Shown here: positions 1 to 64,000 of the stretch, one piece after another
Layout: each line of letters starts with the position of its first letter
Position numbering within the stretch: the stretch's first letter is position 1
Assembly (NCBI GenBank): GCA_003518365.1
Contig: DOYU01000021.1
Location: 492-64,491 of the forward strand
DNA length: 64,000 nucleotides
Direction of reading: 5' to 3'
Source: Candidatus Magasanikiibacteriota bacterium
Lineage (GTDB): Bacteria; Patescibacteriota; Patescibacteriia; Magasanikbacterales; UBA922
Made by a program: the position numbers and the translations under genes
Notes under the pieces: model-generated
The model's input: only the letters and a program-made list of their open reading frames with translations
The model's database searches: none
What the model was told of the DNA's origin: nothing

Positions 1-345
1 TCCGTCAACTGCACTTGTATCAATATCGTCATCACTTTGGGAAGCAACTGGTGGAGTCATGGCAGCAGCTGGTGCAGCACTGCGATATGCAGGGCCACGA
101 CCACCTTCTGGTTCATTGATCTTCAGATTAACGCGAGCGTTATTCTTTGCACCAACAATCTTCAAAAGTGTTCGAACTGATCGTGCGGTTTGACCTTGGC
201 GACCGATGACGTATGCCATGTCGCTAGGATCGACGTCGAGAGTGATGAGCACACCACGCTCATCAACGGTGCGAGTTGCCTTCACTTTGTCTGGGTTGTT
301 GACAATAGCTTTGACGACGTAATCCACAAAAGATTGATCTTGTTC
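1..345 (-). CDS. KH-domain RNA-binding protein (YlqC/UPF0109-like); 3' end runs off the window edge
   Basis: Manual minus-strand translation from ATG at 345..343 gives MEQDQSFVDYVVKAIVNNPDKVKATRTVDERGVLITLDVDPSDMAYVIGRQGQTARSVRTLLKIV..., a KH_4-type fold. It sits immediately downstream of rpsP, the usual rpsP-KH-rimM-trmD arrangement. Confidence 0.6.
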
Positions 346-508
346 CATAGAATTCGTTTCAGAATGTAAATTTGTGAAGAACTGTCGACATTTCCCGAGC
401 ATATCGGGCCAGTTCTATCGTGAGAGTAGTATATACAGATGGGTGGATTTTGTCAATGTCATAAAAAAGACACACCTCACGGCATGTCTTTTTTATTATT
501 TCAAAATA

Positions 509-1021
509 TTACTCTGCTTTCTTTTCTTCTTCAGCTGGAGTTTCCTCAGCAGCAAGAGCTTCCTCTGCCTTTGGCTCTTCAACAGCTGCAGGAGCTTCAC
601 TTGCAGCTGCCTCCGCAGCCTTTGCTGCTTCTTCAGCTTCTCGTGCTGCTTGTTCTTCCGCTTCCTTCGCTGCTTTTGCAGCTTCTTCTGCCTTGCGTTT
701 TGCTTCTACGGCAGCATTTTTTACTGCATCGATCTTTCCTTGTCGTTTCTGTGAGATACTGACTGCTTTCTTTTTGTCGCCAGTCAAAATTCCTTCGCGA
801 ACAAACAAGTTGTGCACGGCTTCTGATGGAGTCGCACCTTGTGCGAGCCAGTGCTTGATGCGATCTGTATTGAGTGATACTACTTTTGGATTTGCGACAG
901 GGTTGTAGTTGCCGAGAATCTCGAGCGCACGTCCCTGTGTGTCGCGAGCATTTTCTGAGATCACCAATCGGTAACTAGGTGATTTTTTTCTTCCGATGCG
1001 TTGAAATCTAATACTAAGCAT
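509..1021 (-). CDS. rpsP: 30S ribosomal protein S16 with a C-terminal Ala/Glu/Lys-rich low-complexity extension of about 90 aa
   Basis: MLSIRFQRIGRKKSPSYRLVISENARDTQGRALEILGNYNP is the canonical S16 N-terminus. The ORF track extends to 1054 (MIGLFTSFNDIM...), but the conserved start is the internal Met at 1021. The tail KAEEAAKAAKEAEEQAAREAEEAAKAAEAAA is low complexity. Confidence 0.85.
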   Translation of the reverse strand: MLSIRFQRIGRKKSPSYRLVISENARDTQGRALEILGNYNPVANPKVVSLNTDRIKHWLAQGATPSEAVHNLFVREGILTGDKKKAVSISQKRQGKIDAVKNAAVEAKRKAEEAAKAAKEAEEQAAREAEEAAKAAEAAASEAPAAVEEPKAEEALAAEETPAEEEKKAE

Positions 1022-1181
1022 AATGTCATTAAATGATGTAAACAATCCAATCAACGCAACAACAAACTGTTAGTTGTTAAAAGTTAATTGTTACTTGATT
1101 TGAGAGCAAAATTCTGGTTTCCCAGAGGTTTTTCGTGATGTTGGCGAGTATACAGGAAAGCTCTTCAGCTGTCAATACCAT

Positions 1182-4100
1182 CTAGGACGATGCCTTCTCT
1201 ACCACCTTCTCTGCTTCTCCGAGCTTCACAGAAAGCAGCCGACTCATCCCATCATTTCCCATCGTGACGCCATAGAGCGCGTCTGCTGCGTGCATACTCA
1301 CACGATTGTGTGTGATGAGGATAAACTGTGACTCGGTTGCAAGCTCTTGCAAGATATTCGTAAAGCGGAGTGTGTTTGCTTCGTCGAGGGCAGCCTCGAC
1401 TTCATCGAGAAAGACAAATGGTGATGGATTGGTGCGAAGAATCGCACACACAAGAGCAATCGATACCATGGTTCGCTCTCCTCCAGAAAGTGACTGAATA
1501 TTTTTAATTTTCTTGCCAGGTGGATTTGCCTTGACATCAATCCCCTGCAAAATTTCTTTGCCGCGCTTTTTCCGCCGACTCTTTGCGTCATCCTCGTCAT
1601 CAAGAAGATCATCTTCAACAAGAAGTGCTTCTTCATCGGTTTCATCTAAGGCGGATCCGCCTTGGGCGGATTCTTCCCCATATATCTCAATTAAATCCGC
1701 TTCCCCACCTTCAAACAGCGTCGTAAAATAGCGCTTGAATTCTGTCTTGATTTGTTTGAATGCCTTTTTTCGTTTTTTTCTCATCATTTCATCGAGCTCG
1801 GCAATAAGTGTTTCCAAATCTTTTGCCGTCTTTGTCAGATCATCGAGCTGCAACGATAAATGACTGTGTCGCGTTTTTGTTTCTTCATATTCATCCATGA
1901 CTTCCTGATCAATGCCGCCGATGAGCGACAATTTGTATTTCAATTTATCTATTTCTGCTTGCACTGCTTCGAGCCTATCCATCGTAAGCATAGTCTCAAC
2001 ACGATTCATCACTTCGCCGAGCGACATGTGGAGCTCGTGATAGATTTCTTCTTCGAGATCTTCCATCTTTGTTTCGAGCTTTGCAATCTCGACTTGGAGC
2101 GTATTGCGCTGTTCAGAGATACCATTAAGTGATGTCTGCACGCCTTGCATCTCATCCTGGAGTGCAAACACTCGTTTTCGTTTCTTTTCTTCTTCTGCAT
2201 TGAATGCATCGATCTTTGCTTGTGCTACGGCAAGTTCTTTTTCGACTGTTTCAATATCGTCATCCAGGGCATCCCGTTCTTGCTGAAGTTTTTTCATTGC
2301 AGCATCATAATCTCCTTCACTCATTGATGAGAGAGACAACTCTTGTTCAAACCCTGCTTTTTCTTTATCTATCTCATGCTTTTGCGATTCGAGAAGCTCT
2401 CGTTTGTTTGTGCGCTTGCCAATCTCTGCTTCGAGTGTTCGCAATGTTTCGTCTTCTTGTCGATGAACAGAGGTAAGCGCCGTAAGTTTGTGGTCAAGAG
2501 AAAGCAGTTCTTCTTTTATTTCTTCTTCATTATATTTTGCTCCATACATGGATTCTTGTGAAAAGCTCAGTCCCGTACTCTTTTGTTTTCGATAGCCACC
2601 TTTCATGCTGCCGCTCTTTTCGAGGATATCTCCATCGAGCGTGACCATGCGCACACGTCCGACACCAATCTCACGAGCAGTCTCGATATCTTCGACAATC
2701 AGCGTATCGCCAAGCACGTACGAAAAAATCTCTTCAAACTTTTCATCATATGTCACAATATCGAGCGCAAGACCAATCACGCCCTTCCTTCCAAGATAGC
2801 TTTCGATATCGTGTGAAATATGTCTCCCACGAATTTTTGTCAGTGGAAGAAATGTTGCATAACCAAGTTTACTTTCACGAAGATATCTGATGCAGCTTTC
2901 TGCCACTCGTTCATCTTCGACAACAATTGACGTCAGGTGCGCGCCTGCTGCGATATCGAGTGCAAGCTGATATTCTGCTGCAACGCGACCAAGCTGCGCC
3001 ACAGCGCCAGACACACCACCAAATCGACGGCGTTCAGACAGAATCGCTTCCACTGCACGCAGTCCCGTGTATTGGAAGACCGACGTTTGGGTTTCTGCCT
3101 CACGGAGCATGCGTTCGAGGTCCTGTTTTTTCCGATGCAATTCTTGTATGTCGAGAGACACCTCTTGCACTTTTTTTATCGCAGACATGCGCTTTTGTAC
3201 AAAGTCTGTTTCTTCTTTTTGTATACGAGCGATCTCATCAGCAAGAGTCGCCACTTTCGTATCCACGTCATCACGCTTTTGCTCAAGCCATCCGATATTT
3301 TGCTTGCCGGCTTGGCTATAGGCTGTCTGCATCCGACCGGAGAGAATTGCTCGTTCACGTTCGAGTTCATTCTTTTTTTTCTGTACATCACTATATGCGC
3401 GCTGCAACTCTGCAAAAACATCTTCACGCGATGCACCTTGCGCCAGGGTCGCAAGTTCTGTCTGAATTTCTGACAACGAACGACTCAGGTCATCGTATGT
3501 TTTTTGGATGCCAAACAAATCACTCCGTCCTTTTTCAAGTGCACTGTGATAATGCCCGCCCAAAGTGACATAGTATCCTTCTTGCAATTCGCGCAGCGCG
3601 ATTTCCACTTCTTTCCGCTGTTCAAGTTTTTTTACTTGTCGAGACAAGGCCTTCAATCGTGGCGTAATTTCGTTCAACAAGAGGGATGCCTGATCAATAT
3701 GTTCCTTACTTTTTCGAAGTTTGAGAAATGATTGGTGTCGCTTAATTTGAAATTCTTTGATGCCAGCCGCTTCGTCAAAAAATGCTTTTCGCTCTGAAGG
3801 AGATTGGAGCAGCATGCGATCGATCGTCCCCTGCCCGATGACGCTGTAAGAACCATGAGCAAACTGCGCTTTTGCTAATAAAATCTGAAGATCAATAAGA
3901 CGAACAGTGCCGCCATTGACCAGATACTCGCTCTCGCCAGAACGATAAAGGTTTCGCGTAATGATCAAATCTTCGTATTCTATTGGCGCGCTGTGATCAC
4001 TATTGTCAAAGTGTAAGCTCACGCTCGCCACACTCATTTGTCCCTTGGTGGCAGACCCGGCAAAAATCACGTCCGCCGTCTTTTTTCCTCGCAATTGCTT

Positions 4101-4277
4101 CACACTCTGCTCACCCAGCACCCACCGAATCGCGTCTGAGATATTGCTCTTGCCACTCCCATTTGGCCCCACGATTGCCGTAATACTTTGGCGGTCTTTA
4201 TATGGCGGCAAAAAAGATACCGTTGTCTTATCAGCAAAGGATTTGAAGCCGTGGAGTTCGATGGATTTGAGATGCAT
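1182..4277 (-). CDS. smc: chromosome segregation protein SMC
   Basis: MHLKSIELHGFKSFADKT...IVGPNGSGKSNISDAIRWVLGEQS (Walker A), long coiled coils, and C-terminal LSGGERTMVSIALV...FLDEVEAALD (signature/Walker B). ORF track start at 4487 trimmed to the conserved Met at 4277. Confidence 0.9.
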   Translation of the reverse strand: MHLKSIELHGFKSFADKTTVSFLPPYKDRQSITAIVGPNGSGKSNISDAIRWVLGEQSVKQLRGKKTADVIFAGSATKGQMSVASVSLHFDNSDHSAPIEYEDLIITRNLYRSGESEYLVNGGTVRLIDLQILLAKAQFAHGSYSVIGQGTIDRMLLQSPSERKAFFDEAAGIKEFQIKRHQSFLKLRKSKEHIDQASLLLNEITPRLKALSRQVKKLEQRKEVEIALRELQEGYYVTLGGHYHSALEKGRSDLFGIQKTYDDLSRSLSEIQTELATLAQGASREDVFAELQRAYSDVQKKKNELERERAILSGRMQTAYSQAGKQNIGWLEQKRDDVDTKVATLADEIARIQKEETDFVQKRMSAIKKVQEVSLDIQELHRKKQDLERMLREAETQTSVFQYTGLRAVEAILSERRRFGGVSGAVAQLGRVAAEYQLALDIAAGAHLTSIVVEDERVAESCIRYLRESKLGYATFLPLTKIRGRHISHDIESYLGRKGVIGLALDIVTYDEKFEEIFSYVLGDTLIVEDIETAREIGVGRVRMVTLDGDILEKSGSMKGGYRKQKSTGLSFSQESMYGAKYNEEEIKEELLSLDHKLTALTSVHRQEDETLRTLEAEIGKRTNKRELLESQKHEIDKEKAGFEQELSLSSMSEGDYDAAMKKLQQERDALDDDIETVEKELAVAQAKIDAFNAEEEKKRKRVFALQDEMQGVQTSLNGISEQRNTLQVEIAKLETKMEDLEEEIYHELHMSLGEVMNRVETMLTMDRLEAVQAEIDKLKYKLSLIGGIDQEVMDEYEETKTRHSHLSLQLDDLTKTAKDLETLIAELDEMMRKKRKKAFKQIKTEFKRYFTTLFEGGEADLIEIYGEESAQGGSALDETDEEALLVEDDLLDDEDDAKSRRKKRGKEILQGIDVKANPPGKKIKNIQSLSGGERTMVSIALVCAILRTNPSPFVFLDEVEAALDEANTLRFTNILQELATESQFILITHNRVSMHAADALYGVTMGNDGMSRLLSVKLGEAEKVVEKASS

Positions 4278-4370
4278 GTTTTCGGGACTAGAAGCTAGAA
4301 ACTGGACACTAGGGACAGAATCGCAAATATGGGATAATAATATCATATTTTGGGAGAGAGGAACAAGGTA

Positions 4371-4399
4371 TTGACATTTTTTAGAAAATACGGTAGAGT
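4371..4399 (+). promoter_or_regulatory. sigma70-like promoter candidate for the DHH gene (TTGACA-17-TAGAGT)
   Basis: TTGACA at 4371-4376, 17-nt spacer, TAGAGT at 4394-4399, about 80 nt upstream of the ATG at 4481 in the smc/DHH divergent region. Confidence 0.35.
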
Positions 4400-4480
4400 C
4401 ATCGGCTTGTCTTTCTTCGCTCACGTATTTATAGTAAAAGGACGCAGTAACGAATTCCTCGTCACAAAGTCCAAACATAT

Positions 4481-5491
4481 ATGCCAAAACGGGTAGCCAC
4501 CCACATTTTCAAGGCCATCCAGGCAGCGAGAAAGATTCTCCTTGTGTCTCACAAAAATCCTGACGGAGACACGCTCGGATCTCTTGCTGCAATGATGCAA
4601 TACCTTCGCCATATCGAAAAACCACATGTGGCATTTTGTGCTACCGATATTTCTCCGTCACTGATGTTTTTGCCACACATCGACTATGTGACGCATACAC
4701 CGACCGTGTGGGATGATAAAGATATTGATCTCGTGATTGTATTTGATTCATCCAGTCCAGACTATGCTGGGGTAGAACACTTGCTCCCGATTATGAAAGA
4801 ACGTGGTGCACAGATCGCAAATATCGATCATCACAATACCAATCTTCAATATGGAGATTTCAACCTCGTCTTGCCAAAAGCAAGCTCAACGACAGAAATT
4901 GTCCATGACTTTTTTGCGCACAATAAAATAACCATCACACCAGCAATGGCAACATGCCTGCTCACTGGTATCATTACGGATACGGGGAATTTCACCAATG
5001 CAGCGACCACAAAACACTCGATGAATATTGCAAGCAAACTGATTGAAAAAGGCGGCAACATGGCACTCATTCAAGGATGGGTCCTGAAAGATAAGACTAT
5101 CAATGGACTCAAACTCTGGGGCACCGTACTCAGCAGAATGGCGCATCATGAAAAACTAGACATTGTCTACACGTATGTCACAAAAGAAGATATAGCAAAA
5201 CACGGCGTGACCGAACACGAAGTAGAAGGTATTGCAAACTTTATGAATAATATCAAAGATGGACGTGCTGGCATGATTCTAAAGGAAACAGAAGACGGCA
5301 ATTTCAAAGGGAGTTTTCGTACCACACATGATCATGTCGACGTCTCAGCTTTTGCAAAACTCTTTGGTGGCGGTGGACACAAAAAAGCAGCAGGCTTTTC
5401 TGTAGAAGGACCTATCGAACATGCACTCGAACATATCTTCGAAAAAATTCATCTTTTTGAGAATGGCGAACTTGCACTTGCTGAGGTGTAA
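4481..5491 (+). CDS. nrnA: DHH/DHHA1 family phosphoesterase (NrnA-like nanoRNase / pAp phosphatase)
   Basis: LLVSHKNPDGDTLGS, IDHHNTN and the C-terminal GGGGHKKAAGF (DHHA1) motif. Confidence 0.75.
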   Translation: MPKRVATHIFKAIQAARKILLVSHKNPDGDTLGSLAAMMQYLRHIEKPHVAFCATDISPSLMFLPHIDYVTHTPTVWDDKDIDLVIVFDSSSPDYAGVEHLLPIMKERGAQIANIDHHNTNLQYGDFNLVLPKASSTTEIVHDFFAHNKITITPAMATCLLTGIITDTGNFTNAATTKHSMNIASKLIEKGGNMALIQGWVLKDKTINGLKLWGTVLSRMAHHEKLDIVYTYVTKEDIAKHGVTEHEVEGIANFMNNIKDGRAGMILKETEDGNFKGSFRTTHDHVDVSAFAKLFGGGGHKKAAGFSVEGPIEHALEHIFEKIHLFENGELALAEV

Positions 5492-5503
5492 CCATAAAAA
5501 CTC

Positions 5504-5596
5504 TCCCCCTAGTAGGGGGAGTTGGAGGGGGTTACCGCAGAAGCAAGAATAGTGGTAGTCCATAACCCCACCTTAATCCTCCCCTAGTAGGGGAGG
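5504..5596. repeat. Pair of CCCCTAGTAGGGG palindromes flanking a third stem (GGGGTTA...TAACCCC)
   Basis: TCCCCCTAGTAGGGGGA at 5504-5520 and CCTCCCCTAGTAGGGGAGG at 5578-5596. Between them GGGGGTTACC...CATAACCCC can pair. G/C-rich palindromes stand out in AT-rich intergenic DNA. Confidence 0.5.
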
Positions 5597-5610
5597 AAAT
5601 AATAAAAAAA

Positions 5611-5641
5611 CAACTCACAAAAAATGTGAGCTGTTTTTTTA
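5611..5641 (+). terminator. Rho-independent terminator, likely bidirectional
   Basis: CAACTCACA-AAAAT-TGTGAGCTG stem-loop followed by TTTTTTTA. An A-tract precedes it on the other strand. Confidence 0.6.
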
Positions 5642-5776
5642 TTTCAAAAGGTTTCGTCTTTTGTCTTATGCTGAGAAGACTCATCAGTCCAGATATCATC
5701 TGAAAACCTCAATGCGACCCTGCAACACGATACCGAAGCATCGTGGCAGAGTCGCTGCAAGAGAACGTGGGAGGCA

Positions 5777-6274
5777 CTAGTACAGGTAGCGCACCACCTC
5801 GAACGTCTCAATTGCGCCTGGTTGCGGCGCAATCGGGACGAACGCCGAGATGTGCACGCCACCTTCCAGCCCGTCGACTTGGAAGACGTAGTCTTCCGTG
5901 TCCATGGTGAGGAACGCCCCACCGTAGACACCACCGTCGCCGGTGACGCCGAAGACCTCGATCTCGAAGATCATTCCGGCGTAGACCTGTACGGGGATCT
6001 CGCCGACGAACTCGTACTCGAACAGCGCGATGTCCGGATCGATGGGATCCCAGACCTGTTGCGCAAAGCCTGCCTCGTCCACCACGGTCAGCCGACAGAC
6101 CGAGATGCACTCGACCCACGCCAAGGGCGGGGTGATGGTCTCATCGCTCGGCGTCGTCGTGTCCACCTGCTCGGGGCAGGCGGCCTGGACGGGCGCGAGG
6201 GTGTCGGAGTCGCAGGCGGCGGCGAGGGTCAGGGTCAGGGTCAGGGCGATGGTGGCGACGAAGAAGCTACGCAT
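5777..6274 (-). CDS. secreted lipoprotein, paralog 1 of 3, visibly high GC
   Basis: GGAGG SD 7 nt upstream of the ATG at 6274. Signal peptide MRSFFVATIALTLTLTLAAAC with a lipobox-like Cys. Acidic Gly/Pro-rich mature region. Codons are G/C-rich relative to neighbours. ORF track start at 6433 trimmed. Confidence 0.6.
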   Translation of the reverse strand: MRSFFVATIALTLTLTLAAACDSDTLAPVQAACPEQVDTTTPSDETITPPLAWVECISVCRLTVVDEAGFAQQVWDPIDPDIALFEYEFVGEIPVQVYAGMIFEIEVFGVTGDGGVYGGAFLTMDTEDYVFQVDGLEGGVHISAFVPIAPQPGAIETFEVVRYLY

Positions 6275-6435
6275 CGGAATCCTCCGGTGATGCGGTCTCA
6301 CGATGTACTTTACTACAGCATTTCTGCAGCAAGCACGATCGAATGAACCGCACCACCAACATGTTCTCTTGCATTGTAAAAAGCATGTCAAAAGAGGTAC
6401 TTGTGTCCTATTTTGAACGGCTGAATATAACATAA

Positions 6436-6565
6436 AAACACACTTTTGTCAAGTGTATAACTAAAAAAATTGCCTTATGTTAGCAATTTTCTTCTTTTTT
6501 AGAAGTTTGCAAACAGTCGACGCAGCGCACTCCGAAGAGCGCGCCGCGTCGACCGCGAAGAAAGA
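6436..6565. repeat. Duplicated 3'-flank segment of the lipoprotein cassette, copy a
   Basis: TTTTGTCAAGTGT...AAAAAATTGCCTTATGTTAGCAATTT...GCGCAGCGCACTCCGAAGAGCGCGCCGCGTCG aligns with 7240-7370. Ends in a GC-rich hairpin. Confidence 0.6.
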
Positions 6566-7102
6566 TCAGATGCCGTCTTGCCATCCGGGGTCGTAGACCA
6601 CTTGAATGGTGTACCTGCTCCCAGGTGTCCAGTCGTAGATGGGAAATCTCAGCTTTGGTGAGGTCTCGACACCATCATTGACTCGCAGGAGAAATTTGAA
6701 CATGAGGTTGTGGGACACGAGTTCGAGTGTCACACCGCCATTCATAGGGGGCGCGACCATCAGCTCGACCTCGATCTCTGCACCTTCAAGGAGCTGAAAA
6801 TCGAAGATCTCGTTACTCGCGAGATACTCATCGAGCGTAGGTCCCTCTTCATCACTCACATAGTACTCTCCATGAAAGAACCAAATGGGAGCGACCTCCC
6901 CATCCGGCAGGGTGACCGTCACCTTCCACACACCATTGGCCCAGAGAGAAGCGAAGGCTCCTTCTCCACCATAATGAAAGGTGATGCTTGGCTCAGAGGA
7001 ATCTTCCTCCTGCGGAATTTCCACATCTGGAAGGATGGTGGTGTCACAGCCGCCAGAGCTGTAGACGAAACCGAACAGAGCGAGAAAGATAAGTGCGTGC
7101 AT
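6566..7102 (-). CDS. secreted lipoprotein, paralog 2 of 3
   Basis: MHALIFLALFGFVYSSGGC signal/lipobox with GAGGT SD. Shares ...LDEYLASNEIFDFQLLEGAEIEVELMVAPPMNGG... with paralog 3 (LDGYLAENEFLDFELTEGQTIHVELIESPPENGA). Confidence 0.55.
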   Translation of the reverse strand: MHALIFLALFGFVYSSGGCDTTILPDVEIPQEEDSSEPSITFHYGGEGAFASLWANGVWKVTVTLPDGEVAPIWFFHGEYYVSDEEGPTLDEYLASNEIFDFQLLEGAEIEVELMVAPPMNGGVTLELVSHNLMFKFLLRVNDGVETSPKLRFPIYDWTPGSRYTIQVVYDPGWQDGI

Positions 7103-7239
7103 GAAATACCTCAGTGTGAATGCGACCATTCGTCAACGTACGGGACCACCCCGCACGTAAACGTATCAATCACATCCACATGACGTTGATCTTTCAAACG
7201 TATGATACCATACGTTTGACAGTAAAAAATAGCAGAAAA

Positions 7240-7376
7240 AACAATTTTGTCAAGTGTCCAAATAAAAAATTGCCTCATATTAGCAATTTCAAATATTTTT
7301 CAAAAGTGAAGCGAAGCGGCCGGCGCAGCGCTGCAACTCCGAAGAGTGCGCGCCACGCCGGTCGCAAGGTGAGAGA
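7240..7376. repeat. Duplicated 3'-flank segment of the lipoprotein cassette, copy b
   Basis: ACAATTTTGTCAAGTGTCCAAATAAAAAATTGCCTCATATTAGCAATTT...GCGGCCGGCGCAGCGCTGCAACTCCGAAGAGTGCGCGCCACGCCGGTCGC. Confidence 0.6.
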
Positions 7377-7895
7377 TCAGGAGCAGGTGCCGTCCGGCAC
7401 GAGCTCCACGAAGTAGGCACGAGGTTCACCCACCGATGTGTAGATGGGCAGATAACACGTGGGCACTCCCCGGTTATTCGTGAACTGATACGCCTGTTGA
7501 TGGGAGACCAAGGTCATCTGCTCGGCACCATTCTCTGGTGGAGATTCGATGAGCTCGACATGGATGGTCTGTCCCTCTGTCAGCTCAAAATCCAGGAACT
7601 CATTCTCCGCCAGGTAGCCATCCAGCTTCCCGGCATCTTCATCAAGGACTTCGTACGGTCCAAGAGAGCGCCAAATCGAAGCAGCAGACCCGTCCGGATT
7701 AAGAACGCTGATCTCGCAGGCTCCTCGGCACCAAAAGGTTCCAAAGTTCTTCTCTCCGAGGTCATGCACTACAACTTTTGCGCCGTCTGCCTTCCCGACC
7801 TTTGGTGTGTCGGATATGCCCTCAATGTCCACATCGCAACCACCAATGAAGATGGCGACCAGCGCAAGAATCATGGTGATAATCGTGAGATGCAT
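7377..7895 (-). CDS. secreted lipoprotein, paralog 3 of 3
   Basis: GGAGGA SD upstream of the ATG at 7895. MHLTIITMILALVAIFIGGC signal/lipobox. Homologous to paralog 2. Confidence 0.55.
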   Translation of the reverse strand: MHLTIITMILALVAIFIGGCDVDIEGISDTPKVGKADGAKVVVHDLGEKNFGTFWCRGACEISVLNPDGSAASIWRSLGPYEVLDEDAGKLDGYLAENEFLDFELTEGQTIHVELIESPPENGAEQMTLVSHQQAYQFTNNRGVPTCYLPIYTSVGEPRAYFVELVPDGTCS

Positions 7896-8190
7896 CGCGT
7901 CCTCCATAGAAGTATGAATACGACCATTCGTCAGCGTACGGGACCACCCCGAACACAAACGTATCTGCCGCATCCATACTTCTGTGATCTCTCAAAAATA
8001 TCATATCAAACTAGGAGTATTTTTCCTAGTTTGAATAGATGAAGATAGCGTATTTTGCGACGTTTGTCAATATATTAAATATCTGGCTGTATTGCTTACG
8101 CATGTTTCATTGTCAAATTGTTACATTGTTATATTGTTGATGATATTAAATAGATTGATATATGATAATTGTTATTTGCTATCTGAAATG

Positions 8191-8217
8191 TTAGCACTCT
8201 CTTGACAAGACTGATAA
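8191..8217 (+). promoter_or_regulatory. CIRCE-like inverted repeat (HrcA operator-like) overlapping the clpP -35
   Basis: TTAGCACTC-N9-GACTGATAA against the CIRCE consensus TTAGCACTC-N9-GAGTGCTAA. The left arm is perfect; the right arm matches 7 of 9. Confidence 0.35.
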
Positions 8218-8230
8218 TCTTCTCTATGCT
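8202..8230 (+). promoter_or_regulatory. clpP promoter candidate TTGACA-17-TATGCT
   Basis: -35 at 8202-8207, 17-nt spacer, -10 at 8225-8230. An ACCAGTTACTGGT palindrome at 8260-8272 lies in the 5'UTR. Confidence 0.45.
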
Positions 8231-8284
8231 ATACTTCTTTACATAATCTATTTCTAGTTACCAGTTACTGGTTCCTAGTCCCCT

Positions 8285-8875
8285 ATGTTTATGCATTCTC
8301 AATACCTCATCCCAACCGTCATCGAAAAAACATCACACGGTGAACGTGCATACGATATTTACTCTCGCCTTTTGAAAGATCGCATTATTTTTCTTGGCAG
8401 CGCGATCGATGACGGCGTCGCAAATACCATCATCGCTCAGCTCCTCTTCCTGGCAAATCAAGACGCGGAAAAAGATATCAAACTCTATATCAACTCCCCT
8501 GGTGGATCCGTCACCGCAGGTATGGCCATCTACGACACCATGCAATTTGTAAAACCACATGTTTCGACGATTTGTATCGGCATGGCAGCAAGTATGGGAT
8601 CAGTCCTCCTCGCAGCAGGAGAAAAAGGAAAACGTTTTGTCCTCCCAAATAGTGAAGTGATGATTCATCAAGTCCTCGGTGGGACACAAGGGCAAGCAAG
8701 TGATATTCAGATTCATGCAGAACGCATTGTCAAAATGAAAAAACATCTGAATGAAATTCTTGCAAAACACTGTGGCCAAACATTTGAAAAAGTAGAAAAA
8801 GACGCAGACCGAGATTACTTCATGAGTGCGGAAGAAGCTGTGACATACGGACTTGTGGACAAAGTTATATCGTAG
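8285..8875 (+). CDS. clpP: ATP-dependent Clp protease proteolytic subunit
   Basis: [37 protein letters not shown]...[14 protein letters not shown] (catalytic Ser) ...MIHQVLGG (His). Confidence 0.95.
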
Positions 8876-9175
8876 TTCACGAGTCACTTAACACGTAGCA
8901 CGAAACAATCTTACTCTGAACGGGAGGAAACCTTGCCAGGCAAGACTACGCTTCGCTAAGATTATGTTTCACCTACGGTGAAACAAGATTGAAGATTACT
9001 TCACAAAAAGAAGGACATGCATGATATGCATGTCCTTCTTAGCATGTAACATAATCTTCAATCTTTTTTGCCGTAAGGCAAAAGTAATCTTAGTGGAGCG
9101 AAGCGAAACGCAATCTTACGTTGCACTAGGACACACGTTGTCACATACTATGTGACTCGTGTCTCGTGAACTACG
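8872..9175. repeat. Imperfect palindrome of about 300 nt with nested hairpins; possible MITE-like or structured element
   Basis: Centre is the perfect 15-bp-stem palindrome AAGAAGGACATGCAT-GAT-ATGCATGTCCTTCTT (about 9011-9043). Arms share CGCTTCGCT, AAGATTA and AAGATTGAAGATTA. Arm sub-hairpins differ compensatorily (TTCACCTACGGTGAA vs TTGCCTTACGGCAA). Termini are GTTCACGAG...CTCGTGAAC. Confidence 0.55.
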
Positions 9176-10319
9176 TGAACAAAACAAACACACTATACAC
9201 TGCTCCAACAGTCAACACGAGCAAGAGCAATGCACCAAGGAGTGCGATATGATGCAATTTATATTTTCCAGGATCAAGATCACCCAATTTTTTTGCGCGC
9301 CAATAAATCAGAAGAATGAGCAACATCTCAATACTACCAAACACACCACCGACAATATTGATCGCGGCAACAAATTGTCGAAGACCTAATAAAAAAATGA
9401 TACAAGGAATACCAAGTGTCACCACCGTCGCAATGCGCCCACTCATATGATAATCCCATGACAGTGAATCTTTGAGCGATACACCATTGAGCAAAAAGCT
9501 GGTCGCCATGGCAAAGAATGCAAACGCATTGCCAAACAAAAACAACGTGTGGCCGAGCCTATTGCCAAGGCCTATCGTTGCAATTTCTGTTGTCCCCTGT
9601 CCTGTCACCCCTACAACGACGAGCGCAAATGTCAGATACAGCGCCATGACGAGCAACCCTCCTATGAGGATCGCGCGACGAAATGCTCCGTTATCATCTT
9701 TCAAAAGGGCATGTATCTCAGGCACTGCTGTCGTACCATGGAGAGAAAATAAGACCACACCATAGGGAAGAAAGAGATAGGCAAGATTTGTGGTATAGAG
9801 ATGGGTGATGTCAATATGTGGCACACTCAGTGACGTGATAAACAACACAATCACCAAAATGCCAATGGTGAGAATCAGTTCAGCGGTCTTCACAGTGCGA
9901 AGCCCGAGCATCACAAGGAGTGCTGCGAATACAAAGAACACCAGACTCCACTCTACGCTACTGCCCCCAAAGAGCGCAGCAAGCGTTTCCCCTTCTCCAA
10001 TCAGATAAATCACGAGCGCGCCAAACAGCATGCCATACATCATGACGGTCATGATCATCCCGCCTGCCTTTCCTAAATATTTTTTTGCAAACCCAACGAG
10101 CTGAAACGACCCATGTGTTCTCACTGCGACTTCGCCAAGCATGAGATTCAGTCCGATCATAAGCGCGCCTAAGCCAATAATATAGAGCACCCCAATCAAC
10201 ACACCCGCTTGTGCTACAGCATAGGGCAATCCGAGCACTCCAGCACCGATCGTCCCACTGATCATGAGTGCAACGCCTTCAGCCATAGAAAGTTTGCGTC
10301 GAAAAATTCCTTGATGCAT
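9171..10319 (-). CDS. amino-acid permease (APC/aromatic amino-acid transporter-like)
   Basis: About 11 TM helices. MHQGIFRRKLSMAEGVALMISGTIGAGVLGLPYAVAQAG is typical of TnaB/Mtr/TyrP-like permeases. ORF track start at 10409 trimmed to the Met at 10319. Confidence 0.6.
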   Translation of the reverse strand: MHQGIFRRKLSMAEGVALMISGTIGAGVLGLPYAVAQAGVLIGVLYIIGLGALMIGLNLMLGEVAVRTHGSFQLVGFAKKYLGKAGGMIMTVMMYGMLFGALVIYLIGEGETLAALFGGSSVEWSLVFFVFAALLVMLGLRTVKTAELILTIGILVIVLFITSLSVPHIDITHLYTTNLAYLFLPYGVVLFSLHGTTAVPEIHALLKDDNGAFRRAILIGGLLVMALYLTFALVVVGVTGQGTTEIATIGLGNRLGHTLFLFGNAFAFFAMATSFLLNGVSLKDSLSWDYHMSGRIATVVTLGIPCIIFLLGLRQFVAAINIVGGVFGSIEMLLILLIYWRAKKLGDLDPGKYKLHHIALLGALLLLVLTVGAVYSVFVLFT

Positions 10320-10368
10320 GGCAAGGTCTGTGATTTCTAGTTGTGGGCGTTTTCGAAAGAACATGCGA

Positions 10369-11592
10369 TTAAATAGCAACAAGCGTGATAAGGAGCAACA
10401 GAAGACCAAGTGTTTGCACGGTCACATGATGATGCTGATATCGAATCTCCCAAAAGATATTCATGAGAAGTGCGATGGTAAAGAAACCAATAAAGAAAAA
10501 GAATATGCCATTTGTAATATCAAACAAGTTTGTAATAGAAGACAGCAATGATTTCGAGGCAGTGTATTGTTCGATTGGTGTCATTTGTACTTTTGGCAGG
10601 TGCTGCCAATGCAGTGCATAGCTCACAACGTCACCACTCGCGAGTGTCACACGAAGCTCTGGTGCGAGTACTGCAGAGAAATACTCAGACACAGATTCAT
10701 CAATATCGACTGATCCAGAGACAACTCCATAACTTCCTCCCTCTTCTGTGAGAGGAATCGCCGTGTCACCTATCAATACAGCCGCTGAACGATAGTCTTC
10801 GTTGATACTCGCAAATGCAGCAATACGAAATTGTGTGTCACTGATTTCTTCATACCGAACAAACGAACGATCAATATCAACCGGTGGAAGTGTTTCTTCT
10901 TGAACGTCTTCTGGCTCAACACTCACGGCAACAACTTCAGGTGTTGTATCTTCATCAAGAACAATGTCTTCAGCAACGGTTTCTTCTTCTTTTGTCCCGA
11001 GCACGTCGCCAAATGTGGTACTCGATACCACAGGAGCTGGTTCTTCGATTGCTACAAGGGCAAGTTCAGTGACATCCTCAAGAGGTGTATCGGTTACTTC
11101 TTCAAGAGTAGGAGCAACGACACTGCCAGACTTCTCAGCACCAAAGTGCTGCGCCACATACACGACCGGCACGCCATCATACATTCCTGCCGCGAGTCCA
11201 ATACCAGTATCGTGATATTCTGGATCAATAAGATTTGCCAAATGCGTGGGACTATTCACCCAAGCATTGACGAGCGCGCGTGGATCAGAAAAACCAATGG
11301 CAAGATTTTCTCCTGCGGCGCTGTATGGATAGCCAACATCACTAAGCCAAGATGCCAGAGACTTTCCGTCAGGGCCGGTGTGCGCAAAATACGATGCACT
11401 CGCCATGTCTGTGGCTTTGTGTTGTGATGATGCAAAAAGGCGTTGCTCTGATGTGAGTGGCGCGATACCGTTTGCCACGCGCACCTCATTTGTGAGGGTA
11501 AAGAGTCTTGCCTGCTGATCTGCCAAAACATCTGGGATCACATATACCTCCACAGGAACAAGCAGCACAAAGGCAACCACGATCGCTTTCAT
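10369..11592 (-). CDS. CAP/SCP (PR-1-like) domain protein, membrane-anchored, with a long acidic linker
   Basis: N-terminal TM MKAIVVAFVLLVPV. CAP motifs HTGPDGKS, GENLAIG and AWVNSPTHLANLIDPEYHDTGIG. Acidic E/D/T/V-rich middle. C-terminal TM helices. Confidence 0.6.
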   Translation of the reverse strand: MKAIVVAFVLLVPVEVYVIPDVLADQQARLFTLTNEVRVANGIAPLTSEQRLFASSQHKATDMASASYFAHTGPDGKSLASWLSDVGYPYSAAGENLAIGFSDPRALVNAWVNSPTHLANLIDPEYHDTGIGLAAGMYDGVPVVYVAQHFGAEKSGSVVAPTLEEVTDTPLEDVTELALVAIEEPAPVVSSTTFGDVLGTKEEETVAEDIVLDEDTTPEVVAVSVEPEDVQEETLPPVDIDRSFVRYEEISDTQFRIAAFASINEDYRSAAVLIGDTAIPLTEEGGSYGVVSGSVDIDESVSEYFSAVLAPELRVTLASGDVVSYALHWQHLPKVQMTPIEQYTASKSLLSSITNLFDITNGIFFFFIGFFTIALLMNIFWEIRYQHHHVTVQTLGLLLLLITLVAI

Positions 11593-11732
11593 CGCCAAAA
11601 ATAGTCCACTATAAAAAATCGCCCGCTTTGTATGTAAGATATGCGGATGATAATTGTTCTCGCTATGTGGTATGAAAAAATGCTTGAGGGATGCCATACA
11701 AGAATGTCTGTAGTATAGCAATAAAGGAGTAT

Positions 11733-14399
11733 TTATGACAACGTATCTACCAATGAGTCTGCCAATCCAATATATTTTTCTGGTGTCAGTGTAAAAAGAA
11801 ATTGTTTGTCTTCTTCAGAAATATCAAGTGTTGCGACAAAATTCCTAATTGTTAGGCTATCAAGTCGTGTTCCCCTACTCAATTCTTTTAATCGTTCATA
11901 CGCATCCTGCTGTCCATACTTTCGCAACATGGTTTGGATTGCTTCGGTAACGATTTCCGGATGTGCCTGCAATTCTTGCACAAGCGCAGACTGATTTGGG
12001 GTAATCGTAGCCATTCCTTTTATCATACTTTTTACTGCCAAGAATGCATGCGCAAGTGCTACGCCTTGATTGCGTATCATTGTGCTTCCGCTAAGATCTC
12101 TTTGCATACGTGAGACTGGCAGATGCGTCGCCAATGTTGTAAACAATCCGTTGGCAAGAGCAATATTGCCTTCAGCATGTTCAAAGTGAATCGGATTTAC
12201 TTTATGCGGCATGGTACTTGATCCAACATGTTCTTTCTCTACCATTTGTCCAAACATTCCTCGACTAATATAGAGCCACATGTCTCGCGCCAGATCGAGA
12301 AGGATGGTATTTATACGAGAAACAATCTGATAACTTTCTGCAAGTGAATCATATGTATTGACTTGCGTCGTGAGCAGTAATTGTTCAAAGCCAAGGCTTG
12401 CAAGAAATGATTTGTGAAATCGAGGCCAGTCCACGTGCGCATCGAGTATCTGGTGTGCAGCAAACGTTCCTGTTGCCCCACTGCACTTTGCATCAAATGT
12501 CATGTTTGTAAGATTCGCACGCTGCTTTTTCAGTCTCTCTACAAAGACGGCAATTTCTTTCCCGACCGTAGTGGGTGTTGCCGCTTGTCCATGCGTGAGG
12601 GCAAGCATGGGGAGTCTCGCATGTGTCTTTGCAAATGTGGTTAGTGTGCTCATCAATCTATCAAGCGTTGGAACAAAGACCGTGCTCAGTGAATCACGCC
12701 AGAGTGACAGATATGCAATGTTATTGATATCTTCTGATGTCAGTGCGATATGAATAAAGGGAATTGCATGTGAAAGACCAAGCAATGGCAATCGTTCTTG
12801 CAAAAATATTTCAACGGCTTTTACATCATGATGAATCCTTTTTTCAATCTGTTTTACACGCGCAGCATCTTCGAGAGAAAACAATGTTGAAATGTTTCTA
12901 AGCTGCTCTTTTTGTATGTCTGAAAACGAAACCAACGCCGTGAAGGTTGTTTCTTCTGCGAGTGCAATAAGATATGCAATTTCAATATGCACACGAGAGC
13001 GAATCAATGCGTATTCTGAATGATATGCTGCAAGTTCTTGGACTTGTTCATAATATCGTCCGTCGATTGGGGAAATAGCAGTCAATGCGTTGTCAGCACC
13101 TTCTGCAAGATGTGAAGACAACACAACGGTTTCTGAACGCTTTGGACCAAATGACACAATACCGATCGGACACCCGACTTCTTTTTCTATGAAAGAGAGA
13201 TATGTCTGCACTGCAGGGTCAAATCCTTGCATCGTTGTTGGCATCTCGCCTGTGTACACCTGTTGCCATCCAGAGAGCGTGGTGTACACGGGCTGCGCCT
13301 TTCGCATGTCAGACAAACTTGCCGGCATTTCGTGAACAAGTTTTCCATCAATATAATACGCCGTACATACCTTCAATTCATCAAATCCATTCAAGACATC
13401 GAGCTTTGTAATTGCAATTTCAGTGAGTGGATGTACGCGGGCACTTTGCCTTACTTGCACCAAATCAAGCCAACCAATGCGACGCGCTCTCCCTGTCGTT
13501 GTCCCATATTCTTGTCCAAGTTCGCGGATACGGTCCCCGACCGAATCAGTCAATTCTGTCACAAACGGACTTGTCCCGACACGACTAACGTATGCTTTTA
13601 CCACACCGACAATCCGCTTTGGCGCATTGATGCCAAGTCCACTTCCGACTTCTGCGTGCGCTGCGACATTGTTTGAACTTGTCGTATGTGGATACAATCC
13701 ATGATCAGGATCGAGTGACATTCCTTGTGCTCCTTCAAAAAGGATACGTTTCCCTGCTGTATACGCGTGTGCGAGTTCCACTTCGGTATCAGCAATATAT
13801 TGTTTGAGTTGTTGTCCGTATGCAAGATATTGATTCGTGATTTCTTCTTTTGAAGATTGGAAGGTGCCACGAAGAACATTGGTAATCATGCCCACGTTGA
13901 AATCATACGCTTTGTCCAATTTTTCTCGAAACAGCTCTGGCTCGAGCAAATCGCCCATACGAATTCCATGGCGATACATTTTATCTGCATAGACCGGGGC
14001 AATACCACGCTTGGTGCTTCCGGCAGCGAGCGCACCCTGATGCCCAGAGAGTGCTTCATCCATGGCAATGTGATACGGCATGATGACATGCGCGCGTTCG
14101 CTGATAGCAAGTTTCAGTGGTCTACCGTTTTTTGTGATTTCTGCGATTTCTCCGAGAAGCACGCTGGGATCAATGACAACGCCATTTCCTATCACAGAAT
14201 GGGTGTGTTCAGATACCACGCCACAGGGCAACAGATGCAATTTGTATGTTTGTTCTCCAACGACAATCGTATGCCCAGCATTATTTCCTCCGTGAAATCG
14301 AACAACATACTCTGCATCACTCGCAAGCACATCTGTGATTTTTCCTTTCCCCTCATCCCCCCATTGAGCACCCACGACAACGGTTGTTTGTGGTTTCAT
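11733..14399 (-). CDS. purA-purB: bifunctional adenylosuccinate synthetase / adenylosuccinate lyase fusion (PurA-PurB)
   Basis: N-terminal half MKPQTTVVVGAQWGDEGKGKITD...GGNNAGHT...GTTTGRARR is PurA. After a short linker (VLSSHLAEGADNA), LTAISPIDGRYYEQVQEL...THGQAATPTTVGKE...RDLSGSTMIRN...LTPEKYIGLA is PurB. The track shows one uninterrupted 888-aa ORF. Confidence 0.8.
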   Translation of the reverse strand: MKPQTTVVVGAQWGDEGKGKITDVLASDAEYVVRFHGGNNAGHTIVVGEQTYKLHLLPCGVVSEHTHSVIGNGVVIDPSVLLGEIAEITKNGRPLKLAISERAHVIMPYHIAMDEALSGHQGALAAGSTKRGIAPVYADKMYRHGIRMGDLLEPELFREKLDKAYDFNVGMITNVLRGTFQSSKEEITNQYLAYGQQLKQYIADTEVELAHAYTAGKRILFEGAQGMSLDPDHGLYPHTTSSNNVAAHAEVGSGLGINAPKRIVGVVKAYVSRVGTSPFVTELTDSVGDRIRELGQEYGTTTGRARRIGWLDLVQVRQSARVHPLTEIAITKLDVLNGFDELKVCTAYYIDGKLVHEMPASLSDMRKAQPVYTTLSGWQQVYTGEMPTTMQGFDPAVQTYLSFIEKEVGCPIGIVSFGPKRSETVVLSSHLAEGADNALTAISPIDGRYYEQVQELAAYHSEYALIRSRVHIEIAYLIALAEETTFTALVSFSDIQKEQLRNISTLFSLEDAARVKQIEKRIHHDVKAVEIFLQERLPLLGLSHAIPFIHIALTSEDINNIAYLSLWRDSLSTVFVPTLDRLMSTLTTFAKTHARLPMLALTHGQAATPTTVGKEIAVFVERLKKQRANLTNMTFDAKCSGATGTFAAHQILDAHVDWPRFHKSFLASLGFEQLLLTTQVNTYDSLAESYQIVSRINTILLDLARDMWLYISRGMFGQMVEKEHVGSSTMPHKVNPIHFEHAEGNIALANGLFTTLATHLPVSRMQRDLSGSTMIRNQGVALAHAFLAVKSMIKGMATITPNQSALVQELQAHPEIVTEAIQTMLRKYGQQDAYERLKELSRGTRLDSLTIRNFVATLDISEEDKQFLFTLTPEKYIGLADSLVDTLS

Positions 14400-14470
14400 A
14401 CTATTGCTAATTTACGTTGAACAGTGTCTCCAATATCTGCGTAATCATTTTATAATCAGTGTAATCCATG

Positions 14471-15913
14471 CTAGGTGATAGGATTGACATCATGCACACC
14501 ACTTTCTCGCGAACCAGCGCTGGTGATGCGCACAAATGTTACGTTTTCTTGCAGCTCGGCGATCGTGTGTGCATTGGTGTAGCTCATACCCGAGCGAAGC
14601 CCCCCAACAAGCTGATACACAATATCTGCCACCACACCTTTGTATGGCACGATTGACTCTACGCCTTCTGGCACCACGTGCGATAGTTCTTTTTGTTCTT
14701 GTCCTTTTTGCTGGCGTTTTTGCGCCTGAGTAAAGCTGGCACTACCGCGAGATATTTTGAATTTTTTATCCCCTTTTGTCATCACGACGCCCGGACTTTC
14801 TGCCGTGCCTGCAAACATACTGCCAATCATCACTGTGTCCGCGCCTGCGCCAATTGCTTTCACAATATCACCAGACGTTTTGATGCCACCGTCTGCGATC
14901 ACCGGAACGCCGTATGTTTTTGCCACTTTTGCGACTTCACTCACGGCAGTGAGCTGTGGCATGCCGCAACCGGTGACCAAACGAGTAATACAAATTGATC
15001 CAGGACCCACGCCAACTTTCAATGCATCAACACCTGCGTCACACAAATCTTTTGCCGCCTGCGCAGTTGCGATATTTCCGGCGATGAGTGGGGTGCCTGG
15101 CACGGCTTGTTTTAATGCTGCAATGGCATTGATCATGAGATCAGAGTGTCCGTGCGCGATATCAATCACGAGAACATCTGCGCCCGCTGTCACAACAGCT
15201 TTTGCTCGCTCGACAAAATCCCCATGCACGCCCACGGCAGCACCGACAATCAATCGTCCGTCTGTATCAAGATTTGCATCAGGAAAATCTACACTAAGTT
15301 TCATATCATCACTCGTAATAAGTCCGATAATGGTATTTTCTTCATCAACAAGTGGAAGTTTTTCTATTTTATGCCGTGCAAATATTGCTCGTGCATCTTC
15401 AAATGTTGTTTCTTTATTTCCAACAACAAGTTTTTCTCTTGGCGTCATAATCTGTGATACACGTGTATCACCATTTGGTGCATAGAGAAAATCTCGTCGT
15501 GATAAAATGCCAAGCAATTTTTTATCCGGACTTGCGACGAGCAGACCGGTGATGCCAATATCTGCGACATATTCTTTTGCAGAGGCAACGGTTTGATCTT
15601 GTTCTATGGTATAGGGATCTTCAATAATAAAATTTTGTGCGCGTTTTACACGCTTTACTTCTTCAACATTTTCTTCAATCGTATTGAAACGATGCAATAT
15701 ACCAATACCACCGAGGCGTGCCATGGCAATCGCCATGTCTGATCCTGTCACAGAATCCATGTTTGCTGTGACAATAGGTATGTTGATATCAAGCTGACGC
15801 GTCAATCTTGTTTTTGTCTGTGCATCGCTGCGAGAACTCAATGTAGAACGACGTGGGACGATGAGAACATCATCGTATGTGAGGGCAAATGGGATCTGCA
15901 TAGCAAAAGGCAT
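14471..15913 (-). CDS. guaB: IMP dehydrogenase
   Basis: ALTYDDVLIVPRRS..., two CBS domains, GSICITRLVTGCGMPQ catalytic loop, ...GGIKTSGDIVKAIGAGAD. ORF track start at 16012 trimmed to MPFAMQIPF at 15913. Confidence 0.9.
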   Translation of the reverse strand: MPFAMQIPFALTYDDVLIVPRRSTLSSRSDAQTKTRLTRQLDINIPIVTANMDSVTGSDMAIAMARLGGIGILHRFNTIEENVEEVKRVKRAQNFIIEDPYTIEQDQTVASAKEYVADIGITGLLVASPDKKLLGILSRRDFLYAPNGDTRVSQIMTPREKLVVGNKETTFEDARAIFARHKIEKLPLVDEENTIIGLITSDDMKLSVDFPDANLDTDGRLIVGAAVGVHGDFVERAKAVVTAGADVLVIDIAHGHSDLMINAIAALKQAVPGTPLIAGNIATAQAAKDLCDAGVDALKVGVGPGSICITRLVTGCGMPQLTAVSEVAKVAKTYGVPVIADGGIKTSGDIVKAIGAGADTVMIGSMFAGTAESPGVVMTKGDKKFKISRGSASFTQAQKRQQKGQEQKELSHVVPEGVESIVPYKGVVADIVYQLVGGLRSGMSYTNAHTIAELQENVTFVRITSAGSRESGVHDVNPIT

Positions 15914-16097
15914 AAAAAAACCACCAATTGGCGGCGTGTATACTAAAACGACATCTGCATGAATCCTCCTGTGTAGGATCGTGATTTCTTCATAGCAGAA
16001 GTATCGTAGCATGTTTCTTTTTTGTGGGCAAATACTCGACGAGAAAAGTTATCCGCAGTATACTGATGTGCAGAGCAGCCACAAAAGGAGGTCGCTC

Positions 16098-16397
16098 ATG
16101 CCCGACAATGCACAAAGCAGTGCCAATGGCGATACCCTTAGAGGGAATCCCTACATCGCCCGTGAACATGTCATCCTAAACCCTACAGATCCAAACTACG
16201 GAGGACGTCCCATCCCGAGGATCTGTGATCACTGCGTATTCCAACGCCGTGTGGGTACGACCAAGTACTCTGGTTGTTTGGTGGCCCACCAAAGGCCACT
16301 GACTGCCTTCCAGATCACGCAAGGTGATATACCTGATGTGCTTGATGGCAAACAGGTGGGGAACTACTGCACTTCATGGACACGTGTCGCACGCTGA
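16098..16397 (+). CDS. hypothetical small Cys-containing protein (99 aa)
   Basis: Strong SD AAAGGAGG 7 nt before the ATG at 16098. Contains CDHC...C...C. Followed by two hairpins and a T-tract. G/C-richer than its surroundings. No family recognised. Confidence 0.4.
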   Translation: MPDNAQSSANGDTLRGNPYIAREHVILNPTDPNYGGRPIPRICDHCVFQRRVGTTKYSGCLVAHQRPLTAFQITQGDIPDVLDGKQVGNYCTSWTRVAR

Positions 16398-16455
16398 GCA
16401 GACACGCGCGCGCGCCGGTGAGTCTCGTACTCACCGGCGCAGCGCATCAAAAAAA

Positions 16456-16484
16456 GATGACACATTTGTGCATCTCTTTTTTTA
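16456..16484 (+). terminator. Rho-independent terminator after the small Cys protein (an extra GC hairpin precedes it at 16414-16438)
   Basis: GCCGGTGAGT-CTCG-TACTCACCGGC perfect hairpin, then GATGACAC-ATTT-GTGCATC followed by TCTTTTTTTAT. Confidence 0.5.
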
Positions 16485-16503
16485 TATATACTCTTCCGCT
16501 TTT

Positions 16504-17532
16504 TTATTTTTTTGGTTGCAATGTATCTTGAATGAGCGCCCAATATCGATTGTCATCTTTTTGCGTTTTCATAAAGTACCACCACTCCACACCCCAAAAA
16601 TATACACGAGATGCACCAATGCGTGACGCATAGGAAATATTGTCTGCAAGAAATACCGGATTCATGGTCTGTTCCATGTCTTCGATCGTTGTATCAAGTG
16701 GTGTGCTGTCGGTAAACCATGGCTCTGCTTGCAATTCTGAAACAACAAATTGATCGTGTGGCTTATCCCACAGCGCTGCTTTCAAACGGTAAAAACCTGC
16801 TGGCAGCCACTTGTATGAAAAAATCATACCACCAGGTGTGCGTACTCGTCGATATAATGTAGTTCCTAATACATCTCCAAGTTTGCTTGGTCTTCGCCAT
16901 GATGCGAGTTCTCCACTATCTGTCATAACAATCTTACGATCAGGATCAAGGTGTTGAACCAACGCAAGTTCAGAGTAGACAGCCTCTTGATCAAACCTCG
17001 CACAGTCCCCAAATGCAAATCGGATAAACGCTTCGTTTTCTACTTGCCACAATTCAAGCGCTGGATGATCTTGATAGCGTTCTACAACCGTGCGGACATA
17101 GGCAAGCAGCTTTGTGCGATATGATTCTTGTTCAATACCATTGACCCATGCAGGGACATGGCACTCAGGCCAGCGTGGAGCTTTTTGTCCTACGACCAAC
17201 ATGACTTTCACATTATAGGTTGCTGCTTCTTCCATCATCCAGTCCACATTTGAAAAGTCATACGTACCTTCTTCACTCTCAATATCACTCCACATGGCAG
17301 CAATCCTGATATAGTTTGGATGCAGGTCAGTCAGCATTGCTTGATATGCCTGTCGCCAGTCAAGCCCGAGAGATGTTGCATGGTCAGGACTAAAACTAAT
17401 GCCATAGCCGACGTCGTACGTTTTGTGACTATAGGACCAGAAGACGATCCACAGTGCAAGTGCGATGAGAAGTATTGTGGCAAGAGTATATCCGAGGAGT
17501 TTCATAGATTTAGAATGTTGAATGTCCCGCAA
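16504..17532 (-). CDS. glycoside hydrolase, (beta/alpha)8 TIM-barrel type (GH5/GH42-like) with N-terminal signal anchor
   Basis: MKLLGYTLATILLIALALW anchor. MWSDIESEEGTYDF and WQVENEAF (catalytic NE motif). The start could instead be the Met at 17505. Confidence 0.5.
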   Translation of the reverse strand: MRDIQHSKSMKLLGYTLATILLIALALWIVFWSYSHKTYDVGYGISFSPDHATSLGLDWRQAYQAMLTDLHPNYIRIAAMWSDIESEEGTYDFSNVDWMMEEAATYNVKVMLVVGQKAPRWPECHVPAWVNGIEQESYRTKLLAYVRTVVERYQDHPALELWQVENEAFIRFAFGDCARFDQEAVYSELALVQHLDPDRKIVMTDSGELASWRRPSKLGDVLGTTLYRRVRTPGGMIFSYKWLPAGFYRLKAALWDKPHDQFVVSELQAEPWFTDSTPLDTTIEDMEQTMNPVFLADNISYASRIGASRVYFWGVEWWYFMKTQKDDNRYWALIQDTLQPKK

Positions 17533-17540
17533 AGCGGGAT
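17524..17540. repeat. Intergenic hairpin motif GTCCCGCAAAGCGGGAT, copy 1
   Basis: TCCCGC-AAA-GCGGGA stem-loop. The same motif recurs as its reverse complement at 19472-19488. The adjacent GAATGTTG-AATG-CAACATTC hairpin is at 17572-17591. Confidence 0.5.
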
Positions 17541-17609
17541 AGAATGTAGGATCTTGAATGCAGAATATGGAATGTTGAATGCAACATTCTACATTCTATA
17601 TTCCACATT

Positions 17610-18524
17610 CTACAATACAAAAAGTGCTGAGCCCAGTATAACAAATATCATCGCCACTGTCTGTACGGCAATCTCTCGACGAGAAAATGTTTCTTTCAAA
17701 ACACGTGGCGCAAATTTGGTGAGGAGCACGATGAAGAGGGTCATCAAGGCATACTGCACACCAACAAGTGCATTCACGAGCGTCACACTACCAACTGCGA
17801 TCGCGAGCTGGATGAGGACCACACCGACCACGCCGAGGACTTTGTTACTCACAATAATCAGTATGCCTCTGACGCCGCGAAACGCAGCGTTTTCTCCTTC
17901 TGCTTTTTTCACTCGATGAAACGTATTGCGAACAGCAGGAGAAAAAAGACAAACAATCCCAACCAACCCGGTCGTGGCGCGCGTCCACACAAATCCGGTG
18001 AGAAATGGATAGAGTTCATACAAATATTTTGCTGTCACGTGTGAGATAGCAAAGAGAAGAGCCGCAAGGATTCCCCACGCAAAACTGCTGTTGAATTCTA
18101 CAAGCCCTTTCTCATTAAAAAATGCGAGTAACAATGTTGCTCCTGCAAGCACTGCCATGCCGGCGATCTCAATCGTGCGAAGTGTTTCCCCGAGAAAAAC
18201 AAACGCGAGCACAAAAATAACAATGGTAATCATCGCGCCAATAAATGGGTTGATATGGCTTGCTTCTCCCTTTTTTACGGACAAAAACATTGCCCACAAA
18301 CCAAATCCAAATCCAAGCCCAGAGACAAGTGCCCAGAGCCAATCAATCCCATGTAAAAGCCCTACTCCAAACGGAAACGCAAGCAGCGCGCCAAACATGA
18401 AGATGGTAGAATAAAACGTATACACAATAGGATTGCTAAGTGTTTTTGTGAGGATCAATTTGTCGAGCACAAACACAATCGCAAGTGCAACGTATCCGGC
18501 AAGAGCAAGAAGTAACCAAAGCAT
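17610..18524 (-). CDS. EamA/DMT-superfamily membrane transporter
   Basis: 10 predicted TM helices in two 5-TM halves. Gly-rich TM segments typical of EamA-like proteins. Confidence 0.5.
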   Translation of the reverse strand: MLWLLLALAGYVALAIVFVLDKLILTKTLSNPIVYTFYSTIFMFGALLAFPFGVGLLHGIDWLWALVSGLGFGFGLWAMFLSVKKGEASHINPFIGAMITIVIFVLAFVFLGETLRTIEIAGMAVLAGATLLLAFFNEKGLVEFNSSFAWGILAALLFAISHVTAKYLYELYPFLTGFVWTRATTGLVGIVCLFSPAVRNTFHRVKKAEGENAAFRGVRGILIIVSNKVLGVVGVVLIQLAIAVGSVTLVNALVGVQYALMTLFIVLLTKFAPRVLKETFSRREIAVQTVAMIFVILGSALFVL

Positions 18525-18527
18525 AGA

Positions 18528-19430
18528 TTAAGAAAAATACGGAATCCCCCACCAAAGAGATGGCTCAACATAACGGTGCGGGATTTCAAGTGCGAGTAAC
18601 TTCGTTATATCTTCTTGTGACAATGTGAAAGAAATTGCATCGATATTTTCAGCAATGCGTGACGGCGTGGTACTTTTTGGAATGACCACAACACCTCGGT
18701 CAAGGCCAAAACGAAGGAGCACCTGTGCTGGTGTTTTTCCATACGCTTTAGCAATCGACATAACAATGGGATGATCAATCAGTTTTGGGGTAGGATCTCC
18801 TTCATGCTGTCCGCCAGGACGACCAAGTGGTGAATACGCCGTTATATGAATATTTTTTTCATGACAAAATGCGCGGAGGGATTCTTGTGGCAAGTACGGA
18901 TGCATTTCCACTTGATTCATCGCCGGCACAATTGCCACTCGCTCGAGCAGCGATGTGAGCATGTCTTCTGTAAAATTTGACACACCAATTGCGCGGACTA
19001 ATCCCGTTTCAACCAACATCTCCATTGCTTGCCATGTTTCTTCAAAAGGAATATCAATAATCTCACCTGTATCATTTTGTGCAATTCTCCAATGCATCAG
19101 ATACAAATCTAGATAGTCGAGCTGTAGGTCTTTCAATGTCTTTTCACACGCATGGCGCACACGAGTTGGATCATGTTCGGTATTCCAGAGTTTGCTTGTG
19201 ATGAAGACGTCCTCTCGTTTCACACTGCCACGAGAAAACACACTGCTCAGTGCCTCTCCGATTTCTGCTTCATTTTCATAAATCGCCGCACAATCGATGT
19301 GCGTGTATCCAGCCTCTTCGAGCGCATAGCGCACCGCCTCCCCCACTTTCCCAGCCTCAGCCTTCCACGTCCCCAGCCCAATCTGTGGCATGTTCATCCC
19401 AGTATTCAACTCGATCATCGGAAGAACCAT
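18528..19430 (-). CDS. aldo/keto reductase
   Basis: MIELNTGMNMPQIGLGTWK...DCAAIYENE...LWNTEH... is an AKR fold (2,5-diketo-D-gluconate reductase-like). The start may be the Met at 19418. Confidence 0.8.
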   Translation of the reverse strand: MVLPMIELNTGMNMPQIGLGTWKAEAGKVGEAVRYALEEAGYTHIDCAAIYENEAEIGEALSSVFSRGSVKREDVFITSKLWNTEHDPTRVRHACEKTLKDLQLDYLDLYLMHWRIAQNDTGEIIDIPFEETWQAMEMLVETGLVRAIGVSNFTEDMLTSLLERVAIVPAMNQVEMHPYLPQESLRAFCHEKNIHITAYSPLGRPGGQHEGDPTPKLIDHPIVMSIAKAYGKTPAQVLLRFGLDRGVVVIPKSTTPSRIAENIDAISFTLSQEDITKLLALEIPHRYVEPSLWWGIPYFS

Positions 19431-19455
19431 ATTTGAAATTAGAAATTAGAAATTT

Positions 19456-19488
19456 GTCCCGCAGAGACGGGATCCCGCTTTGCGGGAC
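19456..19488. repeat. Intergenic hairpin motif, copy 2 (GTCCCGCAGAGACGGGATCCCGCTTTGCGGGAC)
   Basis: Contains TCCCGC-TTT-GCGGGA, the reverse complement of the 17524 motif. Followed on the minus strand by a T-rich tract, so it is a likely terminator of the glycosyltransferase gene. Confidence 0.45.
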
Positions 19489-20856
19489 TTACATTAAATG
19501 CATATCTTCTATCTCACTCCTCTTTCCCTTCAGCACAATCTCTTCTATATGATACGCACCATTTCTCGGCGCATTGAGAAAGCCACTCATGGCAGCCTCA
19601 GCCAGCCAGCCGGATTCGAGCCAGTCAAAGAGCCATTCGTGTGTAAACGCCGGATCTTCTTGTTCAAATCCTGCATTCACGGCATGAAGCCAGGCCTTAT
19701 TGTATTCTTCTTGCGACCCAATTGTTGGTGCGATAATGATCGGAATACCAAGGCCGGCGTAAAATGACAATTCACTCGGCTTTGTCCAAAGAATATCTGT
19801 GGTGCGGAGTACTTCGTTAAATTGTGAAAAATAATCCAGCTTATGTTTTGCAAACATAATATTCACCGTACCACCAAGATGTTTTTCGAGATGAAGTTCT
19901 TTTACTTTTTCATCATAAAATCGATACACATCATTGCGTGAACCAGCGACAAGATTGAGACGAACAGTTCCTTTTTCTATATGTACACGCAAACTTTCGA
20001 GAATCGTGACTCCCACATCTCGCTGAGCACCAGCACCACCGACAGCGAAGGTAATGGTCAATGGATGTTTTGCATTCAAATTGCAATACTGCTTGCCGAG
20101 GTAGGTATGCAACGTGCTTTCGTATTTTTTTTGATATTTTCCATGCGGATCGAGATTGCCAATACGACACCCAAGATCTTCTTTGAGTGTTTTGATAGTC
20201 TTCCCCCCAATATTTTCTTTTGGTAATGGAAATCCTGTCACAAAAATATTTTTTTCTTTCACCCCATACAGCATGAGACGCTGTTTTACTCGCTTTGTAG
20301 GTGCAAAGTACTGAATTCTACTTTTTTCAGGATGAAGCGGAGCCCAGGCACGACTAATATCCGTATCTGTACACAAGCAAAAAATGTCCCCTTTGTATCC
20401 ATGCTCTTCGGCAAAAAATGCCGTGATGAAAAAGGACGTGACAAATGGTTTTGGATCTTCATTGAGCACCTCTATAAGATGTTTCCCCCACCCTTTTGAA
20501 ATCATCTTATAAATTTGTTTGAGCTGAAGTGATGGCGCTGACAAATCTCTCTTTGGATAAAATGGTTTGATCCGCTGGACATAGTCCATGATATCAAAAA
20601 TCGGCTGGCCAATGAGCGGAATCTTTTTCATACGAGAAATAGTCTCGTACACTTTTTGATTATTTTCCCACGTTCGTTTGTCTTTTTTGGGAATACCGCC
20701 GTAATTGTTTGCCGTGATGATCCCAGCTTGTTGCCACCCTACCGGGCAGGCAGCCATATCTTTCAATGGATATACCGCCCGCTGATGTCCGTATCCCATG
20801 TCTACTGTGACAATATAGGCCTCTTTGTTTGATTGTGGTGTTTTTTTCGTTGCCAT
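19489..20856 (-). CDS. GT-B fold glycosyltransferase (MGDG-synthase/UgtP/MurG-like)
   Basis: N-terminal VDMGYGHQRA resembles the G-x-GH-x-x-A motif of MGDG synthase/GT28. Size about 455 aa. ORF track start at 20946 trimmed to MATKKTPQS at 20856. Confidence 0.45.
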   Translation of the reverse strand: MATKKTPQSNKEAYIVTVDMGYGHQRAVYPLKDMAACPVGWQQAGIITANNYGGIPKKDKRTWENNQKVYETISRMKKIPLIGQPIFDIMDYVQRIKPFYPKRDLSAPSLQLKQIYKMISKGWGKHLIEVLNEDPKPFVTSFFITAFFAEEHGYKGDIFCLCTDTDISRAWAPLHPEKSRIQYFAPTKRVKQRLMLYGVKEKNIFVTGFPLPKENIGGKTIKTLKEDLGCRIGNLDPHGKYQKKYESTLHTYLGKQYCNLNAKHPLTITFAVGGAGAQRDVGVTILESLRVHIEKGTVRLNLVAGSRNDVYRFYDEKVKELHLEKHLGGTVNIMFAKHKLDYFSQFNEVLRTTDILWTKPSELSFYAGLGIPIIIAPTIGSQEEYNKAWLHAVNAGFEQEDPAFTHEWLFDWLESGWLAEAAMSGFLNAPRNGAYHIEEIVLKGKRSEIEDMHLM

Positions 20857-20956
20857 AGCGAGTATGAATAGTATATCACAAAAATTATTCTGCTCACATG
20901 GCGAGTCTTGATTTTTTCGTGTATATTGAGTATTATAGCGAAGCAAAAAAAGATGG

Positions 20957-21013
20957 GCTTGTCCTGCCTTTCGCGAAAGGCGGAGCGCGTCCCTCCCTTC
21001 ACGAAGGGAGGGA
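20957..21013. repeat. Direct repeat A1 with palindrome (GCTTGTCCTGCCTTTCGCGAAAGGCGG) plus hairpin TCCCTCCCTT-CACG-AAGGGAGGGA
   Basis: The core CCTTTCGCGAAAGG is a perfect palindrome. A near-identical copy lies at 21323-21353 on the other side of the GIY-YIG ORF. Confidence 0.6.
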
Positions 21014-21047
21014 TATATCGTATAGTGTGTATCAAACAGGAGGGGCT

Positions 21048-21296
21048 ATGTTCTATACCTACCTATTGCAAAGTACAAAGGACAACAATTTTTATATTGG
21101 ATCAACGACGGATTTAAAAAGAAGATTCACCGAACATAACGATGGGAAAGTTTCTTCAACAAAATTTCGTCGTCCAATGAAATTGGTATATTACGAAGCC
21201 TATCCAGAAGAACATCTGGCACGAGTACGCGAACAAAAATTAAAAGATTTTGGTTCAGCATACACAGCACTATTAAAAAGATTAGGGTATAAATAA
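21048..21296 (+). CDS. GIY-YIG nuclease-domain protein (UPF0213-like, 82 aa)
   Basis: MFYTYLLQSTKDNNFYIGSTTDLKRRFTEHNDGK...TKFRRPMKLVYYEAY. SD AGGAGG upstream. ORF track start at 20898 trimmed. Confidence 0.8.
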   Translation: MFYTYLLQSTKDNNFYIGSTTDLKRRFTEHNDGKVSSTKFRRPMKLVYYEAYPEEHLARVREQKLKDFGSAYTALLKRLGYK

Positions 21297-21322
21297 TATA
21301 GATATATAGTACGTTGTATAGT

Positions 21323-21353
21323 GGCTTGTCCCTGCCTTTCGCGAAAGGCGGGA
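21323..21353. repeat. Direct repeat A2 (GGCTTGTCCCTGCCTTTCGCGAAAGGCGGGA)
   Basis: Second copy of the palindrome-containing repeat; together the two copies bracket the GIY-YIG gene. Confidence 0.6.
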
Positions 21354-21410
21354 TAAATACTGTGGTCTTCAAAAGAAGATGAGGCAAACAAAAAAATGCA
21401 TATACATACA

Positions 21411-21482
21411 TGGGCGCATCGTATAGTGGTAGTACATTGGTCTCCAAAACCAATTGCGTGGGTTCGATTCCTACTGCGCCTG
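21411..21482 (+). tRNA. trnW: tRNA-Trp (anticodon CCA)
   Basis: Manual cloverleaf: acceptor GGGCGCA/TGCGCCT, anticodon stem TTGGT/ACCAA, loop CTCCAAA, T-loop TTCGATT. No encoded 3' CCA. Confidence 0.8.
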
Positions 21483-21538
21483 CACTGGAAAACATACCAA
21501 AAATAAGGTATGTTTTTATAGATAATAGAATAAACGAT

Positions 21539-21973
21539 ATGAAAAAAATAACCATCTCCCCCATGCCGACAATAGATTTTCTCTACATATTTTTTGCAGG
21601 TCTTTTGGGGGCAATCAGCTTCGGCATTGTATTTGGACTCATTGGTCTCTTGTTTGCAGATTATCTCGGCTTTCCACTCGCGGTAGGATCTGAAGAATTT
21701 ATGATGGGAGCTAGCATGATCTTCTACAGTACGCTTGCAATACCAGTCGGCGCATATATTGGATGCCTCAAAACTGCAAAATATTTATCATATACAACAA
21801 AAGACCTATACTCTTATTTTACAGGGTTTGTCCTTATTGCGATTGGATTATTTTTGAAAGATTATGTAAGTGTCTATTCATTGCTAGCATTCGGTGCAGT
21901 CAGTGCATTGGTCTTTGCAATGGTAATGGGGGTCTCTGCAAGCAAATCACAAAAGTCTGACATGACAAAATAG
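21539..21973 (+). CDS. hypothetical 4-TM membrane protein (144 aa)
   Basis: MKKITISPMPTIDFLYIFFAGLLGAISFGIVFGLIGLLFADYLG... hydrophobic. The ORF track start at 21410 overlaps the tRNA and was trimmed. Confidence 0.45.
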   Translation: MKKITISPMPTIDFLYIFFAGLLGAISFGIVFGLIGLLFADYLGFPLAVGSEEFMMGASMIFYSTLAIPVGAYIGCLKTAKYLSYTTKDLYSYFTGFVLIAIGLFLKDYVSVYSLLAFGAVSALVFAMVMGVSASKSQKSDMTK

Positions 21974-22176
21974 GTCAAATCGATTTAATCGTTATTCATA
22001 TCCAGCCCCAAGCTGAATTTTGAAGTATCGTTCCAAGTGCGTCTCACAACGCATGCTAACAAGATAAGACTTACCCTAGTCTTATTTTTTTTACCAAAAA
22101 TTGGATAATGTTTCTATAATAATATACTATATATGATAATCAAGAATATATTATTCAAGATTAATAGATATAGATT

Positions 22177-22827
22177 ATGTATAGAAAAGGAGAAGTCATA
22201 GGTGTCGGGAATGACAAACGCATATATGCTGACGCAATAACTCCTGAGACAAGAGTTATTGCTGAATTTCGCAAGGAACAAACACCTGAAGAAATAAAGA
22301 GTGTGTACTATCTTGGGAACATAGCTCATATATTATTCCCTCAAAATGTACCCAAAGTATATGAAGCAGGGATGCATCCACAAGAACATACGAAAGTAGA
22401 AAGAAAAAAGGTGGATGTCAATCATAAAAATACGGCTGATCTCATGGTGACATACGAAGATTATTTCATGGGAGATGGTGAAACGGGACCTTCTTCAGAA
22501 GAAGATAGTGAGATGGATGTAGATATAGAAAAAAAAGAAACCGATCCAAGAGTAAAACAACTTTTAACAAAAGCGTCTTCTGTCGGATTATATTTTGATA
22601 CAGGCGGACAAAATTTTTCTTTTGACGATTTGGGTACTGTCCAATATCTTGAAGTGAATCCAGCATTTCATATAGAAAAAAACCACGTCCGTTTGCACTT
22701 CAACGAAAGCAAATTAAGAGATGCCATACAAGCATTAGAAAATGAAAAAGAGAAAAAAAAGGCTACACTATATTTCGAACGATTGATGTCTTTGATCCAA
22801 GTAGCACAAAATAATCTTATACAATAG
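22177..22827 (+). CDS. hypothetical protein (216 aa), no recognisable family
   Basis: Complete ORF followed by the terminator at 22917-22946. Acidic middle segment (SSEEDSEMDVDIEKKETD). Confidence 0.4.
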   Translation: MYRKGEVIGVGNDKRIYADAITPETRVIAEFRKEQTPEEIKSVYYLGNIAHILFPQNVPKVYEAGMHPQEHTKVERKKVDVNHKNTADLMVTYEDYFMGDGETGPSSEEDSEMDVDIEKKETDPRVKQLLTKASSVGLYFDTGGQNFSFDDLGTVQYLEVNPAFHIEKNHVRLHFNESKLRDAIQALENEKEKKKATLYFERLMSLIQVAQNNLIQ

Positions 22828-22916
22828 TTCCAACTTCCTCCTTCCTCTACGATCCCCTGCACCTCCTGCAGTAGCTCCTGCCGGCAGGCAGGTTAGCGAA
22901 GGCACGGCACTTGAAA

Positions 22917-22946
22917 AACAGAGTGAAAAACACTCTGTTTTTCTTT
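22917..22946 (+). terminator. Rho-independent terminator
   Basis: AACAGAGTG-AAAAA-CACTCTGTT perfect 9-bp stem followed by TTTTCTTTTT. Confidence 0.7.
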
Positions 22947-22975
22947 TTGACATGAAGGGAAGAACGGAGTATTGT
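22947..22975 (+). promoter_or_regulatory. promoter candidate for the defence operon (TTGACA-17-TATTGT)
   Basis: -35 at 22947-22952, -10 at 22970-22975, directly after the terminator and 28 nt before the XRE gene ATG. Confidence 0.4.
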
Positions 22976-23002
22976 ACAAGTAAACATATACATTATATTG
23001 GT

Positions 23003-23212
23003 ATGGCTCATCAAAAAAATACAATCGGAAAAAACATCAAACGATTACGGCAAGAACAAAAAATTTCCCAAGATCGTCTTTCAAAACTTGCGGATCTTTC
23101 TTTGAATACTATTGTTACCGTTGAAAGTGGCGCAAACGAAAATCCTACTATTGATACGCTCACAAGGATTGCGAAAGCGTTTCAAGTTGGCGTGGATGAC
23201 CTCATAACATAA
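23003..23212 (+). CDS. XRE-family helix-turn-helix transcriptional regulator (69 aa)
   Basis: MAHQKNTIGKNIKRLRQEQKISQDRLSKLADLSLNTIVTVESGANENPTIDTLTRIAKAF is a classic HTH_3. ORF track start at 22952 trimmed. Its size and position resemble R-M controller (C) proteins. Confidence 0.8.
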   Translation: MAHQKNTIGKNIKRLRQEQKISQDRLSKLADLSLNTIVTVESGANENPTIDTLTRIAKAFQVGVDDLIT

Positions 23213-23220
23213 CACCCACT

Positions 23221-24198
23221 ATGTCTAAACAAACACCTACCAATAATCTCGCTATCTACCAAGCTAAAAACGGCGCGATTGAATTTCGCGGTGATTTTGA
23301 GCAAGAGACGGTTTGGGGAAATTTAAATCAAATTGCCGATCTTTTTGGTCGCGACAAGTCCGTTGTTTCCCGCCATATAAAAAACATCTATAAAACAGGC
23401 GAATTAAACGAAACGGCAACTGTTGCAAAAATTGCAACAGTTCAAAAGGAAGGAAGGAGAGAAGTGATGCGTGAAATTGAGTACTTCAACCTTGATGTTA
23501 TTTTGTCCGTTGGGTACAGAGTAGATTCCAAGCAAGCCACGCAATTCCGCAAATGGTCAACGCAAGCGCTCAAGGCACACCTTGTAGACGGGTATACCAT
23601 CAACAAAAAACGCATCGGTAATAACTACGAACACTTTTTGCGTGCAGTGGCAGAAACAAAAGCACTCCTCCCTGTGGGCAACAAGGTTTCTACCGAGGAT
23701 ATACTTGAACTCGTGAACGCATTTGCTGCTACGTGGTTTTCGCTCGATGCATATGACAAAGACGCATTTCCTCAAAAAACAGCCTCAAAAAAGTCAGTTT
23801 CAGTTGACACTGTAAAGCTACTCAATGCGATTGGTGAGTTGAAGCAAGAACTGATAACCAAAAAGCAAGCAACAAACCTATTTGCACAAGAAAGGAAGAC
23901 GGGAACAGTAGAAGGAATCGTCGGAAATGTATTTCAGTCTGCCTTTGGCAAAGATGTATATCCAAGTATAGAAGAAAAGGCCGCACACATCCTCTACTTC
24001 ATGGTAAAAAATCATCCATTCACCGATGGCAACAAGCGCAGCGGAGCCTTTGCATTTGTTTGGTTTCTACGAAAAGCTGGTTTACTCCGACCAAGTCTTA
24101 CTCCAGAAGCGTTGACTGCCATTACCCTCCTCATTGCAGAGAGTAATCCAAAAGATAAAGACAAAATGGTGGGACTAGTGGTGATGTTAATCAAATAA
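23221..24198 (+). CDS. RhuM-family / Fic-DOC-like protein
   Basis: N-terminal NLAIYQAKNGAIEFRGDFEQETVW...KIATVQKEGRREVMREIEYFNLDVILSVGYRV is the RhuM signature. C-terminal HPFTDGNKRSGAF matches the Fic/Doc motif HxFx(D/E)GNxR. Confidence 0.7.
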   Translation: MSKQTPTNNLAIYQAKNGAIEFRGDFEQETVWGNLNQIADLFGRDKSVVSRHIKNIYKTGELNETATVAKIATVQKEGRREVMREIEYFNLDVILSVGYRVDSKQATQFRKWSTQALKAHLVDGYTINKKRIGNNYEHFLRAVAETKALLPVGNKVSTEDILELVNAFAATWFSLDAYDKDAFPQKTASKKSVSVDTVKLLNAIGELKQELITKKQATNLFAQERKTGTVEGIVGNVFQSAFGKDVYPSIEEKAAHILYFMVKNHPFTDGNKRSGAFAFVWFLRKAGLLRPSLTPEALTAITLLIAESNPKDKDKMVGLVVMLIK

Positions 24199-24200
24199 CT

Positions 24201-25322
24201 ATGGCAAATAAAAACCTTACAAAAGCAAAAAAGGCAAAAAATGATGAATTTTATACTCAATTTTCAGATATTCAAAAAGAAGTTGAGTCTTATCTTGAGT
24301 ATAACCCAGATACTTTTAAAGATAAGATAATTTACAGTAATTGTGACGACCCGTTCGAAAGTAATTTCTTTCGCTATTTTGTATTAAATTTTGATCGTTT
24401 AGGACTAAAGAGACTTATTTCAACGAGCTACAAACCCTCACCTGTTGCCAATACGCAACTGGGATTATTTGGCGATGACAAAACACTTGAAAAAGTAAAA
24501 GGCCGTCCAAAAGTAACCGCTAACAAATTCATCATCAACGAAGTTGGCGATATCGACGGCGACGGCTCTTTTACGCTAGAAGATATTGCCCAACAGCTTC
24601 GAGCGAATAAAAATAACGAATGGACTCCGCTTGAGGGCGATGGTGATTTTAGAAGTGCCGAATGTGTCGAGTTGCTCAAACAATCTGACATCGTAGTTAC
24701 TAATCCTCCATTTAGTTTATTCCGTGAATATATTACGCAACTTTTCGAACACAAAAAGCAATTTCTAATTATTGGTAGCATGAACTCAATTACTTACAAA
24801 GAAATCTTTGTGTTGATTAAAAATAATAAATTGTGGTTAGGTAATGGGTTTAATGCTGGCAATGCATATTTTTCAACTCCCAATGCGCGAAAAGATTTTG
24901 CTTCTGGTGTGTATGATGAAAAAACTGGTCTTGTAAAATTTCGGAATTGTCATTGGTTTACTAATTTAGATCATGGTCGTCGTCATCAGCCTCTTAATCT
25001 GATGACAACAAATGAAAACCTAAGATTTAATAAAAAAATGCAAGGCAAAACTACTTATGATCGTTATGACAATTATGACGCTATTGATGTACCATTTACA
25101 AAAGCTATCCCTTCTGACTACGAAGGAGTAATGGGTGTTCCTATAAGCTTTCTCGATAAGTACAATCCTAATCAGTTTGAGATATTGGGCTCTGACACAG
25201 ACATAAAAGAAGGTAAACTTCCACTTTTAATAATAAGTAAATGGAATGGAAAGCTAGACAGAGGTTATATACATGGAAAGAGAATCTTCAGTAGAATGTT
25301 TATTAAGCACAAAAAGAAATAA
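24201..25322 (+). CDS. N6-adenine DNA methyltransferase, M.EcoRI-like family
   Basis: Collinear with my recollection of M.EcoRI: [17 protein letters not shown]..., [48 protein letters not shown] (NPPF catalytic motif IV), [39 protein letters not shown]. Low GC. Confidence 0.8.
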
Positions 25323-25323
25323 T

Positions 25324-26487
25324 ATGAAAACAACCTTAAAAAATGATATCACCGTTAAAGAAGTTTGCGACGGCTTTGAATACAACGAATTTGAAGGAAA
25401 AGGTTTGTTTGGTCTCTCTGGCAAACTAACTATTCAGCCAGAGTATCAGCGTAATTATATTTATGCTGACGGCAAACGTGACGTTGCTGTAATTGACTCA
25501 ATTTTAAAGGGTTATCCTATCGGTTTGATCTATTTCAATCAGGCTGGTAAAGACGAGTTTGAAGTATTAGATGGTCAACAGCGCATCACGAGTATAGGTC
25601 GTTTTGTTACTGGCAAATTTGCTGTTAAAGATAAAAACGGTCACGAGCAATACTACAGCGGTATGTCTGAGAGTCAGCGTGAGCAAATTATGAAGACTAA
25701 GTTGTTGGTGTATGTGTGCGAAGGTGACGAGCCTGAGATCAAAGATTGGTTCAAGACTATTAACATTGCTGGAGTGCCATTAACTGAACAAGAGATTCTT
25801 AACGCGGTATATTCTGGGCCATTCGTTACTCGAGCTCGTGAAGAGTTTAGTAATAGTCAAAATACCAACATCCAGAAATGGAGTGCGTACATCGCAGGTG
25901 ATATCAAGCGTCAGGCATACTTGGAACGAGCTCTAGATTGGGTTTCTGATGGATCAATCGATAGTTATATGAGCAAACACCGCAATGACAAAAATATTAC
26001 TGAACTAAAAAAACATTTTGATACTATCATTGACTGGGTCTCAACTATCTTTACTGACGTTGAGAGCGATATGAAAGGCCTTGAGTGGAACAGGATTTAT
26101 GAGACATATCACAAGAAGAAATACAATCCGACTACCATCTCTGCTTCTGTTCAGAAGCTCTATGCTGATGGTTTCGTAAAAAGTCGCAAAGGCATTTTTG
26201 AATATGTTTTAGGCGGAGAAGTTGAAACTAAACTACTTGAAATACGAGTATTTGAGGACTCAACAAAACGTTCAGTTTACGAAGCTCAAACTGCTATTGC
26301 AAAGAAAAAAGGTGTTTCAAACTGTCCACATTGTGCTATTGGGCATGATGCCAATAAAGAAAAAATTTGGACTTTAAGCGATATGGATGCTGATCATGTG
26401 GCTGCTTGGAGTAAAGGTGGAAAAACGGAAGCAAAAAACTGTGAGATGTTGTGTAAAACGCATAATCGTGCCAAAGGTAATCGGTAA
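25324..26487 (+). CDS. DUF262 (ParB-like) plus C-terminal HNH nuclease, GmrSD-like
   Basis: [13 protein letters not shown] (DGQQR motif of DUF262). C-terminal CPHCAIGHD...[32 protein letters not shown] is an HNH motif. Its ATG lies 1 nt after the methyltransferase stop. Confidence 0.75.
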
Positions 26488-26493
26488 AATATT

Positions 26494-27987
26494 ATGCACC
26501 TCACAAAAACCGACTATCTCGAATATACCTTTTGCAAAAAGAACCTTTGGCTCAAAAAACATAAGCCAGAGCTTTTTGAAGATGTAGAATTGTCGGAATT
26601 TGAAAAAAAAATTATTGAGGAAGGGAATTTGGCTGATGAGGCTGCAAGAAATTTATTTCCTGATGGAGAATTGATCGGTATCGTCGGAGTAAATGCTATA
26701 CCTGTTACAAAAAAGATACTGGAGAAAAACCCACCAGTATTATTTCAAGGTGCATTTTCATTCAATGACTTTTTTGTTCAAGCGGATATTTTACGTTACA
26801 ACGACATTTTAAAGGGTTGGGAACTTTACGAAGTAAAAGCAACAAATGATGTAAAACGAGAAATCCCTCATCACCATATCAACGACCTTGCGTTTCAAAA
26901 AATTGTAATTGAACAAAATGGGATACACATTATAAAAGCAGGCGTTATTCACCTTAACGGCGAATATAGACAACGAGGCAAAGTAAACTATAACGAACTG
27001 TTCATCATTGCCGAGCTTACTGATGAAGTACTAGAAGCGGAAGAACTTGTACGTGGGCAGATGCGTGATATTCACACATATATGGACATGGCAGAAGAAA
27101 AAAATTGTGAATGTTTGTATCGAGGTAGAAATGCACAATGTACAACGTTCGCTTACTCTAATCCTGAAGTGCCTGAATACTCTGTTCACGATATCAATAG
27201 AATTGGCGGAAGCAAAAAACTGTTTTTTGACTGGATAGATAGAGGGATCTACCGGCTCGAAGATATAGATAACCCAGAAAATCTTACAGGATCAAAAAAG
27301 GCACAATATACTGCGTACATAACAGGTAAGCCTCTCATAGACAAAGAAGCAATACAAAAAGAACTTGGTGAATTGGTTTTTCCTCTCCAATTTTTTGATT
27401 ACGAAGGATATTCTAGTGCTATCCCCAGCTTTAACGGCTTCGGTGCGTATGAACAAGTGCCTTTTCAATATTCACTACATACGCTCCATGAAGACGGAAC
27501 GCTTGAACACCGAGAATATCTCATCACAGAGCCAGAGAATGATTTGACTTTGCCATTGGTAGAAAGAATGAAAGAAGACTTTGATGATGTTGGTACTGTC
27601 ATATCTTGGTACAAATCATACGAATCACAACGAAACGACAAACTAGCAGAACTTCATCCAAATCATGCAGACTTTCTTATTGGCCTCAATGACAGAATGT
27701 TTGACCTCATGACAATGTTTTCCAAAAATTATTATGTGGATGCACGGTTCAAAGGGAGTGCAAGCATAAAAAATGTTCTGCCGGTCATTGTACCGGAATT
27801 AACGTACAAAGTACTTGGTATTCAAAAAGGAGATCAAGCAGTAGAACGTTGGGAAAAAATGATATTTGCAGATATTCATCCAGATGAAAAGAAAGAAATA
27901 AAAAAAGATTTGCTTGAGTATTGCAAATTGGATACTTTGGCGATGGTGAGGATTTGGGAGTTTCTAATGAAAATAAAAAATGTATGA
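26494..27987 (+). CDS. DUF2779-family protein (PD-(D/E)xK RecB/Cas4-like N-terminal nuclease-like domain)
   Basis: N-terminal LTKTDYLEYTFCKKNLWLKKHKPEL and central FDYEGYSSAIPSFNGFGAYEQVPFQYSLH match DUF2779 hallmarks from memory. D...QADIL...YEVKAT is a D/ExK-like motif. Its stop overlaps the SIR2 start (ATGA). Confidence 0.6.
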   Translation: MHLTKTDYLEYTFCKKNLWLKKHKPELFEDVELSEFEKKIIEEGNLADEAARNLFPDGELIGIVGVNAIPVTKKILEKNPPVLFQGAFSFNDFFVQADILRYNDILKGWELYEVKATNDVKREIPHHHINDLAFQKIVIEQNGIHIIKAGVIHLNGEYRQRGKVNYNELFIIAELTDEVLEAEELVRGQMRDIHTYMDMAEEKNCECLYRGRNAQCTTFAYSNPEVPEYSVHDINRIGGSKKLFFDWIDRGIYRLEDIDNPENLTGSKKAQYTAYITGKPLIDKEAIQKELGELVFPLQFFDYEGYSSAIPSFNGFGAYEQVPFQYSLHTLHEDGTLEHREYLITEPENDLTLPLVERMKEDFDDVGTVISWYKSYESQRNDKLAELHPNHADFLIGLNDRMFDLMTMFSKNYYVDARFKGSASIKNVLPVIVPELTYKVLGIQKGDQAVERWEKMIFADIHPDEKKEIKKDLLEYCKLDTLAMVRIWEFLMKIKNV

Positions 27988-29219
27988 ATATGCACAGCCC
28001 TCTTTCTTCAATTCAACAACTACAATCAATATTAAGTAGTCCTTCGAAAAAAATCGGATTCCTTTTTGGGGCTGGAATTTCAATGGAAAAAAAAGATAAG
28101 AGTGATTTGGTGGTAGGAACTGATGACAAAAAAGATGAGAACGGTAATGTAATAAAAGAAGGAATGACAAGTCTCGCAATTAAAAATTTATCAGAGGAAC
28201 AAAAAAAAGCTGTAGATTTAATAAAGAATGAGGTTGAAACAGAAAATAAAAAATTTAACATCGAAAGTCTCTTATCAAAAATTTCTGAAAAAGAAAGAGC
28301 TGTTGGCGATCAAGAGCTTTGTGGTTTAACAAAAGAAAAATTATTAAATTTGAGAAAGGATATACAGGATAAAATAAGAGATTTGGTTTCCGTACATAGG
28401 GTGGATGATAAAGAAATTGATATTGAGGCATTAAATCACAGCACATTTGCTCAATGGATTAGTAATGCTGATAGAGAATTCTCAGTAGAAATTTTTACAA
28501 CAAATTACGATTATCTACTAGAACTAGCACTTGAAAAACAAGGAATTCCCTATTTCGATGGTTTTGTGGGTAGTTATGAAGCATTTTTTTGCCCTGAATG
28601 GATTGAAGATGACACGCCTGTCAAAAATTGGGTAAAGCTATGGAAATTACATGGTTCACTTGGTTGGGCACAGAATAGTAAAAAAGAAATAATTAGAACA
28701 TCTGGTAATACCGGTGCGGCGATGATATACCCTTCATTTTTGAAATATGACCATTCCAAAAAACAGCCATACTTGAGCTATATGGATAGATTGTCCGATT
28801 TTTTAAAGCAAGAAGATTCTGTCTTATTTGTTTGTGGTTATTCATTTGGAGATGAACATATAAATGAAATAATTTTGACAGCACTTACGCACTCTCGCTC
28901 ATCACATGTATTTGTGTTGAAAAATGGAGAAATGGAAAAATCTAGCCATCTTTCAAAAGAAATTGCACAAAAAAATTCTAGAATTTCAGTTTATGCAAAA
29001 CGTACCTGTATTATTGGAGGTAAATTTGGAGAATGGAAGCTCGATAGAGAACCAGACAGAAATGAATCCTACAACATATTAGATTATGCTTTTGATGAAG
29101 ACGCTACACCTGATGGAGTACCATGGACAGGAAGAGGTGATTTTCGTCTTGGAGACTTTAAAAAATTTACGGAGTTTTTAGAGCTTTTCTACCATAATTC
29201 GAGATATATCAATAAATGA
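27984..29219 (+). CDS. SIR2-like (SIR2_2 family) NAD+-binding defence protein
   Basis: GFLFGAGIS, FTTNYDYLLE and KLHGSLGW motifs. ORF track start at 27921 trimmed to the ATG at 27984, which overlaps the DUF2779 stop. Confidence 0.8.
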   Translation: MNMHSPLSSIQQLQSILSSPSKKIGFLFGAGISMEKKDKSDLVVGTDDKKDENGNVIKEGMTSLAIKNLSEEQKKAVDLIKNEVETENKKFNIESLLSKISEKERAVGDQELCGLTKEKLLNLRKDIQDKIRDLVSVHRVDDKEIDIEALNHSTFAQWISNADREFSVEIFTTNYDYLLELALEKQGIPYFDGFVGSYEAFFCPEWIEDDTPVKNWVKLWKLHGSLGWAQNSKKEIIRTSGNTGAAMIYPSFLKYDHSKKQPYLSYMDRLSDFLKQEDSVLFVCGYSFGDEHINEIILTALTHSRSSHVFVLKNGEMEKSSHLSKEIAQKNSRISVYAKRTCIIGGKFGEWKLDREPDRNESYNILDYAFDEDATPDGVPWTGRGDFRLGDFKKFTEFLELFYHNSRYINK

Positions 29220-29220
29220 C

Positions 29221-30999
29221 ATGAGAAATAAAGAGACATTTATAGGTAAAGTGAGAAGTGTCACAGGTAGTACGCTTGCTATTGAGTTACACGAAGATAT
29301 TAGATCAACGTTACCTATTATTGATGGGATATTATATAGAATTGGACAAATTGGTTCTTTTATAAGAATTCCTTTTGGTTATGTTGATTTATATGGAGTA
29401 ATTACACAAGCTGGATCAGACGCTATACCAGAAAAATTAGCGGAGCAAGAGGGTTTGAAAGGATCTCGCTGGATTAAGGCTACTCTTATTGGAGAAAGGG
29501 TCGGTAATAGATTTGAAAGAGGGGTGTTGCAATTTCCTATTGCTGATGACGAAGTTCATTTGGTCACGAAGGATGATTTGGAATTGATATATGGTGGAAT
29601 TGATGAATCAAAGTCAATAGTAGTTGGACAGGTCAGTGCCTCTGAAAATCTGTCAGCAAGAATAGATATAGACAGATTAATTAATAGACATTGCGCCATA
29701 CTTGGCTCTACAGGAAGTGGAAAATCAAATACAGTTTCTGTAATACTAGAAGCAATTGCTTCTAGACATCATGATGATGAAAATATAAAAAGTACGAGAA
29801 TTCTTTTGGTCGACCCTCATGGTGAGTATGGCGATATTTTAAAAAATTATAGTCAAATATTTAAGTTAGGAGCAGACTTGTCAAAAGGAGAAAAAGAACT
29901 AGTTGTTCCATATTGGGCTTTACCTTTTCAAGAATTTATAAAAAGTTTTCCAGGTAATCTAACTGAAAAGCAGGAAGAGTACATACGTGAAGAAATTCTA
30001 CAAAGAAAGATTAAGGCTTCTAAAAAATTAAATCCTATTCCACAAGAGGAGGCAATTACAGCTGATAGCCCTATCCCTTTCAGTATTAAACAACTATGGT
30101 TTGACCTTATTGATATAGAGCAAAAAACTTTTAATAACAAGGAGTTAACCGAAGTCGCACTCGAATCACTAGGCGATCCTGAGGCACTTAAGCCTAACAA
30201 ATACTCCATAGCGTCAACAAATAATACAGCCCCTTTCAGTAATAACAGGGTTGCGCAGGGTATTTCAAGTTTTTTAAACTTAATGCGGAATAGAATTTTA
30301 GATCAAAGATTTAAGTTTTTATTCAAACTAGACACGCTCTCTCCTGGTATTGACGGAACTATTTCAAGTGATTTAGACAGTCTCATTGAAAGTTGGATTG
30401 GGACAGAGAAACCAATAACTATTTTAGACCTATCGAGTATACCCTCTGAAATCATGGGTTCAATTTCTGGTTCTTTGCTTTCAATAATTTATGAATTTCT
30501 ATATTGGGGACAGAATGAAGATGTGGGAGGTCGCCAAACACCTATTCTGTTTGTACTAGAAGAGGCACATAATTATCTAAAGTCAGGCGAGAATTCTATT
30601 GCCTCAAGAACTGTACAAAAAATTGCAAAAGAGGGTAGAAAATATGGTTCAGGTTTACTACTCGTAACCCAACGACCTTCTGAACTGGATGATACTGTTT
30701 TGAGTCAATGTGGTTCAGTTATCGCGTTGAGAATGACAAATTCTAGCGATAGAGGCCACGTAAAGAGTGCTGTCGAGGATTCCCTAAACGAGTTAGTTGA
30801 TTTGCTTCCGAGCCTAAGAACAGGTGAAGGTTTAATTATGGGTGAATGTGTAAAATTACCTATGCGAACTAAATTTTCTAAAACTAGGGAATCTAAAAGT
30901 ACAGACCCACTTGTTTCTAAGCAGTGGAAAACAACTCTTCCAGAATCCTCTAACTATAATAAAGTTTTAGAAAATTGGAGAAATAATAAATTTTCTTAA
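29221..30999 (+). CDS. HerA-like (DUF87/FtsK-HerA) ATPase; partner of SIR2 (SIR2-HerA/Nezha-type defence)
   Basis: Walker A AILGSTGSGKSN, Walker B ILFVLEEAHNY, N-terminal HAS-barrel-like region. The ATG at 29221 is 1 nt after the SIR2 stop. Confidence 0.8.
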   Translation: MRNKETFIGKVRSVTGSTLAIELHEDIRSTLPIIDGILYRIGQIGSFIRIPFGYVDLYGVITQAGSDAIPEKLAEQEGLKGSRWIKATLIGERVGNRFERGVLQFPIADDEVHLVTKDDLELIYGGIDESKSIVVGQVSASENLSARIDIDRLINRHCAILGSTGSGKSNTVSVILEAIASRHHDDENIKSTRILLVDPHGEYGDILKNYSQIFKLGADLSKGEKELVVPYWALPFQEFIKSFPGNLTEKQEEYIREEILQRKIKASKKLNPIPQEEAITADSPIPFSIKQLWFDLIDIEQKTFNNKELTEVALESLGDPEALKPNKYSIASTNNTAPFSNNRVAQGISSFLNLMRNRILDQRFKFLFKLDTLSPGIDGTISSDLDSLIESWIGTEKPITILDLSSIPSEIMGSISGSLLSIIYEFLYWGQNEDVGGRQTPILFVLEEAHNYLKSGENSIASRTVQKIAKEGRKYGSGLLLVTQRPSELDDTVLSQCGSVIALRMTNSSDRGHVKSAVEDSLNELVDLLPSLRTGEGLIMGECVKLPMRTKFSKTRESKSTDPLVSKQWKTTLPESSNYNKVLENWRNNKFS

Positions 31000-31010
31000 T
31001 TATTAAACAT

Positions 31011-31223
31011 ATGGAAAGAAAACCAGTACAATCATCAAATCTTGCTGCTATTGGATATGATCCTTTGACAGAAACTTTGGAGGTGGAATTCACAGATGGG
31101 TCTGTCTATGAGTATAAGAACGTCTCTCAATTTATATACGATGAGCTGATGAATGCTTCGTCTCATGGTTCTTATTTTAATAGAGAAATCAGTAAAAGTT
31201 TTCCGTATGAGAAAATAGGTTAA
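31011..31223 (+). CDS. KTSC-domain protein (70 aa)
   Basis: SSNLAAIGYDPLTETLEVEFTDGSVYEYKNVSQFIYDELMNASSHGSYFNREI is the canonical KTSC domain. Confidence 0.75.
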   Translation: MERKPVQSSNLAAIGYDPLTETLEVEFTDGSVYEYKNVSQFIYDELMNASSHGSYFNREISKSFPYEKIG

Positions 31224-31235
31224 ATATGAAATAGG

Positions 31236-31290
31236 ATTGTTTGAGGGAGGGGCAATTCTCCTTTTTGATTCCCCTCTTCCCCCTCCCCCA
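31236..31290. repeat. G/C-rich inverted repeat TTGAGGGAGGGG...CCCCTCTTCCCCCTCCCCC at the island's distal edge
   Basis: GAGGGAGGGG pairs with CCCCTCTTCCCCCTCCC around an AATTCTCCTTTTTGATT loop. Terminator-like, and compositionally similar to the GAGGGG/CCCCTC motifs at 5504 and 38741. Confidence 0.45.
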
Positions 31291-31401
31291 AACCAGAAAT
31301 AGAAGTTTTGAATGAATAGAATTAATTGGATACAATTGGACGTAGTTAATATATCCAAAAACCAATAATCTGTTATACTTTCATAGAAGTATCATTCTCA
31401 C

Positions 31402-33249
31402 ATGAAACATTCAACATTCCACTATCATCTATCACGTATGACCCTCCTCTTTCTCATACTGATCCCCATCCTCATCATTATTGTGGGGATGTATGTTTTC
31501 TTTTGGAAAAACGCTGTACCAACAGGAGAACAATTTGTGACCGTATGCTCGGATGAAGATGTGTCGTGCCACCCGACGAATCTCCCGTATCAAGATGCAA
31601 CACTTCCGACTCAGGAACGAGTTGTTGATTTGCTCGGCAGGATGACTCTGGCAGAAAAAATAGGACAAATGGCACTTGTTGAAAAAAATAGTATTAAAAA
31701 CAACAATGACATTGCAACGTATGGACTTGGTGCCATTATGAGTGGTGGTGGAGGAAAACCCACTGACAATAGTCCTACAGGTTGGAAAGACATGATACAG
31801 TCATTTCAAACAAAGAGCCAAACAACACGTCTTCAAATTCCCCTCTTGTATGGCGTGGATGCAAATCATGGACATGGCAATGTACCAGGAGCAACAATTT
31901 TTCCACACGCTATCGGACTTGGCGCGACAAACAACGCGGAACTCGTAAAAAATATTGCAAAAGCAACCGCACAAGAAGCAGAAGCGACTGGCGTTAATTG
32001 GATATTTTCTCCAAATCTTGACGTGACAAACGATGTCAGATGGGGACGAACGTATGAGACGTTTGGTTCAAACACAGAAACCATCGCTAAACTTGGACAA
32101 GCATCTATAGAAGGTATGAACACGGTGCCGACGATGCTTGCGGGCGCAAAACACTTTATCGGGAATGGTGCGACCGAGTGGGGATCATCTGAAAACAAAA
32201 ATTTTTTTATCGACCAAGGCAATGCTTCTGTATCTGAAGAAGAATTGCGAAAGACGCATCTGATACCCTTTATCTCCGCCATTGATGCTGGAGCCAAATC
32301 AATTATGATTGGTCTCAATCAATGGAACAATGAAAAAATTATATTTCACACATATCTTATACAGGATGTATTAAAAGGTAAGCTTGGATTTGACGGATTT
32401 GTCTTCTCAGACTGGTATGGCGTATACGAGGGGGAATCAAATAAATCAACAGCACTCATCAGTGCCATCAATGCTGGCGTAGATATGGTGATGCTTCCCT
32501 ATGATTACACACAATTCTCTCGTATCATGCACCGCGCCGTACAAAATGGCGATATTTCAGAAGCACGGATTGATGATGCTGTGACGAGAATTCTCACGGT
32601 AAAATTTGATAAAGGACTTTTTGATACAACACCAACAAACGTCTCAGACCTCGACATCGTCGGATCAAAAGAACACAAAGATCTTGCACGAATTGCAGTA
32701 CAACAATCTCTGGTGTTGTTAAAAAATAAGAACGTCCTTCCCCTCTCTAAAAAAGTGAATTCCATATTTATAGCAGGATCGAGCGCAGATAATATTGGAA
32801 GACAATCTGGTGGGTGGACAGTAGAGTGGTCTGGTATTGATGGAAATTGGATCCCCGGAACGACGATATTGGAAGGAATAAAAAACACCGTATCCCCTAC
32901 CACGAATATTCAATATGACATGCAGGGATCATTTCCAACACAAACAGAAAAAGCAGATGTTGGTATTGCGATTGTAGGAGAAATGCCGTATGCAGAAGGC
33001 TGGGGAGACAATGCACACCCATCACTTTCTGAAGAAGATATCAATACTATTGAAGCATTGAAAGCACAGAGTAAAAAAATTGTAGTGATTATTGTTTCTG
33101 GTCGTCCGCTTGATATTGCCCCATATATTGACGAGTGGGATGCCGTTGTGGCCGTATGGCTTCCTGGTTCTGAAGGAATGGGAATTGCAGATGTTCTGTT
33201 TGGAGATGTTTCATTCACAGGGAAACTTCCTATTGAGTGGACATGGTAA
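31402..33249 (+). CDS. glycoside hydrolase family 3 (beta-glucosidase / beta-hexosaminidase-like) with N-terminal TM anchor
   Basis: GH3 N-domain motifs GVDANHGHGN and GFDGFVFSDWYGV (nucleophile Asp), C-domain GKLPIEW. TM MTLLFLILIPILIIIVGMYVFFW. Confidence 0.8.
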   Translation: MKHSTFHYHLSRMTLLFLILIPILIIIVGMYVFFWKNAVPTGEQFVTVCSDEDVSCHPTNLPYQDATLPTQERVVDLLGRMTLAEKIGQMALVEKNSIKNNNDIATYGLGAIMSGGGGKPTDNSPTGWKDMIQSFQTKSQTTRLQIPLLYGVDANHGHGNVPGATIFPHAIGLGATNNAELVKNIAKATAQEAEATGVNWIFSPNLDVTNDVRWGRTYETFGSNTETIAKLGQASIEGMNTVPTMLAGAKHFIGNGATEWGSSENKNFFIDQGNASVSEEELRKTHLIPFISAIDAGAKSIMIGLNQWNNEKIIFHTYLIQDVLKGKLGFDGFVFSDWYGVYEGESNKSTALISAINAGVDMVMLPYDYTQFSRIMHRAVQNGDISEARIDDAVTRILTVKFDKGLFDTTPTNVSDLDIVGSKEHKDLARIAVQQSLVLLKNKNVLPLSKKVNSIFIAGSSADNIGRQSGGWTVEWSGIDGNWIPGTTILEGIKNTVSPTTNIQYDMQGSFPTQTEKADVGIAIVGEMPYAEGWGDNAHPSLSEEDINTIEALKAQSKKIVVIIVSGRPLDIAPYIDEWDAVVAVWLPGSEGMGIADVLFGDVSFTGKLPIEWTW

Positions 33250-33262
33250 ACAGTGTTTTTCT

Positions 33263-33793
33263 ATGCCAACAATAACTTTCAAAACAACACTCCTCACCAT
33301 TGGCTCATGGACTATTCTTCGATTGCCAAAACAGGCAAGCGCGAAACTCCCCTCTCGCGGCATGTGTATGGTGGAAGGAAAAATCAATGATGTGCCATTT
33401 CAGACACCACTCGAACCAGATGGTGAAGGTAGTCATTGGTTTCGTGTCGATGCCACACTGGCAAAGAAAGCTGGTGTGCATGCAGGTGACACCGTCACAC
33501 TCGCAATCGAACCAATGAAAGAATGGCCAAACCCAACGGTGCCAGCAGATCTAAAAAAAGCACTTGCTACGAATAAAAAGGTTGCGCAAGTGTGGGAAGA
33601 CATCACACCAATCGCGCGCTGGGACTGGATCAGATGGATCCGTTCGACAAACAATGCCGACACACGAAAAAAACGCATCGACGTGGCATGCTCGAAAATG
33701 ACAAGTGGCATGAAGAGACCGTGCTGCTTTAACCGCAGCATGTGCACCGAACCGAAGGTGTCGAAAAGCGGTGTGCTACTCGACATAAAGTAA
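33263..33793 (+). CDS. DUF1905 + YdeI/OmpD-associated domain protein
   Basis: ITFKTTLLTIGSWTILRLP...GKINDVPFQTPLEPDGEGSHWFRVDATLAKKAGVHAGDTVTLAIE (DUF1905), then PADLKKALATNKKVAQVWEDITPIARWDWIRWIRSTNNADTRKKRI (YdeI-like). ORF track start at 33092 trimmed. Confidence 0.65.
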   Translation: MPTITFKTTLLTIGSWTILRLPKQASAKLPSRGMCMVEGKINDVPFQTPLEPDGEGSHWFRVDATLAKKAGVHAGDTVTLAIEPMKEWPNPTVPADLKKALATNKKVAQVWEDITPIARWDWIRWIRSTNNADTRKKRIDVACSKMTSGMKRPCCFNRSMCTEPKVSKSGVLLDIK

Positions 33794-33966
33794 TGCTTGA
33801 CTTTTGCCAAGCACTTCGATAGAGTATATTCACTATGAATCGACGAGCATACACAACATTTGTACCGCCAACCTACACTTCTCCCCCGGGTGTATAGATA
33901 TTTTTGTATCAAACTGTTACTAAGCACCCGATCGGGTGCTTTTTCTTACTTCTCTTATATTCATCT

Positions 33967-35148
33967 ATGAAGACTGAACAAAAAAACAATGTCCTCACCT
34001 CCCTCGCCACATTACTCCGAGAGCAAACGGATGCCATCTTACACGCCAATACACAGGATCTCGACAATGCGTCTGATATGGATACAGCATTGCGCGAGAG
34101 ATTGGCACTCGATGCTACAAAAATTCAAAGCATGATTACGTCGATTCACACCATTCTGACACTGCCAGATCCTGAACAAAAAATCATTTCTGCATACACG
34201 CATGACAATGGCCTCGTGATAAAAAATATGACTGTGACTTTTGGCACGATCTTGATTATCTATGAATCACGTCCGGATGTGACGATAGAGGCATCCGCGC
34301 TCGCCTTCAAAGCAGGCAACACGGTACTGCTGAAAGGTGGAAAAGAATCTCTCCATACCAATCTCGCTCTCATCGATCTCTGGCACAAAGCATTGTCTAT
34401 ACATGATATTGATACGTCATATGTAACATATCTCGATATGGACAGAGATGACACGCAATCACTCATTGCAAACAACACACATGATGTTGATCTCATCATT
34501 CCACGCGGCGGCGAAGGGTTGATTTCGTTTGTAGAAACACATGCAAGCGTGCCAGTCCTCGTGAGTGGGCGCGGCAACAATTTTCTCTATCTTGATAGTG
34601 ACGCGGATATCGACATGGCAATTGATATTATAAAAAACGGAAAATCGCGCATAAGCGTGTGCAATGCACTTGATAAAGTATTGATCAATGAGCAGGTGTC
34701 TGACGAACATATCCGCATGATCACATCCACAGTGCATGATGCTGGCATTGCGCTCCTCGGCGACGAACACATTGTAGCAATTGATGAACGCGTGATGCGC
34801 GTCGAAGATATGGAAGCAATTCTCAAAAAAGAATTTCTTTCTGCGACGCTCTTTCTTCACGTGGTAGACACTCTCGACACAGCAATATATATGATCAATA
34901 CCTATTCTGGCGGACATTCAGCAAGCATCGTCTCAAACAATGCTGCACACGCGGACACATTTCAACAGCAGGTTGACTGTGCTGCCGTCTATCACAATGC
35001 ATCATCGCGTTTTACGGATGGCGGACAATTTGGACTTGGTGGAGAAATCGCAATCAGTACTCAAAAGCTCCACTGTCGTGGTCCCATCGGACTCGATAGT
35101 CTTGTGACAAATAAATGGTTCATCACTGGAACCGGACAAATTAGATAA
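33967..35148 (+). CDS. proA: gamma-glutamyl phosphate reductase
   Basis: LLKGGKES, CNALDKVLI (catalytic Cys). Length 394 aa. Start trimmed to MKTEQKNN at 33967. Confidence 0.85.
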   Translation: MKTEQKNNVLTSLATLLREQTDAILHANTQDLDNASDMDTALRERLALDATKIQSMITSIHTILTLPDPEQKIISAYTHDNGLVIKNMTVTFGTILIIYESRPDVTIEASALAFKAGNTVLLKGGKESLHTNLALIDLWHKALSIHDIDTSYVTYLDMDRDDTQSLIANNTHDVDLIIPRGGEGLISFVETHASVPVLVSGRGNNFLYLDSDADIDMAIDIIKNGKSRISVCNALDKVLINEQVSDEHIRMITSTVHDAGIALLGDEHIVAIDERVMRVEDMEAILKKEFLSATLFLHVVDTLDTAIYMINTYSGGHSASIVSNNAAHADTFQQQVDCAAVYHNASSRFTDGGQFGLGGEIAISTQKLHCRGPIGLDSLVTNKWFITGTGQIR

Positions 35149-35155
35149 CCGTATT

Positions 35156-35923
35156 ATGAAAAGAAAAAAAATCGTCCTCAAACTTGGCACATCGACCCTC
35201 ACAGCAGGCAGCACCCATATCTCGTATGGAAAACTGGAAGACATTGCAAGACAACTACTCGCCTTGCGTGACACGTATGATATTATCGTTGTTTCTTCTG
35301 GTGCGATCGCCACAGCAAAACAATTTGTGTCTCTCTCCGGCAATGGCAACACCGTTGAATTGAAGCAGGCACTCTCAGCGATTGGCCAGCCAAAATTGAT
35401 GAGTATGTATGACGAAGTGTTTGAAAAGTTTGGCTTACACATGGCGCAGTGTCTGCTCACAAATCGCGATATTGACCACGATGTCTCACGAACAAACATA
35501 AAAAATACGCTTGATGTGTTGCTTGCAAATGGATACACACCTATCATCAATGAAAATGATACAGTCGCCATCGAAGAAATTATGTTTGGTGACAACGATG
35601 CACTTGCTGCACACGTGGCCGTGATCGCCGAGGCAGACTTGGTCGTGCTTGCATCAGACGTGGATGGCTTGTATGATCGAAATATACACATAGATAAAGA
35701 TGCCATCCTTATCACCGAGGTGTCAGATTTGCAATCTGTCGAATCATACATTGGAGAAAGTACGACAACACTCGGCACCGGTGGCATGAGATCAAAATTA
35801 AAATCAGTTGAAATTTGTAGAAACGCGGGCATTGAAGTCTGGATTGTGAACGGTCAAAAACAAAACTTTCTTGTCGATGCACTCGAACATAAGATTCAAT
35901 TCACTACATTTACCACCACCTAA
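35156..35923 (+). CDS. proB: glutamate 5-kinase (short form without PUA domain)
   Basis: KRIVLKLGTSTLT, VVSSGAIA, amino-acid kinase fold. 255 aa. Confidence 0.85.
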   Translation: MKRKKIVLKLGTSTLTAGSTHISYGKLEDIARQLLALRDTYDIIVVSSGAIATAKQFVSLSGNGNTVELKQALSAIGQPKLMSMYDEVFEKFGLHMAQCLLTNRDIDHDVSRTNIKNTLDVLLANGYTPIINENDTVAIEEIMFGDNDALAAHVAVIAEADLVVLASDVDGLYDRNIHIDKDAILITEVSDLQSVESYIGESTTTLGTGGMRSKLKSVEICRNAGIEVWIVNGQKQNFLVDALEHKIQFTTFTTT

Positions 35924-35924
35924 T

Positions 35925-36692
35925 ATGAAACATGGATTTATTGGATTTGGGAATATTGCGCACGCCCTCCATGCAGGATTGCAAAAAAATCAAGACAACA
36001 CATTCAAATATATCTCAAAGAGTACGCCAAACGAGAATCTCGATGCGGCAAAGAATATTGGTGACCTCGCAGAATGGGCAGATGTGATTTGGCTTTGCGT
36101 GAAACCACAACAAGCAGCCGAGGTTCTCTCTGAACTGCGCGGCGCAGATCTCTCAAACACGATCGTTGTCTCCCCTATTGCCGGAGTAAAGATCTCAACA
36201 CTGCAAGAAACACTCGGCACAGATATGCCTCTTGTCAGAATTATGCCAAATCTTGCCTTGCAGTACGGACATTCTGTCACTGCGTTTTGTGCGAGTGAGA
36301 TGGATGATGATGTGAAAAAAGTGTACGTTGCACTCGAAACCATGGGCATTGTATTGCATCTGACTGAAGACAAATTTGATCTGTTCACTGCCCTGTTTGG
36401 CAGTGGCCCAGCATTTTTGCTCCGCGTGTTGAACGTCTTTCAAGAGCAAGCCATTGTCTTGGGAATTTCTGAGCAAGAAGCTGCATCACTGGTATTAACA
36501 TTACTGAAAGGGACTACTGCATATCTAGGTGAAAACAAAGAGCAAAGTATCACAGAACTCATTGCACAAGTCGCAAGTAAAGGCGGCGTGACAGAAGCTG
36601 GATTGCACTATTTTGATGACCATCATATAGCGCAGTCATTTCAAGATATGATCTCAATTGCAAAGGAACAATCTGCACGTCTGGGGACGTAA
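35925..36692 (+). CDS. proC: pyrroline-5-carboxylate reductase
   Basis: MKHGFIGFGNIAHAL (Rossmann), C-terminal dimerisation helix region. The ATG at 35925 directly follows the proB stop. Confidence 0.8.
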   Translation: MKHGFIGFGNIAHALHAGLQKNQDNTFKYISKSTPNENLDAAKNIGDLAEWADVIWLCVKPQQAAEVLSELRGADLSNTIVVSPIAGVKISTLQETLGTDMPLVRIMPNLALQYGHSVTAFCASEMDDDVKKVYVALETMGIVLHLTEDKFDLFTALFGSGPAFLLRVLNVFQEQAIVLGISEQEAASLVLTLLKGTTAYLGENKEQSITELIAQVASKGGVTEAGLHYFDDHHIAQSFQDMISIAKEQSARLGT

Positions 36693-36758
36693 TACATTAC
36701 CATTCTTTTGTCATGAACGACAAAGTGGTATATCATACGACATACATACACTATCACT

Positions 36759-37283
36759 ATGGCTGCAACGCAGGGAGATATCGAACAACTCTTCATGACA
36801 CTCTACGACACGTATCAAGATGCGATTTTTCGGCATTGCTATTTTCGTGTCTATCATCGAGAGATTGCAAAAGAGCTTGCGCAAGAAGCATTCATGAAGG
36901 TCTGGAACTATCTGCAAAAAGGAAATACACTCGAACACCCCAAAGCATTTCTCTATAAAATAGCGACAAACACAGTCATCGACTACCGGCGACGAAAAAA
37001 AGAACAATCACTGGAACAACTCCAAGACACAGGATTTCAAATCGCTGATACCGATCGAATGGAAGAAACCGTGGACGGGAATATGGCCATGGCACACCTC
37101 AGAGAAGTCCTCGACACGCTCGAAGACATCTATCGCGAAGCCTTTCTCTTACGCTATATCGAAGGATTGAAACCAAAAGAAATCGCCGTGATGACTGGCG
37201 AAACCGTGAATGTCATCTCAGTAAGAATCACAAGGGCAAAACGTCAGGTACAGCAGAAGATGAAACACATCCCAACGGTATGA
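36759..37283 (+). CDS. ECF-type RNA polymerase sigma factor (sigma-70 regions 2 and 4)
   Basis: LFMTLYDTYQDAIFRHCYFRV...AQEAFMKVW (region 2.1-2.2); LRYIEGLKPKEIAVMTGETVNVISVRITRAKRQ (region 4 HTH). Confidence 0.8.
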   Translation: MAATQGDIEQLFMTLYDTYQDAIFRHCYFRVYHREIAKELAQEAFMKVWNYLQKGNTLEHPKAFLYKIATNTVIDYRRRKKEQSLEQLQDTGFQIADTDRMEETVDGNMAMAHLREVLDTLEDIYREAFLLRYIEGLKPKEIAVMTGETVNVISVRITRAKRQVQQKMKHIPTV

Positions 37284-38626
37284 AAAAGCTACACAAACAA
37301 TTGAACCATGTCAGATTGACAAAGCAAGAATCGGCAGATATGCGTGGTGAGATGTTGTCATACATGAAAGAACACCCAGCAGCGGTAAGTCCTGTAAGAA
37401 AATCTGATCCTATCCGACATAGTATGGGTATAGGGAAACACTTCCCTATACGCTTACTCGTAACACACAATCGTATGTTTGCAGGAATCTTACTTGCCAT
37501 TGTGGCAGCACTCAGTGGAGGGACCGTATTTGCAGCACAAGGAGCATTGCCAGGAGATATGCTGTACCCAATAAAAGTGAACGTCAACGAAGAAGTACGT
37601 GGTGCCTTCACATTGAATACAGAAGCAAAAGTCGCATGGGAGACTACCCTTGCAGAACGTAGATCACACGAAGCAGCAACACTTGTGACAGAAGGAACAC
37701 TTGACGAAGACGTCGCAGCAGACCTTTCAGCCAGGCTCGCAACACATCTTGACAAAGCCGAATCGCTCATGGCAGAGCTGGAAGCAAAAGGAAATCTGGA
37801 AGCCGCTGCCAATGCCCAAAGTAGACTGGAAGCGTTATTGAACGTCCAACAACGCATCTTCCAATCACTTGAAGATGACGCAACCGCTGACACAGAAGAC
37901 AACACCACTACAAGCACTACAACCACAACAACGTCAACAGATACTGACGACGAGGATGATGATACAAATGATGACAATCGAAAAAATGTGTCATCAATCA
38001 CCCATATCCTCGACGCACTCGAACATAAAGCTGATGTTCAAGAACGGGTGAGAGCAGACTACGCAGACAAACTTGAGGAAAAAGATGAAGACGACCGAGC
38101 TCGTACGCTCGCTCAAACAAAACAAGTCACTGAAACAAAAATTGCAACCACAGAAAAAATCCTTCTCGCATTTGAAGAAAAAAATGGCGCACGAACAGAA
38201 GCACACACAGCATTTAACGCAGCTGTCAAGGTAAAACAAGAAGCTGATCAAAAACTTCTTGCAAAAGAATACGGCGATGCATTTGAACTCTATCACAAGG
38301 CGCAAACCATGCTTGATCGCGTTCATCTCTTCTTACGCACTTCAGCCGCTATTGGGATTGATCTCCAGATAGACACTGATCGTGATGACGACGGGGACGA
38401 CGACCGAAATCGATCAGACGAAAAACGTGAAGATGTGAATGATGAAGATACAGACGACGAGCAAAATGCTGATGATGCAGACGAGAAAGAAGATGAAGAG
38501 AAAAATGATGATGATACTGATGAAGATGACGCACTCAATATTGAGATAGAAACCGACGCACTTCTCGATATTGACGACAAAGAGACACGCAGCGAATCAA
38601 AGAGTCGCGTGAACATTGGATTGTAA
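37280..38626 (+). CDS. DUF5667-type membrane protein, anti-sigma-like, with a long acidic low-complexity C-terminus
   Basis: ATGA overlap with the sigma gene. A single TM (AGILLAIVAALSGGTVFA) followed by GDMLYPIKV (DUF5667-like), coiled coil, and D/E/T-rich repeats. Confidence 0.55.
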   Translation: MKKLHKQLNHVRLTKQESADMRGEMLSYMKEHPAAVSPVRKSDPIRHSMGIGKHFPIRLLVTHNRMFAGILLAIVAALSGGTVFAAQGALPGDMLYPIKVNVNEEVRGAFTLNTEAKVAWETTLAERRSHEAATLVTEGTLDEDVAADLSARLATHLDKAESLMAELEAKGNLEAAANAQSRLEALLNVQQRIFQSLEDDATADTEDNTTTSTTTTTTSTDTDDEDDDTNDDNRKNVSSITHILDALEHKADVQERVRADYADKLEEKDEDDRARTLAQTKQVTETKIATTEKILLAFEEKNGARTEAHTAFNAAVKVKQEADQKLLAKEYGDAFELYHKAQTMLDRVHLFLRTSAAIGIDLQIDTDRDDDGDDDRNRSDEKREDVNDEDTDDEQNADDADEKEDEEKNDDDTDEDDALNIEIETDALLDIDDKETRSESKSRVNIGL

Positions 38627-38727
38627 ATAACAATTTTTACATGATAAACCACTTGCATTCATGCTGGTGGTTTATATTTACGCTCGTTCTAATTCTATGG
38701 ATGCTTTTGATAACGGCTACAAGTAAA

Positions 38728-38868
38728 CAAAGGGTTTTGAGGGGGAAGCTGTTCGAGCCTCATCGCTTGTCAATGAGTACTTTATTAGCGCCGACACAGG
38801 CGAGTTCTTCCCCCCAACACTTTTTGTTACTTTTTGGTGACAAAAAGTAAGGAAAGAAGTGACTTACA
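38728..38868 (+). repeat. Structured intergenic repeat element, copy 1 (about 140 nt)
   Basis: About 85-90% identical to 54775-54912. Internal pairings GAGGGGGAAG/CTTCCCCC and the terminal hairpin TTACTTTTT-GGTGAC-AAAAAGTAA. Compensatory differences occur between copies. Confidence 0.65.
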
Positions 38869-39001
38869 GTGGGTGACCTAAAAATTTGTTTACAGAATAG
38901 ACTCTCATATACTGAATGACGTTCAAACGTGCAGCATGTTACTTTCTCACGATTCTATCGTATACTATAGTAGAAGCATACAAAAAGATATCTTTTTCCC
39001 C

Positions 39002-39571
39002 ATGAACAACACACATATACAGCGTTGGGCCGATGCCGCATCACACGGAGATCGTGAAGCTTTTGGTCGTCTCTATGATCTGTATATCAAAGAGATCTAT
39101 CGCTTTGTCTATTACAAAACACATCACACACAAACGGCAGAAGATTTGACTGCAGATATTTTTGTCAAAGCAATCAAAAATATTTCCTCATATGTTCACA
39201 CCCACGGATCCTTTCGCACATGGCTCTATACCATCACGCGAAGTGCAGTCATCGATCACTATCGGACACAAAAACATGATTCGCCCATAGAAGATGCATG
39301 GGACATCGTGCCAACAAAAGATACCACACAACAAATCCATGCACGCATAGAGATAGATCAGCTCAAACCGTATCTGGCACAATTGTCATCAGAACAGCGA
39401 GATATTCTTGTTCTCAGGCTATGGCAAGCAAAAAGCTATAAAGAAATAGCAGACATCCTCGGCAAAAGTGAAGCAAGCTGCAAAATGGCATTCTCCAGAT
39501 CTCTCAAAACACTTCGTGACAACATGCCCCTTCATCTCTTCCTCATGTTTCTTACCACTCCATTCTTATGA
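39002..39571 (+). CDS. ECF-type sigma factor (second copy)
   Basis: WADAASHGDREAFGRLYDLYIKEIYRFVYYK...DIFVKA (region 2), LRLWQAKSYKEIADILGKSEASCKMAFSRSLKTLR (region 4). Start trimmed to 39002. Confidence 0.8.
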   Translation: MNNTHIQRWADAASHGDREAFGRLYDLYIKEIYRFVYYKTHHTQTAEDLTADIFVKAIKNISSYVHTHGSFRTWLYTITRSAVIDHYRTQKHDSPIEDAWDIVPTKDTTQQIHARIEIDQLKPYLAQLSSEQRDILVLRLWQAKSYKEIADILGKSEASCKMAFSRSLKTLRDNMPLHLFLMFLTTPFL

Positions 39572-41067
39572 AAAAAATACATACATTTCTCAAAGAACTC
39601 TACGCCATCGATCCAACGCTGAAAGCGCATGAAACAGAACTCATCATACTCCTCACGCGCATGCTCGAACAAAAACCAGACGTACATATCGACGACGCAT
39701 TTGTATCCTCACTTCGAAAACGACTTGTGGGGACACCGGTACCGTCATCACCTTCATTCTTCACGCATCTTTTTATGAACAAACAACCAGCCTTCATTGC
39801 AACAGGTGCAGTCCTCTCGCTCGCGTTGCTCGTGGGTGTCTATCACTATGGCACGACACGTACAGGCATGATCTCAGGAGGCCAATTTGCTTCGATCTTT
39901 TCACCAAATGAGGTCGTCCACAGAAATGCAGGAGCCTTTGGTGTGCTCTCGTCAACAGAAAGCGCTGCCGCACCGACAGCAGAATCAGTCTCCTTTGATA
40001 CCAGTATGCTCAGCAGCCGTATGCCAGCAGATACGGTGGTCGGCATGGGTGGCGATGGCGTGGATGCAAAGATGATGATCGCGCCAGCACCATACCGCTA
40101 CACATACACGTATACTGGCGAGCCGCTCGAGCTCACTGACACCACGCTCCCAGTCTATCGACGCATCGTGCCAACGAATGCATCACAGGCACTCGGTACA
40201 CAACTCAGCAATGTCGGCACAGGTCTTGTCGATTTGTCCTCATTTGGCACACTGCATGCAGAAACGATTTCTATCTATGACAACGAATATCGTATCACTA
40301 TCGATATTGCCAATGGGCAAGCAAGTATTTATGAAAATTACGACAATCGACAGGACATCTATCGTGAAGCCACAGAAGCAGACATGTTGCCAGAACAACA
40401 ATTGATCGACATCGCAGATGCATTTTTACGCGCACACAATATCAGCACAGCGGGTTATGGCACACCAGTCGTAGATATGCAGTGGAAAACAGTGCAAGCA
40501 AAGCAAGAAACTGCTGATGCAGCATACCAGACGTATATTCCAAATATCATCACGATCATCTATCCATTCCAGCTCGAAGATCATACTGCGCATGACTATA
40601 GCGGATTGCCAGAGGGCATGCGTGTGAATGTCGACATCTTCACAAAAAAAGTAAATAATGTCTCAAATCTCATGGCAGGAGGATTTGAAGCATCAGACTA
40701 CGATGTGACGACAGACAGTAGCCGCGTGATCTCACTTGCAGAGCAAGGTGGACTCAACATGTATCCATGGTATGCAGAAGAGTCAGAAGAACGAATCCTC
40801 GAGCTCGGCACGCCAACGCTCGTCTATATCCAGCACTACTTGCCACAGGAAGGCAATGCACGTTCGTACGAAGTGTTTATCCCTGCACTCCAATTCCCTG
40901 TACAAAATATCCCAACAGATGAACCATTCTACAGCTCACGCATTATCACGATCCCGCTGGTCACCAATATTCTCGATGAAGAAAGAGACCGCCCGATCCC
41001 TACAGAACCACCGATCCTCCTGATGAAAGATGGTGCAGAGCCGGCAGTGGAACCTGCGGTAAGATAA
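39568..41067 (+). CDS. membrane-anchored protein coupled to the ECF sigma (anti-sigma candidate)
   Basis: ATGA overlap with the sigma gene. One TM (AFIATGAVLSLALLVGVY), then a large extracytoplasmic domain. No family recognised. Confidence 0.45.
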   Translation: MKKIHTFLKELYAIDPTLKAHETELIILLTRMLEQKPDVHIDDAFVSSLRKRLVGTPVPSSPSFFTHLFMNKQPAFIATGAVLSLALLVGVYHYGTTRTGMISGGQFASIFSPNEVVHRNAGAFGVLSSTESAAAPTAESVSFDTSMLSSRMPADTVVGMGGDGVDAKMMIAPAPYRYTYTYTGEPLELTDTTLPVYRRIVPTNASQALGTQLSNVGTGLVDLSSFGTLHAETISIYDNEYRITIDIANGQASIYENYDNRQDIYREATEADMLPEQQLIDIADAFLRAHNISTAGYGTPVVDMQWKTVQAKQETADAAYQTYIPNIITIIYPFQLEDHTAHDYSGLPEGMRVNVDIFTKKVNNVSNLMAGGFEASDYDVTTDSSRVISLAEQGGLNMYPWYAEESEERILELGTPTLVYIQHYLPQEGNARSYEVFIPALQFPVQNIPTDEPFYSSRIITIPLVTNILDEERDRPIPTEPPILLMKDGAEPAVEPAVR

Positions 41068-41083
41068 CAATTTATTTCAACAA

Positions 41084-41160
41084 AAAAGCCACTCACTTCC
41101 CCCCTGTACTGATGCTGAGAATCTCAGAAGCAATACAGGATGTGTGAGTGGCTTTTGTTG
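41084..41160. terminator. Bidirectional rho-independent terminator with nested stems
   Basis: AAAAGCCACTCAC...GTGAGTGGCTTTT 13-bp outer stem, inner CCTGTA/TACAGG and CTGAGA-AT-TCTCAG. Flanked by an A-tract and a T-tract between convergent genes. Confidence 0.65.
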
Positions 41161-41210
41161 TACCGCCCACGCATCCCGTTGTCAGGGTTGGGGCGTGGGT
41201 GGAGCAGAGG

Positions 41211-42287
41211 CTACGCGAAGCCACGAACCTTCAGCTCGTGTCGAACCTGGTCTCCTACCAAGATCGGTGGGTAGAGGCTATCAATCGCAGCCAGGTGGTC
41301 CTCATTGAGGCCTTCCAAGAACATCGGTAATGGGCGAAGCATGTGATCCGATCGGAAATGAACAAAGAATGTGGACGACACACTGACCAACGGCCATCCC
41401 TCTTGTTCGGAATACTCCATCGCTTTAATGGTCTCTGGTAGGGAGACAACCTCGCTGAAGCTTGCCAAAAGCTTACCCCCGGTAAGCCACTCGAGCTGCT
41501 GTCCGACCTGCACGAGGAGCCAGCCATCAGGCACACAAACCTTCTTCGGCTGTCCGTCGGGGCCCCAGATAATGAGCCCTGGAAACCGAGACTTGCCGTG
41601 GATCGTCAATGCGTTCAAATCCGTATTGAAGGCATTGATGATCGTGTCCTTCTTGCCATGTTCTCGAAGGTTCACACCACTCGGAACCAGGAGATGTGGG
41701 GCTTTTTTCAACAAACGAGAGAAGGTATCACGTTTGAGCCCCTGTGCCAGCGCAAGCATTTCACAGACCGTACGAGCGGTCTCCAGCATCTTCTCTCCCA
41801 ATGCGTCCATCGTGCTGGCCCACTCATTCTTGAATCCGCTCGGGATTACCCGATCAGCGGCGTTCTGCACAGGAAAGGCGGTGGACGCCGGACGCTCACC
41901 AATAGGCCAGGAAAAACGCTCTCCCGGATCTCCCTTACAGTTGCAGGGCGTCACATAAGGGCGATATTCAGGCGGCATGCGGGCGATGAAACCACGATAA
42001 TCAGGAGGGCGCTCAATGTACGGTGGAGAAACTCCCACATGATAGCCCAGATCCGGTCGTTGATCATGGACCCGATCTTTGTAGGGGTTGCCGAAGTAAT
42101 CCTCAAGCATGTTCAGGTATCTTTCGTTGTCACTCGGCAAAATCCGCGGATCGCGCACAAAAACTGCTGAGTGCTGCTTCAACGATTTGAAGAGTCTCCT
42201 GGCCTGCGACATGTCGTGTTTCAATCCCTTCCTGCCTACAAATGTGGACAAGTGGACATATGGAATACCCAACGCCCCGTATCGCAT
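41211..42287 (-). CDS. 2OG-Fe(II) oxygenase / isopenicillin-N-synthase-like fold protein, visibly high GC
   Basis: Architecture NTDLNALTIHG...GLIIWGPDGQ...WLLVQVGQQLEWLTGGKLLASFSEVV parallels HxD...G-LQV...HRV, but with Asn and Ser-Glu-Val in place of the expected His residues. G/C-rich codons. The start may instead be 42212. Confidence 0.4.
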   Translation of the reverse strand: MRYGALGIPYVHLSTFVGRKGLKHDMSQARRLFKSLKQHSAVFVRDPRILPSDNERYLNMLEDYFGNPYKDRVHDQRPDLGYHVGVSPPYIERPPDYRGFIARMPPEYRPYVTPCNCKGDPGERFSWPIGERPASTAFPVQNAADRVIPSGFKNEWASTMDALGEKMLETARTVCEMLALAQGLKRDTFSRLLKKAPHLLVPSGVNLREHGKKDTIINAFNTDLNALTIHGKSRFPGLIIWGPDGQPKKVCVPDGWLLVQVGQQLEWLTGGKLLASFSEVVSLPETIKAMEYSEQEGWPLVSVSSTFFVHFRSDHMLRPLPMFLEGLNEDHLAAIDSLYPPILVGDQVRHELKVRGFA

Positions 42288-42471
42288 GATTCACCTCGCT
42301 TTCTCACCAATACGAACATCGTATTGGGAAGTAAAGATACACTACACGACGTATTTCTGACGGTCAAGGTATGGGTTTGGAAGAGTGTTTTTTTGAAAGA
42401 AAATACGTTCGTATACGTACTACGTATATATGAGTACACAGTAGCGTAGATATTTTTTTTTATTACTCGTT

Positions 42472-43065
42472 ATGAACAAACATATTCTCGTTTCATTGTC
42501 TTTTTTATCAGTAGCTCTGGTAATTTCTGGTTGTGGAAATAACACAACTACACCCAATGCTTCTGATACAGGTACAGAGCCAGGTCAAGAACGATTTGGG
42601 AATAATCCAAATGCTCCACAAACTCAGGCTGATATTGTGGGTATTGTGAAATCTATGGTTGGGAATGAAGTGACCATTACTCAAATCGATATGGACAAAA
42701 TGCGTGAGGCAATGGCTGCCAGTAGGCCAGATAGCCAACCTGCAACGGGTGAGGAAGGAAGGAGTAATAATTTTGTCGCAGGAACAGGACCAGGTATGGG
42801 ACCGGGGGGCGGTATGGGTCCTGGTGGTGGTATGGGACCAGATGGTGCCAATATTGATAGTGAAGAAAGAAATCAAGCACTCTCTGACATGATGAAAGAA
42901 TATAGTGCAGGAGACGTAAAAGTAATACTTCCTGTAGGGATTGCGATGAACCGTCGTGGGGAAACAGCAAGTTTAGCTGATGTTGCTGTTGGTGCCAATC
43001 TTTCTATTTGGTTAAATACGTCAGTCAGTGACAAAAAAGTAGCTGAGTATGTAAGTATTAGATAA
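42472..43065 (+). CDS. lipoprotein with a Gly/Met/Pro repeat
   Basis: Signal plus lipobox LVISGC. The (GMGPGG)x3 repeat is PGMGPGGGMGPGGGMGPDG. Confidence 0.6.
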   Translation: MNKHILVSLSFLSVALVISGCGNNTTTPNASDTGTEPGQERFGNNPNAPQTQADIVGIVKSMVGNEVTITQIDMDKMREAMAASRPDSQPATGEEGRSNNFVAGTGPGMGPGGGMGPGGGMGPDGANIDSEERNQALSDMMKEYSAGDVKVILPVGIAMNRRGETASLADVAVGANLSIWLNTSVSDKKVAEYVSIR

Positions 43066-43066
43066 T

Positions 43067-44905
43067 ATGTCTCAAGAAGAATCAATCATTGCTCAAAGCA
43101 AAAAATTTCGTCGTGGAGGATACATACCAAAACTTTTGAAAAATAAAAAAGTACTGATGATAGTGCTTGTTTTGGTAATGACTCTTTCAGGCGGATATTA
43201 TGTGTATTCAAAAATCGCAAAGAACAATGATACCGCTGTTGCTACGAAAAAAACATATACCGTAAAAAAAGGTGATATTCGTATTTCTACCAATGCTGAC
43301 GGCAGTATTGTTGCCAAAGATGGTGTGAGTTTGTCTTTTTCGAGTACAGGTGTCACGATAAAAAATGTATATGTAAAAGAAGGCGATATCGTCAAAAAAG
43401 GTGACAACATTGCAACAGCCGATACAGGTACCCAAAGCATTGATTTGCAATCAGCGTATGCTTCGTATACGTCTGCGAAAGCAAGTTATGAAGAAAAAAT
43501 TGCAGGACCTACAGAAAATGATTTGGCTTCCTACAAAAATTCTGTTGAAAGTGCTCAAGCAAGTCTTGATAAGACGTTGAAACAAAATGAATATGCAATA
43601 CAGAGTGCGGAAAGTTCTCTAGAAACAGCTCTTGCTAATTTGAAATTGTCAGAAGGTGGTGAACAGAGTCAGATAGTACAAGATGCGTACAACGATATAT
43701 ATCTGGATTCACTCAGTGCGGTGACGAATCTGAATGCAGCGCTTACTGCCTCAGATAATATTCTTGGTATTGACAACATATTTGCCAATGATGTTTTTGA
43801 AAATGTATTATCAGTCTTAGATAGTGCGAGCATTTCTCAGGCAAGAAATTCTTATCTTGTTGCAAAACATACGTTGACAACTGCAGAAAATGCCGTTGTG
43901 GTATTGAATGCTTCTTCTCCTCAAGGAGATATGTTGGCGAGTGCCCAATTAGTTCTAGTAGCTATTACCCAAATGCATCAGCATTATTATGATATGCAAG
44001 AAATGCTTGTAGCAACGCTACCCATTGGTGATCTGTCACAAAGCTCCTTAGAGAGTATGCGAAGCAGTGTGAATAGCAAAAAATCATCCATGGTTTCTTT
44101 GCTCAGTTCTTTCAATGCTTCTCTGAAAGCCATAGATACAGCAACATCAAGTTATGATTCATATAAAAGAGCATATGAAAATGCTCTCCAAGCATTGGAA
44201 AAAGCAAAGAGTGATGCTGAGTCTTCTGAAATAAGTGCCAGATTGAGTCTACAAAATGCAGAACAACAGTTGAAAGAGGCATCGGCTCCTTTGACAGAGT
44301 CTGAGCGTAGTTCCGCCAAGAGTAGTCTTGCAAATGCAAGTGCAAGTGTACAAAAACTTCAATATCAAATAGATCAATCTACGCTCAAATCCCCGATTGA
44401 TGGTGAAGTGGTATTGTTGAATGGGAAAACAGGAGACATCATCGTGGATGAAAAAAATTCTCCTTTTGTAACAATTTTGAATAAAGAAACATTTTTTGTT
44501 GAGACAAATATAGAGGAATCTGAAATAAGTAACATCCAAGTTGGTCAAAAAGCTCACATCATTGTTGATGCACTCGATGAAGCAACGCTTGAGGGTACGG
44601 TCAATTTTATTTCCCTTACTTCTGAAAGTGGTACTGGTGGTGTTGTGACGTACCTTGTGCGTGTGTTGCTAGATGATACAGAGTATGTTGATGTGAGAGA
44701 AGGAATGACGGCAGGTGTGGACTTCGTGATTGCGGAATCAAATGATGTCCTGATGGTGCCAGTGCAAGCAGTACAAAATGTAAATGGCAAACCTGCAGTA
44801 ACCATGAACAATGGAGATACCAGAGACGTTGTCACTGGTTTTACAGATGGACAAACAGTGGAGATTATTTCTGGATTAGAAGTTGGAGAACAAGTAACCT
44901 ATTAA
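43067..44905 (+). CDS. HlyD-family periplasmic adaptor (MacA-like) with an extended coiled coil
   Basis: N-terminal TM, biotinyl-lipoyl-like YTVKKGDIRISTNADGSIVAKDG...VKEGDIVKKGDNIAT, long alpha-helical hairpin, beta-barrel LKSPIDGEVVLLNGKTGDIIV. Confidence 0.7.
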   Translation: MSQEESIIAQSKKFRRGGYIPKLLKNKKVLMIVLVLVMTLSGGYYVYSKIAKNNDTAVATKKTYTVKKGDIRISTNADGSIVAKDGVSLSFSSTGVTIKNVYVKEGDIVKKGDNIATADTGTQSIDLQSAYASYTSAKASYEEKIAGPTENDLASYKNSVESAQASLDKTLKQNEYAIQSAESSLETALANLKLSEGGEQSQIVQDAYNDIYLDSLSAVTNLNAALTASDNILGIDNIFANDVFENVLSVLDSASISQARNSYLVAKHTLTTAENAVVVLNASSPQGDMLASAQLVLVAITQMHQHYYDMQEMLVATLPIGDLSQSSLESMRSSVNSKKSSMVSLLSSFNASLKAIDTATSSYDSYKRAYENALQALEKAKSDAESSEISARLSLQNAEQQLKEASAPLTESERSSAKSSLANASASVQKLQYQIDQSTLKSPIDGEVVLLNGKTGDIIVDEKNSPFVTILNKETFFVETNIEESEISNIQVGQKAHIIVDALDEATLEGTVNFISLTSESGTGGVVTYLVRVLLDDTEYVDVREGMTAGVDFVIAESNDVLMVPVQAVQNVNGKPAVTMNNGDTRDVVTGFTDGQTVEIISGLEVGEQVTY

Positions 44906-44916
44906 GACTGAATGGT

Positions 44917-45627
44917 ATGAGTGAAGAAGTTGTCATACAATTGAAAGATGTCCACAAATCTTATTATTTAGGCAATGGCGAAGAAGTACAGGTCTTAAAA
45001 GGGGTTGATGTAGAAATAAAAAAGGGAGAATTTGTCGCACTCATGGGAGAGTCTGGTGGTGGAAAAACCACGTTACTCAATATTCTAGGATGCCTCCATC
45101 CCCTCTCTTCTGGTACATATTTACTCGAAGGAGAAAATATTGGAGATGTCCGTGATGATGGAACGCTCGCGTTTATCCGTAACAAAAAAATGGGCTTTGT
45201 GTTTCAACAATTCAATTTGTTGTCACGTCTCAGTGCTCTCAAAAATGTGGCATTGCCAAGTCTGTATGCAGGAGTCGACAAAGAAACGAGAAACACAAAA
45301 GCAAAAGAACTGTTAAAACTTTTATCAATGGAAGAAAGAACAGAACACAAACCAACAGAGCTTTCGGGTGGTCAACAACAACGTGTCGCCATAGCACGCG
45401 CGCTGATGAACGACCCTGAAATAATTTTGGCAGATGAACCGACAGGTGCTCTTGATTCAAAAAATGGTTTGGAGATTATGGAAATTTTCAAAAATTTCAA
45501 AAACCAACAAAAGACGGTCGTGATGGTAACGCATACCGCAGAAGTTGCAAAATACGCTGACAGAATTATCTATATGCGTGATGGTAAAATTTTGGATACT
45601 CATTATCAGTTGAAGAGTGAGTACTAA
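44917..45627 (+). CDS. ABC transporter ATP-binding protein (MacB/LolD-type)
   Basis: GESGGGKTTLLNILG (Walker A), [15 protein letters not shown] (signature), ILADEPTGALD (Walker B). Confidence 0.9.
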   Translation: MSEEVVIQLKDVHKSYYLGNGEEVQVLKGVDVEIKKGEFVALMGESGGGKTTLLNILGCLHPLSSGTYLLEGENIGDVRDDGTLAFIRNKKMGFVFQQFNLLSRLSALKNVALPSLYAGVDKETRNTKAKELLKLLSMEERTEHKPTELSGGQQQRVAIARALMNDPEIILADEPTGALDSKNGLEIMEIFKNFKNQQKTVVMVTHTAEVAKYADRIIYMRDGKILDTHYQLKSEY

Positions 45628-45685
45628 TTTTTTGTGAATATACTAGGTAAAAAATTAGAGTTTACGAGGATCATTTGTTGAACGT

Positions 45686-46894
45686 ATGTTTTTAGAAATA
45701 TTAAAAATGGCAGGTGAAGCACTTTGGTCCAATAAGATCCGAAGTTTTTTGTCAGTGCTTGGTATTATTATTGGGGTGTCTACGGTTATCGTAGTAGTAG
45801 GCATTGGGACTGGAGCAAAAAAACAAATAGAAGAACAATACAAAAATCTGAGTGCGACGACCATCATGGTCATGAAACAGATGGGACGAGATGCTGTTTC
45901 TTCTTCAAAACTGGAAGCAGAAGATGCCACTGTTATTTCTCAAAATATTGAACATATAAAGAGTACCACCGTTTTTATTTCGGGCAACTCAACGGTTGCG
46001 TATGGACAAGAATCTGGTTCAGTAAATACATTTGGTATCTATGATACTTTTTTTGATATAGGTAATTTAGAGCTAGAAGCTGGGAGACTTCTCACTCAAG
46101 AAGATGTGAGTAATAAATCAAAAGTCATTGTCATTGGTTCAGGTGCGTTGACGACACTTTTTGGTGAGGAGGCTGAGACTACTCAAGCGGTCGGTCAATT
46201 TATTACTGTTTCTAATAAAAAAATGGAAATAGTCGGCATCCTCAAAGAAAATGGAGGAAGTGTGATGGGGAGAATGTCTTATGATGATGCGGTGTTTGTC
46301 CCATATACGACGGCTGAAAGTATGTTGGGAAATCAAGCCAACATGATGATTGTGGTACTTATGGATGATGTGGACAATTTGCAAACAGGCATGGATGATA
46401 TTACCACTATCTTGCGAATTCAGCATAAACTCAAAGCAAGTCAGGCTGATGATTTTCGTATTTTTGATCCTGGTTCTATTGTCGGCGCTGCCCAAAGTTC
46501 TGCAGATACCATGTCATTACTGTTGGTATCGATCGCAACGATTGTGCTTATTGTATCTGGCGTCGGTATTATGAATGTCATGTTTGTGACGGTGGCAGAA
46601 AGAACAAAAGAAATTGGTATTGCAAAAGCAATTGGGGCACAAAAACAAGATATCTTGACTCAATTTTTGGCTGAATCAGTGATTTTATCAATTGGGGGAG
46701 GAATGGTAGGAGCATTACTTGGTCAAATCATCATTCCCATTTTGAATACATTTGAAGGTTGGTATGTTGTTCCATCTGTTTCTGGAGTGATATTGTCTTT
46801 TACGTTCTCAGCTATTGTAGGTTTATTTTTTGGATTTTATCCAGCACTCAAAGCAAGCAAACTCGATCCTGTAGATGCGTTGAGGAGTGAATAG
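45686..46894 (+). CDS. ABC transporter permease, FtsX/MacB-type
   Basis: N-terminal TM, large periplasmic MacB_PCD-like domain, and a C-terminal 3-TM FtsX domain (TKEIGIAKAIGAQKQDIL). Confidence 0.8.
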   Translation: MFLEILKMAGEALWSNKIRSFLSVLGIIIGVSTVIVVVGIGTGAKKQIEEQYKNLSATTIMVMKQMGRDAVSSSKLEAEDATVISQNIEHIKSTTVFISGNSTVAYGQESGSVNTFGIYDTFFDIGNLELEAGRLLTQEDVSNKSKVIVIGSGALTTLFGEEAETTQAVGQFITVSNKKMEIVGILKENGGSVMGRMSYDDAVFVPYTTAESMLGNQANMMIVVLMDDVDNLQTGMDDITTILRIQHKLKASQADDFRIFDPGSIVGAAQSSADTMSLLLVSIATIVLIVSGVGIMNVMFVTVAERTKEIGIAKAIGAQKQDILTQFLAESVILSIGGGMVGALLGQIIIPILNTFEGWYVVPSVSGVILSFTFSAIVGLFFGFYPALKASKLDPVDALRSE

Positions 46895-46914
46895 CACATT
46901 TTGATTGATGTATA

Positions 46915-47030
46915 CATATACTTGACTTTTTCTGATATTTCATACAGTATAGAAGTATACTTACTTCTCTGGACTTCCGATTTCTACCACAAATTCACAG
47001 AGTATAGTATACTTAAAAAGTACGTAAACA
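46915..47030. promoter_or_regulatory. Palindromic operator-like repeats upstream of hicBA (GTATA-GAAG-TATAC; AGTATA-G-TATACT)
   Basis: Two short inverted repeats built on GTATAC half-sites, near TTGACT, in the AT-rich region preceding the antitoxin gene. Confidence 0.35.
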
Positions 47031-47036
47031 TTTTAT

Positions 47037-47354
47037 ATGTGGAACACTATATATCGTTTTTTCTTCCCAGCGCTTTCGCCTGCTGAAATAAAAAAAACAT
47101 ATAATATCCCAAACAAATTTAATCTACGCATCCGATTTACTCCTGATGGTTTTTTTGTCTTGACCTGTGAAGAATTGCCAGGCCTCGTAACAGAGGCAAA
47201 AAATGGCAAAGATCTTATAAGAATGTTTAACGATGCCGTATTATCTTACTATGATGTTCCTAAAAAAATAGGAGATGTGGTCCATGAGAAAATGATTATT
47301 GACGGATACGGAACATTTGTATTGCAGGACAACAAGGTTGTCCAACCAGCGTAA
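47037..47354 (+). CDS. hicB: HicB-family antitoxin (UPF0150)
   Basis: IRFTPDGFFVLTCEELPGLVTEAKNGKDLIRMFNDAVLSYYD is the HicB N-domain signature (ELPG..TEG.T.EEA). Confidence 0.65.
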   Translation: MWNTIYRFFFPALSPAEIKKTYNIPNKFNLRIRFTPDGFFVLTCEELPGLVTEAKNGKDLIRMFNDAVLSYYDVPKKIGDVVHEKMIIDGYGTFVLQDNKVVQPA

Positions 47355-47359
47355 ACCAT

Positions 47360-47620
47360 ATGGGGAGGCAAGATTTCAATAGAAAACAATGTATACGAGC
47401 ATTACTAAAACTGGGATTTGTAAAAGATAATAAACGACGTGGGAGTCATGACAAATTCAAGGCACCCGAACATGTATTACAACAAAGACAAGCAAATCAG
47501 CCCCCTTTTATCATGGTTCCAAGGTCAAGACAACTTCACTGCCAGTTGGAAATATTGAAAGAACTATGGGCTTTTGGTGGCGATGCATTTGTGGAAGAAT
47601 TTTTAGGCCATATAAAATAA
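47360..47620 (+). CDS. hicA: HicA-family mRNA interferase toxin
   Basis: KQCIRALLKLGFVKDNKRRGSHDKFK...MVPRSRQL...ILKEL is the HicA/YcfA fold signature. Confidence 0.65.
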   Translation: MGRQDFNRKQCIRALLKLGFVKDNKRRGSHDKFKAPEHVLQQRQANQPPFIMVPRSRQLHCQLEILKELWAFGGDAFVEEFLGHIK

Positions 47621-47630
47621 AAACACAGTT

Positions 47631-47924
47631 GTGTCCTTATTAAGGGGAAAAAACAATTCGAGAACAAATAGAAATATAGTCTTCTTTGTAGTCTCTTTTT
47701 TTATTACATTGAATCTTTTTGGTTACACCGGACCACATATTCTAAATCTAATTTTATACTTAGCTTTTTCCGCGTGGTTGACTATCCCCATATTTTCCTA
47801 TAAAGAAGAAAATGTTGACCTAACAAAGTTAATTATCGGTTACCTTTTGTGGGTCGCTATCCAATATTCCATTGTACTATTTGGCATTGCACCTCCAGAA
47901 GGATCGGGAATCCCTCATTTTTAA
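47631..47924 (+). CDS. hypothetical small membrane protein
   Basis: Two or three TM helices. No recognised family. Confidence 0.3.
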   Translation: MSLLRGKNNSRTNRNIVFFVVSFFITLNLFGYTGPHILNLILYLAFSAWLTIPIFSYKEENVDLTKLIIGYLLWVAIQYSIVLFGIAPPEGSGIPHF

Positions 47925-47943
47925 TGATTACCTCCAATAACTT

Positions 47944-48375
47944 ATGGACAAAGAAAAGATTGATTTTGAATTTCTAAAAATTCAAATGGACTCATTGCAT
48001 ACTTCAGTACGTTCTAAATTAGCGATTGTTCCACAAATTGCTGCTTTGTCAGCAACAGTTCTTGTTATAGCAACTTTTAGCGATGAACTTTTACAAATAA
48101 CAGGATTATTTAAAGCATCATTATCAGTATTACTCGCATTAATACCAATATCACTTTTGTTTTATCTAATTGAGGTTCATATATCTATAGATAAAGGTGT
48201 TAAAATTATTGAAGAAATTACTAAAGCTGCGCCAGGAGAATTGATGAAAAAAGTAACAGAGAAGCAACCGAAAAAAATAGTATTATTCAATTTTTTGGCA
48301 AATTACTATCCTTTTTTTGCTACAATTCTGTTATCACTCGTGATAGTCTATACTATTTCCCAAATTTGGTGTTAA
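47944..48375 (+). CDS. hypothetical membrane protein (143 aa)
   Basis: Amphipathic N-terminus followed by 3 TM helices. No recognised family. Confidence 0.35.
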   Translation: MDKEKIDFEFLKIQMDSLHTSVRSKLAIVPQIAALSATVLVIATFSDELLQITGLFKASLSVLLALIPISLLFYLIEVHISIDKGVKIIEEITKAAPGELMKKVTEKQPKKIVLFNFLANYYPFFATILLSLVIVYTISQIWC

Positions 48376-48386
48376 GGTGACTCTCC

Positions 48387-50183
48387 CTACACCAACCTCC
48401 CCAACTCCCCTTCCATTCCATCAATCTTCTCTTGAATAAGAAGCCACTCCTTCTCTACTCCCTCGAGCTCGTAGGTGATATGATCTACCTGCTCTTTTTT
48501 TATACGTGAAAAACTATTTGGATTTTGTTCAAACCAAACAAACAACTCTTGCTTTTCTTTTTCCAGCTCCATCATCCTCACTTCTGCATCATGCAGATTC
48601 TTTTTTTCTTGCTTGAGTTCCTCTCTGATTTCAATGCGTCGTTCTTTCTTTTCGTTTGGGGTTTTTTCTTCTTCTGCGAGCTCTGGCATGGCGATGTGCA
48701 GACGTTCTTTCAGATGATAAATATAATTTTCATAATCATGAAGCGATCGACGTACTTTTCCGCCACCTACTTCGATAATACTCGTCGCAATATTATTTAC
48801 AAACGTTCTATTGTGACTCACAAAAAGAATAGTGATATTCGTCTCTGACAGAGCTTCAGCAAGAGCTTCAACAGTTTCAAAATCGAGATGGTTTGTCGGC
48901 TCGTCGAGGAGAAGGACATCATTCTTTTGGAGCAAAAGTCCTGCCAGACACAGCCGTGCCTTTTCTCCCCCACTCAGGACAGAAATCGGCTTTTTCAGAT
49001 CCTCGTCTGAAAAAAGAAAATTGCCTGCCATCTGAAAGACATCTTGATCTTTTACCTCTGGACCAGCCATATGCACGAGATGATCACCGACTTGATCTTT
49101 TGGATTGAGCATGTCAGGCACATGCTGAGCATAGTAGCCAATGCGAATATGCACACCAAACTTGTATGATCCTGCAAGTGGCGTGAGTGCTCCGGCAATA
49201 GTTTTGAGAAGCGTAGTTTTTCCTTGTCCATTGTTTCCCACGATTGCCACATGCTCTCCCCGCTCGATGTGAAATGAAATATCACTCGCAACGGTATACT
49301 CCGGATACCCGATCGACATCTCGTGCAGAGAAAGTGCTGTTCCTTTTTTATCAGATACAGAAGGAATCGCTATCATGGCACTGCGACTAGGATTCACGAT
49401 CGTGATCGTCTGCAATTTATGAAGTTGCTTCAATTTTGATTGTGCTTGCGATGCTTTTGATGCTTTGTATCGAAAACGGTCGACAAAGGATTGCAAGTGT
49501 CGTTGTTCTTTTGCAATTTTTTTATTGTACCTGCGTGCAAATTCTTCTTGTTGTTCTTTATAGAGCAGATATGCTTCGAGTGGTTGAGGAAAAAAACTTG
49601 CCTTGCCCTGTGCAATCTCGAGTGTCTCTGTGCACGTACGCTTCAAGAATTCTCTGTCATGCGAGATGAGCAAAAAACTTCCAGAAAAGTTTCGCAAAAA
49701 TTGTTCGAGAAGGAGCAGTGTCGAAAGATCGAGATAGTTTGTCGGCTCGTCGAGCAAAAGCAAGTTTGGATCTTCGAGAAGCATCGCCACGATCTTCACG
49801 CGCATCTGATATCCTCCGGCAAAGGATCCGATCTCGCGCGTGAGTTGTGCTTTTTTCAAATGAAATTGTCCAGCCATCTTTGCACATTCCCATTCTTCCT
49901 TGCCGCTCGAACGCATGAGAAAACCGATGACAGTTTCTGTGAGTTCAAAGGGATTTTCTTGCTGACGCAGATAGCCGATGCGCGCATTCTGATGAATCTT
50001 TACTTCTCCCTCCTCTGCCTCTTCGAGTCCCATGATGATTTTGAAAAGCGTCGACTTCCCCGCTCCATTTCTCCCCACCACCCCAATATGCTGCCCAGTA
50101 GACACGGTCAACGACAAATTATCAAACAAAGGATTGATATCATATGACTTTTTCAGATTTGCGACCTGGAGGAGAATCGACAT
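48387..50183 (-). CDS. ABC-F family ATPase (Uup/EttA-like; two ABC domains, no TM)
   Basis: VVGRNGAGKSTLF and IVGNNGQGKTTLLK Walker A motifs, two LSGG signatures, inter-domain linker, and C-terminal coiled coil. Start trimmed to MSILLQVANL at 50183. Confidence 0.85.
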   Translation of the reverse strand: MSILLQVANLKKSYDINPLFDNLSLTVSTGQHIGVVGRNGAGKSTLFKIIMGLEEAEEGEVKIHQNARIGYLRQQENPFELTETVIGFLMRSSGKEEWECAKMAGQFHLKKAQLTREIGSFAGGYQMRVKIVAMLLEDPNLLLLDEPTNYLDLSTLLLLEQFLRNFSGSFLLISHDREFLKRTCTETLEIAQGKASFFPQPLEAYLLYKEQQEEFARRYNKKIAKEQRHLQSFVDRFRYKASKASQAQSKLKQLHKLQTITIVNPSRSAMIAIPSVSDKKGTALSLHEMSIGYPEYTVASDISFHIERGEHVAIVGNNGQGKTTLLKTIAGALTPLAGSYKFGVHIRIGYYAQHVPDMLNPKDQVGDHLVHMAGPEVKDQDVFQMAGNFLFSDEDLKKPISVLSGGEKARLCLAGLLLQKNDVLLLDEPTNHLDFETVEALAEALSETNITILFVSHNRTFVNNIATSIIEVGGGKVRRSLHDYENYIYHLKERLHIAMPELAEEEKTPNEKKERRIEIREELKQEKKNLHDAEVRMMELEKEKQELFVWFEQNPNSFSRIKKEQVDHITYELEGVEKEWLLIQEKIDGMEGELGRLV

Positions 50184-50276
50184 ATGCGGACATGCTAGCA
50201 GAAATATGCAGAAAAATCCAGGGAAACAATACAACAAAAAACGCCTTTTGAAAAAGCGTCCTTTGTAAAAAGTATG

Positions 50277-51302
50277 TTATGAAATTCTGACACTTTCCCC
50301 ACTTTCCATAGACGCATATGAAGCTTCCACAATCTCGAGCGTCGATAAGACTTCATCTTTTGTAATATAGGCAGGAGCATGGTGAAACATCACATCATAC
50401 ATATTTTGGATCACACCAATATGCCCATATCCATAGACCGTATCTGCAGTATCGGGAAATGATACGGCTCGATACGCGTCTTCTCCGAGCCCTTGCCAAG
50501 AAACAATTTCATCCATTGCTTTGCCACCAATTTTGACTGTGGCATGTTCAAAACACATCGTAATACTTCCTTCTAAATTTTCTGGATACGAAATAGTATT
50601 CACCTGACACGATCCTATCACATCATTATGAAATTTTACTTGCAATGAGACGACATCTTCACTCTCCATTGCATGTCCATAATTGCCACCAAACGCAAAC
50701 ACATGTTTTGGTGTAGACTCGACGACATGACACATCATATCGACATAATGAATTCCCTGATTCATGAGCACACCACCTTCCAAATCTTTTTTGCCATGCC
50801 ATCCATCATCATAATAACTTTGTGGACGATACCAAAAACAAGATGCATTGACATATTGCAATGTCCCGACAACATCTCTTTGCGTCTGCAAAAATCGTAC
50901 CGGAGGATTAAATCTATTTTGCATCACAGGCAACAACAATCTGCTATATTCTGTTGCCACATCAAACATATCTTTTGCATCAGAGAATTTCATGGCAAGT
51001 GGTTTTTCAACAATCACATCTTTTCCAGCTTTCATACTATCTATGGCAATCTGCCGATGTGATGCAGGAGGCGTACAGATAGCAATAACATCCACCGTGT
51101 CATCTTGAAGCAACGCCTGATAGTCCGTATACATGCGTACACTTCCGTCTATTGTATGGACCAAGGCATCCATTCTTGCCTGATCAGTATCACAGAGAGC
51201 AACAATGGTTGCGTGTGTTACCGCATGGACAGCGTGAATATAGGTAGAAGCAATACGCCCACATCCAATAAGTCCAATGCGAAGAGATTTGTGTGTTGTC
51301 AT
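50277..51302 (-). CDS. Gfo/Idh/MocA-family NAD(P)-dependent oxidoreductase
   Basis: LRIGLIGCGRIASTYIHAV Rossmann motif. C-terminal GFO_IDH_MocA_C-like region. ORF track start at 51428 trimmed. Confidence 0.75.
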   Translation of the reverse strand: MTTHKSLRIGLIGCGRIASTYIHAVHAVTHATIVALCDTDQARMDALVHTIDGSVRMYTDYQALLQDDTVDVIAICTPPASHRQIAIDSMKAGKDVIVEKPLAMKFSDAKDMFDVATEYSRLLLPVMQNRFNPPVRFLQTQRDVVGTLQYVNASCFWYRPQSYYDDGWHGKKDLEGGVLMNQGIHYVDMMCHVVESTPKHVFAFGGNYGHAMESEDVVSLQVKFHNDVIGSCQVNTISYPENLEGSITMCFEHATVKIGGKAMDEIVSWQGLGEDAYRAVSFPDTADTVYGYGHIGVIQNMYDVMFHHAPAYITKDEVLSTLEIVEASYASMESGESVRIS

Positions 51303-51312
51303 ACGTGTCTCA

Positions 51313-51332
51313 GTTAAAAAACAGGATCGATA
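51313..51332. promoter_or_regulatory. Perfect 12-bp palindrome CGATATATATCG upstream of the oxidoreductase gene
   Basis: Lies 12-30 nt upstream of the ATG on the gene strand, so it is a candidate operator. Confidence 0.35.
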
Positions 51333-51506
51333 TATATCGTACCATATATGTAAAAACTGCATAGGGTGTCTCCTATCTTGGCTTTTTGTATAAAAAAAGA
51401 TAGAATGACCTACTTTTTGATTTGACATCGCTTTTTTGTACGTGATTCTCTCCCGTATACAAAAGCTGGGTCAACTCGACCAAAGAAATACCTCGGAGGA
51501 ATTTCC

Positions 51507-51608
51507 ATGATCAAGTTCATCGTCACCGCCGGGCCGGCGCTGACACCCATGACCCACTCTCTCCGGAGGTGGGTCTGTTGCTTTCTATCGCATTCTATTT
51601 TACTATGA
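51507..51608 (+). CDS. possible small ORF (33 aa) with a strong SD, upstream of the GFA gene
   Basis: GGAGG 7 nt before the ATG at 51507. MIKFIVTAGPALTPMTHSLRRWVCCFLSHSILL. The G/C-rich segment contains a GACCCAC...GTGGGTC hairpin. Too short for the ORF track. Confidence 0.25.
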   Translation: MIKFIVTAGPALTPMTHSLRRWVCCFLSHSILL

Positions 51609-51638
51609 ATAGTATAATAACCTTTTAAGCCTTCCCCT

Positions 51639-51995
51639 ATGCCGGAACAACTCCACCACGGCAGCTGCCACTGCGGCGCTGTCGCATACGATGTGACCAT
51701 GTCACTCGACAACACAATCACCTGCAATTGTTCTATGTGCGGACGCGCAGGAACCATTCTTGCGTTTGTGCCAGCAGAAAAATTCACCCTTCTCTCAGGA
51801 GAAGACGCACTCACAAATTATCAATTCAATAAAAAAGTGATTGATCATCTCTTTTGCAGCATCTGCGGGATCAAAGCATTTGGGAAAGGAAAAGACAACG
51901 ATGGGAATGATACCGTTGCAGTAAATGTTCGCTGTCTTGATGGTGTTGATATTGAAAGTCTTTCCCCGTATCAGTACGATGGCAAAAATGTATAA
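51639..51995 (+). CDS. GFA-family (CENP-V/glutathione-dependent formaldehyde-activating-like) Cys-rich protein
   Basis: CHCGAVAY...CNCSMCGRAG...CSICG zinc-binding Cys pattern of the GFA domain. Confidence 0.75.
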   Translation: MPEQLHHGSCHCGAVAYDVTMSLDNTITCNCSMCGRAGTILAFVPAEKFTLLSGEDALTNYQFNKKVIDHLFCSICGIKAFGKGKDNDGNDTVAVNVRCLDGVDIESLSPYQYDGKNV

Positions 51996-52059
51996 GAAAT
52001 CCCCATCGACAAATTACGTTTGCCAACAATGTTCATCATAATGTATGTACATTACAGCA

Positions 52060-52133
52060 ACCCTCTTCCCTTAAGCTGTTTGTCCCGATTTGATCGGGAT
52101 TGGTGACAAAAAGTAAGGGAGGAAATAAAAAAC
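52060..52133 (+). repeat. Structured intergenic repeat element, short variant (copy 3)
   Basis: Shares AAGCTGTTT and TTGGTGACAAAAAGTAAGGGAGG with copies 1 and 2. The middle is replaced by a TCCCGAT-TTG-ATCGGGA hairpin. Confidence 0.5.
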
Positions 52134-52173
52134 GTTCGCCATATCAGCAAACGTTTTTACTATATCATGAATA

Positions 52174-53046
52174 TTATTTCTTCTCCTGCGGAGATTTTGG
52201 GAGTTGTATGTCTGACATCGGCGGTTGCTGCGGCATCTTTTTCATACCGTAGAAAAGAGCGCCAAACATGAACCCAAGGAGAATGATCGAGTATACATAC
52301 GGCACAGGAAAGACCATCAAAAGCATGATGAGCTGCACAATCGTAGGAACGGTCAGTGCATACACACCGATGGTGAACACCTGCCAATAGGTAATAGGCT
52401 TTTTGTCTGCGCGCGCGACCACGTAGACCAGCCATGACATAATACCCAGAAAAAACAATTTCCACATGCCCAGAAAACCGGTAATCACAAGCGCAATAGC
52501 AAGCAAAATCCACGGCATGGCACCCTGAAAAAATGTTGTTAATTTGTCACTCACCTGCTGTCTTGTCACAGAAAAGGAAGGAACATTTTTGATATATTCT
52601 GTTTGGACATTCTTCAAATCCTGATCATAGACTTTGATCAGTTTACTCGTGAGCACGAGCGTTGGTATCTCATCGACAACATCGCCACGCGCGTCTTCGA
52701 TACTCACAGAACTCGTTGTCACGGTATCAACATAGAGGAGCATGGCATCACCTTCTGTACTTTCAAAAATCTGACGATATGGCTGTTCCAATCCTGAAAT
52801 GGATAAGGTGCCATCCTGCACTGATACAGCAACATCTGGTGCATTCTCAGTCACTTCATTCCAATACACCAATGCTTGTGATGGCAAATCTCGGACGAAC
52901 AGATAGCCACCAATCACCACGACAAGAAAAAAGAATATGAAAAAATACGCAAGCGCGCTGCCAAGTTTTTCTCGGTTTGATGCCAGCCAGGTGACATCAT
53001 AACAACTTTTGTAGAAGGCTGTTGCAATATGTTTGAGAAATTTCAT
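52174..53046 (-). CDS. hypothetical polytopic membrane protein
   Basis: MKFLKHIATAFYKS..., multiple TM helices, large periplasmic loop. AGGA SD. ORF track start at 53079 trimmed. Confidence 0.5.
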   Translation of the reverse strand: MKFLKHIATAFYKSCYDVTWLASNREKLGSALAYFFIFFFLVVVIGGYLFVRDLPSQALVYWNEVTENAPDVAVSVQDGTLSISGLEQPYRQIFESTEGDAMLLYVDTVTTSSVSIEDARGDVVDEIPTLVLTSKLIKVYDQDLKNVQTEYIKNVPSFSVTRQQVSDKLTTFFQGAMPWILLAIALVITGFLGMWKLFFLGIMSWLVYVVARADKKPITYWQVFTIGVYALTVPTIVQLIMLLMVFPVPYVYSIILLGFMFGALFYGMKKMPQQPPMSDIQLPKSPQEKK

Positions 53047-53064
53047 AATAAATCCTGATATGCG

Positions 53065-53108
53065 GATAATCCAGATCAACAGATACGTATCCGTGGATCT
53101 GGATTATC
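53065..53108. promoter_or_regulatory. Nested inverted repeat (13-bp GATAATCCAGATC arms enclosing the palindrome GATACGTATC) in the 5' region of the membrane-protein gene
   Basis: GATAATCCAGATC...GATCTGGATTATC with a central GATACGTATC. A GGATATCC palindrome follows immediately. Confidence 0.4.
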
Positions 53109-53166
53109 TGGATATCCGTATGCTGCTACAAACAAAAACACCCCTGTTACGGGGCGTAGTGTACCA

Positions 53167-53322
53167 TTACTTGGTTTCCTTGTGCAAAGTATGAGTGCCG
53201 CAAGTTGGGCAGAGTTTCTTGAGCTCGAGGCGATCCTTGAGCTTTTGTTTATTTTTTCTAGAAAAATGGTTGATCTGCTTGCACTGCTCACATTGCAGCT
53301 TGATCATCTGTTTCTGTGCCAT
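53167..53322 (-). CDS. rpmG: 50S ribosomal protein L33 (51 aa), absent from the ORF track because it is below 60 aa
   Basis: Manual translation gives MAQKQMIKLQCEQCKQINHFSRKNKQKLKDRLELKKLCPTCGTHTLHKETK, with the canonical L33 CxxC...CxxC and the HTLHKETK C-terminus. A GC hairpin plus T-tract follows on the minus strand. Confidence 0.85.
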   Translation of the reverse strand: MAQKQMIKLQCEQCKQINHFSRKNKQKLKDRLELKKLCPTCGTHTLHKETK

Positions 53323-53449
53323 ATGATTAATTACAGAATGATGTTAGTAGTGCAAAGACTATACAGGATTGCGGGAGATTTGTCAATACACACATAAAGG
53401 GAAGAGCCTCCATTGATTTTTGGCTCTATTATGCTATCCTCTGTCATAT

Positions 53450-54700
53450 ATGAGAGTAGCCATCGTAGGTGGAGGCGCCGCTGGCATGATGTGCGCCGCA
53501 ACTATCGCAGAGGAATATCCACATGTGGAAATCTTTGTGCTCGAAAAAAACGCCTCTCTTGGCAAAAAAGTCATTATTTCCGGTGGTGGGAGATGTAATG
53601 TTACGACCGGTATAGAAGACATTGCATTGGTACTCGAAAAATATCCTCGCGGCAATAAATTTCTCCAATCTGCCATGCATCGATTTTCTCCGAGCATGGT
53701 CTATGCTTGGTTTGAAGCACATGGCGTTCCACTCAAATGTGAAGACGATTTGCGAGTGTTTCCCGTATCAAATAATGGGAAAGATATTGTGGCGGTGTTT
53801 GAAGATATATTTGAAGAAGCAGACGTTCACGTCAAATATAAACACAATGTACAAGATATAACAAAAAAAGAAACAGGATTTGTTCTTTCTTTCAAAGATC
53901 AAAATGATCTCGAGGTAGACAAGGTCGTCATGGCACTCGGTGGACAAGCGTATCGTCACACCGGATCTACTGGCGACGGATATTATATCCTCGAACAATT
54001 GGGACACACAATCACTCCCCTTGCACCAAGTCTCAATTCTTTTTTGACAAAAGAATCCTGGCCAAAAGAACTTTCTGGCCTTTCATTTCAAAAAGCAACC
54101 ATTTTTGTACACGGACAAAAAAAACAATATAACAGTACCGGCCCATTTCTCTTTACCCATACTGGTGTCAGCGGCCCGGCAGTGTTTGCACTGTCTTCTC
54201 GAATTGCATTTCTTGACTATGACAAAACGAATCCACTCGCAATACAGATAGATGTCTTTCCAGACCAGACAGAACAAGAACTTCTTGAAAGACTTCAACA
54301 AACGAGAGAAGAACACATGCAAAAAACATTCAAAAATACGTTACCCCACTTGGTAGCGAAGTCACTTGCAGAAGAAATGTGTATCCAACTCGATATTCCC
54401 CTCGATAAAAAAAATGCCGACATGAGTAAAAAAGAATTGGCACGTATCGCAACATATGTAAAAGGAATACCACTCGAAGTAATTGGACGCGGTGCAGGAG
54501 ATGAATTTGTGACTGCCGGTGGCGTCGAACTCACAGAGGTCGACCCAAAAACAATGGAATCAAAAATATGTCCTGGACTGTACTTTGCAGGAGAAATTCT
54601 TGACGTCGACGGCTATACAGGCGGATTCAACTTACAAGCGTCTTGGGCAACTGGGAATGCTGCGGGTATAGCGATTGGAAGTAATGTGCCATTAGCCTAA
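53450..54700 (+). CDS. FAD-dependent oxidoreductase of the HI0933/BaiN/YhiN family
   Basis: VAIVGGGAAGMMCA (dinucleotide-binding), GGGRCNVT, and the HI0933-like C-terminus GEILDVDGYTGGFNLQASWATG. Start trimmed to MRVAIVGGG at 53450. Confidence 0.8.
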   Translation: MRVAIVGGGAAGMMCAATIAEEYPHVEIFVLEKNASLGKKVIISGGGRCNVTTGIEDIALVLEKYPRGNKFLQSAMHRFSPSMVYAWFEAHGVPLKCEDDLRVFPVSNNGKDIVAVFEDIFEEADVHVKYKHNVQDITKKETGFVLSFKDQNDLEVDKVVMALGGQAYRHTGSTGDGYYILEQLGHTITPLAPSLNSFLTKESWPKELSGLSFQKATIFVHGQKKQYNSTGPFLFTHTGVSGPAVFALSSRIAFLDYDKTNPLAIQIDVFPDQTEQELLERLQQTREEHMQKTFKNTLPHLVAKSLAEEMCIQLDIPLDKKNADMSKKELARIATYVKGIPLEVIGRGAGDEFVTAGGVELTEVDPKTMESKICPGLYFAGEILDVDGYTGGFNLQASWATGNAAGIAIGSNVPLA

Positions 54701-54774
54701 ATACCAACAATTTTGGATTTGTCACCATGACCATGACGTCTGACATTAATTTGAATTACGAAAAACATTTCTTC

Positions 54775-54912
54775 TTATCCAAGGGGTTTTAAGGGGAAAG
54801 CTGTTTGAGCCTAAGTGCTTGCCAATGAGTATTTTCTTAGCACCGACACAGGCGAGTTCTTTCCCCTAACACTTTTTGTTACTTTTTGGTGACAAAAAGT
54901 AAGGGAAGAAGT
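54775..54912 (+). repeat. Structured intergenic repeat element, copy 2
   Basis: AAGGGGTTTTAAGGGGAAAGCTGTTTGAGCCTAAGTGCTTGCCAATGAG...CACAGGCGAGTTCTTTCCCCT...TTACTTTTTGGTGACAAAAAGTAAGGGAAGAAG. Stem AGGGGAAAG/CTTTCCCCT against copy 1 GGGGGAAG/CTTCCCCC. Confidence 0.65.
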
Positions 54913-54955
54913 ATATATATTATTATCTGAAACATCTTTCTTAAAAAAGAAAGTA

Positions 54956-56086
54956 TTATTTCTTATAATACTTCTTTCCCTGCAACTTCTCCGGCAAAAA
55001 ACTTTTCTTTGATCTCATCTCATACCCTTCACCATATCCAAGTTCTTTCATCAAGGCTGTCGGGGCATTCCGGACTTCCATAGGAATAGACAAATTTCCA
55101 TGTGCCTTCACATCTGCCTCTGCCGCGCGGAGGGCATCGTAGGCAGATCGATCTTTTTTACTTTCTGCGAGATAGACGACGCCGTGAGCCAAATTGATCG
55201 CGCATTCCGGCAATCCTATTGTCTCTACTGATCGAAATACTTCATTTGCCACGACGAGCGCGGTTGGCTGCGCCATGCCGATGTCTTCACTCGCAAAGAC
55301 GACCATCCTTCGCGCAATAAACTTTGGGTCTTCACCAGCATCAAGCATCCGTGCGAGATAGTACACCGCCGCATCCGGCTGGCTCGCGCGCATAGATTTG
55401 ATAAAGGCGCTAATCGTGTTGTAATGTTCCTCCCCTTTTTTATCGTAGCGCAGATGTTTTGATTGCAGCGCTTCTTTCAAATGCTCGACAGTAATGGTGG
55501 TATATAATTCTTTTGTCTGCTCTAGCATGGTCAGTGCTTGGCGTGCGTCACCGTTTGCCATAGCAATGAGCCATTCCATAGCATCGTCTGGAATATACAT
55601 CTTTGTGGCTGTCAAAATAACGCGCATATCATCTGGCGTATGTTCGTGCAAGACAAACACCCGACATCGTGATAAGAGCGCGGAGATGACTTCAAAGCTG
55701 GGATTTTCTGTGGTCGCGCCGATCAACACGATTTCTCCAGATTCCACAAACGGGAGCAGATAATCTTGTTGCGCTTTATTGAAGCGATGAATTTCGTCGA
55801 GAAACAATATTTTTTGCGAATCACTTTCTGTCTTGATCACTTTTTCTACATCAGCCTTTTTTGCAGAGACAGCAGAGAGTTCAAAAAAATTTGCACCGAG
55901 ACTTTCTGCATATATTTTTGCCAATGTTGTCTTGCCACTTCCCGGAGGCCCCCAAAGAAGAAATGAAAACATATGCCCCTGCTCGATCGCTTTGCGAAGT
56001 GGCTTTCCGGGTCCCACAAGATGTTCTTGACCAATAAAGTCGTCAAGTGCCCGCGGACGGAGTTGTGTGGCGAGTGGGGTTTTCAT
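54956..56086 (-). CDS. rarA: replication-associated recombination protein A (AAA+ ATPase)
   Basis: LRPRALDDFIGQEHLVG, LLWGPPGSGKTTLAKI (Walker A), LFLDEIHRFNKAQQD (Walker B / sensor), MgsA C-terminal domain. Confidence 0.9.
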   Translation of the reverse strand: MKTPLATQLRPRALDDFIGQEHLVGPGKPLRKAIEQGHMFSFLLWGPPGSGKTTLAKIYAESLGANFFELSAVSAKKADVEKVIKTESDSQKILFLDEIHRFNKAQQDYLLPFVESGEIVLIGATTENPSFEVISALLSRCRVFVLHEHTPDDMRVILTATKMYIPDDAMEWLIAMANGDARQALTMLEQTKELYTTITVEHLKEALQSKHLRYDKKGEEHYNTISAFIKSMRASQPDAAVYYLARMLDAGEDPKFIARRMVVFASEDIGMAQPTALVVANEVFRSVETIGLPECAINLAHGVVYLAESKKDRSAYDALRAAEADVKAHGNLSIPMEVRNAPTALMKELGYGEGYEMRSKKSFLPEKLQGKKYYKK

Positions 56087-56128
56087 ATATACCAGCAGTA
56101 AGCAATAAGCAGAGTAAGCAGAATATGC

Positions 56129-56515
56129 TTATCGCTTATCTACTGACTGAAATCCAAGCGAAAGGGAATTGATACAATACCGCTTACCAGTCTCTGTCGG
56201 ACCGTCGTCAAAGATGTGGCCAAGATGAGAACCACACTGTGCGCAGCGTACTTCTGTTCTCGTCATGCCCAGAGTAGTATCATCGAGAAATGTCACTGTC
56301 CCCTCTCCCATATCACGATCAAAACTCGGCCATCCACAATGGGAGTCAAATTTTGCGCCAGAAGCAAATAACACATTGCCGCAAGCTGCACATGTGTAGG
56401 ATCCGTCTTCTTTGTGATCGAGAAATTTGCCGGAAAATGGCGCTTCGGTACCACGTTCTCTAAGAATGTGATATTGTTCTTGGGTAAGTTTCTCTCTGAA
56501 CTCTTGGTCGTTCAT
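56129..56515 (-). CDS. msrB: peptide-methionine (R)-S-oxide reductase
   Basis: YTCAACGNVLF...FDSHCGWPSF...RCAQCGSHLGHIFDDGP is the SelR fold with both CxxC pairs. Start trimmed to MNDQEFREKLT at 56515. Confidence 0.9.
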   Translation of the reverse strand: MNDQEFREKLTQEQYHILRERGTEAPFSGKFLDHKEDGSYTCAACGNVLFASGAKFDSHCGWPSFDRDMGEGTVTFLDDTTLGMTRTEVRCAQCGSHLGHIFDDGPTETGKRYCINSLSLGFQSVDKR

Positions 56516-56650
56516 ATAGGGAGGTGTGAGAAAGTACAATGTATAGGTTCATCGTACGTCGAATTGGCAGGTTGGTCAACTCACAGCATTGTATTGACTA
56601 CTTGACGGGAATACGGTATAGTTAGCCTCGCAAAAAACAATGGATTTTAT

Positions 56651-56727
56651 GCGCGCCTAGCTCAGTTGGTTAGAGCATCTCGTTTACACCGAGAGGGTCG
56701 GGGGTTCGAATCCCTCGGCGCGCACCA
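56651..56727 (+). tRNA. trnV: tRNA-Val (anticodon TAC) with encoded CCA
   Basis: Perfect 7-bp acceptor GCGCGCC/GGCGCGC, anticodon stem TCTCG/CGAGA, loop TTTACAC, T-loop TTCGAAT, 3' ACCA. Confidence 0.85.
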
Positions 56728-56748
56728 AGAACATAAGCAATAAACACT

Positions 56749-56809
56749 AAACAATAAACAGTCGTTACTCAAAATTGTTTATTGCCTGCTGTTTATTGTT
56801 TATTTTTTT
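56749..56809 (+). terminator. Inter-tRNA hairpin with T-tract
   Basis: AAACAATAAACAG...CTGTTTATTGTTT 13-bp inverted repeat followed by ATTTTTTTC. Confidence 0.45.
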
Positions 56810-56812
56810 CAT

Positions 56813-56885
56813 GCCGTCATAGCTCAGTTGGTAGAGCGCATCCATGGTAAGGATGAGGTCTCGGGTTCGATTCCCGATGTCGGCT
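56813..56885 (+). tRNA. trnT: tRNA-Thr (anticodon GGT)
   Basis: Cloverleaf with anticodon stem CATCC/GGATG, loop ATGGTAA, T-loop TTCGATT. The acceptor stem has one T-T mismatch (5:68). No encoded CCA. Confidence 0.7.
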
Positions 56886-56887
56886 CA

Positions 56888-56922
56888 AAAAAAACATTGC
56901 TACATCAAGCAATGTTTTTTTT
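56888..56922. terminator. Bidirectional rho-independent terminator after tRNA-Thr
   Basis: AAAAAAAACATTGCT-ACATCA-AGCAATGTTTTTTTT: a perfect 9-bp stem between an A-tract and a T-tract. Confidence 0.75.
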
Positions 56923-57148
56923 GCAATCAATGTTTGAACTGAGCATCAAGAATATTCTATTCATTTTCAATACATCTCACACCAACAAAAAAGTACCTCG
57001 CTCATCACCAAAATTCCTCCTATATATTTATTCATAACATAGACATGTTAGCATCTACTACTCTAAGTCAAACCATGCCTTATACGCTCTACATCTCCTA
57101 CACATTATGTGATATACTCTTATCAATAATGACCTCCTCTGCCTGTCT

Positions 57149-58501
57149 ATGCCAGCAGCTATTTCAATTCACAATCTTTCTGTTACCTATTTTCCTGGAA
57201 AGAGCAATGAAGTAAAAGCACTCAGTAATGCTACTCTTGATATTTATTCAGGAGAATTTATTATTTTTTTTGGTCCTTCTGGTTGTGGAAAATCCACCCT
57301 CCTCTACACTATTGCTGGTCTTGAAAGACCCACAGAAGGAGAAGTTGTTGTCCAAAATTTAACATTGCATGACCTGAAAAATAAAGAACTAGAATATTAT
57401 CACCAGTTTACCACCGGCATGGTCTTTCAGGCGTTTCATCTGATTCCCTCTCTGAGTGTTGAAAAAAATATCTTGTTGCCGCAAATCGCAGTCGGAGGAA
57501 AACGGAAGGAACGCCAAGCAGAAGCAGAACGCCTCATGAAATATTTTGGCGTGTATGAACAACGAGGCAAATTGCCAAACGAACTTTCCGGTGGGCAGCA
57601 GCAACGTGTTGCTATTTGTCGTTCGCTCATCAATGATCCTGAAATTATCTTTGCTGATGAACCGGTCGGAAATCTTGATTCAAAATCAGCACAAGACGTG
57701 CTTGCCCTTATTCAAGAATTGAACATCAAACAAAAAAAGACGATCATTCTCGTCACGCATGATCCTTCCCACCTCGATATAGCGGATCGCGTGTTCTTTA
57801 TGAAAGATGGGAAAATCATTAATACCAAGGAAAATCCCAACAAACGACACATTACGCCAGGTGAACTCGCTGCGGCTCCAGCACCACCAAAGACAAACCT
57901 CGAATTGGTCTCCACATCATTTACCAAAGAAGGTGCCTTTGGGCTGGAAGGCATGTTGCTCGACTATACAGCAAAAGAAATTGTTGCAGAGGCACTCACT
58001 GGATTTACGGCAGAAGAAATCAATCGTATCGAACAGTATGTGAAGTCATATCTGACCGATGTAAAAGCAAAACCGAGCACATTGCAGGAATATCTCAATG
58101 AAGATTATATGACAGCCAATGGATTGGCTCTCAATAAACGCTCTGCCAAAAGGCTGACAACCTTGCTCACGCATACAGCAAAGGAAATGCGTGACCTTCA
58201 CGACAGAGTTATCAGCAAACATAAGAAAAAACCAAACTATGCAGCAGAACTACGCTACTATTTGCTCGGGACGTTTGATGTGTCACTGAGAAATACTGAG
58301 GCAATTGATGCCATGGATGCCGTTATCAAGGATAGAATCAATGACAGGACAGATAGAAAAGGCGCGCAAGCGATGTTTGAGTTGCCTATCTCTCGTGGGG
58401 GTGTAGGTCTTCGCAAAAGAGTTGCAAGAAAAATGGCAAAGCACCTCGACGTGGTATTACTCGCAAGATATCGTGTTGAAAAAAAGGCAAAAAAAATATA
58501 A
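57149..58501 (+). CDS. ABC transporter ATP-binding protein with a C-terminal extension of about 220 aa of unknown fold
   Basis: [11 protein letters not shown] (Walker A), [26 protein letters not shown]. After residue 230 there is a Lys/Arg-rich helical extension with no transporter homology. Confidence 0.75.
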
Positions 58502-58520
58502 TACGTAATGACTGGCTCGC

Positions 58521-59810
58521 ATGAAAAAAGATGTGAACACAATCTCACAAAAAAACACCCCAATTGCGGGGGGACAACCTCATCCAAAAAGAAAACGGAT
58601 GGCTTTTCAAGATGTGTTGATGCTCTCTACGCGTACATTTCGGACAAGACCCTTGCGTACATCACTCACCATTTTAGGTATGAGTGTTGGTATAGGTGCC
58701 GTCTTATTTTTGGTATCCCTGGGATATGGTCTCCAAGAAACGGTATTAAATCGTATTACAACCGCAGATGCCCTCCTCAGTCTCGACGTCAGCCCAGGAG
58801 ATACAGAACTCATCCAACTCAATAATCAGAGTATCGACAAGATAGCTTCTTTGGAGCATGTTGAAGAAGTGAGTCCTGTGGCAGCACTTCCTTCTCAGAT
58901 TGCTTACGGAGAACTGACAGGTGTCGTCACGATGTACGGCGTCAAACCATCCTTTTTTGGTCTGAGTGGTCTGAACCCCATGATTGGTGACTTCTTTTCA
59001 GACGAAGATCTGAATAATGGACGCCATGATATAGTCGTATCGTCTGCGTTGTCGGCAATATTTGATGTTCCTCCAGAAGACATGATTGGACACAACGTCA
59101 CGCTCACAGCCTTTTTGCCATTCATCGATGAGGCTGGATTTGAAGAAATAAAAACAGTAGACATTCCTGCAACATTTACCATCAGTGCCGTCATTGACGA
59201 TGAAGGAGAAAGCTTTATTTACGCACCATCATCATTGCTCGAAGGAATCCAAGTGAATACCTACATAGGCATAAAGGTAAAAGCGACAGATCCTGAATAT
59301 ATGAGTGCACTCAGAGATCAAATTATTGAAATGGGATTCTTTGTATCAGTCCTCCAAGATACCATTGATCAAGTAACAAAAATCTTCACCATTATTCAGG
59401 TAGTCCTCGGATTGTTTGGTCTCATAGCTCTCATCGTCTCTGCGATTGGGATGTTTAATACGATGACGGTCATGCTCCTCGAAAGAACGAATGAAATCGG
59501 TATTATGCGCTCTATTGGCGTCACAAAAAGTGACGTAAAAAAACTCTTTATTATTGAAGCAATGGTAATGGGATTTTTAGGTGGTTTTGGTGGAGTTGCC
59601 CTCGGTCACATTGGAGGTGTTTTAGCAAATGTAGGGGTAAACATCCTCGCAAAAAGTTTTGGTGGACAAGCACTGGACCTCTTCTCATACCCCTCAATAT
59701 TTATCCTTGTAATCGTCATTTTTTCAACAATTATTGGACTTCTCACCGGTCTCTTCCCTGCTCGACGTGCCGGCAAGCTCAAACCCCTCGATGCGCTCAG
59801 ATATAAGTAA
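58521..59810 (+). CDS. ABC transporter permease, FtsX/MacB-type
   Basis: TRPLRTSLTILGMSVGIGAVLFLVSLG (TM1), periplasmic domain, C-terminal FtsX 3-TM (NEIGIMRSIGVTKSDV). The start may be the Met at 58599. Confidence 0.75.
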   Translation: MKKDVNTISQKNTPIAGGQPHPKRKRMAFQDVLMLSTRTFRTRPLRTSLTILGMSVGIGAVLFLVSLGYGLQETVLNRITTADALLSLDVSPGDTELIQLNNQSIDKIASLEHVEEVSPVAALPSQIAYGELTGVVTMYGVKPSFFGLSGLNPMIGDFFSDEDLNNGRHDIVVSSALSAIFDVPPEDMIGHNVTLTAFLPFIDEAGFEEIKTVDIPATFTISAVIDDEGESFIYAPSSLLEGIQVNTYIGIKVKATDPEYMSALRDQIIEMGFFVSVLQDTIDQVTKIFTIIQVVLGLFGLIALIVSAIGMFNTMTVMLLERTNEIGIMRSIGVTKSDVKKLFIIEAMVMGFLGGFGGVALGHIGGVLANVGVNILAKSFGGQALDLFSYPSIFILVIVIFSTIIGLLTGLFPARRAGKLKPLDALRYK

Positions 59811-59864
59811 TATCATGCACAATGTGTCTCATATCGAAAAATCCTTTAGGTAAGGGCTTTTCTA

Positions 59865-59893
59865 TTGACAAGAACAACAGGATCCGCTATACT
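59865..59893 (+). promoter_or_regulatory. sigma70-like promoter TTGACA-17-TATACT upstream of typA
   Basis: -35 at 59865-59870, exact 17-nt spacer, -10 at 59888-59893. A leader hairpin ATTCTCC-AGCTC-GGAGAAT follows. Confidence 0.55.
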
Positions 59894-59963
59894 TGTGCCC
59901 TATAGAGATTCTCCAGCTCGGAGAATTTTATTATAAAAAAATTACGAACTAGTACCACAAGAT

Positions 59964-61748
59964 ATGGATATTCGAAATATCGCCATCATCGCACACGTAG
60001 ACCATGGCAAAACCACCCTCACAGACGCCCTCCTCCGCCAAACAGGGATGATTGAGGAAACAGGCAGTATGGATAGTAACTCGCTTGAACAAGAGCGAGG
60101 TATTACGATTTATGCAAAAAACACCACGCTCTATTACAAAGATGTAAAAATCAATATCGTTGACACACCAGGCCATGCGGATTTTGGCTCAGAAGTAGAA
60201 CGAGTCCTCCGATCGATTGATTCTGTGATCCTCGTTGTAGATGCACAGGAAGGGCCAATGCCACAGACAAAATTTGTCTTGAAAAAAAGTCTCGAGCTTG
60301 GTCTCAAGCCGCTTGTGGTACTCAATAAAATTGACAAACCTGCAGCAAGACCAGACGAAGTCCATGAAGAAGTACTGGAATTATTTATGGATCTTGGTGC
60401 CAATGATGAACAAATGAACTTCCCGTATTGTTATGCCATCGGCAAACAAGGAATTGCGAAAAAAACACTCGACGATGCATCAACTGATATGAATCCCCTC
60501 CTGGATCTCATTCTCGAGCACGTTCAGCCAGCACCTCATGACATCACTGTCCCATTTCGCATGCAACCCTTCAATCTTGCCTATGATGACTTTGTTGGTC
60601 GTCTTGCGATTGGACGTATTTACGAAGGAATTGTGCATGTCGGTGATAAAGTCATTATCAAAAAACCAACAGGTGAAACACGCAGTGGCACGATTACAAA
60701 ACTGCAGCAATTCAAAGGGTTTGATCGTGTTGACGCCACAGAAGCGCTTGCTGGTGACATTGTCATGTTAGCAGGCATTGCAGACATCGATATTGGAGAA
60801 ACCATCTGTCACAGCGCCAATCAAGAACCACTCCCAGCGATTCATGTGGATGAGCCAACTATCGGGATTGACTTTTTAGTCAATAATTCTCCCTTTGCCG
60901 GCAAAGAAGGAAAATTTGTCACGACAAGACAGATCAAAGAACGACTTGAAAAAGAATTGGAAATTAATGTAGGGCTCAAAATCGACTTTTCTGAATCAGA
61001 CAAATTCAAAGTCTATGGCCGTGGAGAACTCCATATTGCTATTTTGCTTGAACAAATGCGCAGAGAAGGATTTGAATTGCAAGTCAGCCAGCCACAGGTT
61101 ATTATCAAAGAAATCGAAGGCGTCAAAAGCGAACCATTTGAAGAAGTCACGATCGATATTCCTGAAGAATTCACGGGAACGATTATCGAAAAATTGAGTA
61201 AACGCAAAGGTCTCATGACAAACATGGTCTCAAAAAACGGCCATGCGCGTCTTACCTTTGAAATTCCTTCTCGTGGCCTCCTTGGTTACCGTGGTCAATT
61301 TATCATGGACACAAAAGGCGAAGGTATCATGGCAAGCCAAGGCGCAGGGTTCCGTAAATATGTTGGAGAGATAGAAAAACGAAATGTTGGCTCTATGATC
61401 TCCATGGTCACAGGCAAAGCGCTTGGCTATTCACTCGCAAATCTCCAAGAACGAGGTGCCCTCTATATCGGACCAAACGTCGAAGTATACGAAGGTATGG
61501 TCATCGGAAATACTGCAAAGGGAGAAGACATGGCGGTCAATCCTATCAAAGGAAAGCAACTCACCAATATGCGTGCCAGTGGTACGGATGAGGCGCTGAA
61601 CCTGACACCACCATTGGACATGACGCTTGAACGTGCGCTGGAAACCATTGCAGAAGACGAATACCTTGAAATCACGCCATTAAGTGTCCGCATTCGAAAA
61701 CAATTTCTTACAGAAAATGATCGAAAGAGATCCGGACGCAAGGCCTAG
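59964..61748 (+). CDS. typA: translational GTPase TypA/BipA
   Basis: IRNIAIIAHVDHGKTTL (G1), DTPGHADF (G3), NKIDK (G4), EF-G-like domains; C-terminus specific to BipA. Confidence 0.95.
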   Translation: MDIRNIAIIAHVDHGKTTLTDALLRQTGMIEETGSMDSNSLEQERGITIYAKNTTLYYKDVKINIVDTPGHADFGSEVERVLRSIDSVILVVDAQEGPMPQTKFVLKKSLELGLKPLVVLNKIDKPAARPDEVHEEVLELFMDLGANDEQMNFPYCYAIGKQGIAKKTLDDASTDMNPLLDLILEHVQPAPHDITVPFRMQPFNLAYDDFVGRLAIGRIYEGIVHVGDKVIIKKPTGETRSGTITKLQQFKGFDRVDATEALAGDIVMLAGIADIDIGETICHSANQEPLPAIHVDEPTIGIDFLVNNSPFAGKEGKFVTTRQIKERLEKELEINVGLKIDFSESDKFKVYGRGELHIAILLEQMRREGFELQVSQPQVIIKEIEGVKSEPFEEVTIDIPEEFTGTIIEKLSKRKGLMTNMVSKNGHARLTFEIPSRGLLGYRGQFIMDTKGEGIMASQGAGFRKYVGEIEKRNVGSMISMVTGKALGYSLANLQERGALYIGPNVEVYEGMVIGNTAKGEDMAVNPIKGKQLTNMRASGTDEALNLTPPLDMTLERALETIAEDEYLEITPLSVRIRKQFLTENDRKRSGRKA

Positions 61749-61852
61749 GCACATATACTCCTGGAAGCCCCTGTTATCTACATAGCAGGGGCTTTTGTAT
61801 TGCAATGAAAGAAATGAGTGATACCGTGCGTATTACATCATAGAGGAAAAGT

Positions 61853-62449
61853 GTGTATACTCTCAGCATGACTGATTATTCTGCCGATACAGATGAATCC
61901 CTTGCTCTGCGCTCGACGACCGATCACGACGCATTTGGAGCACTCGTTGGGCGATATGAGCAAAAGCTCTATCGCTATGTTCGTCGTATCACAGATGCGA
62001 GTCATGAAGAGTGTGAAGATATTTTGCAAGAAATTTTTTTAAAAACATATCGCTATCTACATAATTTTGATGATTCACTTTCATTTTCTTCATGGATCTA
62101 TCGAATAGCACACAATGAAACGATCAGCCACTTCCGAAAACGATCAGTAAGACCACAGACCATCCGAGAAGAAGATGGGACTCTCTACCTCCAAAATATT
62201 GAAGCAGATATGGATATTGCCGCAGAGATAGATACCAAAGCTCTTCAACAACAAATTCAAAAAATCCTAGATACCCTTGGCCCAAAATATAAAGATGTTC
62301 TCCTCCTGAGATACCTCGAAGAAAAAAATTATCAAGAAATTTCAGATATTCTCAAAATACCCGTAAAAACAGTAGGGACAAGAATCAATAGAGCAAAAAA
62401 ACAACTGCATCAGAGTATTACAGAACAGGGCCTGTTCATTACTCCATAA
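61853..62449 (+). CDS. ECF-type sigma factor (third copy)
   Basis: FGALVGRYEQKLYRYVRRI...EDILQEIFLKTYRYL (region 2), LLLRYLEEKNYQEISDILKIPVKTVGTRINRAKKQL (region 4). Confidence 0.8.
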   Translation: MYTLSMTDYSADTDESLALRSTTDHDAFGALVGRYEQKLYRYVRRITDASHEECEDILQEIFLKTYRYLHNFDDSLSFSSWIYRIAHNETISHFRKRSVRPQTIREEDGTLYLQNIEADMDIAAEIDTKALQQQIQKILDTLGPKYKDVLLLRYLEEKNYQEISDILKIPVKTVGTRINRAKKQLHQSITEQGLFITP

Positions 62450-62453
62450 TCAT

Positions 62454-63239
62454 ATGGATATCAAACAAAAAATCCTAGATACAATCAAAAACGAACACAT
62501 CACCCCTATTCCCGCATGGAAATTCTTCATGGGGACATATGGCTTATGGATGCTTTCTGGAGTGCTTCTCATACTCGGTTCCTTTGGTGTGGCATCGATT
62601 GTTTTTCTCTTTACAAAAAATGATTGGGATATTTATACCGAATTGTCTGAATCAAAATTCACACATATTGTATCAACACTCCCCTATTTGTGGCTTGCCA
62701 TTTTTGTCATCATGCTCATTTTGCTCTATGTCGATATTCGTCATACAAAACGAGGATATTCCTATACATCACTGCATCTTTTCTTCGCAGCATTAGGAGC
62801 AAGCATACTCCTCGGGTTTGGGCTTCATGTGATAGGCGTTGGACAAAAAATCGACACGATCATCACAAAAACAGACCCCCACTATGCTCACATGTTCAAT
62901 CCTCGCCTGAGAGCGTTGAGCCAGCCAGAAAAAGGTATTCTTATGGGAAAGGTCACCAACATAGAGACTATATCCTCGACAACAACACGCATGTATGTCG
63001 AAAATCCTCTCTTAGAAGGTACCTGGGTTGTGATTGTTCAGCCAACAACTATTCTTCCACCCTCAGGAATACAGATTCAAGATCGTATTCGTGTACTTGG
63101 AGAAGAAATAAAAGATGTCGACACAGCAGAACATCAATTTTTTGCTCACATCATCCTTCCCTTTGACACACTCGGCATAGAACCAGGATGGAAAAGACGG
63201 AACATGCAACCACCCCCTCTCCAACGTCCTATCCGCTAA
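62454..63239 (+). CDS. membrane protein downstream of the ECF sigma (anti-sigma candidate)
   Basis: 5-nt gap after the sigma gene. Four TM helices, then a soluble C-terminal domain. No family recognised. Confidence 0.4.
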   Translation: MDIKQKILDTIKNEHITPIPAWKFFMGTYGLWMLSGVLLILGSFGVASIVFLFTKNDWDIYTELSESKFTHIVSTLPYLWLAIFVIMLILLYVDIRHTKRGYSYTSLHLFFAALGASILLGFGLHVIGVGQKIDTIITKTDPHYAHMFNPRLRALSQPEKGILMGKVTNIETISSTTTRMYVENPLLEGTWVVIVQPTTILPPSGIQIQDRIRVLGEEIKDVDTAEHQFFAHIILPFDTLGIEPGWKRRNMQPPPLQRPIR

Positions 63240-63375
63240 GAACCACATACAAAGAGAAAAGAGAGAGGCACATACGCTTCTCTCTTTATTATGAAAGAAA
63301 ATATGAGAAGGATACGTACTATATAGCAGAAGGGCCCGAGAACAACAATCTATACTCAATAATTCATATCTCCTA

Positions 63376-64000
63376 TGAACAAGCCACAAATAACGACAAC
63401 AGCAGCCATTCTCTTTGCCGTTGCAACTATGGGAATTGGTCTGGCAAATGCACAAGGAAGTGCATCTTCAGAAGGAGCAAATCCTCCTCAACGATCTTTT
63501 GGACAAGCACAACATCAACGCATGGATCAGGTACTCGAAGCCACAGATTATGCATCATTTGTCGATGAAGTAGGCACTGATGCAAAAATTCTTGACGTCA
63601 TTACTGAAGACAATTTTGGTCAATTCCTCAAAATGCATGAACTCATGCAATCCGGAGATTTAGACGGTGCAAAGACTATTGCAGATGAGCTAGACATGCC
63701 ATATGGAATGAAAGACATGCGTCAGGATGGAAGAGGAAGAGGTGCAGAAGGTATGGGACAAAGAGGTGGTAACAGAGGACAACTTTCAGAAGAAGAAAGA
63801 ACTGCGGTAGACGCAGCGATGGAATCTGGAGATTACCAGGCTTTTATAAAAGCACATGGAGCAGATTCAGATATAACATCTCGAGTGAGTGAAGAACAAT
63901 TCAAGGACATGGTGACTCGTCATAAAGAAAATGAAACACGCCGAGATGCAGTACAGGCATCCATTGATGCACGAGATTACGACTCCTTTGTGAAAGCAGT
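63376..64000 (+). CDS. secreted repeat protein; 3' end runs off the window edge
   Basis: MNKPQITTTAAILFAVATMGIGLANAQG signal peptide. Recurrent DYxSF(V/I) motifs (TDYASFVDE, GDYQAFIKA, RDYDSFVKA). Open through the window end, so it is not in the ORF track. Confidence 0.45.

Follow-up and report, generated by a model that had tools for sequence, protein, structure and literature searches.

The window analysed here, by which we mean the whole 64-kb stretch of DNA, carries between the genes for ClpP and for a convergent DHH protein a tandem array of three minus-strand genes, in keeping with the original prediction, which we refer to as p1 (5777-6274, 165 aa), p2 (6566-7102, 178 aa), and p3 (7377-7895, 172 aa). 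The start assigned to each is supported by a Shine-Dalgarno (SD) sequence, GGAGG or GAGG, located 5-6 nt before the ATG, and the public annotation of the 165-aa p1 uses the identical start codon. The site was compared among four Magasanikbacteria lineages, including that of the window, which are about dS 1 apart and in all of which the array is syntenic between ClpP and DHH; in the other three it holds pX and a p1-like gene, a pX-like and a p2-like gene, or a pX-like gene and the unrelated pZ, respectively. The features of the array in the window are as follows.

8042..8070, minus strand: p3 promoter, TTGACA, 17 nt, TATCTT (10/12 matches), at a position reused in relatives
8006..8034, minus strand: predicted p3 5'-terminal hairpin, TCAAACTAGGA...TCCTAGTTTGA, beginning ~7 nt past the -10 box
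7905..7986, minus strand: predicted p3 long leader hairpin, type X, whose 3' arm ends at the GGAGG SD (7901-7905)
7377..7895, minus strand: p3 CDS, putative lipoprotein precursor with Cys20 in the lipobox, CxxxC at 56/60, Cys147 and Cys171; GC3 0.62
7316..7365, minus strand: predicted GC-rich hairpin in the p3 3' UTR, loop C(UUCG)G, -36.9 kcal/mol
7260..7290, minus strand: predicted intrinsic terminator after p3, AAATTGCTAATATGAGGCAATTTTTT
7226..7253, minus strand: p2 promoter, TTGACA, 16 nt, TATTTT, extended -10 TG
7191..7222, minus strand: p2 5'-terminal hairpin, predicted fold
7111..7183, minus strand: predicted p2 long leader hairpin, type X, with the GAGG SD next to it; z -7.1
6566..7102, minus strand: p2 CDS, putative lipoprotein precursor with Cys19 in the lipobox and otherwise without Cys; GC3 0.61
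6513..6556, minus strand: predicted GC hairpin of 20 bp in the p2 3' UTR, loop C(UUCG)G, -40.3 kcal/mol, z -8.1
6466..6490, minus strand: intrinsic terminator after p2, predicted hairpin
6424..6452, minus strand: p1 promoter, TTGACA, 17 nt, TATATT, extended -10 TG (11/12 matches)
6388..6416, minus strand: p1 5'-terminal hairpin, predicted fold
6284..6359, minus strand: predicted long type Y leader hairpin of p1, directly adjoining the GGAGG SD (6281-6285); z -5.6
5777..6274, minus strand: p1 CDS, putative lipoprotein precursor with Cys21 in the lipobox, Cys33 and CxxxC at 56/60; GC 64.5%, GC3 0.87
5714..5755, minus strand: predicted hairpin in the p1 3' UTR, loop C(UUCG)G, -30.3 kcal/mol
5601..5643, no strand assigned: terminator-like hairpin in the gap that separates the array from the convergent DHH gene, with T runs on both strands

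Judged from these elements, each gene of the array is a separate transcription unit, in which a near-consensus promoter is followed by a 5'-terminal hairpin, a long leader hairpin adjoining the SD, the CDS, a GC hairpin capped by a C(UUCG)G loop, and a terminator. Folding of the 147-nt p3 leader gave a z of -6.4, and the covariance model of leader type X matched the leaders of both p3 (7896-7994, E 6e-21) and p2 (7103-7196, E 2e-23), with the SD mostly unpaired in the predicted folds. The X/Y leader motif lies upstream of no other gene in the 64 kb, and a search of Rfam 15 with E up to 10 left the leader hairpins unmatched and gave no match at gathering score, its sole hits being chance, terminator-like ones at 5570-5712 and three weak ones at 6408-6568, 7183-7306 and 8134-8187. 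The hairpin at 5601..5643, predicted on the plus strand, could act bidirectionally, given its T runs on both strands.

The three products look like lipoprotein precursors. A regular expression of the PS51257 type, placing the Cys within the first ~35 residues after six uncharged ones, matched p1, p2 and p3 (Cys at residue 19-21) as well as the p1 ortholog of a related lineage (which widens the range to 16-21), and the hydrophobic cores reach a mean Kyte-Doolittle value of 1.75-2.6, so that the signal peptide and lipobox-like Cys first read from the sequence hold for all three. In the relative pX the expression fails at one place only, position -4 (Tyr). As for the n-region, p1 has Arg2, as do p3-type relatives, and p2 (MHALIF...) and p3 (MHLTII...) have no Lys or Arg before the h-region, a point that, like the mismatch in pX, counts against the reading preferred below. 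No Lgt or LspA domain was found in the 36 window ORFs scanned against Pfam (reporting thresholds 1e-5 to 0.01); lipidation and surface exposure are putative. The mature parts are indeed acidic (pI 4.05-4.22, with 25-28 D+E against 2-9 K+R), but calling them Gly/Pro-rich overstated a content of 9-10% Gly and 6-7.5% Pro.

That the three are paralogs is clear for p2 and p3 (37% identity, E 1e-31), which share the motif noted earlier (LDEYLASNEIFDFQL / LDGYLAENEFLDFEL), and much less so for p1. A BLASTP match between p1 and p3 has an E of 0.001 and spans 25 aa only, although both have CxxxC at 56/60, and when the p1 pair was aligned by hhalign to six sequences of the pX/p2 type, the result was an E of 2e-4 and a probability of 46% over 148 collinear columns; by these comparisons p1 is probably only a remote relative of the other two. 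Among 5.8 billion proteins, and likewise when 1.84 billion representatives were scanned exhaustively by HMM, no homolog was found outside the four closely related lineages, and by these searches the family is an orphan confined to one Magasanikbacteria clade. The predicted fold is all-beta, probably a beta-sandwich, with low confidence; since the structure models are poor (pLDDT 40 and 52), both fold and surface role are guesses. The best Foldseek matches of the pLDDT-52 model, 9mvz_A and 8em5_A, are MmpS5-like, with an E of 0.05-0.1 and a TM of 0.26-0.40.

The flanks of p2 and p3 are duplicated, as had been noticed: positions 7113-7213 and 7911-8011 share 78% identity over 101 nt, including a core of 31 nt in which they differ at one position (T/C), and 6424-6569 and 7226-7380 are 74% identical over 157 nt, with blocks of 85-94%. 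The flank motifs do not occur elsewhere in the 64 kb, and shuffled sequences gave 0 matches. A repeated whole-cassette arrangement of lipoprotein genes is thus supported. The further proposal that the unit was copied whole and then diverged, however, does not fit the numbers, as the p2 and p3 CDSs are 48% identical at the nucleotide level with saturated synonymous sites (pS 0.78), whereas their non-coding modules are 74-92% identical, which means that the flanks are either constrained or homogenised. Moreover, a p2-type and a p3/pX-type gene are already adjacent in lineage L013, and the duplication is therefore not private to the window genome.

Across cassettes, in fact, conservation of the non-coding modules far exceeds that of the coding sequences (leaders 66-89% identical, CDSs 47-60%), and covariation supports the RNA structures. 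In leader X, 98% of the cells in an alignment of six copies are paired, versus 31-48% with the partners slid; compensatory double changes occur at five pairs, and the covariation score is 0.283 versus 0.204, with 0 of 500 shuffles scoring as high as the former. The 5'-terminal hairpins are homologous among cassettes, again with compensatory changes, and in the stems of leader Y every change preserves the structure. The X model also detects the Y-type leader of pZ (E 1e-3), which suggests a relationship between the two types of leader. Identity of the Y hairpin reaches 93-96% among three lineages whose flanking ClpP and DHH genes are 82-86% identical at the nucleotide level (pS 0.52-0.62); such conservation of sequence, beyond structure, hints at a sequence-specific partner more than at a passive stabiliser. 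In the 3' hairpins, CTTCGG is invariant in 9/9 cassettes despite differing stems, with free energies of -22 to -40 kcal/mol.

Strains differ in their cassettes, with exact breakpoints and discordant dS. An ortholog of p1, 77% identical, is found in L001/L003/L004/L005, and a 92% identical copy of p2, p2b, in L013. Between the window and L007, similarity spans the promoter, leader and signal peptide down to position 6200, is absent from 6199 to 5771, and returns at 5770, directly past the stop codon; pZ and p1 have the leader in common and, within the coding sequence, the signal peptide only. In that lineage, then, precisely the segment coding for the mature protein has been replaced. The dS between p2 and p2b is 0.23, far below the 1.3 of the DHH genes of the same genomes, which suggests cassette exchange, and that between p1 and its ortholog is 0.47, compared to 0.9-1.75 in five flanking genes. 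Recombination would be the mechanism of exchange, even though part of the reduction in dS might instead stem from selection acting on synonymous sites (GC3). No switching mechanism was found at the array, and promoter tracts are identical among independent assemblies of one lineage (L003/4/5; L007-L012).

The diversifying pressure proposed for these proteins is borne out as far as speed is concerned. Between the window and L004, dN is 0.15 for p1 and 0.48 for p3, compared to 0.03-0.19 for five flanking genes, or 0.8-15 times the flanking values, and p3 and pX have 47% amino acid identity where flanking genes have 76-96%. Positive selection, on the other hand, is not demonstrated: omega is 0.13-0.33 gene-wide and reaches 0.64 only in the N-terminal 60 codons (signal peptide and N-terminal mature stretch), a pattern that, as read from these alignments, is one of fast or relaxed evolution plus allele replacement.

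Per-gene computation confirmed that the coding DNA is GC-elevated. In a window with 42.7% GC, p1 has 64.5% GC and a GC3 of 0.867 (up to +6 SD), p2 53.1% and 0.609, and p3 54.5% and 0.624, with GC1 and GC2 likewise raised, while GC3 in 42 other window ORFs is 0.378 +/- 0.081 (maximum 0.616). The rise tracks the reading frames: intergenic parts of the array have only 43-45% GC, and its promoters, leaders and terminators are host-like in composition. All cassette types are GC3-rich, ranging from 0.61 to 0.92 among copies and lineages, with the unrelated pZ at 0.92. A side effect of such GC-rich frames is seen in annotation, where an antisense ORF was called in place of pZ and starts were placed too far upstream.

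This composition had been taken to indicate a foreign origin, namely a high-GC donor cassette acquired horizontally, amplified locally, and now diverging and ameliorating. The strong GC3 anomaly would suit this explanation, and so would the raised GC1 and GC2 and the GC3 spread, which is what incomplete amelioration would give; furthermore, the highly expressed S16 gene has a GC3 of 0.33, so that the bias of the array is not this genome's expression-linked codon bias. However, the search for a donor lineage returned matches from Magasanikbacteria only, synteny of the array extends to all four lineages, no tRNA lies within 13 kb of it, and neither a recombinase or integrase gene among the window ORFs examined nor an attC-like site in the window was found. 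In addition, the mature domains of p1, pX/p2 and pZ, unrelated or barely related to one another, are all biased behind homologous native leaders and signal peptides, and acquisition would need several precise in-frame insertions to produce this. With a clade-confined family that is GC3-rich in every cassette type, a recent foreign origin is unsupported, and we consider the acquisition scenario unlikely; an ancient transfer is possible. Alternatively, GC3 enrichment might be a by-product, devoid of functional meaning, of GC-biased gene conversion at a recombination hotspot, as the array does show signs of recombination (discordant dS, mosaic signal peptides) and recombining bacterial genes tend toward higher GC3 (Lassalle et al. 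2015, PMC4450053). This explanation seems to us quite improbable: GC3 is lowest (0.61-0.65) in p2/p2b, the cassette whose exchange is the most recent, the flanks, which recombine equally, show no GC enrichment except in hairpin stems, and the size of the effect, with GC3 rising to 0.92 against a genomic GC of 43%, is far above what we would expect of biased conversion.

Our preferred reading, to which we assign a probability of about 0.55, is that the ClpP-DHH site is a variable surface-lipoprotein locus made of autonomous cassettes, whose mRNAs have hairpin-protected ends. Each cassette would be driven by its own near-consensus sigma-70 promoter, and its mRNA would start with the 5'-terminal hairpin, continue into the long, near-perfect hairpin ending at the SD, encode a Sec/lipobox precursor, and carry the very stable C(UUCG)G hairpin just past the stop, followed by the intrinsic terminator. 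By analogy with known stabilisers, the terminal hairpins may protect the transcript against 5'-end-dependent and 3'-exonucleolytic decay, favouring mRNA stability and high expression, and the A-poor, G/C-ending codon usage may be part of the same design. The outcome would be small acidic lipoproteins, probably beta-sandwiches, in large numbers on the outer side of the cell membrane, where they might be involved in host or phage contact. Homology arms would be supplied by the conserved non-coding modules and partly by the signal peptides, and with these strains may swap whole cassettes or the mature-domain-coding segment alone, with the coding parts otherwise evolving several-fold faster than their neighbours.

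The leaders might do more than stabilise. If X and Y were sensing or regulatory RNAs that make lipoprotein expression respond to a signal, for instance contact with a host, they could be a regulatory-protein site, a site of RNase III processing or autoregulation, or a riboswitch-like element. The identity of the Y hairpin among lineages exceeds what structure alone needs, the X model picks up the pZ leader, the SD lies immediately 3' of the helix, and near-perfect leader helices of 25-35 bp would be long enough for RNase III. Nevertheless, no ligand pocket is evident in a hairpin this simple and unbranched, stems of -30 to -40 kcal/mol would be too stable to melt in the manner of thermometers, and the mostly unpaired SD, the empty Rfam search, and the restriction of the motif to the array within the 64 kb also speak against such a role, which is conceivable although we would not expect it. 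We find it doubtful, too, that the 5'-terminal and X/Y leader hairpins, the C(UUCG)G trailer, and the A-depleted, G/C-ending recoding together form a previously undescribed, dedicated CPR system, in which surface-lipoprotein mRNAs are nuclease-resistant or specifically regulated, recombination arms shuffle mature-domain alleles, and the X/Y leader is a cis-acting RNA of a new class that has a sequence-specific partner; if true, this would amount to an antigenic-variation-like strategy for an episymbiont contact surface. Programmed variation, be it by an integron array, a diversity-generating retroelement target, or a homopolymer- or invertase-based phase-variable locus, is suggested by the cassette-like look, the hairpin-forming sequences between ORFs, and T-runs of 5-9 within several promoter spacers. 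Yet there is no RYYYAAC...GTTRRRY pair anywhere in the window, every cassette has its own promoter, no template repeat or further array copy occurs in the 64 kb (blastn against the window gave cassette-to-cassette flank matches only), no reverse transcriptase, integrase or invertase was found among the neighbouring or scanned ORFs, no inverted repeats flank any promoter, and the promoter tracts show no variation among independent assemblies; we regard this explanation as largely refuted and its chances as negligible.

The original observation was therefore confirmed and its interpretation in part, in that lipoprotein cassettes, aberrant composition and fast evolution stand, and recent foreign origin and simple copying are not supported. 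CPR bacteria are thought to be attached to other cells, and the surface molecules that mediate or vary this contact are almost unknown; the array offers orphan lipoproteins whose set, at one fixed site, varies from strain to strain, together with two uncatalogued, covariation-supported UTR RNA structures that could be probed in existing aquifer metatranscriptomes. It is also an unusually clean case of extreme GC3 limited to reading frames behind native control regions, and as such bears on the debate of whether GC-rich outliers reflect transfer, selection or biased conversion.

Several known systems invite comparison. Integron cassettes likewise consist of short ORFs separated by hairpin-forming imperfect palindromes, but neither attC cores nor an integrase were found at the array, its cassettes have their own promoters and terminators, and it is chromosomal and syntenic in all relatives. 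Like a horizontally acquired island, the array is atypical in composition, but no donor, patchy presence, tRNA within 13 kb or integrase was found. MmpS5-type proteins are small, with an N-terminal membrane anchor and an all-beta extracytoplasmic domain, as predicted here; the structural match is non-significant, however, no MmpL/RND partner adjoins the array, and at such E and TM values from a low-pLDDT model we do not claim membership. Among mRNA stabilisers are the 5' stem-loop of E. coli ompA and the 3' "positive retroregulator" hairpin of B. thuringiensis cry. In Lactobacillus, a 5'-UTR stem-loop is associated with a stable, highly expressed mRNA of the S-layer surface protein gene slpA (PMC10221546). 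The array resembles these, as far as sequence can tell, in its strong promoter, long 5' UTR bearing a stable stem-loop at the 5' end or close to it, exposed RBS, and strong 3' hairpin, and differs from them in that its leader has two hairpins, one of 25-35 bp, and that its elements belong to no Rfam family and are conserved in sequence across paralogous cassettes.

Further parallels are found among variable surface loci. Capsule, O-antigen and pneumococcal surface-protein loci are hypervariable by allelic replacement and, like the array, occupy a fixed chromosomal position bordered by housekeeping genes, where conserved flanks enclose unrelated alleles whose divergence is at odds with that of the flanks; the array, however, operates on the scale of single small genes, and its arms are UTR RNA modules and signal-peptide codons, with breakpoints at mature-protein boundaries. 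The variable lipoprotein clusters of Mollicutes (Mycoplasma hyorhinis vlp, M. bovis vsp, M. pulmonis vsa) belong to small-genome, host-dependent bacteria. No sequence homology links the array proteins to them, and the array differs in that each locus has just 2-3 genes, that neither a poly-A/T switch in the promoter nor an invertase was detected, and that the mature regions have no internal tandem repeats, as TRF found only (AGGGTC)x3.7 in the p1 signal-peptide codons; we know, moreover, of no 5'/3' hairpin modules or GC3-rich recoding at vlp, vsp or vsa loci. Common to both, on the other hand, are tandem same-strand lipoprotein genes in separate transcription units, strain-dependent gene sets, and a conserved 5' region, partly signal peptide, that precedes divergent mature regions, and by this analogy the ClpP-DHH site would look much like the variable surface-protein loci of other host-dependent bacteria.

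We propose that the coding parts of p1, p2 and p3, the three small-lipoprotein genes of this Candidatus Magasanikbacteria (CPR) window of 42.7% overall GC, would vary from strain to strain through recombination in conserved RNA and signal-peptide modules. The array and its borders are laid out as follows:

4481-5491, convergent with the array: DHH/DHHA1 phosphoesterase gene, adjoining SMC, one array border
5777-6274, minus strand: p1 coding sequence, 165 aa, SD-supported start
6284-6359, minus strand: long leader hairpin of p1, nearly perfect
6566-7102, minus strand: p2 coding sequence, 178 aa, SD-supported start
7111-7183, minus strand: long leader hairpin of p2, nearly perfect
7377-7895, minus strand: p3 coding sequence, 172 aa, SD-supported start
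7905-7986, minus strand: long leader hairpin of p3, nearly perfect
8285-8875, divergent from the array: ClpP gene, the other array border

As an observation, the array described in the original prediction was confirmed; the products of the three ORFs match a PS51257-type lipobox pattern, the Cys lying at residue 19-21, and have acidic mature parts (pI 4.05-4.22). The interpretation given to the array held in part. Starts were placed at an ATG 5-6 nt downstream of a GGAGG or GAGG box, which for the 165-aa p1 is identical to the start in public records. The NCBI models of p2 (UV82_C0014G0010, 187 aa) and p3 (UV82_C0014G0011, 176 aa) begin further 5' than the SD-supported ATG, and these public starts (7102-7129 and 7895-7907) fall in the leader hairpin without an SD. 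That the genes are three paralogs is clear for two of them: p2 and p3, paralogs at 37% identity (E 1e-31), share the LD(E/G)YLA-type motif already reported, while p1 appears to be related to them only remotely, matching p3 by BLASTP at E 0.001 over 25 residues, with a CxxxC at 56/60 in both. Profile-profile comparison of p1 gave E 0.024 with two-sequence profiles, and E 2e-4 over 148 collinear columns after four further homologs were added. Inside p1 (6225-6246, minus strand), a hexanucleotide repeated without error, (AGGGTC)x3.7 when read on the plus strand, produces the LTLTLTL run of its signal peptide; because this run is shorter in the ortholog at L004, a locus of a sister lineage, the repeat suggests that h-region length varies by slippage.

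Each gene has its own promoter, with TTGACA, a 16-17 nt spacer and TATATT, TATTTT or TATCTT, and an extended -10 TG in two of the three. About 7 nt past the -10 box begins a hairpin, TCAAxxTAGGA...TCCTAxxTTGA, which would lie at the extreme 5' end of the transcript; a short spacer separates it from the long leader hairpin, whose 3' arm terminates at the SD (folding z-scores against dinucleotide shuffles of -6.4 for p3, -7.1 for p2 and -5.6 for p1). Between 10 and 25 nt past each stop codon lies a hairpin of about 20 bp, rich in GC and with a C(UUCG)G cap (-30 to -40 kcal/mol), followed by an intrinsic terminator and then the next promoter. The duplicated flanks noted originally were verified and are confined to the array, and given this anatomy they are functional modules: the 3' flank comprises trailer hairpin, terminator and promoter, and the 5' flank is the long leader hairpin of the type found at p2 and p3 (type X; that of p1 is type Y). 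The leaders matched nothing in Rfam 15 at E up to 10, and their core motif had no match in a metagenome scan; in a genome scan it recovered the known sister lineage, one chance match in Gemmatimonas, and nothing else. Reading the 5' hairpin as a transcription attenuator was rejected as a general explanation, a nearby U-run being present in the p3/pX type only (pX is a p3-type gene of the sister lineage). We also rejected the leader as an N-terminal protein extension, as a stop codon lies just upstream of the 187-aa p2 ORF start, indels among leader copies include non-multiples of three, and substitutions preserve base pairing. The window holds a further pair of long hairpin-forming inverted repeats (17545-17614 and 53052-53121; the first has 33-nt arms around a 4-nt loop, the second is a palindrome with arms of 38 nt), unrelated in sequence to those of the array.

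Cassettes were compared in four lineages, with all related loci at the same ClpP-DHH site; by DHH the lineages lie at roughly equal distances from one another (about 90% aa identity, dS about 1.1), and their cassette content is unequal:

Window: p3, p2, p1
L004/L005/L003/L001 (CG_4_10_14_0.8_um_filter_42_12): pX, p1 ortholog, inserted HigB-like toxin/antitoxin pair
L013: P0016 (p3/pX-type) and p2b (92% identical to p2); no p1-type gene
L007-L012 (CG10_big_fil_rev): P0017 (pX-type) and pZ

Here pX is 47% identical to p3, the p1 ortholog 77% identical to p1, and pZ, a Cys-rich lipoprotein of 203 aa, is unrelated to p1 in its mature part. Only the sister lineage has an insertion that separates the p1 ortholog from DHH, made up of the HigB/ParE-like toxin gene (88 aa) and its 65-aa partner (L004 8156-8640, also in L001 and L003). 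Public gene calls in the GC-rich frames appear to be wrong; the annotation of GCA_002773145.1 has an antisense ORF of 273 aa in place of pZ (L007 1903-2724, minus strand, vs 1921-2532, plus strand). Between the DHH stop and the array terminator lies a segment of about 100 nt (5495-5600; L004 6385-6490) that contains a pair of GC-rich palindromes, CTCCCCCTAGTAGGGGGAG and CCTCCCCTAGTAGGGGAGG. L013 lacks the segment at this place, and similar palindromes (CCCCTCCTTACGAAGGAGGGG and related) lie on the opposite array side in L004. The segment may be a small element of REP or MITE type bordering the variable locus.

Conservation is concentrated in the RNA modules. Six type-X hairpins are 72-89% identical, with 98% of cells paired vs 31-48% after sliding of the 3' partners, compensatory double changes at five pairs, and a covariation score above all 500 shuffles. 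Across three lineages the type-Y hairpin keeps 93-96% identity, every stem change preserving pairing, compared with 82-86% nucleotide identity for ClpP and DHH (pS 0.52-0.62). A covariance model of X picks up pZ's Y leader (E 1e-3), with no other match in 64 kb, and therefore the two types look related and locus-specific. In the trailers, CTTCGG is kept in 9/9 and the stems differ. The coding parts of p2 and p3 are 48% nt-identical with synonymous sites saturated, and p3 vs pX gives a dN of 0.48 vs 0.03-0.19 in five flanking genes. Against L007, similarity spans promoter, Y leader and signal peptide up to window position 6200, is absent over the mature-coding part, and is back at 5770, directly past the stop codon: exactly the mature-domain-coding part has been replaced. 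Signal peptides are mosaic, that of pX resembling p2's and that of P0016 resembling p3's. Because dS is 0.23 between p2 and p2b (1.3 for DHH of the same two genomes) and 0.47 between p1 and its ortholog (0.9-1.75 in flanking genes), we read the cassettes as exchanged between lineages through recombination in the conserved modules; alternatively, constraint on synonymous sites may account for part of the low dS. Integron attC sites, a DGR, homopolymer and invertase switches and internal repeats were looked for and none was found; on testing, we discarded the readings of the array as an integron, a DGR or a phase-variable locus.

The diversifying pressure originally suggested was not demonstrated. 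Gene-wide omega is only 0.13-0.33 in cassette genes (0.03-0.12 in neighbours); pX-type genes reach 0.38-0.64 in the N-terminal 60 codons, that is, the signal peptide and an N-terminal mature stretch of low confidence in both structure models, vs 0.07-0.10 in the C-terminal part, and the omega of 1.8 in the first 50 codons of p1 comes from 2.7 synonymous differences and is not meaningful. Evolution of these genes is instead rapid or relaxed, with allele replacement. The proteins form an orphan family, their relatives in the databases searched being confined to closely related Magasanikbacteria: no cassette protein matched Pfam, NCBIfam or PDB in sequence-profile searches, and an exhaustive HMM search with a p2+p3 profile returned self matches only, plus weak multi-stretch matches to giant Ig-like or prealbumin-like repeat proteins, treated here as compositional or generic beta-strand resemblance. 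Structure prediction followed by Foldseek, a route the original prediction had offered, came out negative: AlphaFold2 with 2- and 4-sequence alignments gave low-confidence all-beta models (pLDDT 40 and 52), and Foldseek found no PDB match below E 0.05, its best hits, MmpS5 and C2 domains, not being significant. A literature search on Magasanikbacteria lipoproteins found no papers.

The elevated GC was upheld by calculation, as GC3 is 0.867 in p1, 0.609 in p2 and 0.624 in p3 vs 0.378 +/- 0.081 in 42 other ORFs, and A-ending codons make up 6-14% vs 29% in neighbours. High GC3 marks every cassette coding sequence in all four lineages, signal-peptide codons included (pZ 0.92, p1 0.87, P0016 0.83, p1 ortholog 0.76, pX 0.73, P0017 0.70, p2b 0.65, p3 0.62, p2 0.61), and the rise is limited to the reading frame, with promoters, leaders and terminators host-like. 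It is not expression-linked codon bias of the genome, since S16 (GC3 0.33) and ClpP (0.42) are ordinary. For the foreign origin proposed for it, no donor homolog turned up in the databases searched, and because there is also no tRNA near the array and no mobility gene was found among the window ORFs examined, we regard a recent one as unsupported. The rise may still stem from an ancient transfer, or from a drive in situ, with selection acting on the mRNA or on its translation. GC-biased conversion at a hotspot of recombination (PMC4450053) may explain it too, an idea that loses weight because GC3 is lowest in the cassette exchanged most recently. The sole other window ORF as GC3-rich as p2 and p3 (358 aa, 41211-42287, minus strand, GC3 0.616) has no Pfam match and no signal peptide and is a separate candidate for foreign origin or a compositional outlier. 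It lies directly past two possible sigma/anti-sigma gene pairs (36759-38626 and 38936-41067, plus strand), each with an ECF-type sigma factor gene; downstream, the first of these overlaps the gene of a DUF5667 protein, and next to the second comes an ORF of 499 aa without Pfam match. A low-GC block at about 22177-31000 (plus strand, GC3 0.23-0.40), just downstream of tRNA-Trp (21412-21483), looks like a defence island, encoding a RhuM/Fic protein, an EcoRI-type adenine methyltransferase, a GmrSD-N nuclease, a DUF2779 protein, a SIR2-like protein and then a HerA-type helicase. An 888-aa ORF (11733-14399, minus strand) looks like a possible fusion of PurA and PurB; at the start of its L005 ortholog stands what we take by eye to be the adenylosuccinate synthetase motif GDEGKGK, and the ortholog has, presumably, the fumarate-lyase-type SSTMPHKVNP in its C-terminal half.

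The putative cassette design, with a consensus promoter, a 5'-terminal stem-loop, an SD exposed past a stable helix and a strong 3' hairpin, is, as far as sequence can tell, that of stable, highly expressed envelope-protein mRNAs, and because of this match we propose that the products would be abundant, membrane-anchored, acidic lipoproteins, probably of beta-sandwich type. Precedents for such stabilised mRNAs include ompA and the cry retroregulator. The 5' UTR stem-loop of slpA, for its part, goes with an mRNA half-life of about 15 min (PMC10221546). Since the Y hairpin is so strongly conserved in sequence, a sequence-specific regulator or RNase III processing may also be involved. Among known systems, the variable surface-lipoprotein clusters of Mollicutes offer the best place for the array, as a variant of their theme set apart by its CPR lineage, its orphan protein family, its uncatalogued structured UTR modules and its frame-confined GC3 anomaly.

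What the first reader, a model, noticed from the sequence alone, without database searches (positions are those of the whole stretch)
11733..14399. PurA-PurB fused into one 888-aa ORF, in an operon with guaB
The N-terminal 430 aa carry adenylosuccinate synthetase motifs (GDEGKGK, GGNNAGHT, GTTTGRARR). After a short linker, the C-terminal 450 aa carry adenylosuccinate lyase motifs (ISPIDGRY, THGQAATPTTVGKE, LTPEKYIG). The fusion joins the two consecutive IMP-to-AMP steps. IMP dehydrogenase (IMP to XMP) lies immediately upstream on the same strand. I know of no described fusion of these two enzymes. In a reduced genome it would channel the toxic or labile adenylosuccinate intermediate in purine salvage.
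Basis: partly seen in the sequence, partly recalled or inferred. Interest (0 to 1): 0.55.

Follow-up and report, generated by a model that had tools for sequence, protein, structure and literature searches.

The report
Natural PurA–PurB fusion enzyme, Magasanikbacteria
A groundwater CPR bacterium (Candidatus Magasanikbacteria) encodes the two enzymes that turn IMP into AMP as one 888-residue protein; the fusion is genuine, arose from neighbouring genes by loss of a stop codon, has arisen independently in other microbial lineages, and is sitting unrecognised in databases, but it is built from two ordinary, well-known enzymes.

Summary
**Observation confirmed.** Window 11733–14399 (−) is one 888-aa ORF: full-length adenylosuccinate synthetase (res. 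1–427), an 11-residue junction, and full-length E. coli-type adenylosuccinate lyase (439–888). IMP dehydrogenase lies 71 nt upstream.

**It is not an artefact.**
- The identical protein is called on 16 contigs from several assemblies.
- Two other Magasanikbacteria species from another site (78–79% identity) have the same single ORF, with the same junction length.
- Both halves are under strong purifying selection (dN/dS 0.06–0.13).
- All catalytic residues are conserved.

**Origin.** Sister species have adjacent, separate purA and purB (in one, `TAA ATG`). The fused species form one clade in both half-trees, so this was an in-situ fusion by stop-codon loss.

**Distribution.** PurA/PurB fusions in both orders, some with added HAD or Ham1 domains, occur in Woesearchaeota, Microgenomates and a gut Firmicute. 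All are labelled as only one of the two enzymes.

**Novelty.** Seven literature searches, NCBIfam and the PDB gave no description, so this is a new architectural variant of known enzymes.

**Not shown.** Channelling, the oligomeric state and a salvage-only lifestyle are untested, and other Magasanikbacteria carry de novo purL/purM.

Interest is moderate.

The parts
11733..14399 (-). Whole purA-purB fusion ORF: 888 codons plus the stop at 11733-11735
   Evidence: One search shows a single ORF. Searches show both enzyme families at full length. One search finds the identical protein on 16 contigs.
13119..14399 (-). PurA (adenylosuccinate synthetase) domain, residues 1-427
   Evidence: Pfam PF00709 covers residues 7-425 (model 1-416 of 416). 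NCBIfam PRK01117 scores 528 bits against a cutoff of 402. It aligns to E. coli 1ADE over residues 6-428. D15, K18, N40, H43, T129, R143, Q225, R304, R306 and D334 correspond to E. coli D13, K16, N38, H41, T129, R143, Q224, R303, R305 and D333. AF2 confidence is high.
13086..13118 (-). Junction or linker, residues 428-438 (SSHLAEGADNA). It occupies the place of the purA stop codon and the purB start codon of sister species.
   Evidence: Junction comparison with unfused loci. The length is identical in L005 and L006 but the sequence is free. Residues 430-433 are the only segment with pLDDT below 50. No conserved internal start codon or SD motif is present.
11736..13085 (-). PurB (adenylosuccinate lyase, E. 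coli type with ASL_C) domain, residues 439-888
   Evidence: Pfam PF00206 covers 447-743 and PF08328 covers 763-877. NCBIfam PRK09285 scores 568 bits against a cutoff of 446. It aligns to E. coli 2PTS residues 5-455. H524, H603, S727, K733 and E740 correspond to E. coli H91, H171, S295, K301 and E308, and the GSSTMPHKVNP loop is intact.
14400..14470 (-). 71-nt guaB-purAB spacer
   Evidence: Sequence read. No promoter-like or terminator-like site lies in it, but the scan as a whole did not exceed the shuffled expectation, so this is uninformative.
14471..15913 (-). guaB (IMP dehydrogenase with a CBS pair). 480 aa from the likely start; a 513-aa reading would start at 16012.
   Evidence: TIGR01302 scores 507 bits against a cutoff of 481.5, and PF00478 plus CBS domains match. 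One assembly calls the 480-aa form. guaB lies directly upstream of purA in L006, L009-L012, L014, L016, L020 and L030.

Best explanation
This is a genuine, evolutionarily maintained gene fusion that encodes a bifunctional adenylosuccinate synthetase / adenylosuccinate lyase.

**Reactions (by homology)**
- The N-terminal PurA domain converts IMP + L-aspartate + GTP to adenylosuccinate + GDP + Pi. The catalytic base is D15 and the acid is H43.
- The C-terminal PurB domain cleaves adenylosuccinate to AMP + fumarate. The base is S727 in the GSSTMPHKVNP loop and the acid is H603.

**Origin (shown)**
The fusion arose in situ within one sub-clade of Candidatus Magasanikbacteria, from an ancestral guaB-purA-purB gene cluster. 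The purA stop codon, the short spacer and the purB start codon were converted into an 11-residue sense junction.

**Shown here**
- A single ORF.
- Both domains full-length with intact catalytic residues.
- Conservation of the fused state across three species under purifying selection.
- Origin from adjacent genes.
- Conserved linkage to guaB.

**Inferred**
- Both activities are present in one polypeptide.
- The benefit is obligatory 1:1 co-expression and co-localisation of the two steps of the AMP branch from IMP.
- The PurB tetramer probably acts as a scaffold that brings PurA domains together. PurA needs a dimer because R143 of the partner subunit completes the IMP site; this point comes from established E. 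coli enzymology recalled from memory.

Substrate channelling is possible but untested.
For: **The ORF is real and complete**
- Single ORF.
- Full-length equivalog matches for both enzymes, above the curated cutoffs.
- Residue-by-residue alignment to E. coli and other solved PurA and PurB structures at E about 1e-110 to 1e-120.
- All checked catalytic and ligand-binding residues are conserved.
- The AF2 model has mean pLDDT 90.6, and only junction residues 430-433 fall below 50.

**Not an artefact**
- The identical protein is on 16 contigs, including three NCBI bins and ENA assemblies of other samples.
- The fused ORF is also present in two other species from Crystal Geyser at 78-79% identity (L005, L006).

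**Maintained by selection**
- dN/dS is 0.06-0.10 for the PurA half and 0.11-0.13 for the PurB half, with dS above 1.
- The junction length is invariant while its sequence is free.

**Origin**
- Sister Magasanikbacteria have adjacent separate genes. In L008 the junction is 'TAA ATG'. In L007 a single in-frame TAG is followed by 14 codons. In L009 and L012 the two genes overlap.
- The fused species are monophyletic and nested among the unfused ones in both the PurA and PurB trees.

**guaB linkage**
- Conserved in at least ten loci.
- Re-created independently in a reverse-order fusion operon, purBA-nudix-guaB.
Against: - There is no protein-level, transcript or activity evidence.
- pTM is 0.61, so the relative position of the two domains is undefined. 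Whether a dimeric PurA and a tetrameric PurB can both assemble through an 11-residue junction is unknown.
- The trees are NJ without bootstrap support.
- dS is saturated, so the dN/dS values are approximate.
- The operon claim rests on conserved adjacency only, because the promoter/terminator scan was uninformative.
- A close relative by its flanking genes (L010) has an unfused purA plus a HAD-PurB instead. The fused state is therefore not indispensable at this locus.
Confidence: 0.85

Rival explanations
1. Assembly or sequencing artefact: two adjacent genes were joined because a stop codon was lost or an indel was introduced at the junction.
For: Sister species have separate adjacent genes. 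In two of them (L007, L008) the genes are in the same frame with only one stop codon between them, so a single-base error could in principle mimic a fusion.
Against: The identical 888-aa protein is called on 16 contigs from different samples and assemblers. Two other species from a different site, diverged to dS above 1, have the same uninterrupted ORF with the same junction length. The junction is not the stop-plus-start sequence of the sisters with one base changed; it is a different 11-codon sense stretch with no ATG.
Confidence: 0.02
2. The ORF is fused but the cell still makes two separate proteins, either by internal translation initiation for PurB near the junction or by proteolytic cleavage of the linker.
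For: The window has an in-frame TTG at codon 439 with an AAGG 12-15 nt upstream. The linker is the only low-confidence, presumably flexible, segment.
Against: Codon 439 is CTG in L005 and TTA in L006, and the AAGG is not conserved. Genes of this genome show no obvious SD motifs in any case. Even with internal initiation, the full-length fusion would still be made because there is no stop codon. The junction length is conserved, which suggests it is constrained as part of one chain.
Confidence: 0.07
3. One half is no longer an enzyme of the AMP branch. It could be a regulatory pseudo-enzyme, or have a changed specificity such as PurZ-like or another lyase-1 activity.
For: None specific. TIGR00928 (the generic purB model) scores 322.1, just under its cutoff of 326.2.
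Against: The E. coli-type PurB equivalog scores 568 against a cutoff of 446. PurZ scores 126 against 300. All other lyase-1 families score far below their cutoffs. Every catalytic and substrate-binding residue checked is conserved. Both halves have dN/dS of at most 0.13.
Confidence: 0.04

Closest known systems
Stand-alone E. coli PurA (PDB 1ADE) and PurB (PDB 2PTS)
   Same: Both halves align end to end with these enzymes at E about 1e-109 and 1e-112. The catalytic residues are identical and the domain composition is the same, including the ASL_C C-terminal domain of the E. coli-type lyase.
   Different: Here the two are one polypeptide joined by 11 residues. No PDB chain spans both enzymes.
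Adjacent but separate purA and purB genes of sister Magasanikbacteria (for example L008, L007, L009, L012)
   Same: The gene order guaB-purA-purB and the orientation are the same. Identity is 64-67% for PurA and 51-55% for PurB. They are the nearest relatives of both halves in the trees.
   Different: A stop codon and a start codon (TAA ATG in L008), or overlapping frames, separate the two genes.
Unannotated PurB-PurA fusions in public data: Woesearchaeota (P0013 and the P0007 cluster), Microgenomates (P0005), Coprobacillus sp. CAG:698 (P0062 cluster), and the P0008 lineage
   Same: They join the same two enzymes in one ORF. P0008 is also linked to guaB.
   Different: The domain order is reversed. 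Some add a C-terminal HAD phosphatase or an N-terminal Ham1/ITPase domain. The Firmicute type uses the other PurB subfamily (ADSL_C). They fall in separate clades, so their origins are independent.
Independent same-order PurA-PurB fusions (P0002, 875 aa; P0028 and P0031)
   Same: The order is PurA then PurB, joined by a short 9-12-residue junction.
   Different: They are only 33-45% identical to the window protein and branch away from the Magasanikbacteria clade, with different genomic neighbours.
Classical multifunctional purine enzymes (trifunctional GART, PAICS, ATIC/PurH)
   Same: They follow the same principle: consecutive or related purine-pathway steps fused into one chain (review PMC10912719).
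   Different: Those fusions involve de novo steps 2/3/5, 6/7 and 9/10. That review lists no fusion of the IMP-to-AMP steps.

Membership tests
Adenylosuccinate synthetase (PurA, EC 6.3.4.4) | Full-length match to curated equivalog models above their cutoffs | tested here: met
   NF002223 scores 527.7 against 402. TIGR00184 scores 460 against 395.55. PF00709 covers model positions 1-416 of 416.
Adenylosuccinate synthetase (PurA, EC 6.3.4.4) | P-loop GDEGKGK; catalytic Asp13 and His41; IMP and aspartate ligands (N38, T129, R143, Q224, R303, R305); guanine-specificity Asp333 (E. coli numbering) | tested here: met
   All are conserved: D15, H43, N40, T129, R143, Q225, R304, R306, D334.
Adenylosuccinate synthetase (PurA, EC 6.3.4.4) | Homodimer formation and GTP-dependent synthesis of adenylosuccinate | not testable with these tools
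   This needs the purified protein. Only a monomer model was made.
Adenylosuccinate lyase (PurB, EC 4.3.2.2), E. coli type | Full-length match to the equivalog model, and Lyase_1 plus ASL_C domain composition | tested here: met
   NF006764 scores 568.3 against 446, covering model positions 4-455 of 456. PF00206 and PF08328 both match. The generic TIGR00928 model scores 322.1 against 326.2, marginally under its cutoff.
Adenylosuccinate lyase (PurB, EC 4.3.2.2), E. coli type | Catalytic His171 (acid), Ser295 in the GSSxMPxKxNP signature loop (base), and His91 (E. coli numbering) | tested here: met
   H603, S727 (within GSSTMPHKVNP 726-736) and H524 are conserved. K733 and E740 are also conserved.
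Adenylosuccinate lyase (PurB, EC 4.3.2.2), E. coli type | Homotetramer with composite active sites; cleavage of adenylosuccinate (and SAICAR) | not testable with these tools
   No oligomer modelling or assay is available here.
Natural bifunctional fusion enzyme (as opposed to an annotation or assembly artefact) | Uninterrupted ORF reproduced in independent assemblies and in orthologues of other species | tested here: met
   16 contigs carry the identical protein. L005 and L006 are fused at 78-79% identity.
Natural bifunctional fusion enzyme (as opposed to an annotation or assembly artefact) | Both halves under purifying selection after the fusion | tested here: met
   dN/dS is 0.06-0.10 for PurA and 0.11-0.13 for PurB across the three fused species.
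Natural bifunctional fusion enzyme (as opposed to an annotation or assembly artefact) | Single polypeptide actually produced; intermediate channelled between the active sites | not testable with these tools
   There is no proteomic or kinetic data. No conserved internal start codon was found.
PurZ (2-aminoadenylosuccinate synthase of Z-genome phages), considered and rejected | Score above the NF038379 cutoff | tested here: not met
   It scores 125.6 bits against a cutoff of 300.
   None is present in the 64-kb window. However, many other Magasanikbacteria have purL and purM next to purA. A PurM search found no hit named for this species among the top 120, but that list saturated at 59-72% identity.

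The most novel reading that the evidence does not exclude
PurA/PurB fusion may be a convergent adaptation, with at least four to six independent events in both domain orders and two PurB subfamilies. It would arise in lineages where PurB has been freed from its second job in de novo synthesis (SAICAR cleavage). In that situation the AMP branch can be hard-wired as one protein, in which the PurB tetramer scaffolds PurA dimerisation and channels adenylosuccinate. Recurrent attachment of nucleotide-cleaning domains (HAD phosphatase, Ham1/ITPase, neighbouring Nudix) and linkage to guaB would then mark a previously unrecognised 'purine interconversion module' of ultra-small symbionts.
Probability: 0.2. 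Interest if true: 0.55.

Novelty: new variant of a known kind. Interest (0 to 1): 0.4.

Why it matters
**Annotation.** This protein and dozens of similar ones in CPR, DPANN and gut Firmicutes are named as only one of the two enzymes. Metabolic reconstructions that rely on those names will wrongly score the other step as missing.

**Evolution.** The locus preserves the 'before' state (`TAA ATG`) and the 'after' state in sister species, making it a clean example of operon-to-fusion evolution. It adds the IMP-to-AMP branch to the list of purine steps that nature has fused.

**Structure and enzymology.** Joining an obligate dimer to an obligate tetramer through about 11 residues, in either order, raises a concrete question about the quaternary structure. 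It also gives a ready-made natural construct for testing adenylosuccinate channelling.

Neither enzyme's chemistry is new.

Tried and rejected
- **Promoter/terminator scan of 9-17 kb.** Counts equal the shuffled expectation, so it cannot support or refute co-transcription with guaB.
- **Rfam and tRNA scans.** Nothing relevant to the locus.
- **Seven full-text literature searches and four paper look-ups.** No description of a natural PurA-PurB fusion. The library lacks most subscription journals, so absence is not proof.
- **P0143 and P0200 from the representative search.** They looked like fusions (multiple matched stretches) but are tandem PurB-PurB proteins. P0080 has a truncated PurA and no ASL_C domain.
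- **Internal-start hypothesis for PurB (TTG439 plus AAGG).** Not conserved in the orthologues.
- **PurZ or another lyase-1 identity.** Rejected on scores.
- **Test for de novo purine genes in this species via a PurM search.** Inconclusive, because the top-120 list saturates with 59-72% hits from many phyla.
- **Limits of the GTDB scan.** It used query-specific peptide patterns. It is a good census of close relatives but not of distant fusions. In the 50%-identity representative library the query's own clade is hidden inside another cluster, so fusion counts from it are lower bounds.
- **AF2 monomer model.** It gives no usable inter-domain geometry (pTM 0.61), so no fold search was run.
Full report

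Yes. The window has one uninterrupted ORF at 11733..14399 on the minus strand, 888 codons with an ATG start.

- Pfam places a complete Adenylsucc_synt domain at residues 7-425 (model positions 1-416 of 416, E 5e-159). Lyase_1 follows at 447-743 and ASL_C at 763-877.
- NCBIfam equivalog models for both enzymes are matched end to end and above their curated cutoffs. PurA PRK01117 covers residues 5-430 at 528 bits (cutoff 402). PurB PRK09285 covers residues 437-887 at 568 bits (cutoff 446).
- IMP dehydrogenase (TIGR01302, 507 bits) lies 71 nt upstream on the same strand.
- No second purA or purB exists in the window.

**2. Are both halves intact enzymes?**

The halves align over their whole length to solved PurA and PurB structures. 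These include E. coli 1ADE (E 5e-109) and 2PTS (E 3e-112). No PDB chain spans both enzymes.

Mapping through those alignments, E. coli numbering to fusion numbering:

- PurA: D13/K16/N38/H41/T129/R143/Q224/R303/R305/D333 correspond to D15/K18/N40/H43/T129/R143/Q225/R304/R306/D334.
- PurB: H91/H171/S295/K301/E308 correspond to H524/H603/S727/K733/E740, within an intact GSSTMPHKVNP loop.

PurZ (126 bits against a cutoff of 300) and the other lyase-1 families score far below their cutoffs.

An AlphaFold2 model built from a 50-sequence alignment has mean pLDDT 90.6. The only stretch below 50 is residues 430-433, in the junction. The pTM of 0.61 shows that the mutual orientation of the two bodies is not defined.

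**3. Is it an artefact?**

No.

- The exact 888-aa protein is called on 16 contigs. These include the NCBI bins GCA_000998635.1 and GCA_001000125.1 and ENA assemblies of other samples, with the longest contig at 508 kb.
- The organism is a Candidatus Magasanikbacteria (CPR/Patescibacteria) bacterium.
- Two other Magasanikbacteria species from a different site (L005, L006; 78-79% identity) have the same single ORF.
- Across the three species dS exceeds 1. dN/dS is 0.06-0.10 for the PurA half and 0.11-0.13 for the PurB half.
- The junction keeps exactly the same length while its sequence drifts freely: SSHLAEGADNA, ASIVSEKKEKE and TSVSSENKEKE.
- A possible internal start for PurB (TTG439 with an upstream AAGG) is not conserved. 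The codon is CTG in L005 and TTA in L006.

**4. Where did it come from?**

The next-closest Magasanikbacteria (L007-L009, L011, L012, L014, L021) carry purA and purB as separate, adjacent genes.

- In L008 the boundary is literally 'TAA ATG'.
- In L007 a single in-frame TAG is followed by 14 codons before the purB ATG.
- In L009 and L012 the two genes overlap out of frame.

In NJ trees of each half, the three fused species form one clade nested among these unfused relatives (no bootstrap). The simplest reading is one in-situ fusion, in which the stop codon, the short spacer and the start codon became an 11-residue junction.

guaB sits directly upstream of purA in L006, L009-L012, L014, L016, L020 and L030. 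So guaB-purA(-purB) is an ancestral cluster covering both exits from IMP. Co-transcription itself is inferred only from this conservation, because the promoter/terminator scan was no better than shuffles.

**5. How common is it?**

Rare, but recurrent and unrecognised. Among proteins retrieved by two database searches, about 25 carry both halves.

- *Same order, PurA then PurB:* P0002 (875 aa, 44-45% identity) and P0028/P0031. Both branch elsewhere in the trees.
- *Reverse order, PurB then PurA:*
  - CPR Microgenomates (P0005).
  - DPANN Woesearchaeota (P0013 cluster).
  - A lineage with a 1.05-Mb contig (P0008), where the gene sits in a purBA-nudix-guaB operon.
- *With extra domains:* Woesearchaeota also have PurB-PurA-HAD triple fusions (P0007 cluster, 29 contigs). 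One protein adds an N-terminal Ham1 domain (P0012).
- *Other PurB subfamily:* A gut Firmicute (Coprobacillus sp. CAG:698; P0062 cluster, 144 members) fuses the ADSL_C-type PurB to PurA.

Opposite orders and different PurB subfamilies cannot descend from one event. Together with the in-situ origin shown here, that makes at least four independent fusions.

Every source name found calls these proteins only 'adenylosuccinate synthase' or only 'adenylosuccinate lyase'. NCBIfam has no bifunctional model. Seven literature searches found no description. A 2024 review of purine-pathway organisation lists the GART, PAICS and ATIC fusions but none for the AMP branch.

**6. How it most likely works**

- *By homology:* the N-domain makes adenylosuccinate from IMP, aspartate and GTP, and the C-domain cleaves it to AMP and fumarate.
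- *Inferred:* the fusion enforces 1:1 expression and proximity of the two steps.
- *From E. coli enzymology (my recollection):* PurA is active as a dimer, with R143 contributed across the interface, and PurB is active as a tetramer with composite sites. A PurB tetramer core displaying four PurA domains that pair up is therefore a plausible architecture. It would also favour PurA dimerisation.
- *Not shown:* none of this quaternary picture is demonstrated, and neither is channelling.

**7. The salvage / reduced-genome context**

The host is a CPR bacterium, and the 64-kb window has no other purine gene. Even so, the 'salvage-only' premise is not safe.

- Many other Magasanikbacteria-labelled genomes carry purL and purM immediately downstream of purA. 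PurA-PurL and PurA-PurM fusions also exist among relatives (P0014, P0017).
- None of the loci with adjacent or fused purA-purB shows purL or purM nearby. That is suggestive of two lifestyles but is not a genome-wide test.
- A PurM search could not resolve whether this species has the gene.
- The fusions in the Firmicute and the Woesearchaeote stand alone, away from any pur operon.

**8. Verdict**

It is unproven about why the fusion exists, and wrong if taken to imply uniqueness.

This is a new architectural variant of two well-known enzymes. It has a clear evolutionary origin and convergent counterparts, and it is currently mis-annotated across databases. Interest is moderate. It offers a tidy case of operon-to-fusion evolution, a concrete structural question, and a practical annotation fix, but no new chemistry.

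Noticed in passing
L010 (MNVD01000013.1) 5992-9442; corresponds to window 11733-14399: A species whose flanking genes are as close to the window as those of the fused species (guaB 92%, ClpP 95%, AKR 88%, CAP 74%). It nevertheless has a separate purA that is only 67% identical, and a 717-aa HAD-phosphatase-PurB fusion whose PurB is only 37% identical and groups with a DPANN-type clade. This looks like a cassette replacement at the guaB|purA-purB|CAP locus, with PurB fused to a different partner.
   Followed up: partly
L015, L019, L024-L029, L031-L034, L036-L049, downstream of purA: Many Magasanikbacteria- and Marinimicrobia-labelled MAGs have purA followed directly by purL and purM. PurA-PurL (P0014, 1242 aa) and PurA-PurM-like (P0017-P0023, about 783 aa) single-ORF fusions also exist. 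De novo purine genes are therefore present in part of this CPR phylum. The PurM of L031 is 60-61% identical to Legionella PurM.
   Followed up: partly
P0003, P0004, P0007, P0009, P0011 (1209-1296 aa); P0012 (1374 aa); L085 8001-12563: Nucleotide 'house-cleaning' domains repeatedly join the PurB-PurA fusion. Woesearchaeota add a C-terminal HAD phosphatase. One protein adds an N-terminal Ham1/ITPase domain. In one bacterial lineage a Nudix gene lies between purBA and guaB.
   Followed up: partly
P0143 (777 aa), P0200 (956 aa): Proteins made of two tandem adenylosuccinate-lyase-like halves (PurB-PurB) turned up in the representative search.
   Followed up: no
window about 22000-31000: A low-GC island (33-39% against about 45% elsewhere), next to tRNA-Trp at 21412. 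It encodes RhuM/Fic, an EcoRI-like methylase, DUF2779, and a SIR2_2 protein followed by a HerA/DUF87 ATPase, which looks like a SIR2-HerA-type defence island. Its content differs between assemblies of the same species.
   Followed up: no
window 14471-16012: The guaB ORF can be read as 513 aa from an upstream ATG. The IMPDH domain starts at residue 43, and one public assembly aa (start at 15913). A terminator-like hairpin lies at 15920-15935, inside the putative N-terminal extension.
   Followed up: partly
L008, L013, L015, L021, L022, L024 (record titles): Several TPA MAGs titled 'uncultured Gammaproteobacteria bacterium' carry Magasanikbacteria-type purA at 62-66% identity, and L008 and L021 also carry the matching purB. 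Several 'Neomarinimicrobiota' MAGs do the same for purA. Either the labels or bins are wrong, or purA has moved between these groups.
   Followed up: no
L057, L058 (mouse-gut 'uncultured Clostridia' MGBC MAGs): purA and purB are adjacent and overlap by about 20 nt in different frames. They match the window protein over its full length at 40-45% identity. This is an unfused purA-purB pair outside the CPR with the same gene order.
   Followed up: no
window 6001-8000 and 40001-42000: Two 2-kb bins have noticeably higher GC (0.525 and 0.512) than their surroundings. They have no rRNA or other Rfam hit, and they hold only small or unannotated ORFs.
   Followed up: no

Follow-up and report, generated by a model that had tools for sequence, protein, structure and literature searches.

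A defence hotspot without integrase between tRNA-Trp and a GH3 gene in Candidatus Magasanikbacteria, probably refreshed by recombination

The window, i.e. the whole stretch of 64,000 nucleotides analysed, belongs to a Rifle-aquifer Magasanikbacteria (CPR) chromosome from an uncultured groundwater bacterium. The features of the locus are listed in Table 1. The island (21484-31230) is laid out as a small variable left module, with a membrane protein and a kinase-like protein, followed by a single XRE-led operon. Its GC content is 0.366 against 0.439 for the remainder of the window, and no 9.7-kb segment outside the island falls below 0.397. In most island genes GC3 is 0.23-0.34, compared with 0.41 ± 0.06 in 29 background ORFs. 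An earlier note, made from the sequence alone, had described DNA more AT-rich than the flanking genes and directly adjoining tRNA-Trp, and both points were borne out. A second low-GC stretch is found at 43-49 kb, where the genes are conserved in relatives; low GC alone is therefore no proof of transfer here.

Table 1. Features of the locus, with window positions
Feature	Position	Strand	Evidence or remark
Degenerate tRNA-Trp 5'-end copy	20946..21047	+	interrupted by two G/C-stem palindromic hairpins
GIY-YIG nuclease, small, 82 aa	21048..21296	+	Pfam GIY-YIG, E 3e-16
tRNA-Trp (cca)	21412..21483	+	ARAGORN; Rfam tRNA 63.8 bits
Terminator-like hairpin	21484..21522	+	directly 3' of tRNA; -13.1 kcal/mol, z = -5.2
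Small predicted membrane protein, 144 aa (136 aa from later ATG)	21539..21973	+	hydrophobic sequence by eye
216-aa protein, minimal protein-kinase-like fold	22177..22827	+	AlphaFold2 pLDDT 97.2
Left anchor motif CTCTACGATCCCCTGCAC	22845..22862	+	common to both cargo types and the empty site
45-nt G/C-rich insert with palindrome CCTGCCGGCAGG, then intrinsic terminator (22913-22943)	22863..22946	+	
Putative operon promoter TTGACA-17-TATTGT	22947..22975	+	consensus scan, 10/12 matches; consensus match only
XRE-family helix-turn-helix regulator, first operon gene	23003..23212	+	Pfam HTH_3, E 2.6e-11
RhuM N-terminal region fused to Doc-type Fic domain	23221..24198	+	PADLOC candidate PDC-S23, 372 bits, full length
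EcoRI-family N6-adenine DNA methyltransferase	24201..25322	+	Pfam EcoRI_methylase, E 3e-127; PADLOC MTase_II, 354 bits
DUF262 (GmrSD_N)-HNH restriction endonuclease	25273..26487	+	PADLOC REase_II PDLC03418, 295 bits, full length
DUF2779 protein	26494..27987	+	Pfam DUF2779, E 1e-34; weak Cas4 matches
SIR2-family NADase effector	27984..29219	+	PADLOC SIR2 PDLC04093, 359 bits
HerA-type hexameric ATPase, SIR2 partner	29221..30999	+	PADLOC HerA PDLC04105, 500 bits
KTSC-domain protein, 70 aa	31011..31223	+	Pfam KTSC, E 1e-25
Right-end segment common to both cargo types	31231..31360	+	junction alignments
GH3, family 3 glycoside hydrolase	31402..33249	+	Pfam Glyco_hydro_3 and Glyco_hydro_3_C

The tRNA-Trp gene is the left anchor of the hotspot. 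Upstream of it, the GIY-YIG gene lies between two identical copies of a 21-nt palindrome, CCTGCCTTTCGCGAAAGGCGG, one at 20963 and the other at 21331. The degenerate tRNA copy contains hairpins at 20957-20982 and 20990-21015 (fold z = -3.5); with both removed it aligns to the tRNA 5' end (p<0.001, 1000 shuffles). This copy flanks the GIY-YIG cassette on its left side, outside the island cargo. The order GIY-YIG to tRNA-Trp is conserved in three relatives (L009, L051 and L052), with 38 nt of the tRNA 5' half repeated upstream of the GIY-YIG gene. The palindrome-bracketed gene beside the tRNA is present as described earlier; GIY-YIG and tRNA-Trp are an ancestral pair in relatives and not island cargo. 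No copy of the 25-nt tRNA 3' end with three mismatches or fewer was found anywhere in the window. The earlier statement that a tRNA-derived direct repeat is missing holds at 31.3 kb, where the best match to the tRNA end (31.2-31.4 kb) was not significant (p=0.16), but short degenerate repeats are found at 22.85 kb and around GIY-YIG.

The membrane protein of the left module had no matches in Pfam, NCBIfam or PHROG. The 216-aa protein, without a Pfam family, is matched by 266 clusters at 50% identity, and its top Foldseek matches are NleH1 (4lrj_B, E 4.7e-5) and OspG. In the relative L102 another pair of genes, weakly similar to HicA, stands in place of these two, right after a tRNA-Trp-like 3' end. 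The anchor motif occurs once in the window and, among the fetched loci, only at this locus. In L103, 17 of 18 positions agree between the motif with its flank and the tRNA end with its own (p<0.002); the resemblance is weaker in L102 (p=0.02) and not significant for the window's own copy (p=0.17). The motif is possibly a degenerate copy of the tRNA-Trp 3' end, and this faint scar suggests an older site-specific event that involved the left module only.

The operon is preceded by a strong terminator with a 13-bp stem and a T run (terminator scan; fold z = -3.9). The XRE protein has 69 amino acids from the ATG at 23003, or 86 from 22952, and matches the PADLOC HTH_VI, capH and RM control-protein models. 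The junctions from XRE through HerA are 8, 2, 1 (or a 50-nt overlap, by start choice), 6, a 4-nt overlap and 1 nt, in agreement with the earlier description of a seven-gene operon with junctions overlapping or of 8 nt at most. The domains named there (XRE, RhuM/Fic, methyltransferase, DUF262-HNH, DUF2779, SIR2, HerA, KTSC and GIY-YIG) were all reproduced with Pfam or PADLOC, and PADLOC matched type II RM, SIR2-HerA and PDC-S23 over their full lengths. Two readings changed: the motif HPFTDGNKR makes the Fic domain Doc-type, and KTSC, 11 nt after HerA and formerly set apart, belongs to the operon, which thus has eight genes. The RhuM-Doc protein also matches a PHROG Doc-like toxin (E 3.6e-16) and NCBIfam DOC_P1 (33.6 bits, under the cutoff of 38.65). 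XRE and RhuM-Doc would form a first, toxin-like module, in which the Doc-type kinase domain would block translation, judging from the motif and known Doc biology. All biochemical activities given here for island proteins are predicted ones.

The second module would be a type II restriction-modification (RM) pair, an adenine methylase (NPPF motif) and a DUF262-HNH nuclease (DGQQR and HNH motifs; start at 25273 or 25324), followed by a two-domain DUF2779 nuclease. DUF2779 combines a Cas4-like PD-(D/E)xK nuclease with an RNase H-like 3'-5' exonuclease domain (PMC13621843, PMC3985635) and might be an accessory that degrades DNA ends left by restriction. RM families predominate among the genes immediately upstream of its homologues, in metagenomes it directly follows restriction systems of all types, and it adjoins SIR2-HerA only in the window's own type; here it is taken as the closing gene of the RM module. 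The module resembles type II RM systems with a controller (C) protein in having a methylase-nuclease pair, methylase first, and an upstream small HTH gene matching PADLOC 'Control_protein'. It differs in that RhuM-Doc separates the HTH gene from the pair, that the same HTH gene heads a different RM system in a sister strain, and that the DUF262-HNH architecture is more typical of type IV. The DUF2779 gene in turn recalls the solo-Cas4 of CPR and DPANN (PMC5704561), also a Cas4-like nuclease outside CRISPR, over-represented in small-genome lineages and adjacent to RM genes. In contrast to solo-Cas4, the family is PF11074 (DUF2779) with an extra DEDD-type exonuclease domain, and the association has a fixed direction, the gene always lying downstream of, and in the same orientation as, systems of type I, II, IIG, III and IV.

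The third module starts with SIR2, with a 4-nt overlap between its start and the stop codon of DUF2779. Like the described SIR2-HerA anti-phage system (PMC11472057, PMC11514289, PMC13434337) it has adjacent NADase and ATPase genes with full-length PADLOC matches and intact motifs, TTNYD and KLHGS in SIR2 and Walker A (GSTGSGKS) and Walker B (LFVLEEAH) in HerA. The proteins are, however, highly divergent; the NCBIfam equivalog scores are 79 (SIR2) and 271 (HerA) bits against cutoffs of 500 and 850, so that the activity is extrapolated from distant homologues. A further difference is the conserved KTSC gene after HerA, untreated in the experimental papers on the system; a HerA-KTSC coupling is mentioned only in PMC9503650, for endoDNase variants. 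The order SIR2-HerA-KTSC was found in all five plasmid loci inspected, from five genera, where it travels alone; in this SIR2-HerA subtype KTSC is conserved as the third gene. By analogy with published homologues the module would act by abortive infection, HerA sensing infection and freeing the SIR2 NADase, with KTSC probably as a DNA-binding partner.

The gene content of the locus varies between close relatives, all of them metagenome contigs. Four (L090, L091, L092 and L102) carry an alternative cargo with an identical XRE protein (86 aa in L090 and L102), an 86-aa RhuM head, Dam, DpnII and a second methylase, and the Gabija genes GajA (704 bits) and GajB (558 bits) directly upstream of GH3. 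With the cargo region of the window these sister strains share only a 613-bp head (terminator, promoter, XRE and RhuM 5' end), which is 99.3% identical, and the GH3 flank, 93.4% identical to L090 and evenly so along the gene. In blastn the replaced stretch is 23456-31230 in the window against 900-7379 in L090, which places the breakpoint (23455/23456) within the RhuM-Doc gene. Homology between the cargo types resumes at 31231, close to the G/C-rich inverted repeat that had been taken to bound the island at 31.25 kb; as a structure that repeat was rejected, its fold being no better than shuffled sequence (z = -0.06). The segment that follows, which includes the purine/pyrimidine-rich tract taken for that repeat, is missing from L103, an empty site in which the anchor motif is followed by 38 nt and the GH3 promoter region (the contig reaches only 95 nt upstream of the motif, so that its position beside tRNA-Trp is presumptive). 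L103 also lacks the 45-nt G/C-rich insert and has its own, different terminator hairpin. The block is absent beside a conserved glycosyltransferase gene in 69 GTDB relatives. GH3 is the right flanking anchor gene; in Magasanikbacteria whose GH3 is 58-62% identical its synteny is no longer kept, which confines the hotspot to a single narrow clade.

The divergence patterns are mosaic. L102 and L090 are identical over 8 kb and then fall to 84-77% from about 360 nt into GH3, and L084 has three substitutions in the 9.7-kb island and right-flank bins from 33.5 kb with 10-27 mismatches per 500 nt, patterns that could also stem from chimeric strain assembly. The contigs of L090 and L102 stop at the tRNA or close to it, so that no single contig covers the full left flank of the alternative type. 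The shared anchors and the divergence pattern point to homologous recombination, by which cassettes have probably been replaced. Incoming DNA, possibly entering by natural transformation, would recombine at the tRNA, the 613-bp head and GH3, with no element-encoded recombinase taking part in the swap. Natural competence has been shown for another CPR lineage (PMC10633639).

Thus the locus appears, with reasonable though incomplete confidence, to be an integrase-free chromosomal defence hotspot between tRNA-Trp and GH3 in one species-level group of Candidatus Magasanikbacteria, refreshed by recombination. Since sister strains have other defence genes at this position, or lack them altogether, it is an ordinary hotspot of this sort, and the strain comparison, with shared anchors and swapped cargo, explains the missing integrase. 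It is of a known kind, the core-flanked defence hotspot; examples without mobility genes have been described, for which homologous recombination was the suggested route (PMC10250203). As in cDHS1/2 of Pseudomonas aeruginosa (PMC10250203) and the hotspots of E. coli (PMC10121019), the latter without a detectable mobile element, fixed genes flank strain-variable defence stacks with deviant GC and no identifiable mobility genes, and recombination across conserved flanks has been proposed. Unlike these, the present one lies in the roughly 1-Mb genome of a CPR bacterium, is far smaller (7-10 kb) and kept only in a narrow clade, has a regulator head inside the island as an additional shared anchor, and has one breakpoint within a defence gene, RhuM. 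Deviant composition, full-length PADLOC matches and the fact that relatives do not have the block in common support the earlier reading of a horizontally acquired stack of anti-phage genes, about 10 kb long, without integrase; no integrase, transposase or recombinase was among the Pfam matches of called genes at about 12.9-43.2 kb. The acquisition mechanism, rightly left open in that reading, can now be narrowed to probable homologous recombination for the cargo. The original insertion, aligned with L103, has neither target duplication nor inverted ends and no recognisable trace of its mechanism.

The island could instead be a decayed integrative element, inserted by a tyrosine integrase at the tRNA-Trp 3' end and fixed after the integrase was lost. 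Like tRNA-targeting islands it lies on the 3' side of the tRNA, the classical integration site, and has low GC and accessory cargo, and a tRNA-derived repeat, GCCTGCAC, with a downstream terminator motif marks the inner edge of the left module, clear in L103 and weaker in L102. This repeat, however, bounds only the 1.4-kb left module and not the 8.5-kb operon; the far end has no such repeat, and for none of the three states of the locus is an integrase, or what might be left of one, recorded. The cargo breakpoints, in RhuM and just upstream of GH3, are not att-like, nor is there an att-like site where L102 and L090 diverge within GH3. This origin is accordingly considered unlikely.

Another question is whether the eight genes are one integrated system under XRE control, in which, for example, DUF2779 and the restriction nuclease make DNA ends that license SIR2-HerA. 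Neighbouring genes overlap or lie at most 11 nt apart, a single promoter-like site and a single strong upstream terminator are present, and exposed DNA ends license the NADase in type III Sir2-HerA (PMC13434337). Each module is nevertheless found without the others: L056 has the methylase-nuclease pair by itself and L025 only the nuclease, plasmids carry SIR2-HerA-KTSC on its own, and DUF2779 is not found with SIR2-HerA elsewhere. The same XRE head is coupled to quite different cargo in a sister strain. The operon is therefore three stacked independent immune modules; a single system is improbable and obligate coupling unsupported, though some functional cross-talk is conceivable.

Still less probable is that the GIY-YIG cassette drives the spread of the island by cutting naive tRNA-Trp loci, repair from donor DNA then co-converting the neighbouring island. 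The tRNA-Trp-derived repeats flanking the gene in the window and three relatives fit a tRNA-targeting cassette, and there is a weak PHROG match to a GIY-YIG homing endonuclease (E 2e-4), but the protein is a bare catalytic domain without a DNA-binding domain or defined cleavage site, and relatives with the same GIY-YIG and tRNA pair have no island genes downstream. Co-conversion over 10 kb would also be unusually long for homing tracts. Finally, that the low GC merely reflects a local peculiarity of composition, or an artefact of assembly or binning, and no transfer took place, for which the conserved low-GC stretch at 43-49 kb might speak, is hardly credible and already contradicted by the polymorphism of the whole gene content among close relatives and by the recurrence of the window's arrangement on at least 23 contigs, which reach 275 kb in length and come from several independent assemblies and samples.

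The block of genes between tRNA-Trp and the GH3 gene stands apart in composition, as an earlier note on this DNA had read it. GC is 0.366 over the island and 0.439 in the rest of the window, every other 9.7-kb window having at least 0.397; windowed GC lies at 0.32-0.38 between 21 and 31 kb compared with about 0.44-0.47 before. GC3 is 0.23-0.34 in most island genes and 0.41 +/- 0.06 in 29 background ORFs. The gene content also held up. The tRNA-Trp(cca) was confirmed, GIY-YIG is found upstream and GH3 downstream of the island, and Pfam and PADLOC together recovered all the named domains, namely XRE, RhuM with Fic, EcoRI_methylase, GmrSD_N/DUF262 with HNH, DUF2779, SIR2_2, HerA and KTSC. The operon junctions are as tight as had been noted, measuring 8, 2, 1 (or a 50-nt overlap), 6, a 4-nt overlap and 1 nt, with 11 nt between HerA and KTSC. 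A strong intrinsic terminator is followed directly by the promoter-like site TTGACA-17-TATTGT, and the XRE start is therefore probably the ATG at 23003, which gives 69 amino acids. The tRNA was the sole non-coding RNA match in the Rfam scan. The operon is likely a stack of three separable modules: XRE with RhuM-Doc; methylase, nuclease and DUF2779; and SIR2, HerA and KTSC.

Elsewhere in the window, a second low-GC stretch (0.35-0.39) carries efflux-type genes (membrane-fusion protein, ABC ATPase and permease). Homologues of these genes are found near the same neighbourhood in relatives and the low GC there is therefore no sign of recent transfer. There are also two unusually G/C-rich stretches (0.54), one of which is a 358-aa minus-strand ORF with a GC3 of 0.615 and no Pfam match on record.

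Positions of features in the window and in loci fetched from relatives and metagenomes
Feature	Sequence	Position	Remark
G/C-rich stretch	window	6100-7400	
Conserved glycosyltransferase gene	window	19489-20946	
Rearrangement breakpoint	window	20946-21048	between these positions
Stretches compared for gene order	window	20946-21048 and 56651-61748	
GIY-YIG with flanking tRNA-Trp-derived repeats	window	20946-21411	
GIY-YIG with flanking tRNA-Trp-derived repeats	L051	5813-6235	
GIY-YIG with flanking tRNA-Trp-derived repeats	L052	3031-3454	
GIY-YIG with flanking tRNA-Trp-derived repeats	L009	3408-3831	
Hairpin family	window	20957-20982, 20990-21015, 21326-21352	
Hairpin family	L051	5851-5874	
GIY-YIG nuclease gene	window	21048-21296	82 aa
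Anticodon-arm-like copy	window	21362-21373	
tRNA-Trp(cca)	window	21412-21483	
Defence island	window	21484-31230	
Membrane-protein gene	window	21539-21973	left module
216-aa protein gene	window	22177-22827	left module
First stretch shared with sister type	window	22843-23455	99.3%
Left anchor motif	window	22845-22862	
Intrinsic terminator	window	22913-22943	
Promoter-like site	window	22947-22975	
Replaced stretch	window	23456-31230	7.8 kb
DUF2779 gene	window	26494-27987	
SIR2, HerA and KTSC genes	window	27984-31223	
Second stretch shared with sister type	window	31231-33260	93.4%
GH3 gene	window	31402-33249	
358-aa ORF, G/C-rich	window	41214-42287	minus strand
Second low-GC stretch	window	43000-49000	
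Gene whose homologue precedes GIY-YIG in relatives	window	59937-61748	
HicA-like gene pair	L102	145-718	
HicA-like gene pair	L103	2416-2989	
Type I restriction system and XRE-SocA/Panacea gene	L001	268-5089	
Short DUF2779 gene	L105	594-2000	

Comparison of the locus among relatives shows that the block is not common to all of them. Three states were found, all beside GH3: the window type, a type with DpnII and Gabija, and an empty site. The window arrangement is present in at least 23 almost clonal contigs, which reach 275 kb in length and were drawn from several assemblies, with exact-protein matches in Candidatus Magasanikbacteria of the Rifle aquifer (e.g. GCA_000998635.1, contig LCDM01000008.1). 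The sister-strain type is represented by L090, L091 and L092, in which GH3 has 93.4% nucleotide identity, uniform along the gene, and by L102. Directly 5' of GH3 it carries an identical 86-aa XRE protein, an 86-aa RhuM N-terminal protein, a Dam-type methylase, a DpnII nuclease, a second methylase, GajA and GajB. In L090 the ATPase-nuclease GajA scores 704 bits and the UvrD-like helicase GajB 558 bits, which makes this a Gabija system, found in the sister-strain cargo and not in the window. Only two stretches are common to the window and the sister type in blastn, from which it follows that the 7.8 kb between them has been replaced by 6.5 kb of other defence genes. The empty site, in L103 (GH3 80% identical), consists of the left anchor motif, a 38-nt hairpin and the GH3 promoter region, and lacks the operon.

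The left module is variable too, since in L102 the membrane-protein and 216-aa genes give way to a gene pair weakly similar to HicA; the L102 sequence starts with a tRNA-Trp-like 3' end that agrees at 12 of 13 positions with the tRNA-Trp ends of two other fetched loci, L022 and L035. The pair was not labelled HicAB, as HicA scores 21 bits against a cutoff of 27 and HicB has no match, and it is called HicA-like here. The same pair (113 and 79 aa, 77% nucleotide identity) lies beside the tRNA in L102 and downstream of GH3 in the empty-site locus, so the pair is itself mobile.

The same flanking genes are thus found with different cargo or with none, as in a core-flanked defence hotspot. Almost certainly this is a defence locus that was acquired horizontally and varies between strains. 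The finding is real and was correctly read. It belongs with the defence hotspots that lack mobility genes and contain known systems, a kind already described. Its value lies in a clean three-state comparison in CPR bacteria and in two side leads concerning DUF2779 with restriction systems and SIR2-HerA-KTSC. A compact and exchangeable immune locus is maintained even in CPR bacteria whose genomes measure ~1 Mb, in line with the high defence density reported in groundwater CPR (PMC12259885).

Judged from the loci compared, the hotspot is restricted to a narrow clade. Its flanks are not conserved across the whole species or genus; in more distant Magasanikbacteria GH3 is found in unrelated contexts at 58-62% identity, and 69 GTDB relatives have a different tRNA-Trp flank. 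These 69 keep the glycosyltransferase, EamA and GH42-like genes, not the tRNA side, and none has island genes beside that glycosyltransferase order. A third kind of defence cargo occurs in the neighbourhood in L001, from the nearest GTDB species (glycosyltransferase 93% identical in amino acids), where a type I restriction system (HsdS, HsdR) and an XRE-SocA/Panacea gene are located directly upstream of the conserved glycosyltransferase, where the window has a rearrangement breakpoint.

The earlier note had found no integrase and left the route of acquisition unclear. The first part stands; the question of how the island arrived is now answered by the two cargo types and the empty site in co-occurring groundwater strains, with recombination inferred. 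Three identity patterns, taken from metagenome contigs for which chimeric assembly is a caveat, point to homologous recombination: the shared head is 99.3% identical compared with 93.4% for the flank; L102 is 100% identical to L090 over 8 kb and then 84-77% from about 360 nt into GH3; and L084, another fetched locus, has 10-27 mismatches per 500 nt in right-flank bins from 33.5 kb, compared with three substitutions in the 9.7-kb island. The best reading is that conserved anchors are where homologous recombination exchanges the cargo. The left anchor motif is confined to the hotspot locus, both among the fetched loci and within the window. Other hotspots that lack an integrase, and for which this route has been proposed, have been described (PMC10250203, PMC10121019), and a different CPR lineage has been shown to be naturally competent (PMC10633639).

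An old integration may have left a scar in the form of a short tRNA-derived repeat, the sole one on the 3' side, which delimits the 1.4-kb left module only. In the empty-site locus, GCCTGCACAGGAAAACAT matches the tRNA end and flank of the window at 17 of 18 positions (p<0.002). The tRNA-like copy of the window, at 22.85 kb, is degenerate, split by a 45-nt G/C-rich insert, and alone does not reach significance (p=0.17). An integrase beside the tRNA and a direct repeat of its 3' end at the far boundary, both expected of a tRNA-integrating genomic island, were looked for and not found. The precomputed Pfam tables of the source contigs (roughly window 12.9-43.2 kb) hold no integrase, transposase or recombinase, so that no recombinase match accompanies the tRNA across about 30 kb. 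A 25-mer search for the tRNA 3' end, allowing 3 mismatches, finds the tRNA itself only, and local alignment at 31.2-31.4 kb gave no significant repeat (p=0.16). Neither a target duplication nor inverted repeats are seen at the ends of the island; the inverted repeat proposed at 31.25 kb had to be given up, as its fold is no stabler than that of shuffled sequence. A phage origin was rejected, RhuM-Doc having no match and DUF2779 one match among 2.9 million viral contigs. The G/C-rich elements were also considered, and rejected, as a genome-wide repeat family; within the window, the anchor motif and the palindromes occur at this locus only.

GIY-YIG is followed by tRNA-Trp, 4-6.5 kb of other genes and the conserved glycosyltransferase, all on one strand, in the relatives' loci L009, L051 and L052, and GIY-YIG and tRNA-Trp are thus old neighbours. 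A rearrangement breakpoint of the window lineage lies just upstream of GIY-YIG. The order in relatives is tRNA-Val, tRNA-Thr, a homologue of a gene located near 60 kb in the window, GIY-YIG, tRNA-Trp and glycosyltransferase on one strand; in the window, the glycosyltransferase and tRNA-Trp point away from each other and tRNA-Val/Thr are found 35 kb downstream. GIY-YIG is flanked by tRNA-Trp-derived repeats. In the three relatives, GIY-YIG lies between the real tRNA and, 348-350 nt upstream of it, a 38-nt repeat of the 5' half of the tRNA with 87% identity. The upstream copy in the window is broken by two palindromic hairpins, and an anticodon-arm-like copy is also present. GIY-YIG with its repeats looks like a cassette targeting the tRNA-Trp gene. 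The hairpins belong to a small family with a conserved centre, TTCGCGAA/TTCACGAA, and G/C stems that vary yet stay complementary (CCTGCC/GGCGG, CCCTCCC/GGGAGGG, CCCCACCC/GGGTGGGG); their folds have z of about -3 to -3.5.

The roles of the modules (Doc kinase, type II restriction-modification and SIR2-HerA) are predicted from characterised homologues. RhuM-Doc matches PDC-S23 at 372 bits over residues 7-325 in PADLOC, with an N-terminal RhuM and a C-terminal Fic/Doc domain in Pfam, and is a full-length member of this candidate family, for which we know of no phage protection. It has the Doc-type motif HPFTDGNKR, conforming to HxFx(D/N)(A/G)NKR, scores 33.6 bits with NCBIfam DOC_P1, just under the cutoff of 38.65, and matches a PHROG Doc-like toxin at E 3.6e-16. 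No Phd antitoxin lies beside it; the XRE gene is found upstream in its stead. The methylase (EcoRI_methylase in Pfam, E 3e-127; MTase_II in PADLOC; NPPF motif) is of the type II restriction-modification kind, and the adjoining nuclease matches PADLOC REase_II PDLC03418 over its full length (295 bits) with DGQQR and HNH motifs. The pair is kept in L056, a further fetched locus. A recognition site was sought through palindrome avoidance and not obtained: GAATTC occurs 18 times and CAATTG 24 times, neither among the depleted palindromes, in 64 kb, which gives little power. In the left module, the 216-aa protein adopts a minimal fold resembling that of protein kinases (pLDDT 97) with the effector kinases NleH1 and OspG as best matches. 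A word-based homologue search found only the protein itself, and a full HMMER search then revealed a family of ~266 clusters at 50% identity that has no Pfam model.

SIR2 carries the NADase domain (Pfam SIR2_2 E 1e-21; PADLOC SIR2 359 bits; TTNYD and KLHGS motifs). HerA, 1 nt away, is an ATPase with GSTGSGKS (Walker A) and LFVLEEAH (Walker B) motifs and 500 bits in PADLOC. The catalytic and Walker motifs are all intact. Both proteins fall far below the NCBIfam equivalog cutoffs (SIR2_antiphage 78.7 against 500 bits, HerA_antiphage 271 against 850), and by sequence the pair is a divergent subtype, its membership following from the PADLOC models and the gene architecture. SIR2-HerA activity is known from characterised homologues (PMC11472057, PMC11514289, PMC13434337). 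Apparent SIR2 pseudogenes or truncated variants in L084 and in L076, also a fetched locus, were discarded, being runs of N from scaffolding and no mutations. The order SIR2, HerA, KTSC with small gaps recurs in all five plasmid loci (L179, L180, L183, L184 and L185; HerA 40-45% identical), which come from five proteobacterial genera: Sulfitobacter, E. coli, Rhizobium, Bradyrhizobium and Sphingomonas. The experimental literature treats SIR2-HerA as a two-gene system, a 2026 classification of E. coli Sir2-HerA systems is without KTSC, and a coupling of KTSC with HerA is mentioned only briefly, in endoDNase variants (PMC9503650). SIR2-HerA-KTSC as a conserved three-gene unit is a testable lead.

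Published analyses describe DUF2779 as a DEDD-type exonuclease joined to a Cas4-like nuclease and assign it no role (PMC13621843, PMC3985635). Conservation among its homologues is unusually high, with 60-94% identity to the window copy in several CPR phyla and some Bacteroidetes and Firmicutes MAGs. It was rejected as a third SIR2-HerA component, since in 70 metagenome loci SIR2-HerA adjoins it in the window's own type only. Of the 34 loci left after deduplication, 27 have the upstream gene in the same orientation and 18 have a gap of at most 70 nt. Restriction families dominate the two genes upstream (ResIII 10, N6_N4_Mtase 5, N6_Mtase 3, EcoEI_R_C 3, Methylase_S 2, GmrSD 2, Eco57I 2) and the two downstream are mostly housekeeping; the proportions are ~27 of 61 and 2 of 62 proteins (Fisher p = 2.6e-8), the 27 being our own approximate tally from overlapping family counts. 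The homologues immediately follow, in the same orientation, restriction genes of types I, II, IIG, III and IV (L105-L174 and the window). No restriction link was seen for distant plasmid homologues (31-35% identity). A related observation concerns other solo-Cas4 families in DPANN archaea (PMC5704561).

DUF2779 as the recurrent last gene of restriction systems is a second testable lead. A tentative reading, judged less likely than not, is that in bacteria with small genomes it could be dedicated to restriction-modification systems and be transferred together with them. In E. coli, RecBCD finishes off restricted DNA, and the DUF2779 protein could likewise complete its breakdown. Alternatively, the highly conserved DUF2779 sequence could act as a recombination arm for swapping restriction cassettes. 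In L105, a window-type contig, DUF2779 has 469 amino acids instead of 497 (94% identity) while the adjoining nuclease and SIR2 genes are 100% identical, and the shorter form may have arisen by an in-frame deletion within the population.
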